The translations under genes and the position numbers were made by a program. A stretch of 25,165 bases of DNA from Nitrospirota bacterium. GTDB lineage: Bacteria > Nitrospirota > UBA9217. The stretch is taken from positions 1 through 25,165 of the forward strand of contig CAVUHW010000019.1 of assembly GCA_963741205.1 (NCBI GenBank). Direction: 5' to 3'. The notes below the pieces were generated by a model that was not told the DNA's origin, did no database searches, and saw only the letters and a program-made list of their open reading frames with translations. This document shows positions 1 to 25,165 of the stretch, piece after piece. How positions within the stretch are numbered: position 1 is the first letter of the stretch; each line of letters begins with the position of its first letter.

Positions 1-285
1 CGACTCCATCCTGGTATTATTCACACTTGACCAAACTAGCCCATGTGCAATTTTGAAGCAGAGTATTCTGCAATCGCCGACCCATCTTTCACAATTCGAC
101 ATTCGCAATTCGACTCGTCATTGCATACATAGCTGCCTAGTCTGGCTCATATTCGTGTCAAAAGATATCAAGAATACAAAACATGTATTGCAGTTGCGCT
201 AACTATGCACGCATTTTGATATGTTGAGTAATGGTCTACTCAATAACTGGTTCTCCCCTCGTGACGCGATTATTCTGGAGGCTAC

Positions 286-846
286 ATGAAAAAGTTACTC
301 ACTGTTTGGACGATCACTACTTGTGTGCCTATTTTATATATCGCCGGGTATAGCAGACGAACAAAAACCAAAGAAATGGATGGTTGGAACAGAACTCGAT
401 TTGGTCTCCTTATATATTGAAGGATACTGACATGTAGCCGTGGCGGGCTATGGCAAATGGCGGGCCCGATTCGTGCGTACGAACATAACCACGCCTAGCT
501 TCGGCAACGCGATCCGGTTTCGAAGACAACGAGCTGAATGTTAATGCCTTTATTGTCGACGTTACTATTTCAAGGAGGGCTTTCAAGGATGGTGGATCGG
601 TCCAGGTTACGAGAACTGGGATGGAGAAGTCAAGGAGAAGAGCAGCGGGCTCAGGAGGACCTACAGGACGGACATCCTTACACTTGGCGGAGGTTACGCA
701 ATCCGTTTCAACGATTACTTTTATATCAATCCTTGGGCAGCTGTGCACATACCAATTGGTGGTCTAAAGATGTCCAGTTTGTCAATGAAACATTCAAGAT
801 CCGAATAACACCGGAAGCTTCAATCAAGATTGGAATAAACTTTTAG
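286..846 (+). CDS. Small outer-membrane beta-barrel protein (DUF3575-like), frameshifted in this sequence
   Basis: GGAGG RBS then ATG at 286 (MKKLLTVW..., signal-like). Switching frames gives ADEQKPKKWMVGTELDL, GFEDNELNVNAFIVD, FKEGFQGWWIGPGYENWDG, TLGGGYAIRFNDYFYINPWAAVHIPIGG and ITPEASIKIGINF*. These are amphipathic beta strands ending in a C-terminal Phe. Several indels must be assumed. Confidence 0.6.
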
Positions 847-881
847 CATAACATCCGCATATCTGGCTGGTAATTCTCAGC

Positions 882-992
882 CTTAAGTTTGGAAAGAACA
901 TTGCGATCTTGAATTATCGAGATTCAAATGGAAAGTATCACCTGTATGTGAAGGACATAAATGAAGAAGAGTGTTGGCTCCTGAAGGAATAA
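882..992 (+). pseudogene. Orphan 3' end of an unknown gene (probable cassette remnant)
   Basis: Open frame LKFGKNIAILNYRDSNGKYHLYVKDINEEECWLLKE* with no start, stopping 5 nt before the attC-like site. Confidence 0.35.
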
Positions 993-997
993 TCTAA

Positions 998-1058
998 TCA
1001 TAACCTGCGGGTCGAGTCCGACGCGCATACGGCGCGCGTCTCACCCGCGTGGTTCATA
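998..1058 (+). mobile_element. Integron attC-like recombination site
   Basis: R'' TCATAAC (998-1004), 5-nt spacer, L'' GGTCGAG, central GACGCGC...GCGCGTC stem, L' CTCACC, spacer, R' GTTCATA (1052-1058). L'' has one extra base relative to L'. Length is 61 bp and it is a GC-rich island in AT-rich DNA. The R boxes deviate from RYYYAAC/GTTRRRY. Confidence 0.6.
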
Positions 1059-1426
1059 TGCCCTTTATATGATTATCACTTTTCAGCTAGTATTTCGAAT
1101 TGAAATTTTAATCAATACGCATGCAAGCTCGTAGATAAAGTTTCCATTTTTCAAACGTTGCAACTTTAGTGGATTTCATGTGGAATCCGTTGAAGGTTCA
1201 ATCTATCGAAGCTCGCGTGATCGTAGGTGGCTGTGACATCACTAGGATTTGATCGAATTGACGACTATCGTTTGCACCTTTAAACGTTTTGTCCTTCATG
1301 AAGTCGATAAATCCACGATCCTCGAAAAATCAACATTTCGCCAAGAAAAAAACAGAATATTGTTTGACATGAAAACTGAAGCAGCCTAAAATCGAGCGAG
1401 GCTGACGGTATTAAGGGCTACTGCTT

Positions 1427-2156
1427 ATGAACCACTTAATAGCGTACTTGATGATGGTTATCGCTGTTATCATCGGCGGGCTATCGCTCCTTCTTTTTGG
1501 AGTATTTCTTGCCGTCGGGCCCTTTGCCATAGTTCACTTTTATGCCTTGGGACATCAGGTACTCCTGTGGGATGGGTTCCTGTCCATCCTATTTTTCATT
1601 CAGCACAGCGGAATGGTACGCACGTCGTTTCGTAATTGGCTCGCTCTCACCACACCCTGCCATTATCACCCGTCATTCTATGCCATCGCATCTGGAATAA
1701 CACTGACAGCTGTAGTACTCTGTTGGCAACCGACTCAAACGGTTCTCTATGAGGTCACAGGCCTGCTTCGGTTGCTAGCCCGCGCTGTCTCTATCATTGC
1801 CATCGTAGGATTTTCATGGGGCGTGCGGGCGCTCGGAAACTTTGACACATTTGGGTTGGATCCCATCAAGGCTTATCTGCGCGGTAACCGCTTCAACTAC
1901 CAAATTTCGTCGTCCGCGGGCCCTATCTCTGGGTTCGCCATCCGCTTTATTTTTTCGCGCTACTACTCATCTGGTCGTGTCCAGACGTGAATTCGGACAG
2001 ATTGCTTTTTAATATTCTCTGTAACCTCTGGTTGTCTTCGGCTCGTACCTTGAGGAGAAGGATCTTGTCTCCGAGTTTGGGAAAGGTATCGTCAGTACCA
2101 AAAGACAGGTTCCAATGCTGCTTCCTTGGAGAGGACCTGCTGGCCGAGGGTTCTGA
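1427..2156 (+). CDS. Isoprenylcysteine carboxylmethyltransferase-family membrane protein (MddA/nurim/NnrU-like), frameshifted
   Basis: Multiple TM helices and motifs LFFIQHSGM and CWQP. After a frameshift near 1890 it reads FVVRGPYLWVRHPLY, later YLEEKDLVSEFG and QVPMLLPWRGPAGRGF* (TGA 2154-2156), which are PEMT/ICMT family signatures. Confidence 0.75.
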
Positions 2157-2491
2157 AGATCATGGATAGCGCTCAAGATTGATTACATAGAACATTTTGC
2201 CGGCTGCACAATTGTATATTGCTACGATAAGCATCCTGATGTTTAAAGACAATAAATATTAGTGGTAATTTCCAGTGCGATATCATCCTGAACTTGTTGT
2301 TTTGTTCATCATCGCATGACCGCATCTTCCTACCCGAAATTAAAAGTTAATAATTATTATAACAGCAATATATTGTTGCATGGCTGCGCAAGAAAAGCCG
2401 TGCCATGATATACTCAAAGAAAAACTAACGCACGCAACCCTTAAACTTAAGTCTGAGTAAGGGGTATTATTCTTTTGTTCCGGAGGGGAAA

Positions 2492-3112
2492 ATGTCACGT
2501 TCAGGTGTAATAGCCGCTATCTTTATCATTACTTTCCTTTTCATGTGTCTCATTGCTTTCTTTGTTCCGGGATGGCTCGGACGAGGGACAACGTTCCTGG
2601 TCATAGCTCTGATCGCACTTGGCTTTGTCCTTGCCGCCATACTCTCGGCAGTTGTAACGAAGCAGATCAAAGCGCAACCAATTCAGCAGCCTGTCCCCGG
2701 GGAACCCGAAAAACCCGCGATAGCGGCTTCAGCAGTCGACGAGAAAGCCGTGCAGATCCTTTCGATCCTGCAAAAGAAGGGTCGTCTTATAGATTTTCTC
2801 CAGGAGGATATCAGTGGCTATCAGGACAGCCAGATCGGCGCCGCAGTGAGGAATATTCACAAGGGCTGCAGAGAGGCTCTCGCCGAATACTTTACGCTCA
2901 AGCCGGTAATGAAAGAAGCCGAGGGTGCGCAGGTGGCGGTCGAAAAAGGTTTCGATCCATCAGCTGTCCGCCTTACCGGGAATGTCGTCGGCAGTCCTCC
3001 TTTTAAAGGAAAACTTACTCACAGCGGCTGGAGGGTAATAAAAACGAGCCTGCCTCCCATTCCGCAAAATCAGGATACGAGTATCATAGAGCCGGCAGAA
3101 GTTGAACTCTAG
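2492..3112 (+). CDS. DUF2760 domain membrane protein
   Basis: Two N-terminal TM helices. AVQILSILQKKGRLIDFLQEDI, IGAAVRNIHKGC, VRLTGNVVGSPPFKGKLTHSGW and IIEPAEVEL match DUF2760. GGAGG RBS and the usual position upstream of an Hsp70 pair. Confidence 0.9.
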   Translation: MSRSGVIAAIFIITFLFMCLIAFFVPGWLGRGTTFLVIALIALGFVLAAILSAVVTKQIKAQPIQQPVPGEPEKPAIAASAVDEKAVQILSILQKKGRLIDFLQEDISGYQDSQIGAAVRNIHKGCREALAEYFTLKPVMKEAEGAQVAVEKGFDPSAVRLTGNVVGSPPFKGKLTHSGWRVIKTSLPPIPQNQDTSIIEPAEVEL

Positions 3113-3194
3113 CTTTGATCCCATGAAAGGCCTCACATTTCACGGCCTATAGAGACCTCTGTGGCAGAAATGTTTTTACATGATAGGAGATTCA

Positions 3195-5027
3195 ATGAAA
3201 CAGAATTCACGGTATATCGTCGGCATTGACCTGGGGACAACGAACTGTGTTGTCTCTTTCATCGATAAAGAAAAAAGCATGGATCAGCCCCAGACGGAGC
3301 TGTTCAGGATTCTCCAAGTGACCGACTCCGGCGTTGTGGAAGAAAAGGAAATACTCCCCTCGTTCCTCTACATTCCCTCTGAAGCGGAGCTTCCGGAGAA
3401 GAGTCTCTCTCTGCCCTGGGCTCAAGAGATGGGTTTTACCGTCGGAACGTTCGCGCGCAGAAGAGGCGCCGAAGTCCCCCTTCGCCTGGTCTCCTCTTCG
3501 AAATCATGGCTCTGTTATCCTAATATCGACAAGACCTCGCCGCTTCTTCCCTGGAATGCCCCGGAAGAGATCCACAAGATCTCACCCCTGGAGGCCTCGT
3601 CGTACCTTCTGGAACACATCAGGAATGCGTGGAATTATTCGATTGCCAGGGACAATGAAGATCTTCTCCTGGAAAAGCAGGAGATCTTCATAACCGTTCC
3701 CGCTTCGTTCGATGCCCTTGCGAGGGAACTCACGGTGAGGGCAGCGGAATCGGCCGGTATTCCGAAGTCCACTCTGCTTGAGGAGCCTCAGGCCGCATTT
3801 TATGCATGGATAAATCGCAGAGATCAGGAATGGCGTAACCAGGCTAAAGTGGGCGATATGATCCTGGTTTGCGATATCGGCGGAGGCACAACCGATTTCA
3901 GCCTGATCGAAGTAGAGGACGAGGAAGGGGAACTTGCGCTCAAGAGAGTCGCTGTCGGAGAACATATTCTTCTCGGCGGGGACAACATGGACCTGACCCT
4001 TGCCTGGTCGGTGAAAAAACATTTCTCCGAAAAAAAAATAAACCTCGATACGCGCCAGATGCTCGGCCTCGTTTACAGCAGCAGGGAAGCGAAAGAGAAA
4101 ATGCTCAGTGATCCCAAATGCAAGGCACTGCCCGTGGTGATTCTGGGAAGAGGGAAAAGCGTCGTGGGCGGCACCCTGGAAACGGAGCTCAAGCGGACCG
4201 AAGTCGAAGAAACGATCATAGAGGGGTTCTTTCCCGAATGCAGCATAGACGATTCTCCCCAGGAGCGGAAGGCCTCCGGTTTCAGGGAACTGGGTCTTCA
4301 GTACGCAACGGATACTGCAATTACAAAATATCTGGCTCGTTTCCTGAGACTTCATGCCGAAAAAAAAGGGGCGGAAAAATTTATCCATCCGACGAAGCTC
4401 CTCTTTAACGGAGGAGTGACAAAGGCCCTTTCCATACGGAACCGGATCGTCGACGTCGTAAATAAATGGCTTGCATCGGACAAAGGAGCGCCGGTTGAAG
4501 TCCTCACCGGAAACGATCCCGATCTGGCCGTGGGGATAGGCGCCGCGTATTACGGCTTTGCAAAAAAGGGCAAGGGAATACGGATCAGGGCCGGAGCGGG
4601 CAGGTCGTATTATATCGGCATAGAGTCCTCGATGCCCGCCATACCGGGAATGGCTCCGCCGATAAAGGCCCTCTGTGTCGTTCCTTTCGGGATGGAGGAG
4701 GGTTCAGATTTTGCGATAACGGGTCATGAATTCGGACTGGTAATAGGAAAACAGGCGGTGTTCCGTTTTCTCTCCTCGACCGTGCGAAAAGAGGACATCG
4801 CAGGCGTCGTGGTCGAGGAATGGGACGAGAGCGAGATTGGAGAACTGGCTCCTTTGGAAACGACCCTCCGGGCGGAAGGCACTGAGTCGGGCACTGTTGT
4901 CCCGGTGAGGCTCCACAGTTATCTGACCGAGACGGGTTCGCTTGAACTCTGGTGCGAGGCAACCGACGGGACCGACCGGTGGAAGCTGGAGTTCAATGTA
5001 AGAGAGGAAAGGAAAAATGCCGCGTAA
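3195..5027 (+). CDS. Atypical Hsp70-family ATPase (DUF2760-associated)
   Basis: GIDLGTTN, ITVPASFD, LEEPQAAFY, DIGGGTTDF and LLGGDNMD actin-like ATPase motifs. ATG at 3195 has an AGGAGA RBS. No DnaK linker or canonical substrate-binding domain is seen. Confidence 0.92.
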   Translation: MKQNSRYIVGIDLGTTNCVVSFIDKEKSMDQPQTELFRILQVTDSGVVEEKEILPSFLYIPSEAELPEKSLSLPWAQEMGFTVGTFARRRGAEVPLRLVSSSKSWLCYPNIDKTSPLLPWNAPEEIHKISPLEASSYLLEHIRNAWNYSIARDNEDLLLEKQEIFITVPASFDALARELTVRAAESAGIPKSTLLEEPQAAFYAWINRRDQEWRNQAKVGDMILVCDIGGGTTDFSLIEVEDEEGELALKRVAVGEHILLGGDNMDLTLAWSVKKHFSEKKINLDTRQMLGLVYSSREAKEKMLSDPKCKALPVVILGRGKSVVGGTLETELKRTEVEETIIEGFFPECSIDDSPQERKASGFRELGLQYATDTAITKYLARFLRLHAEKKGAEKFIHPTKLLFNGGVTKALSIRNRIVDVVNKWLASDKGAPVEVLTGNDPDLAVGIGAAYYGFAKKGKGIRIRAGAGRSYYIGIESSMPAIPGMAPPIKALCVVPFGMEEGSDFAITGHEFGLVIGKQAVFRFLSSTVRKEDIAGVVVEEWDESEIGELAPLETTLRAEGTESGTVVPVRLHSYLTETGSLELWCEATDGTDRWKLEFNVREERKNAA

Positions 5028-5034
5028 ATAATTT

Positions 5035-5300
5035 CACCATAGAGGACACAAAGTTCACGGAGAAAGGCGAACTGAGGTCTCGTGCAAAGCCGCCAGACGC
5101 AAAGAAAGTCCAACAACGGCGTCTTTAGAAAGGTCCCAGTGTTTTGATGCGAAGACATTGCATCAAGCTCTTATTTTTCATTCTATTATTACGGTTTGCC
5201 ATTCTTGTGAAGCTTCGCTTACTTTGCAACTTTGCGTCTTTGCGCGAATATATTCATTGAGGAATCGCATTTCGTTTTTATCTCTGTCATCTCTGTGGTT
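5035..5300. repeat. Nested imperfect inverted repeats (REP/MITE-like) in the intergenic region
   Basis: Inner pair TCGTGCAAAGCCGCCAGACGCAAAG (5080-5104) and CTTTGCAACTTTGCGTCTTTGCGCGA (5222-5247). Looser outer pair CACCATAGAGGACACAAAG (5035-5053) and TCTCTGTCATCTCTGTGGTT (5281-5300). Confidence 0.5.
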
Positions 5301-5319
5301 TATTCTTTATGGAGTTTAA

Positions 5320-8139
5320 ATGAATCGTAGTTCGCGTTTTGTAATCGGGATCGATCTGGGCACCACCAATTCGACGCTCTCCTATATCGACAGGTCGAGC
5401 GGCCCTGAGATAAAGACCTTCAACATCCCCCAGCTTGTCGATGCAGGTGAAATCAAAAGCGTATCTGCACTACCCTCCTTTATGTATCTCCCGGGTGAAT
5501 ACGAATTGTCGCCAGGCAGCACGGCCCTGTCATGGGACAAGGACCGCACTTACATCGTCGGTGAATTCGCCAAGCTGCAGGGAACCCGCGTTCCTTCCAA
5601 CCTCGTTACGTCGGCAAAGTCATGGCTCAGCTATAACCGCGTTGACCGGGAAGGCCCCATTCTCCCGTGGGGAAAAGAGACCTCTGCAAAACGCGTTTCT
5701 CCGGTAGAGGCCTCCGCACGGTATCTTCTGCACATGAAAGAGGCCTGGAATTATCTCATGGCCGGAAAGGAAAAAGAAAACTCGTTTGAAAACCAGCAGG
5801 TGGTCATTACGATTCCCGCCTCATTCGATGAGACCGCACGAGAACTGACCGCAGAATCCGCCCGGAAAGCAGGGATTGAAAACTTCACCATGCTGGAAGA
5901 GCCTCAGGCCGCCTTTTATGCGTGGCTTTCGCGTAATTCAGACAACTGGCAGGAACTGATCAGAAAGGGAAGCCTGATCCTCGTTCTTGATGTCGGAGGA
6001 GGCACAACCGATTTTACCCTGATCTTCGCAGACCAAAAAGAGGGCAAACCCTATTTACGACGTGTCGCGGTTGGAGATCATCTGATGCTCGGCGGGGACA
6101 ATATGGACCTCACCCTTGCCAGACTGATCGAGAAGAAACTCCTGCCCTCGGGCAAATTCGATATGACGCAATGGCTCTCCGCAGTTTACCAGTGCCGTAC
6201 TGCCAAAGAAGAGTTGCTGGGAGACGCAGCGCGGAACTCGTTTACCATTACCGTCCTGGGGAGGGGAAAAGGCGTAGTCGGCGGAACGCTCGAAGGAGAG
6301 CTTTCTCATGACGAAGTGGAAGAGACCGTGCTGAACGGCTTTTTCGGGAAAGTATCAGCCGCCGATGACGTCCGCACAACAGTTTCTTCCGGGCTTCAGG
6401 AATTAGGCCTTCCCTTTGTGTCCGATACGGAAGTGATGCGGCATCTCTCGTCTTTTCTCAAGAGACACACCGCCGACCGGGAGCTGCCCATGGTTAAGGA
6501 AAATGGAATCGAGATAGTCAGGCCCGACGTTCTCCTTTTCAATGGTGGCGTGTTCAGGTCAAGGGCCATAAGGGAGCGTGTCGCCGAATTGCTCAGGGAG
6601 TGGTTTTCAGACGGGCAGTGGACGCTCGATATTCTGGAAAACGAGAAGTATGACCAGGCAGTTTCGATTGGGGCGGCGTACTACGGGCTTGTCCTGCGCG
6701 GCAAAGGAGCCCGGATCTCAGGCGGAGCAGGAAGGGCTTACTACATCGGAGTGGAGATGCAGACTGAAGCAGAACAACAGGGATTGAAGGACACGGTCAC
6801 GGTGGTCTGCCTTCTGGCCAGGGGCATGGAGGCCGGAGAGGAGATAAAGCTTCACGATCCTAAGTTCCAGGCCCTGACCAACAGCCCCGTAAGCTTCGCC
6901 GTTTTTTCATCAAGCTATCGCGCCGGAGACAGACCCGGCGATATAATAACTACGCGCAGCGATGAGTTCATCGAACTTCCGCCTGTGAAGACGGTCCTGC
7001 ATTTCGGGAAGAAAGCCGGGGCTGCACGGATACCCGTTTCCCTCGGGATAAAGCTGAATGAGTTTGGGACCCTGGACGTCTGGTGCGAGTCGAGAAATAC
7101 ACCTCATCGCTGGAAACTGGCATTCCAGCTCAGGATGGAGGCAGAGATCGAGAAGGCGCAGCCTCATCCCGTCGGTAGAGACCTCCCTACAATTGAAGAT
7201 TCCGCAATCGAAGACGCAGTGGAGATTATGGACAGGGCCTTCCGCGGCAGCGAAAAAGAGATTACGATGGAAAATGTGATAAAGAAAATGGCTGAGGCGA
7301 TCGGTCTTGGAAAGAACAGCTGGCCTTTTATTGTCATCAGGAAAATCTGGGACCGCCTGATCACTCTTAAAGATCGGAGATTTGCACTGCCCGAGATCGA
7401 GGCGAGATGGCTTAACCTTTCCGGCTTTCTCCTCAGACCGGGCTTCGGGTATCAGCTGGATGACTGGCGGACGAAAGAGCTTTGGAAAATCTTCGATGCG
7501 GGTCCTGCCTTTCCCAATGACGCGCGGTGCAGGCTCGAGTGGTGGATACAGTGGAGGCGTGTGGCAGCGGGCCTTGATGATAAAAACCAGGAGGTGATAT
7601 TCAGGAAAATCGCACTGTGGCTGTTGCCATCAAAAAAAAGAGCGGGACTCAAAAAAGTCCCTGATGCCGAGTTGAATGAACTCTGGATGCTTGCCGCAAG
7701 TCTGGAGCGGCTTTCTCCTGATACAAAGATCGAACTGGGAAATGAGCTGATGAGGACAAAAAAGAAGTGGAAGGGAAAATCGACGACCCATTACTACTGG
7801 GCGCTTTCCAGACTCGGAGCAAGGGTCCCGTTTCACGGCCCGGTTGAAAGAACCGTACCCAGGGAAGTCGTAGAACAGTGGATCCGCGAACTCCTGGATA
7901 TGCGATGGGAACATCCGAAAGATACCGTTTATGCGTTGACCCAACTGGCGCGAAAAACAGGGGACCGGGCCAGGGACATTGATGAGGAACTGATAAGCAG
8001 GATTGTTGAAAAGCTCTCCGGCCATGATTGGGCAGAACGGTCGAGCCGCCAGATTACGAACGTACTCCCACTGGAAGAGGAGGATGAAAGGGAGATATTC
8101 GGTGAATCACTGCCTGCCGGGTTGTCTATTGCGGCGTAG
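5320..8139 (+). CDS. Hsp70-family protein with C-terminal DUF3731 domain
   Basis: Same Hsp70 ATPase motifs as the upstream paralog, plus a Trp-rich C-terminal extension (RWLNLSGFLLRPGFG, EWWIQWRRVAAGL, WALSRLGARVPFHG, LARKTGDRARDI, IFGESLPAGL). Confidence 0.92.
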   Translation: MNRSSRFVIGIDLGTTNSTLSYIDRSSGPEIKTFNIPQLVDAGEIKSVSALPSFMYLPGEYELSPGSTALSWDKDRTYIVGEFAKLQGTRVPSNLVTSAKSWLSYNRVDREGPILPWGKETSAKRVSPVEASARYLLHMKEAWNYLMAGKEKENSFENQQVVITIPASFDETARELTAESARKAGIENFTMLEEPQAAFYAWLSRNSDNWQELIRKGSLILVLDVGGGTTDFTLIFADQKEGKPYLRRVAVGDHLMLGGDNMDLTLARLIEKKLLPSGKFDMTQWLSAVYQCRTAKEELLGDAARNSFTITVLGRGKGVVGGTLEGELSHDEVEETVLNGFFGKVSAADDVRTTVSSGLQELGLPFVSDTEVMRHLSSFLKRHTADRELPMVKENGIEIVRPDVLLFNGGVFRSRAIRERVAELLREWFSDGQWTLDILENEKYDQAVSIGAAYYGLVLRGKGARISGGAGRAYYIGVEMQTEAEQQGLKDTVTVVCLLARGMEAGEEIKLHDPKFQALTNSPVSFAVFSSSYRAGDRPGDIITTRSDEFIELPPVKTVLHFGKKAGAARIPVSLGIKLNEFGTLDVWCESRNTPHRWKLAFQLRMEAEIEKAQPHPVGRDLPTIEDSAIEDAVEIMDRAFRGSEKEITMENVIKKMAEAIGLGKNSWPFIVIRKIWDRLITLKDRRFALPEIEARWLNLSGFLLRPGFGYQLDDWRTKELWKIFDAGPAFPNDARCRLEWWIQWRRVAAGLDDKNQEVIFRKIALWLLPSKKRAGLKKVPDAELNELWMLAASLERLSPDTKIELGNELMRTKKKWKGKSTTHYYWALSRLGARVPFHGPVERTVPREVVEQWIRELLDMRWEHPKDTVYALTQLARKTGDRARDIDEELISRIVEKLSGHDWAERSSRQITNVLPLEEEDEREIFGESLPAGLSIAA

Positions 8140-8717
8140 AAATCAGTTTGCGCTGCTGCTTGTTGACCTCGCTACGCTGGCTGCTCCGACTTGTGTTGCA
8201 TTGCTTCAGTTCGGCGCAAGTCTCACGAGCCTGGCTGTACTTGATCGACAATGAAAAATGCCAGCAATTCGGGATAAAACTTGGACCTACCCGACAATTT
8301 CTAAAATATATACCGTCAGGCAATCATATATTCGCCCGTTTTATGGCCGCCTTTTCTTGCCATGAGATTCCGCCGAATGAGCGGTTTGATAATATTGTTC
8401 AACCGTATTTCACGACTTTTTCCACGAAGTACGATCACGATGTTGTAGGTGTGGTCGATGACCGCGAGAATATCGAAGTTCGCAGTTTTACCAACCGGGC
8501 TCAGCCGTGAGCTTGTAGATAGATTCTGCAAATTCCAATAATTGAAACTCATGCGAAGTACAGGTGCGCTTCTGTATCTACTATTTATCAGTTGCCATGC
8601 CAACCTTGTATGTGACGGTATTGTGTAATCGGATGTTTTTATCAAAAGGACCGCTTTCTGAATATCTGAACATTGACCCCAGGGAAGTGGTTCAATTTTA
8701 GAAAATGAGGGAAAAAT

Positions 8718-8946
8718 GCGGGGGTAACTTTAGGGGTAACAAGCAAAATTGCATTGGATATTATTACATTGTTTCAATGGATTGGACAAACAATTTGATT
8801 CCCGTTGGGCCACCATTTGATAGTCTAAAGAAGTCCGATTTAGTCCATAAGCCCCTTGAAAAAGGGGCTTTTTCTGTTATTATTTTCCATCTAGGTTTCT
8901 TCGTGATCGTTGACATTTGGGGGTTACGGGTAATATCAGGGGTAAC
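8718..8946 (+). mobile_element. Integrase attachment-site remnant: tRNA/tmRNA 3' fragment flanked by arm-type repeats
   Basis: TTGATTCCCGTTGGGCCACCA (8795-8815) resembles a T-loop/acceptor/CCA end. GGGGTAAC direct repeats lie at 8721, 8733 and 8939, with variants at 8920-8934. Adjacent to an integrase fragment. Confidence 0.6.
8849..8873 (+). terminator. Hairpin / intrinsic terminator downstream of the att core
   Basis: AAGCCCCTT-GAAA-AAGGGGCTT followed by TTT. Confidence 0.55.
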
Positions 8947-8976
8947 ACGATCCAGGCAGCAACCAGTTACTCCTAC

Positions 8977-9195
8977 CGCGAGTGGCACGAAAAGTTTAAA
9001 CAGAGATGGACAGAGGTACATGCGAAAACGACAATCCGGCGGTTGGAGCTAGATGTTTTCCCCTGGCTCGGGACACGGCCTATCGGTGAGATCAAGGCCC
9101 CGGAGCTGCTCGCGGTCCTGCGCCGTGTCGAGTCAAGAGGGGCACAGGAAACGGCTCACAGGCTCAGGACCATCTGCGGGCAGGTATTCCGTTAA
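8977..9195 (+). pseudogene. P4-family tyrosine integrase fragment (core-binding domain only)
   Basis: REWHEKFKQRWTEVHAKTTIRRLELDVFPWLGTRPIGEIKAPELLAVLRRVESRGAQETAHRLRTICGQVFR is typical of P4/IntA-type integrases. The arm-binding and catalytic domains are absent. Confidence 0.88.
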
Positions 9196-9234
9196 TAGAA
9201 AGGGACTGGTCATCCAGGCCCCCTATCTTATCGC

Positions 9235-10476
9235 TTATTTACCCCGTTTATGCCACAAGGCATTAACAGGGATGGCATAGAGTTCCGGACCGAACGACAA
9301 GCTCTCGGAACCGGTATAAAATACAATGCCTCGATAAAATCGCTTGCCAGTGGTCTCGGCAAGCGCACGGAGTCCTTTGAAGTCTCGGGCAATCACTGTT
9401 GAGCTTGCCTTGACCTCGATTCCTACCAGTTTTCCCGCCCGGTCTTCCACAACGATATCCACTTCCTGGCCAGTTTGGGTTCGGAAATGAAATAATTGCG
9501 GCTTGATTGAACTCCAGGTGATCTGCTTGATCAGTTCCATGATAACGAAGTTTTCGAGCAATGGACCGATAATACCGCCCGTAGCCAATCGTTCCTTATT
9601 GGCTCCGAGCAGGTGCGACATAAGGCCGGTGTCACTCATAACGAGCTTGGATGTCTTTACCAATCGCTTTCCGAGATTCCCTGACCAGGCGGGCAGATGC
9701 TGGATCAGAAACGTGGCCTCCAGGAGCGTCATGTACCGCTTGAGAGTGCTTTGAGGCATGGCAAGGGTGCGGGACAGCTCTGAGAAATTGAGAAGCGCCG
9801 GGGCGCGCGAAGCGATAATCGCCAGGAGTCTTGGCAGGCTGGTCAACCCATCGATATTGGCAAGATCCCGGATATCCCTTTGGAGGATCGTCGTGATATA
9901 TGACTCGAACCACGCCCGGCGTCTATCTTCCTTTGTTCTGCCGACCGCTTCAGGATAACCACCATTGATGATCCTGGCATGAAGTGAAGCAAGGGATTCT
10001 TTAGGCAAAGTAACAGCGTGCAGTTTGGCCGCAAACAAGCCATCCACAAAAAGCTCTTTGATCCCTTCGAGCTCTCCCTGGGAAAACGGCCAGAGACTCA
10101 ATATCTCCATCCTGCCGGCGAGGGATTCAGACAATCGAGGCAGTAAGAGGACATTGGCGGAGCCCGTAAGCAAGAACCGTCCCGGTCGCCGGTTGCGGTC
10201 TACCTCTGCCTTAATAGCAGGGAACAGCTCAGGAGCCCTCTGCACCTCATCGATGACAACAGGGCCGTCCAATCCTGACAGGAAGCCCGCTGGATCATGC
10301 TTAACAGCGGCAAGAACGGTGGCATCGTCCAGAGTGATATAGCGGGCCGGATGGGAATGTTCGGTAATGGTCTTTACGAGGGTGCTCTTACCGGTTTGCC
10401 GGGCTCCATTCAGGAGGAGAACCGGCGTATCGGACAGGGCATCCAGCAAAAGCTGAGTGATATTTCTTTTTATCAT
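9235..10476 (-). CDS. AAA_14 ATPase with DUF4143 C-terminal domain
   Basis: Walker A GARQTGKST, Walker B IDEVQR, LLTGSAN, SESLAGR, GGYPE, and C-terminal PD-(D/E)XK-like QEVDIVVE...GIEVKAS. Confidence 0.93.
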   Translation of the reverse strand: MIKRNITQLLLDALSDTPVLLLNGARQTGKSTLVKTITEHSHPARYITLDDATVLAAVKHDPAGFLSGLDGPVVIDEVQRAPELFPAIKAEVDRNRRPGRFLLTGSANVLLLPRLSESLAGRMEILSLWPFSQGELEGIKELFVDGLFAAKLHAVTLPKESLASLHARIINGGYPEAVGRTKEDRRRAWFESYITTILQRDIRDLANIDGLTSLPRLLAIIASRAPALLNFSELSRTLAMPQSTLKRYMTLLEATFLIQHLPAWSGNLGKRLVKTSKLVMSDTGLMSHLLGANKERLATGGIIGPLLENFVIMELIKQITWSSIKPQLFHFRTQTGQEVDIVVEDRAGKLVGIEVKASSTVIARDFKGLRALAETTGKRFYRGIVFYTGSESLSFGPELYAIPVNALWHKRGK

Positions 10477-10569
10477 GGCTGAATTATAGCCATTCAGTGG
10501 TTAATTTTCAACCACAAAATGCTTAAGGATTTATGATATGTCAAGGCTAGAGGATTTCAAGCGTGAACT

Positions 10570-11124
10570 TACATCGGCTACCGGTACGTGAGCGCCCTTG
10601 CCCCCGGCGCATCGAACTCGGCGAACACGACGGTAACGGTCCCCGTGAGCTTTGCCGCGGGCACGTATTACATCGGGGTCATCGCAGACTATCAGGGTAA
10701 CATCCAGGAGTCCAATGAGACGAACAACGCCCTCGCCGGCAATCAGATCACGATAGCCAGCCCCGATTTGACAATGACGGCGGTATCGGGACCGTCGAGT
10801 GCAGGGGCCGGCGGAACGAGCACAATCGCTAACACGGTAGCGGCCTCGTCATCAGGCGGCACGGCAGGCGGATTCTATGTCGGCATCTATCTATCTCCGA
10901 CCAGCACGATCACGACCACGAACACCTTCCTGGGCTACCGGTACGTGAGCGCCCTTGCCCCCGGCGCATCAAACTCGGCGAACACGACGGTAACGGTCCC
11001 CGTGGGCTTTGCCGCAGGCACGTATTACATCGGTGCCATCGTAGACTATCAGGGTAACGTCCAGGAGTCCAATGAGACGAACAACGCCCTGGCTGGCAAT
11101 CAGATTGTGGTGAGTGGTTCATAG
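10570..11124 (+). pseudogene. 5'-truncated CARDB/Ig-like repeat protein (C-terminal fragment of a secreted protein)
   Basis: Two copies of GTYYIGxIxDYQGNxQESNETNNALA, with PDLTMTAVSGP starting the second domain. The frame begins mid-domain (YIGYRYVSAL) with no RBS or signal peptide. Confidence 0.75.
10576..11105 (+). repeat. Direct repeat, 173 bp x2, period 357 bp (CARDB domain duplication)
   Basis: 10576-10748 is nearly identical to 10933-11105. Confidence 0.9.
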
Positions 11125-11387
11125 AGAACGCGGGCTATTCAGTGGGAGACGGAGACCCAATCCATGATTGAAGCTTTTATCTCCTTAAGTTTGATGTGTT
11201 GAAGCATGATCAGGCCAAGGGGAATATCGTTCTCAGTCTCGAATTGCTGATTATTGGGGACTCGTTCTTCTCTGCGATTACTTCTCAATAGTAAACTGTT
11301 CAAGTTCGGACCTGCGGCCAGCTGAATTGCCTGTGGTAAGAGGAGTGTGTATTATGCTGAGGTTGTTTCTCTAGATTCAATAAGACG

Positions 11388-12293
11388 TTAACCGGTTCTC
11401 AGGCAAACGTTGTCGCCGTCTTCCAGGTCGCCCTTCATCAGGGGGGAATCTTTTCTGTGGTTTGCGGTCTTCTCCGTCACGGCCGCTCTGCCGTCGTTCG
11501 CGTAGCAGTAAAGACAGTTAAAAAAGCACGTATTGTAAGCCCCTACATCGAAACTGGAGACGCAGCCGCATAGTTCCCGCTGCGCTTTGTCCTTCTTTAC
11601 CTCAAGCCGGCGCCCGATGATTCTGGAGATAAGCTGATCGTCGATGCACTTCCCATGGACAATGCCAAACTCCGAAAGGTCGGCCTCTTCAGCGCACGTC
11701 TCGACCTTTATACCTTGAGCTTTTCCTATGCCGGCAAAGGCTGAAGCGACAGCGCACATATCCTCCCGGGTTACCTCCCTGGCGTTCAGGCTCGTAAGCC
11801 GCTTACGGCATTTTGCGTGGAAGTCCACGAAACTCATAACGCACTTTTCAGTATAGCCCGCCAGTTTCCCTGCCAGGGATTCGAAGGACCGGCAGTGATA
11901 TTCCCTGTCCAGCTCATTCGTGATTAGAATCGGATCGTACCGCCAGATTACCCGCTCCTTGCCGATCCGCTCAGACAGCGCGATAAAGGTCGAGATCACT
12001 TCGTCCTTGGGTGACAGATTCGGTTCGATCGTTTTGTCATACGGCGTCAGGGTGAACTGAAAGTAGTAGCTGTACTTTCTTTCGTCAAGGTCCGCGAGCT
12101 TACCTACCATGTTCGCTGGGTTCTTGGTCCAAAAGACGATGCAATCCACCGCTCCCGGCTCCAAAGAAACCTTGCTAACCTGGCGGGGGTTCATGGGGTT
12201 CCGCACCATCACGGAACCCTCTTCAATGCGTTTCAGGAACCAGTCGCTGTAAAAAGCGGGGATATCGGTTCTTCTGCTTGCGCTTATGATCAT
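11388..12293 (-). CDS. DUF1848 domain protein (Fe-S / radical-SAM-like)
   Basis: MIISASRRTDIPAFY, VFWTKNP, WRYDPI and C-terminal CGCVSSFDVGAYNTCFFNCLYCYAN. ATG at 12293 has a GGAGAAGG RBS. Confidence 0.92.
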   Translation of the reverse strand: MIISASRRTDIPAFYSDWFLKRIEEGSVMVRNPMNPRQVSKVSLEPGAVDCIVFWTKNPANMVGKLADLDERKYSYYFQFTLTPYDKTIEPNLSPKDEVISTFIALSERIGKERVIWRYDPILITNELDREYHCRSFESLAGKLAGYTEKCVMSFVDFHAKCRKRLTSLNAREVTREDMCAVASAFAGIGKAQGIKVETCAEEADLSEFGIVHGKCIDDQLISRIIGRRLEVKKDKAQRELCGCVSSFDVGAYNTCFFNCLYCYANDGRAAVTEKTANHRKDSPLMKGDLEDGDNVCLRTG

Positions 12294-12350
12294 GTATCGA
12301 CCTTCTCCATTTAAACGGGCTAACATCGAAATCGCGGCAAGGCAGCAAGG

Positions 12351-15300
12351 CTATTGCAGCGACTGCAGGTACATCGAGAGCGCCTCGATATCGTCGGCCG
12401 AAAGCTGGCTCGTCATTGCCATGCGTGTCGCGAATGACGGTGATTCCCTTGGCTTGAAGCTCCGGATTGATCTGTCTGTTTCCGGCGGCGTCAACCACGA
12501 CGAGCGGGGCGAGGTTCGATGTTCCCAACTGGTCCACTAAGCAGTCTGCCCTCGGGGTAGGCCGCGTTCGGACCGGAAACAGGCGTGGGCGGATCCAGGC
12601 TCACGAGGATCGGGCCGTTGCCGTCGCCGGCCAGACTGCCGCTGGAGTCGGCGACCGTGATCGGGACCTCCGTGGGAAGCACGACAGGCGGACCTCCCAG
12701 GAAGCTGTTCGCAACCCGCCGCTTGTGGTCGGAACGCACGGTGCGGAAGTTGAACCCCCGCTCCCCGGGCTGCAGGAGCGGGGAATCGGGCGGCAGGATG
12801 ATCTCGCGGATGGAGTGCGCGGCGCCGTGATGGAGCCAGCGCGGCACGCTGTCCCAGAACGAGCGCAGATGCTTCGTGTTCCGGCTGCTGATGTTCTGGC
12901 GCGCGCCGAGGTCCTGCGGCGGGCCGAATTTCTCGAAGATATAGTTGTTTCCGAGGCGCACAAAGACCCCGTCTCCGTCAACCGTGGTTTCGGCTACGAC
13001 CCCGGGTTCATGGAGGTTGAAGTCCTGGAAGGTGTCATCCACCACGCCGTTCGTGATCTTGTTGCCGTTATGGTGGCAGCTGGCGCAGCCGCTTCCGCCC
13101 TGGTCCACTTCCAGCGTGAAGAGCTGCCTGCCCCGCTCGATCTTCGCGGCATCCGCTGCCGACGGGAACTGCGAAAGGGGGTTTGGCAAGCGCCGGGTCT
13201 CATTCTGGGTCCAGAGGATCTGGGCAAACGCCATTTCGTAGTACCCGGTGGAGAAGGCGTCTCCCTGCAGTTCGGGCCTTCCGATGGCCGCCGAATTCTC
13301 CGCGGTCTTCTGCCTGACAAAGGCATCGCGGGCCAGGAGGCGCTCCTGGAGCGTCTCCTGCGGGAAGAGCGCCGTCTTCCGCTCCGCAAGGATGATCTCG
13401 CCGTTGCACGAGGATGCGTAGCCTACCATATCGTTGGAGAGCCCCTCGAACCACTGCGGCCAGTTGTCCGAGACATCCTTGTTCTGCGGGGCCACCTTCG
13501 GTCCGCCTACGGCATTTCCGCCGACGTTCCACTGGTTGCCGTCCTGGCGGCTCTGCCAATGGCAGAAGGCGCAGGACTTGTGGCCGTCGTCGGAATAGGA
13601 CTGGGTGAAGAACCAGCGCAGCCCCTTTTCTTCGGCCGTGGCAAAGAGCCCGGAGCCGTTGCCGGCCTTGGTCGGGTCAGGGGTCTTGTCGGTCACGCCC
13701 ACGGTCACGAATCCCTGCCGCGTGAGCTTGCCGGTCTCATCGACGGAGAGAATTGAAACGTCCTCGGTCTGCATGTTGGTCGACGTACACGGTCTTGCCG
13801 TCAGGCGACACGGCGACGCCCTGCGGCGTGACGCCGCCCGTGAACTCGAAGCCCGTCTCCGTGAGGATCCCGTCGAGCGTGGCCGGGTTCTGGTTGATGC
13901 GGAAGACTTCGACCTTGTCCGAGTGCATGTGGGTGACGAACAGGAAATCGCCCCGGACGAACATCTGCTCGGGGCCGCTTCCCTGGATGATCTTCTGGCC
14001 GGCCGTGTGGTCGTGCAGATCGAAGACCTGCCCCGGCACGGCAATCATGGACAGATCGCGTCCGAAATCGACATACCGGAAAACGAACAGGTTGGTCGCA
14101 GTGTCGAACACGTTCAGTTCGCTGCCGAGATCGTCGAAGGTCGTGGCCTGCGTCGCGTCCGACATCACGGGCGTGTAGCCGAGGGGCGAGCCGTTGTTCC
14201 TGATGGCGATGCCGTCCACGAGCTTCGGCATGCCGTGCCCGGTCTCCCGCTGGTTCAGTACGGTGTTGGTCTCCTGTCCGGAGACGAAGCCCCACTTGCC
14301 GGCGATCTTCACGTCCGTGGCCAGGCCGCCCACGGGCATCACCTTGACGAGCGTGTTCGCGTCATCGGCCACGTTGATGACGGCGATGGTGTGGCCCAGG
14401 GTGTTTGCGACATAGAGGGTATTCCCGTCAGAGGAGAGGTCCAGGTCGCGCGGATGCGAGCGCTCCAGATCGTTCGTGCCGGTCGGTATCTCCGCGATCT
14501 GCGTGAACTTCGGTCCCGGATCGATGCGGAAGGCGCGCACCTGGTTTTTGACCCGGTCGGTTGTGTACAGGCGGGTGCCGGTCTTGTTGAATCTCGCCTT
14601 TTCCGCGTAAAAGCCGAGCTTGAATTGGCCGATCACGTTGTCGGTCTTTGTGTCGATCACGGTCGCGAAATTCGCGTACTGGTTCAGGACAACGACGTAG
14701 GGCGAAGCTGAAATGGCGGGGTTGTCCGGCGAGATCGCAATGCCCATCGGACGCAGGCCCCTGTCTTTCCCGGCAGCCGGAGATCGATCCACTTGACCTG
14801 ACGGGTCGCGGTGTCCATCACCGCGACCCGCCAGTCGGGATAGCCTTCCCTGCCAGGGAGCGTGACATAGAGTTTCGCGCCGTCGGCGGTAAGCGCCAGC
14901 GAGTTCGGCTGGCTGCGGAACGGCTGCGGTACGTGCGGCCAATGCTCGCCGCCGGCTTTCACGATCGGATTATTCGGATCGATGCGGTCGCCAGCGCCCG
15001 GCGCGCCGTCGAAGTAGCCGGCCCCGAACATGATCTTGGTGAACCGCGGCATGCCCGCGCGCACTCCTGCGGCCTCGGCGCCGACGATGTCTTTCACCGG
15101 GTCGGCTGTCGGGCCGGTAATGACCTGCCCCTTTGCATCGGTCTTTACAGCAGTTGAGAAAAACCGGAGATCAAAGGGGGCCTCGGGCAAGACCGGGGCG
15201 AGGGCCACACATTTGAAGGCCGGGTCGGACAGATGCCGGTGTCCTGACGTCTGGCACCCGGTTGAAATAAGGGCGCCGATCGCGGCAAGAACGGTCAGTG

Positions 15301-15358
15301 CAAACCGCCAGCCTGACAGAACAGGAACTGTCCGAATTACGGAAAGTCTTTTTCCCAT
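12351..15358 (-). CDS. ~1000-aa secreted lipoprotein: YVTN/YncE-type beta-propeller fused to a di-heme cytochrome c peroxidase/MauG-like domain (frameshifted)
   Basis: ATG at 15358 with GAGGAGG RBS and lipobox-like ISTGC. Propeller blades include LALTADGAKLYVT, LDLSSDGNTLYVAN and VAVSPDGKTVYV. Heme motifs are CAFCH (13559-13573) and CASCH (13073-13087). C-terminus is RWLHHGAA...DTHG.TSQLSADDIEALSMYLQSLQ* (TAG at 12351). ORF pieces join across frameshifts near 14770, 13780, 12540 and 12420. Confidence 0.82.
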
Positions 15359-15601
15359 GGTTTCCTCCTCATTTCGAGATAACGAGTACAATTTGCGTTT
15401 AAAAGATTAGTATATCATTTCTGTTCCGGGGATAGTTGGTGAGCCTCGTAACTCATCGAAATAAAAAAAGCGAGAGGCCATTGTTGAGGAACGACCGCAG
15501 ATACTTTTTTAAAGGAAAGTTCTTTGTGGACGTGATGGCAAAAGCATAACTCGCTCACCACGGGGGCTGCGGACACGAGCGTGAAGGAAAGAGCCCGTTG
15601 C

Positions 15602-16969
15602 TTATTCTTTTTTGAAGTCCGAGGGGTTGATGACGTATTTTTTCAGGAGATTATACAGATCAGCCCGGTACCTCCCGGCAAGGGCCGCTGCGCTGCTTAC
15701 GTTCCCCCGGGTGAGTTCAAGGAGCCTGATGAGATATCTTTTCTCGAAGTTCTCGCGGGCTTCCTTGAGCGGTTTGATCGCTTCTTCCACGGCGCATTTT
15801 TCGAGAGGGATGAGCTCCTCGCCGATGACGTCCTGTTCGGCCATGGCCGCGGCATACTCAATCGTGTTCTGGAGTTCGCGCACGTTACCGGGCCAGTCAT
15901 GGAGCATCAGCCGCTGCATGGCGGCAGGGGTCAGGCCTTTTTTCCTTTTTTCCGTCTGTTCGGAGAATTTTTTCAGGAATGCGTCAACCAGAACGGGAAT
16001 ATCATCCCTGCGTTCACGAAGAGGCGGCAATTCGATGGGAATGACGTGGATCCGGTAATAGAGGTCCTCCCGGAACTGGCCCTGTTTGACCAGTTCTTCG
16101 ATGTTCTTGTTCGTGGCGACGATTACCCGCACATCCACGTCCACCGGTTTCTCGCTGCCCACAGGGTAAAACTGGCGCTCCTGGAGCACGCGCAGGAACG
16201 TGGCCTGGATGGAGAGAGGCATGTCGCCGATCTCGTCGAGGAATATGGTCCCCTCATGGGCCTGGACAAAGAGGCCCCTGGAGGTCCTCACTGCCCCGGT
16301 GAATGATCCCTTCTCATGGCCGAAGAGTTCGCTCTCCAGGAGCGTTTCGGGAAGGGCGGCGCAGTTGATGGCCACGAAGGGCTTGTCGCTCCTGTTGCTC
16401 GCAAGGTGGATCGCCTTCGCGATGAGCTCCTTGCCCGTGCCGCTTTCCCCCCGGACGAAGACCGTGGAATCCGTTTTTGCGACCCGGGACACGGTCTCGA
16501 GCACCGCCTGCATGGCCCCGCTTCGCGAGACGATGTTCTTGAAATCATACCGCTCCGAGAGCAACCCCTGCAACCGGTCGACCTCCGAGGCAAGCTTCCT
16601 GTTCTCCAGGGCGCGTTCCACATGCAGGATCAGCTCGCGGGCGTCGAAGGGTTTCGTAAGATAGGTGAAGGCGCCCCGCTTCATCGCATCCACGGCGCTC
16701 TCGATGCTGCCGTGGGCCGTGAGGATGATGGCCGGCATGCCGGGCGCCACGCGGCGCAGTTCCTCCATGAGCGATATCCCGTCCTGGCGCACGAGCTGAA
16801 GGTCGAGAATGGCCAGGTCAAAGGCCTGCGCCACCACGGCGGCTTTTGCCTCGTCTTCGTCCGGCGCCGTGGTGACCGCATAACCGGACGTTTCCAGCCG
16901 CATCTTCATCAGCTCCAGAAGGTTCCGGTCGTCATCAACGATCAACAGTTTTGCCGCCGTCTTCTCCAT
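15602..16969 (-). CDS. Sigma54-dependent response regulator, NtrC family (GlrR/QseF-like)
   Basis: Receiver domain (IVDDD, ILDLQL, LTAHGSI, KPF), AAA+ domain (GESGTGKE, ESELFGHEKGSFTGA, FLDEIGD, WPGNVREL) and Fis-type HTH. Confidence 0.95.
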   Translation of the reverse strand: MEKTAAKLLIVDDDRNLLELMKMRLETSGYAVTTAPDEDEAKAAVVAQAFDLAILDLQLVRQDGISLMEELRRVAPGMPAIILTAHGSIESAVDAMKRGAFTYLTKPFDARELILHVERALENRKLASEVDRLQGLLSERYDFKNIVSRSGAMQAVLETVSRVAKTDSTVFVRGESGTGKELIAKAIHLASNRSDKPFVAINCAALPETLLESELFGHEKGSFTGAVRTSRGLFVQAHEGTIFLDEIGDMPLSIQATFLRVLQERQFYPVGSEKPVDVDVRVIVATNKNIEELVKQGQFREDLYYRIHVIPIELPPLRERRDDIPVLVDAFLKKFSEQTEKRKKGLTPAAMQRLMLHDWPGNVRELQNTIEYAAAMAEQDVIGEELIPLEKCAVEEAIKPLKEARENFEKRYLIRLLELTRGNVSSAAALAGRYRADLYNLLKKYVINPSDFKKE

Positions 16970-16971
16970 CG

Positions 16972-17473
16972 CTACTTTCCGAGCCCTTTCTTCATTTCTT
17001 CGATCTCGATGTCCACCTGCTTCGCCTTCTCAAAGGCCTGCAGCACGCCGACCCATATCTTCGCCTCTTCCACCAGAGGGCTGCGGGGAAATTCCCGCTC
17101 AACACGCATGAAGTAACTCAACGCCTTTTTGTAATCCTTCTTTGGATTTGCGTAGTGGGCGCTTATCAGCCCCATGTCCATGAGCGCTTCATCTCCCGGC
17201 GGTGTTTTCGGCGAGCGGGCAAGGATGTCCTGGCTCTTCTTCATCGCGCCCTCGAAATTCCCTTTGCTGAGCAGACTCTCCACGCGCATCAGGGAGTCGC
17301 TCTGAGGACACACCGGGCATTCCGCACACTTCGGTGCATTCCGGGCACCCCTGCACTCCGGACACTCCGGGGCCCGTAGGCCGGACCGGCGCACAGCCCG
17401 CTGCGATCGCCAGGATCAGGCAGGCAACTGTAACGTAAAGGTGCTGCCGTTTCCCGCTTCGCTTTCTACCCAT
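16972..17473 (-). CDS. Lipoprotein with TPR/coiled-coil region (QseG/YfhG-like position), frameshifted near 17372
   Basis: MGRKRSGKRQHLYVTVACLILAIAAGC lipoprotein signal (ORF 17189..17473) joins ORF 16972..17394 (PECPEC...DEALMDMGLISAHYANPKKDYKKALSYF...QVDIEIEEMKK). Lies between the kinase and the regulator. Confidence 0.75.
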
Positions 17474-18853
17474 ACCGAGCCTCCATGCGCTTGAATGATG
17501 TGCTTGACGATCGCCAGCCCCAGCCCGGTTCCGTGGTGTCTGCCGGTGCCGGGGACCTGACGGAACTTGTCGAAGATCGCGGTCGCATGTTCCTTGGGAA
17601 TACCCGGCCCCGTGTCGATGACCTCAACGATAACGCCATCCTTTTCCCGCCGGGCGTTGATGCTCACTGTTCCCCCGCGGGGAGTGAATTTCAAGGCATT
17701 CCCGATCAGGTTCCGCAGGACCTGGAGCATCCGCTCCGCGTCCATAGTCAGCTGCGGCAGGTCCCGCAATTCCCTGCTGATCTTAATGCGTTTTGCTTCA
17801 GCCAGCGGCCCCATTTCCTCCACGACCCTCTCGATGAGCGGGGACAGGTCGGCCTTGCCGAAGTTGAACGCCAGCAGTCCCGATTCGAGCTTCGCCAGGT
17901 CCAGAACGGAATTGACCATCCCGATGAGCCGGTTGCTTTCCTCGGCGATGATCAGGAGCACCCTTTTCTGCTTTTCCGTGACCTCGCCGCAGCATCCCTC
18001 CAGGATCAGGTTGGTCCCCTCCTTGATGGAGGTAAGCGGCGTGCGCAGCTCGTGGGACATGAGCGCGAAGAAATCGGACTTCATCCTGTCCACTTCCTTC
18101 AGTTTGCCGCACATGGTGTTGAAGGCCTGTGGCCAGAGCCCCGATTTCCGGCGAAGAGGGCACCCTCAAATCCGCCTCAAAGACGCCGTCGGCGATGTCT
18201 TTCGTCTTTTGCTGCATTTCCGAGAGGGGACGCGTAATGCTCCTGGTGATCAGCACGGCCAGAGCGATCCCGAACAGCAGGGACACGGCGCTCACCACCA
18301 TGGCGGTGGTCCGCGCCCGCCTGCCGGCCTCGCTCAGCTTTTTCACCTTGTCGAGCATGCTCTGCTGGCTCATGGTCCGGACCTTGACCAGCTCCTCGAT
18401 CGCGGCATTGATCGCACGCTCCTTTTCTTTCGTGTACCACGTGCGGTCGTAGCTCGCGCCTGCCCTGTGGTATTCCGCCTCTTCCTTGAAGAGCGTGTTA
18501 TAGGTCACGTGGAAGTCCGCCGCCCTGTTCAAGGCATCCCTCACCGCCGGACTGACGCCCAGCATGAGCGCTTCGCTGAGATTTCGTTCAAACTCCGTCC
18601 TGGATTTAAGAAACCCCTTATAGAGCTCCCGGTCCCGCACAATGAGATACTTTTTTTCATACCGCGTCTCGGACAGGAGTTCGTCCGTCATGTCTTTCTG
18701 AAGACTGATGAGGGAATTGTCCACCAGGATGATGGAATGGGCCACATCGGTCACGCTGCCGAGCTGCGCGATGAAGCGGTAACTCATTGCCGCTGCCAGG
18801 GCCAGAAGGAAAACGTATCCCAGGATCAACCTTGAAAGGATGCTAAATCTCAC
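17416..18853 (-). CDS. Sensor histidine kinase with periplasmic domain and HAMP (GlrK/QseE-like), frameshifted near 18125
   Basis: Two TM helices and HAMP (SITRPLSEM...EIGALA) in ORF 17798..18853. H-box MSHELRTPLT, N-box NLIGNALKF, DTGPGI and GTGLGLAI lie in ORF 17416..18114. Confidence 0.92.
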
Positions 18854-19200
18854 GCTTTTCGCCTTTTCAGATTCCGGTCAAGAACAGACCGCTTCATGTT
18901 CGCCGTTTTTCAACCAGTGCGAAGGATGCTTCTTCACCTGAGCTGCAAAGTATGTATACTATACCATTTTTTTGCTTTGGCTTCACCTAATTGATCGCTT
19001 TAAAAAAACATGTCTGTCTTCAACTCGATTGCCTGCCTTTCCTTATTGCCCTGCTCAGTAATTTCGTGAGTTAGATGATGCTCCGTGAATCCCGGGGAAA
19101 GGGATTGAAGTTCTCGCGGTGTCCGCAAGTGCAAAGAGATATAAGGCCAGCCTAATACAAACGCATTCAGATTCGTTCCTGCTTTGCCCCTCTTCTTTGT

Positions 19201-19238
19201 CCTCTCCCCAGAGGTGAGAGGGTTGGGTGAGGGGGGGG
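19201..19238. repeat. REP-like palindromic element
   Basis: CCTCTCCCCAGAGGTGAGAGGGTTGGGTGAGGGGGGG resembles the widespread CCCTCTCCC-N-GGGAGAGGG-N-GGGTGAGGG intergenic repeat. Single degenerate copy. Confidence 0.45.
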
Positions 19239-19348
19239 ACTTGCCGGGATGTAACATTATTTATTTCGTTCGCATTAGTTGAATTGCTGTGAAAAACTGA
19301 AGGCATGGTGCACATGGGTTGTGAAAACTAACGGGTTTATCACCATGT

Positions 19349-19366
19349 TGTATGTAATTGTGTACA
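19349..19366. promoter_or_regulatory. Candidate enhancer (bEBP binding site) TGTA-N10-TACA
   Basis: TGTATGTAATTGTGTACA lies ~170 bp upstream of the sigma54 promoter and has the same geometry as the E. coli GlrR site TGTC-N10-GACA. Confidence 0.35.
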
Positions 19367-19533
19367 GAATTTTAACATACTGATTTATTGATCATTTTAT
19401 CATATATTGCATAATATATGGGTTATCGCTGAATAAAAATCCATACAGCACGACTATTTTCTCAGACGAAAATAAAACCCTGAATTAATAAAATACGTTT
19501 ATATATCAATAAGATAAAACTATATACTAATTC

Positions 19534-19550
19534 TGGCATTTGAGTTGCAT
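19534..19550 (+). promoter_or_regulatory. Sigma54 (-24/-12) promoter
   Basis: TGGCATTTGAGTTGCAT has GG (19535-36)-N10-GC (19547-48). It follows an AT-rich IHF-like tract and sits ~65 bp upstream of the cytochrome start codon. Confidence 0.8.
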
Positions 19551-19615
19551 ATAAATGCACAGCAGAGGGGCATGAGAACAAGACATCATTTTAGGATTTA
19601 AGGAAGGACAATACT

Positions 19616-22305
19616 ATGAAGACGGAAACAATGAAGACGGAGAATGTCAACTATTTGTGATAAACCTGATTGTGATTGGCGCAGTAGTTCTGACCTTCGC
19701 GCTTTTCGGGTGCAACAGCGGCAAAACGTGCGGACACGACGGCGGCGGGAGCGCTGATCGAGGGGCCGTCGCTCTATAACAGAGACTGCAGCGGATGTCA
19801 TGGCTCCCTTGCCACCAGCGGCAAGAAGGGGGCACGGTTCCCAGATTCAGGACGCGATTTCGCACAACTGGGGCGGCATGGGCGCCTATGCCAGCCTCAC
19901 GGCTGATCAGATCCAGGCAATTGCGACCGCCCTGCCGGCTCCGGTGACCACAACCCCTGACACGACGAACGAACGATACGCCCACCTCTCAACAACGCTC
20001 GACGGGGCTGCGCTCTATACGGCAAACTGCAGTTCCTGCCACGGCGCGCTTGCTGCGAGCGGCAAGAGCGGCGCACTGGCGGCCGCGATCCAGGCGGCTA
20101 TTACGTACAACTACGGCGGCATGGGACGGTTCTCAAACCTTACGACAGCCCAGCTCCAGGCCATTGCAGACGCTTTGGCGGCAGTGCCGGCATCGACCCC
20201 GGCTCCCGGTGGTACGTCACGAACGCTCGACGGTGCGGCTCTCTACGCCAGATACTGCCAGGGATGCCACAATCCGCTTGCCACGAGCAGGAAGACAGGG
20301 GCGACTGTGTCCAGGATCCAGGCCGGTATCAGCGGTGAACCCGGCATGAGATCTCTCTCGACCCTCTCGCAAGCGCAGCTTGATGCCATCGCTTCCGCCC
20401 TGGGAGCGCCTGCATCCGGTTCTCCGTCGTCTTCCGGCGGCACATCGACTCCGGGGGTTCGACGACATCAACAGACGGCGCAGCGCTCTATACCAGAATT
20501 GTGAAGCCTGTCATGATCCGCTGGTTGCAAGCAGGAAGGCAGGAAGGACGGCCCCCCAGATCCAGACGGCCATTTCGAACAACAAGGGCGGAATGGGCTA
20601 TCTCTCTGACGCTCACGACAGCGCAGATTGATGCCATTGCCTCCGCCCTGGCAGCGGCCCCGACTCCGGCTCCGACCGACGGCGCGGCGCTTTATACCAA
20701 CAACTGCAGTTCGTGCCACAACTCACTGGCAAATAGTACTGTGAGCGGGGCCACGGCTACCCATGATCAGCGCCGCCATCGCAAGCTATGGCGCAATGAG
20801 CTCGATATCACCTCACGCTGGCGGAGATCCAGGCGATAGCGACCGCCCTGGGAACGTCAACGCGGGGATCGGCTACCTGCACCTCCTTCACCTATTCCGG
20901 GTGGGACGCATGTCAGCCTGACGGCACGCAGACCGAACTCTATGCTCACGTACTCCGCAGGCTGCACCGGCGGAACGCCGGTCCTGTCCCAGGCTTGCAC
21001 TAAGTACCGACTTCGCCCACATCCTGCGCCTATACGTCAGCGCATGGGGCGCCTGTCAGTCTGACGGCACGCAGACCAGAACAATGGCGTCATCGTCTCC
21101 CGCCGGCTGCACCGGGACCCGTCCTGTCACAGCCTGCGCCTACGTCCCCCGACTGGATGGGGCGGCGCTTTATAACAGTAACTGCAGTACCTGTCACTAG
21201 CCCTTGCATCAAGCAAAAAGCTGGGGCGTACGGCCAGCCAGATCCAGTCCGCCATGACAAGCAACATGGGTGGAATGGGATCGCTCTCTAATCTGACGCC
21301 TGCGCAAATCGACGCCATTGCGAGCGCCCTGGCAATTAACTGCACCTCCTTCGCCTATTCCGCGTGGGGCACATGTCAGTCGACGGCGCGCAGACCGAAC
21401 TATGACGTCATCGGCGCCGCCGGCTGCACGGAGGAACGCCGGTCCTGTCGTCAGACCTGCACCTATGTCCCGCCGGTCAAGCCTGCACCTCGTTCACGTA
21501 CTCGGCCTGGGGAGCTTGCCAGTCCAACAGCACGCAGTCCAGAACGATAACGACATCATCTCCCGCCGGCTGCACCGGAGGAACGCCGGTCTTGTCACAA
21601 GCCTGCACCTATGTTCCGCCAACGCAGATATGCGGTTCCTGCCACGCCATCCCGCCGGCGACCGGCAGCACACGTACCAGTACTCGCAAGTCCTGCAGCA
21701 CTTGCCACGGCACGGCTAAAGCTCGACAGTCTCGTCGATTCGGAGCGCCATCAGCGGCGTGAGTGAAATGAGATCACTTTCTGTGCTCACGAGCGCGCAG
21801 CTTCAGGCCATTTCAACAGGGAGTACGGTCCAAGGGACGACAACGACGACTACGACTGCACCGACAGACGGAGCTGGGCTCTACGCCACGTACTGCAGCG
21901 GGTGCCATGGACCCCTTGCCACGAGCGGCCACAGAGGGGCAACGGTTGCCCAGATACAGACCGGCATCAACACGATCAGCGGAATGATGTCTCTTTCTAC
22001 GCTCACGGCGGCGCAACTCCAGGCTATCTCGGATGCGTTAAATTCAACAACACCGACGTCGACACCAGCACCGGCGACGCTGGTATGCGGCTCCTGCCAT
22101 GCCATCCCGCCGGCAACCGGCCATCACTCACTCCACGGGTCGAAAGGTGTCGTGCAGCACTTGCCACGGAACAGGTTACAGCAAGACACCGTGAACGCGG
22201 CCACGCACGCCAACGGCGTGAAAAACATCGCGACCGGGAGCACCCCGGGCTGGAACCCGACCACGGTTCCGTTCGAACGCGTGCCACGGCTCGCATAAAT
22301 GGTAA
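19616..22305 (+). CDS. ~890-aa modular multiheme cytochrome c lipoprotein (7 tandem monoheme domains, 4 TSP1-like modules, C-terminal Geobacter-type heme domain), heavily frameshifted
   Basis: AGGAAGG RBS, ATG at 19616 and signal ...VIGAVVLTFALFGC. CxxCH at 19787, 20028, 20256, 20500, 20705, 21183, 21631, 21694, 21894, 22086 and 22153, plus a probable terminal CxxxCH (SNACHGSHKW*, TAA ends 22305). Repeated DGAALYxxxCxxCH...GGMG..LTxAQIxAIAxAL units. A single gene is inferred because there are no internal RBS or signal peptides. Confidence 0.8.
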
Positions 22306-22325
22306 CTTAGTAGTCAGGCGATACA

Positions 22326-22357
22326 AAGCGCCCTGTCGCAAGACAGGCGCTCTTTTT
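22326..22357 (+). terminator. Intrinsic terminator after cytochrome gene A
   Basis: AGCGCCCTGTC-GCAA-GACAGGCGCT followed by CTTTTT. Confidence 0.7.
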
Positions 22358-22417
22358 CGGTAGTACTCGTAATCACATAGCAACGCGCCATTTTTCAGCT
22401 CGAGATACATGCCAGCT

Positions 22418-22538
22418 GATAGACGACAATACTAAACCATCCGCGAGGGTGGTGGCGGAAAACCTACAGGGTCTCCACTGAGACAGCCGGGCTGCCGAAA
22501 TATCTTTCGATATTCAGGCGCCCGGCTTTTTATTTTTT
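22418..22538 (+). ncRNA. GEMM-I (c-di-GMP-I family) riboswitch, cGAMP-selective GEMM-Ib type, copy 1, with terminator platform
   Basis: GATAGACGACAATACTAAACCATCCGCGAGGGTGG..GCGGAAAACCTACAGGGTCTCC..GAGACAGCCGGGCTGCCGAAATATC closely resembles the Geobacter Gs1761/Gm0970 aptamers. It has A (22431) at the position equivalent to Vc2 G20. Downstream GATATTCAGGCGCCCGGC plus a T-tract can pair with the aptamer 3' half. Confidence 0.93.
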
Positions 22539-22587
22539 GATTCTCGCGCAGTACACAACGCCTTTTTCAGCTCAAATACATACCACA

Positions 22588-22705
22588 GATAGACGACAAT
22601 ACTAAACCATCCGCGAGGGTGGGGCGGAAAACCTACAGGGTCTCCATGAGACAGCCGGGTTGCCGAAATATCTTTTGATATTCAGGCATCCGGCTTTTTT
22701 ATTTT
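22588..22705 (+). ncRNA. GEMM-I riboswitch, cGAMP-selective GEMM-Ib type, copy 2, with terminator platform
   Basis: Near-identical copy 170 bp downstream with the discriminator A at 22601. Followed by GATATTCAGGCATCCGGC-TTTTTTATTTT. Confidence 0.93.
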
Positions 22706-22984
22706 CAAATGCTCTCGCTGAAAAAGCGAGCAAGGAGGTGACGCCGACCATGGCACGGAACGCGAGATGGTTGCTCTGTTATAAAAAACCCCCGGCTCCC
22801 GCCGGTGGCGTAGACACACAGGCAACCCTGTTTCACAAAAACACCATCACGAACAGTTTACGAACGTTATATCCTGACGAGAGCATTTTAAAAACAAGAG
22901 CAAATTGCTGGAGCAATACATTCAGAAGGCGGCAGCACCCGTGCCCGAAGGGACACAAGCCCAAATCAAAAAGGAGATTCAATA

Positions 22985-24962
22985 ATGAGGAAAAACATTC
23001 TCACCCTTCTCATGGTATGTGCAGCGATGATGAGTTTCATGATTGCCGGCTGCAGTTCAAAAGATTCGTCGAACTCGCCGGTCGCATCTAATGCATCCAA
23101 AGCAACGGTATTCGGTGTCGCATCACTGGACACGACGGCTAGCGGAACTGTTTCCGTGAAGGATTCTTCTGTGCCGGCGCAGGAAAAGACGGCAGCCATC
23201 AGCAGCAATGGAGATTACTCTGTTGCCGTGAGCGGGCTCAAGCCGCCTTTCCTTCTCAAGGCTGAAGGGATTGACCAGGCAGGAAACAGCCAGACGCTGT
23301 ATTCTGTTTCGAAAAACGGCGGCCGGGCCAACATCAACCCGATCTCGGACACGGCAGTAGCCGCGTCAGCGAATGATAATACCGATCGGAGCGCACTCTA
23401 CATCATGCGGTCCAGTGAAGATGATCACCGCAGGACCGCGGACAATTTTGAAAGGCTCATCTACCGCCTGCGCACCGTGCTGGCGCCTCTGTTTGAGCTG
23501 TACCATATTTCGGGGAACGCGGTCTACGGCGATGACGATGACGAGATGATGATAACAGCGGACTTCGCGCAATGCTCCATGACGTGCGGTTTGTCGTGAA
23601 CGACCGGAAGGGTAACCGTAACGAACAGGCTGACCGGCGGCATTATCTTTTCAGGGCGCTCAATGATCTCGCTTCGGGAACCTTCTATCCGGAGAACATG
23701 CCTGCCGGGCCCGGGGGATCGACTGCCTGCACCTACACCTATGACGCGTGGAGTGCATGCCAGTCAAACGGAACCCAGACCAGGAACCTCCTGACCACGT
23801 CTCCCGCGGGCTGCACCGGGACTCCGGTCCTGTCGCAGGCCTGCACCTTGTCCGCCTACTCCAACGGCCTGCACCTACACCTATGGTGCATGGGGCACTT
23901 GTCTGTCAAGCGGAACGCAGCTCAGGAGCCTCCTGACATCGACTCCCGCAGGCTGCACAGGCACGCCTGTCCTGACACAGAACTGCACACCGCCGGCGCC
24001 GGCCTGCGACACCTACAACTACTCCGCGTGGGGCGCATGCGTGAACAACACGCAGACCAGAACGGTGACATCATTGTCCCCCGCCGGCTGTACAGGGACG
24101 CCCACAACAGCGTCGATCCTGACACAGGCCTGCACCCCGACGCCGCCGGCCTGCACCACCTACAACTACTCCGCATGGAGCGCATGCAGTGAACAACTCG
24201 CAGACCAGAACGGTGACATCATTGTCCCCCGCCGGCTGCACAGGGACGCCCACAACAGCGTCGATCCTGACACAGGCCTGCACCCCACCGCCGCCGGCCT
24301 GCACCACCTACAACTACTCCGCGTGGAGCGCATGCCAGTCAACAACTCGCAGACCAGAACGGTGACATCATTGTCCCCCGCCGGCTGTACAGGGACGCAC
24401 AACAGCGTCGATCCTGACACAGGCCTGCACCCCGCCGCCGCCGGCCTGCACCACCTACAACTACTCCGCATGGGGCCGTGCCAGTCGAACAACACGCAGA
24501 CCAGAACGGTGACATCATTGTCCCCCGCCGGCTGTACAGGGACGCCCACAACAGCGTCGATCCTGACACAGGCCTGCACCCCGCCGCCGCCGGCCTGCAC
24601 CACCTACAACTACTCCGCGTGGAGCGCATGCGTGAACAACTCGCAGACCAGAACGGTGACATCATTGTCCCCCGCCGGCTGTGTAGGGACGCCCACAACA
24701 CGTCGATCCTGTCACAGTCCTGCACCTCGCCGACGCCGGTCTGCGGCTCCTGCCACGCCATCCCGCCGGCGAGTGGCCAGCACGATTTCCACGTGAACTC
24801 GAAGGGTACGAGTGCAGCAGATGCCACGGCACGGGCTACAGCTCAACTGCTGTGAATACGGCAACGCACATGAACGGCGTGGTAAACATCGTAAACACAT
24901 TGAACTACAACGCGTCTACGAGCTCCTGCTCTCCCGGGTGCCACGGCACGCGGACCTGGTAG
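22985..24962 (+). CDS. ~660-aa lipoprotein: N-terminal beta-sandwich-like domain, 7 TSP1-like Cys/Trp repeats and C-terminal cytochrome c domain (2 CxxCH + CxxxCH), frameshifted
   Basis: AAGGAG RBS and lipobox MIAGC. GTVSVKDS..GDYSVAVSGLKPPFLLKA..ANINPISD resembles a carboxypeptidase-regulatory-like lipoprotein domain. Repeats start at 23728, 23870, 24005, 24152, 24300, 24447 and 24596. Heme motifs are CGSCH (24742), CSRCH (24813) and CSPGCHGTRTW* (24927-24962). Confidence 0.8.
24005..24723 (+). repeat. Coding tandem repeat, five near-identical ~147-150 bp units
   Basis: TACAACTACTCC recurs at 24014, 24161, 24309, 24456 and 24605. The unit encodes CTTYNYSAWSACxNNxQTRTVTSLSPAGCTGTPTTASILTQACTPPPPA. 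Confidence 0.95.
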
Positions 24963-25005
24963 GTTGTAGCGAGGTAGTACTGACTCAGAACATCTCCAAC
25001 CATCC

Positions 25006-25034
25006 AAGGGCCTGCTCACGCAGGCCCTTTTTTT
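25006..25034 (+). terminator. Intrinsic terminator after cytochrome gene B
   Basis: AAGGGCCTGC-TCAC-GCAGGCCCTT followed by TTTTT. Confidence 0.9.
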
Positions 25035-25165
25035 GTGTGCCGAGCATGCGCACTCACTTGGAGGTGAAAGTCCTCTACCCAGCCCGATGAAGACGATGAA
25101 TTGGCAAAGTGCAGGGCATCGTCCTTGTTTGCGGGGTGGACGTGAGCATAACCTACCCTGAACCG
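25035..25165 (+). mobile_element. 5' end of a group IIC intron (runs off the window)
   Basis: Starts GTGTG (GUGYG consensus) immediately after the terminator T-tract. GTGTGCCGAGCATG...GAGGTGAAAGTCCTC parallels the class C intron 5' end GTGTGCCCGGCATGGG...GGGTGAGAGTCCC. Confidence 0.82.

Follow-up and report, generated by a model that had tools for sequence, protein, structure and literature searches.

The closest described relative of the proteins reported here is PgcA (GSU1761) of Geobacter sulfurreducens, one of the 'microbial heme-tethered redox strings'. PgcA is a lipoprotein that combines a non-heme domain with tethered monoheme domains, it reduces Fe(III) oxide (PMC11520253), and its expression is driven by a cGAMP GEMM-Ib riboswitch (PMC5732950). 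Longer PgcA homologues, from Geobacteraceae and others, consist of the non-heme domain, n monoheme beads and a triheme tip with CxxxxCH/CxxCH motifs. The OmcS/OmcZ filaments and the MtrC/OmcA decahemes are likewise extracellular c-type cytochromes for electron transfer, and omcS is, as proposed below for gene B, regulated by GEMM-Ib. Their hemes form close-packed chains, unlike those of the proteins described here.

We analysed a window of 25,165 nucleotides (contig CAVUHW010000019.1, assembly GCA_963741205.1), whose host is probably a member of the Nitrospirota. Two neighbouring genes, A and B, are built from PgcA parts and encode PgcA-type heme-tethered strings. The original prediction had not recognised their architecture among OmcS/OmcZ/MtrC-type proteins. 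The family is known, as both proteins are of the PgcA type, but for the four-Cys repeat of about 46 residues that they carry we found no description in the mostly open-access literature searched. Their placement outside the OmcS/OmcZ/MtrC types held, since a PDB sequence search with A and B gave no OmcS/OmcZ/MtrC/OmcA-type match. A relation to these proteins was rejected on that ground, the Pfam MtrC domain reaching only E about 0.02.

Two lipoproteins made of PgcA modules

Three-frame translation shows that each gene is split over several frames (Table 1). Both products begin with a lipoprotein-type signal peptide, as in PgcA (LFGC in A, Cys at 19711; IAGC in B, Cys at 23051), and the lipobox cysteine is nearly invariant across the aligned family. 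Module HMMs place Cys-repeats and the triheme module in both, in agreement with the prediction of two adjacent lipoproteins that share modules.

Table 1. Positions of the features in the window, with the evidence for each.
Feature	Position	Strand	Evidence
Divergent HAMP histidine kinase, small TPR protein, sigma54-dependent (NtrC/GlrR-type) response regulator	15602..18853	-	
Sigma54-type -24/-12 promoter motif for A	19534..19549	+	sole match in window; shared by A paralogues
Gene A, lipoprotein, frameshifted	19616..22305	+	module HMMs, three-frame translation, PDB sequence matches; middle unreliable
TSR-like four-Cys repeats 1-2 of A	20878..21131	+	repeat HMM matches, in pieces
TSR-like repeats 3-4 of A	21340..21606	+	repeat HMM; repeat 4 (21484-21606) intact
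C-terminal triheme module of A (CxxCH, CxxCH, CxxxCH; TIGR01904-like)	22086..22302	+	motifs, module HMM
Terminator-like hairpin after A	22329..22357	+	
GEMM-I riboswitch 1 (A20 type) and overlapping intrinsic terminator	22422..22535	+	
GEMM-I riboswitch 2 (A20 type) and overlapping intrinsic terminator	22592..22704	+	
Gene B, lipoprotein, frameshifted	22985..24962	+	module HMMs; intact homologue P0001 (652 aa) with same layout
PgcA-type non-heme domain of B, without Gly67/Asp208/Asp212 equivalents	23060..23715	+	PDB sequence match, homologue model
Stalk of 7 four-Cys TSR/pleiotrophin-like repeats	23728..24712	+	repeat HMM, structure model, fold match
C-terminal triheme module of B	24742..24959	+	motifs, module HMM, alignment
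Intrinsic terminator after B	25006..25039	+	

In A, the signal is followed, about 16 residues past the lipobox, by five monoheme domains, two TSR-like repeats, one monoheme domain, two further repeats and a C-terminal part composed of a partial triheme module blended with a monoheme helix, one monoheme domain and a full triheme module. The HMMs thus count seven motif-bearing monoheme domains, four Cys-repeats, and one partial and one full triheme module. The heme-rich character first noted for A, with 11 CxxCH motifs (19787, 20028, 20256, 20500, 20705, 21183, 21631, 21694, 21894, 22086 and 22153) and a probable CxxxCH near 22279, clipped by a frameshift, was confirmed by the three-frame translation. 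The beads match PgcA domains I/II (E 3.9e-16 to 8QJ6, domain I; also 8QJG), with the methionine of GGMG aligned, and sit on Pro/Thr linkers as in PgcA. Judged by these alignments, A is a series of separate His/Met monoheme beads of the domain I/II type, and no close-packed multiheme conductor. Unlike PgcA, it has seven beads and no non-heme domain; the HMM of this domain matched neither A nor its intact paralogue on contig C32, which also has no repeats.

Protein B consists of the signal, a PgcA-type non-heme domain, seven Cys-repeats and the triheme module, which confirms the predicted long repeat stalk tipped with three heme motifs. Its N-terminus is homologous to the non-heme domain of PgcA (E 1.5e-20 to 9I0D), including the NM-P motif at the domain end, and the model of a homologue superimposes on 9I0E (Z 23.8, rmsd 2.5 over 185 residues; Foldseek E 3e-16). 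In contrast to PgcA, no bead lies between anchor and tip, folded four-Cys repeats take the place of unstructured Pro/Thr linkers, and the tip is a triheme module instead of the monoheme domain III. The heme motifs of the tip (CGSCH 24742, CSRCH 24813, CSPGCH 24927) are accompanied by three additional invariant histidines, which suggest bis-His hemes. Against TIGR01904 (curated cut-off 27), the intact homologue P0002 scored 40.8, the C32 paralogue 47.2 and the window fragment 17.7, with no match for P0001. The tip has no solved relative and was modelled poorly, with pLDDT under 50 in parts. The same module is routine in the Geobacteraceae PgcA homologues, for example P0231 of Geotalea daltonii, L053 of Geobacter argillaceus and L093 of Citrifermentans bremense. 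These longer homologues lack the TSR-like repeat and, unlike B, nearly all retain the Asp208/Asp212 pair.

Loss of three residues in the non-heme domain

Two crystal forms of PgcA draw attention to this pair. The D208A/D212A form, 9I0D, begins 17 residues before the wild-type form, 9I0E, which starts at residue 68. Our reading of these two entries suggests that Gly67, Asp208 and Asp212 mediate self-cleavage of PgcA; the mostly open-access texts searched yielded nothing on either entry or on such cleavage. B carries Arg and His at the two Asp positions and has no Gly-Ala-Pro. Throughout its clade both aspartates are lost and Gly67 mostly so. The pair is retained in 79 of 83 repeat-free non-heme domains, versus none of the 92 stalk-first ones. 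The loss occurred essentially in one clade (73 rows, SH-aLRT 99) of a tree from which 26 of 195 rows (2 fragments, 24 short) were excluded and in which the trait columns were retained, and as a statistical test the Asp/Gly co-variation fails (2 independent pairs, p 1). Since the apparent self-cleavage residues are missing, B probably stays lipid-anchored.

A thrombospondin-like repeat as stalk

The repeat spans about 41 residues from first to last cysteine, with two predicted disulfides, and all four cysteines are present in 465 of 510 repeats. Its model (pLDDT 86.7) is a three-stranded, elongated module, like the TSR fold of the pleiotrophin/midkine C-domain (PF01091), Toxoplasma MIC2, semaphorin-5A and properdin. 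TSR or pleiotrophin/midkine chains account for 18 of the 19 fold matches listed, at low Z-scores of at most 3.6; Foldseek gave the same TSR-like pattern, with no match at E <=0.001. All four cysteines align with those of the pleiotrophin C-domain, and an aromatic-x-x-Trp followed by an Arg strand is shared. The model thus suggests that the repeat folds like a minimal thrombospondin type-1/pleiotrophin domain. The TSP1-like modules of the original prediction therefore stand as a fold but not as a sequence family: the repeats have neither six cysteines nor WxxW, and matched none of the TSP1 Pfam families PF00090, PF19028 and PF19030. They also differ from the TSR fold in being near-neutral and Thr/Ser-rich and in having no WxxW ladder, and in the window they score below the Pfam cut-off. 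An Atlas search with the stalk gave only leads under 0.9, toward TSP1 clusters.

In a large subfamily from Nitrospirota/Myxococcota, the repeat takes the place of the heme beads and linkers of PgcA, with 2 to 10 copies among the stalks seen. A two-repeat model (pTM 0.49) gave no support for stalk rigidity. The literature searched held nothing on a thrombospondin-containing cytochrome, although the homologue models in Fig. S1 of PMC10570954 could show such repeats. The genome encodes DsbA-like and VKOR proteins; no DsbB gene turned up in this genome, which is 84% complete.

Regulation and genome context

The sigma54 motif ahead of A was expected by chance at 0.12 (12 of 100 shuffles had one). 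It recurs ahead of the paralogues of A on C9, C21, C30 and C32, which bears out the predicted promoter. The divergent sigma54-dependent regulator, also copied next to the C30 paralogue, is a candidate activator.

The terminator and two GEMM-Ib riboswitches predicted ahead of B were recovered as a tandem GEMM-I fold (aptamers at 22422-22500, E 6e-7, and 22592-22668, E 3e-10; only the second passes the gathering score). The two units are a tandem duplication, 89% identical, each aptamer being followed by a terminator hairpin (z -4.8). In both, A replaces the first G of GGC-AAA in the Rfam consensus, at what we take to be position 20 in Vc2 numbering. PgcA shares the upstream A20 GEMM-I riboswitch with terminator, and single or tandem A20 copies are common before its Geobacteraceae homologues, where the tandem form is routine. 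The assignment of both proteins to extracellular electron transfer under A20 GEMM-I riboswitches is supported.

As to the porin-cytochrome genes named in the original prediction, contig C32 carries a porin and a pair of pentaheme lipoproteins downstream of its A paralogue. Among the relatives examined, none has A beside B, and the pair is known only from this assembly. The idea of a new system, a dedicated two-gene apparatus, was therefore rejected. A metagenome scan for A-type genes returned nine loci, one of them relevant (L112, 13 beads and no repeats). No public sequencing run searched contains the stretch (best share 0.07). RNA-library contigs from relatives span parts of A and B, which is no evidence of transcription.

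Alternative explanations

The frameshifts in A and B are most likely assembly errors, as foreseen, and intact B homologues exist. Errors abound in the middle of A (about 20860-21830), which looks chimeric and as if cross-polished against another copy within this assembly, so that the actual number of hemes in A may be one or two higher or lower. The repeats of A and the pairing with B could then be partly assembly products, with the window representing a second, low-quality haplotype of the region on C21 and A being in reality a simple string of beads or some other mosaic. Over 17 kb, C19:8331-25165 shares 90% identity with C21, the copy of A on C21 blends bead-type and repeat-type sequence at the same positions, the repeat is absent from all of the best 120 matches to an A paralogue, and 11 of 11 further repeat loci have the non-heme domain. 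However, the DNA of the A repeats is only about 70% identical to that of the B repeats, one A repeat is intact, the assembly holds no other repeat locus as a possible donor, and the intact proteins P0024, P0047 and P0065 alternate beads and repeats. Both the artefact and the altered architecture of A thus seem unlikely. A location of A, and perhaps B, on the periplasmic side is a more serious contender, if still short of even odds. The lipid-anchored bead string would then relay electrons through the periplasm to a porin-cytochrome complex, and would not be a surface appendage. Since A and its paralogues have no non-heme domain, which Fernandes et al. (PMC10570954) name a secretion domain, it is doubtful that A is exposed at the surface. 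PgcA trapped in the periplasm acts as a periplasmic carrier (bioRxiv 2022.08.12.503762), and the C32 paralogue lies directly upstream of a porin-cytochrome-like cluster. On the other hand, the export role of the domain is assigned rather than demonstrated in the text consulted, B retains the domain, and proteins that contain the repeat include some with typically extracellular domains.

Eukaryotic TSRs are adhesive, and the stalk might be an adhesin first, binding minerals, matrix or partner cells, with the tip as a secondary redox or sensing device. This is the reading nearest to the original prediction. Thr and Ser make up 34% of the repeats, and in 13 of 123 proteins the repeat occurs without the PgcA domain, several of these being without CxxCH and carrying cohesin, Ig-like or beta-helix domains. 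Yet with a net charge of about +0.5 the repeat lacks the basic, heparin-binding face that pleiotrophin has, WxxW occurs in 0 of 510 repeats, and in PgcA the terminal heme domain alone bound oxide, the Thr-rich linkers making no contribution to binding (PMC11520253). A primarily adhesive role is thus quite improbable. For B, the riboswitches might sense c-di-GMP, or cGAMP from an unrecognised enzyme, under a regulation different from the Geobacter GacA pathway. Ser occupies the Hypr position in three of about 19 GGDEF loci (23 HMM segments), as Ser/GGEEF in two and as Ser/GGDDF in one; a search of the genome, 84% complete, found no canonical Ser/GGDE[FY] cGAMP synthase. Four of the five relatives searched also have the Ser/GGEEF type, and the pattern matches include no Ser/GGDE[FY]. 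Ser/GGEEF has been reported inactive in GacA; the two enzymes are accordingly predicted to be inactive and were rejected as cGAMP synthases. The predicted cGAMP control is in keeping with the A20 riboswitches but is not closed, because no Ser/GGDE[FY] cyclase was found. Against a different ligand, the PDB entry that best matches the Ser/GGEEF protein is 6D9M, in which a response-regulator GGDEF is fused to lysozyme and which we take to be the GacA structure, and the genome is incomplete. The 5' part of the aptamers is identical to that of Geobacteraceae aptamers upstream of PgcA-type genes, and A20 gives cGAMP selectivity in Gmet_0970 (PMC6456294). A regulation other than the Geobacter GacA pathway seems rather unlikely.

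Proposed role

We favour, with a probability of about 0.6, the reading that A and B are PgcA-type tethered-heme lipoproteins for electron exchange outside the cell, and that B is a heme-tipped anchored arm. The host would exchange electrons with something extracellular. A, turned on by a sigma54 activator, would be a lipid-anchored string of His/Met beads with a triheme tip, along which electrons pass by tethered diffusion as in PgcA. In B, beads and Pro/Thr linkers would be swapped for seven small disulfide-bonded thrombospondin-like modules. Since this stalk is heme-free and cannot conduct, the tip must swing, and B would work as an arm. Its heme-loaded tip would be charged by contact with a cell-surface donor, either a porin-cytochrome conduit or an A-type string, and would discharge at an acceptor, such as a mineral, within a reach of up to about 30 nm, while B would probably stay anchored through the loss of the apparent self-release residues. 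B would be turned on by the binding of a cyclic dinucleotide, most probably 3',3'-cGAMP, which relieves the two terminators.

More tentatively, a clade of PgcA relatives may have turned a self-releasing, floppy shuttle into a permanently anchored redox arm, having lost the putatively autoproteolytic Asp pair and gained the repeat as a spacer whose copy number (2 to 10) sets the reach. The disulfides could make the stiffness of such an arm redox-dependent. It would be under cGAMP-riboswitch control, in a phylum whose cGAMP might be made by a cyclase of the Ser/GGEEF or Ser/GGDDF type, inactive by present rules.

PgcA is the one well-studied case of electron transfer by tethered diffusion, and B suggests a way to hold an electron carrier at a set distance from the cell surface. 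Type of linker, length of the stalk and tip all vary across this natural series, which allows direct tests of reach and stiffness versus the rate of mineral reduction, and it yields a testable prediction on the function of the PgcA non-heme domain. The repeat would add a bacterial representative to a fold known mostly from animals and apicomplexans. For the uncultured Nitrospirota from sediments and soils, the findings extend both PgcA-type electron transfer and A20 riboswitch control to this group.

A known cytochrome family with a new stalk

The adjacent lipoprotein genes A and B are built from modules of PgcA, a lipid-anchored cytochrome of Geobacter sulfurreducens that carries its 'hemes on a string'. 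The novel element is one part, a four-cysteine repeat of predicted thrombospondin type-1-like fold, which serves as a stalk. The N-terminal frame of B matches 9I0D and 9I0E (E 1.5e-20), two PDB entries whose titles name the PgcA non-heme domain, and the model of a homologue, P0025, fits 9I0E with Z 23.8, the second-best structure reaching 7.5. The monoheme domains (beads) of A align with domains I and II of PgcA (8QJ6, 8QJG), the Met ligand being in register. The nearest named records are from Nitrospirota, which probably places the host there as well. The original prediction described the sequence rightly but missed this kinship.

The module order was determined with HMMs built on homologues and then refined. 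A consists of a lipobox, five monoheme domains, two repeats, one monoheme domain, two repeats, a partial triheme module continuing into a monoheme-type helix, one monoheme domain and a full triheme module. B carries a lipobox, the non-heme domain, seven repeats and the triheme module. The predicted heme motif counts were recovered in both genes (see table). PgcA has independently tumbling domains on Pro/Thr tethers, extending 18 nm, and its terminal domain alone binds and reduces iron oxide (PMC11520253). Whereas in PgcA the tethers separate heme domains, B has seven four-cysteine repeats and no heme between anchor and tip.

PgcA homologues have one to six hemes, and a cGAMP GEMM riboswitch drives pgcA (PMC5732950). 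Homologues with additional mono- and multiheme domains are mentioned in PMC10570954, where the non-heme domain is named the secretion domain; the main text of that paper does not contain the term 'thrombospondin'. The C-terminal triheme tip common to A and B scores above the TIGR01904 cut-off in two intact homologues and contains three additional invariant His. Since the same tip terminates many Geobacteraceae PgcA homologues, often 3' of tandem GEMM-I riboswitches with A at position 20 (A20 aptamers), neither of these two features sets the locus apart.

Features in the window and at related loci (C, contigs and G000, the assembly itself; L, extracted loci)
Feature	Location	Strand	Remarks
DUF2760 gene, then two Hsp70-like genes	2492-8139	+	second Hsp70-like gene with DUF3731
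AAA/DUF4143 ATPase and small CARDB-repeat gene	within 8254-11124		8254-11124 nearly identical in C21
Integrase-like remnant	near 8917-9195		judged by eye
Fusion of a large beta-propeller protein with a di-heme cytochrome c peroxidase-like domain	12491-15391	-	frameshifted
Sigma54 motif	19534		
Gene A	19616-22305		11 CxxCH, one clipped CxxxCH; three-frame translation
Gene B	22985-24962		three heme motifs; three-frame translation
Further A-type bead strings	C9:31749-33766, C30:6062-6940, C32:9083-11482, C43:9717-12341, C21:46087-48702		
Porin-like beta-barrel gene, then two pentaheme lipoprotein cytochromes	L026:1104-3530 (G000:C32)		just 3' of intact A paralogue
Tandem A20 riboswitches, then secreted protein	L031 (G000:C36:26785-29500), L025:766-3598		
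Ser-type GGDEF proteins (GGEEF or GGDDF)	L121:1136-2326; L122:1303-2445; G000:C20 near 101200		

The four-cysteine repeat

The repeat holds four Cys in 465 of 510 copies and an aromatic-x-x-Trp motif in 456; Thr and Ser make up 34% of its residues, and its charge is near neutral. It differs from the thrombospondin type-1 sequence families in that no copy has WxxW and the Pfam search returned no TSP1 match, but the pleiotrophin/midkine C-domain alone, mostly under the cut-off. All four Cys align to the pleiotrophin C-domain (E 0.04). Two repeats modelled together from the window's own reading frame (pLDDT 86.7, pTM 0.49) matched 21 chains at Z of at least 2, and 18 of the 19 listed entries are thrombospondin type-1 repeat (TSR) or pleiotrophin/midkine structures (best Z 3.6). 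Foldseek gave the same pattern with no significant match. Single scores are weak, and it is the uniformity of the match list that argues for a thrombospondin type-1-like fold, in line with the original reading. No thrombospondin-containing cytochrome was found in the literature searched, and the term is absent from the main text of PMC11492766. The genome encodes DsbA-like and VKOR proteins, which could form the predicted disulfides.

Distribution

A stalk-plus-tip query retrieved 1086 proteins among 8000 scored candidates. Among 123 classified proteins (the best 120 of these matches and three relatives), 38 share the layout of B, 19 have a monoheme end and 13 combine repeats with no PgcA domain. 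Of 64 genomes of the family, 18 contain the repeat, which also occurs in Myxococcales and Anaeromyxobacter records; an A20 aptamer precedes 6 of 11 further repeat loci. Because it also occurs in heme-free proteins (P0017, P0019, P0032, P0077, P0092, P0099, P0101, P0107, P0114, P0121), some of which hold cohesin, Ig-like or beta-helix domains, the repeat is a mobile bacterial surface module.

Tips are exchanged as well. In several stalk proteins an unnamed second monoheme domain of ~65 residues takes the place of the triheme module (L020, L021, L022, L023). Another swap is seen behind the tandem riboswitches of L031 and L025, whose secreted proteins have two or three Ig-like-looking repeats and a C-terminal multiheme domain that is not the same in this genome and in genome G007. 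The assembly contains at least five further strings of the A type, none with the non-heme domain and each with between 3 and 13 beads; the one on C32 is intact, with 10 beads and a triheme tip. Similar long strings are found in Methanoperedens, Sideroxydans and Gammaproteobacteria records.

None of the relatives examined has an A-type gene adjoining a B-type gene, and the A paralogues on C30 and C32 are followed by an aptamer with no B. The pair, once proposed as a new system, is a local arrangement.

Assembly errors and strain variation

The frameshifts in A and B are most likely assembly errors, since relatives have intact genes, three of the frame breaks in the window (19837, 23655, 24801) coincide with one-base insertions in contigs of related organisms, and the adjoining kinase gene is split in C19 (the window's contig) and C21 alike. 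The intact P0001 (652 residues) has exactly the layout of B and is 63% identical over the N-terminal 180 residues; an intact paralogue of A on C32 has 847 residues. The window is 90% identical to C21 over 17 kb, and its first 4.7 kb are 95% identical to C50; it is apparently a second haplotype or strain of the C50/C21 region that was binned together with it. As bead-type and repeat-type sequence is blended in the C21 copy of A's middle, the order of modules and the number of hemes in that part are uncertain. The repeats inside A are probably real, because they are unlike those of B and have no other source in the assembly; repeats were looked for in A-type genes of relatives, and none were confirmed.

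Regulation

Both predicted control elements were found. The sigma54 motif before A is the only one in the window and recurs 5' of four A paralogues; upstream of A, in divergent orientation, are genes for a sigma54-dependent regulator and its kinase. Two GEMM-I aptamers precede B, each overlapped by a terminator hairpin (riboswitch background in PMC5888326). A20 is the cGAMP determinant; enzymes with Ser/GGEEF have no activity, and naturally occurring enzymes of the Ser/Thr type bear GGDE[F/Y] (PMC6456294). The Hypr GGDEF synthase whose search was suggested did not emerge: the GGDEF proteins of the 84% complete genome with Ser at the Hypr position are two Ser/GGEEF and one Ser/GGDDF. The Ser/GGEEF type also occurs in four of five relatives, and these carry A20 riboswitches. 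Either the synthase is missing from this incomplete assembly, or the GGDE[F/Y] rule has exceptions, or the aptamers bind a ligand other than cGAMP.

Anchoring and electron transfer

The wild-type PgcA non-heme chain (9I0E) starts at residue 68, and that of the D208A/D212A variant (9I0D) 17 residues earlier, the length difference being wholly N-terminal. From this we infer a self-cleavage at Gly67-Ala68, driven by the two Asp, that would release PgcA from its lipid, though the constructs may simply differ; no paper on such cleavage was found in the literature searched. Among 195 non-heme domains, which are top matches and not a random sample, 79 of 83 repeat-free proteins retain both Asp (the four exceptions include two fragments), against 15 of 20 with heme ahead of the repeats and 0 of 92 stalk-first proteins. 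Gly67 occurs in every one of the 92 ungapped rows that keep the Asp pair, versus 18 of 72 others. B lacks both Asp and Gly67. The Asp loss is essentially that of one clade (73 rows, SH-aLRT 99) and carries no statistical support.

By analogy with PgcA, electrons in A would be handed between tethered beads. A may face the periplasm, as it lacks the non-heme domain; PgcA trapped there still functions (bioRxiv 2022.08.12.503762). For B, the seven modules would, if extended, span ~30 nm, an estimate from the usual dimensions of TSRs. This is far above the hopping limit of 1.5 nm cited in PMC11520253, and no heme lies between anchor and tip, so that the tip would have to travel between donor and acceptor. 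Candidate donors are the 43 reading frames in the genome with at least four CxxCH motifs and the porin-like and pentaheme cluster on C32, which resembles a porin-cytochrome conduit but has no NCBIfam name.

The locus itself is poorly assembled. The variant is real, widespread and apparently undescribed, and it belongs within a recently defined class.
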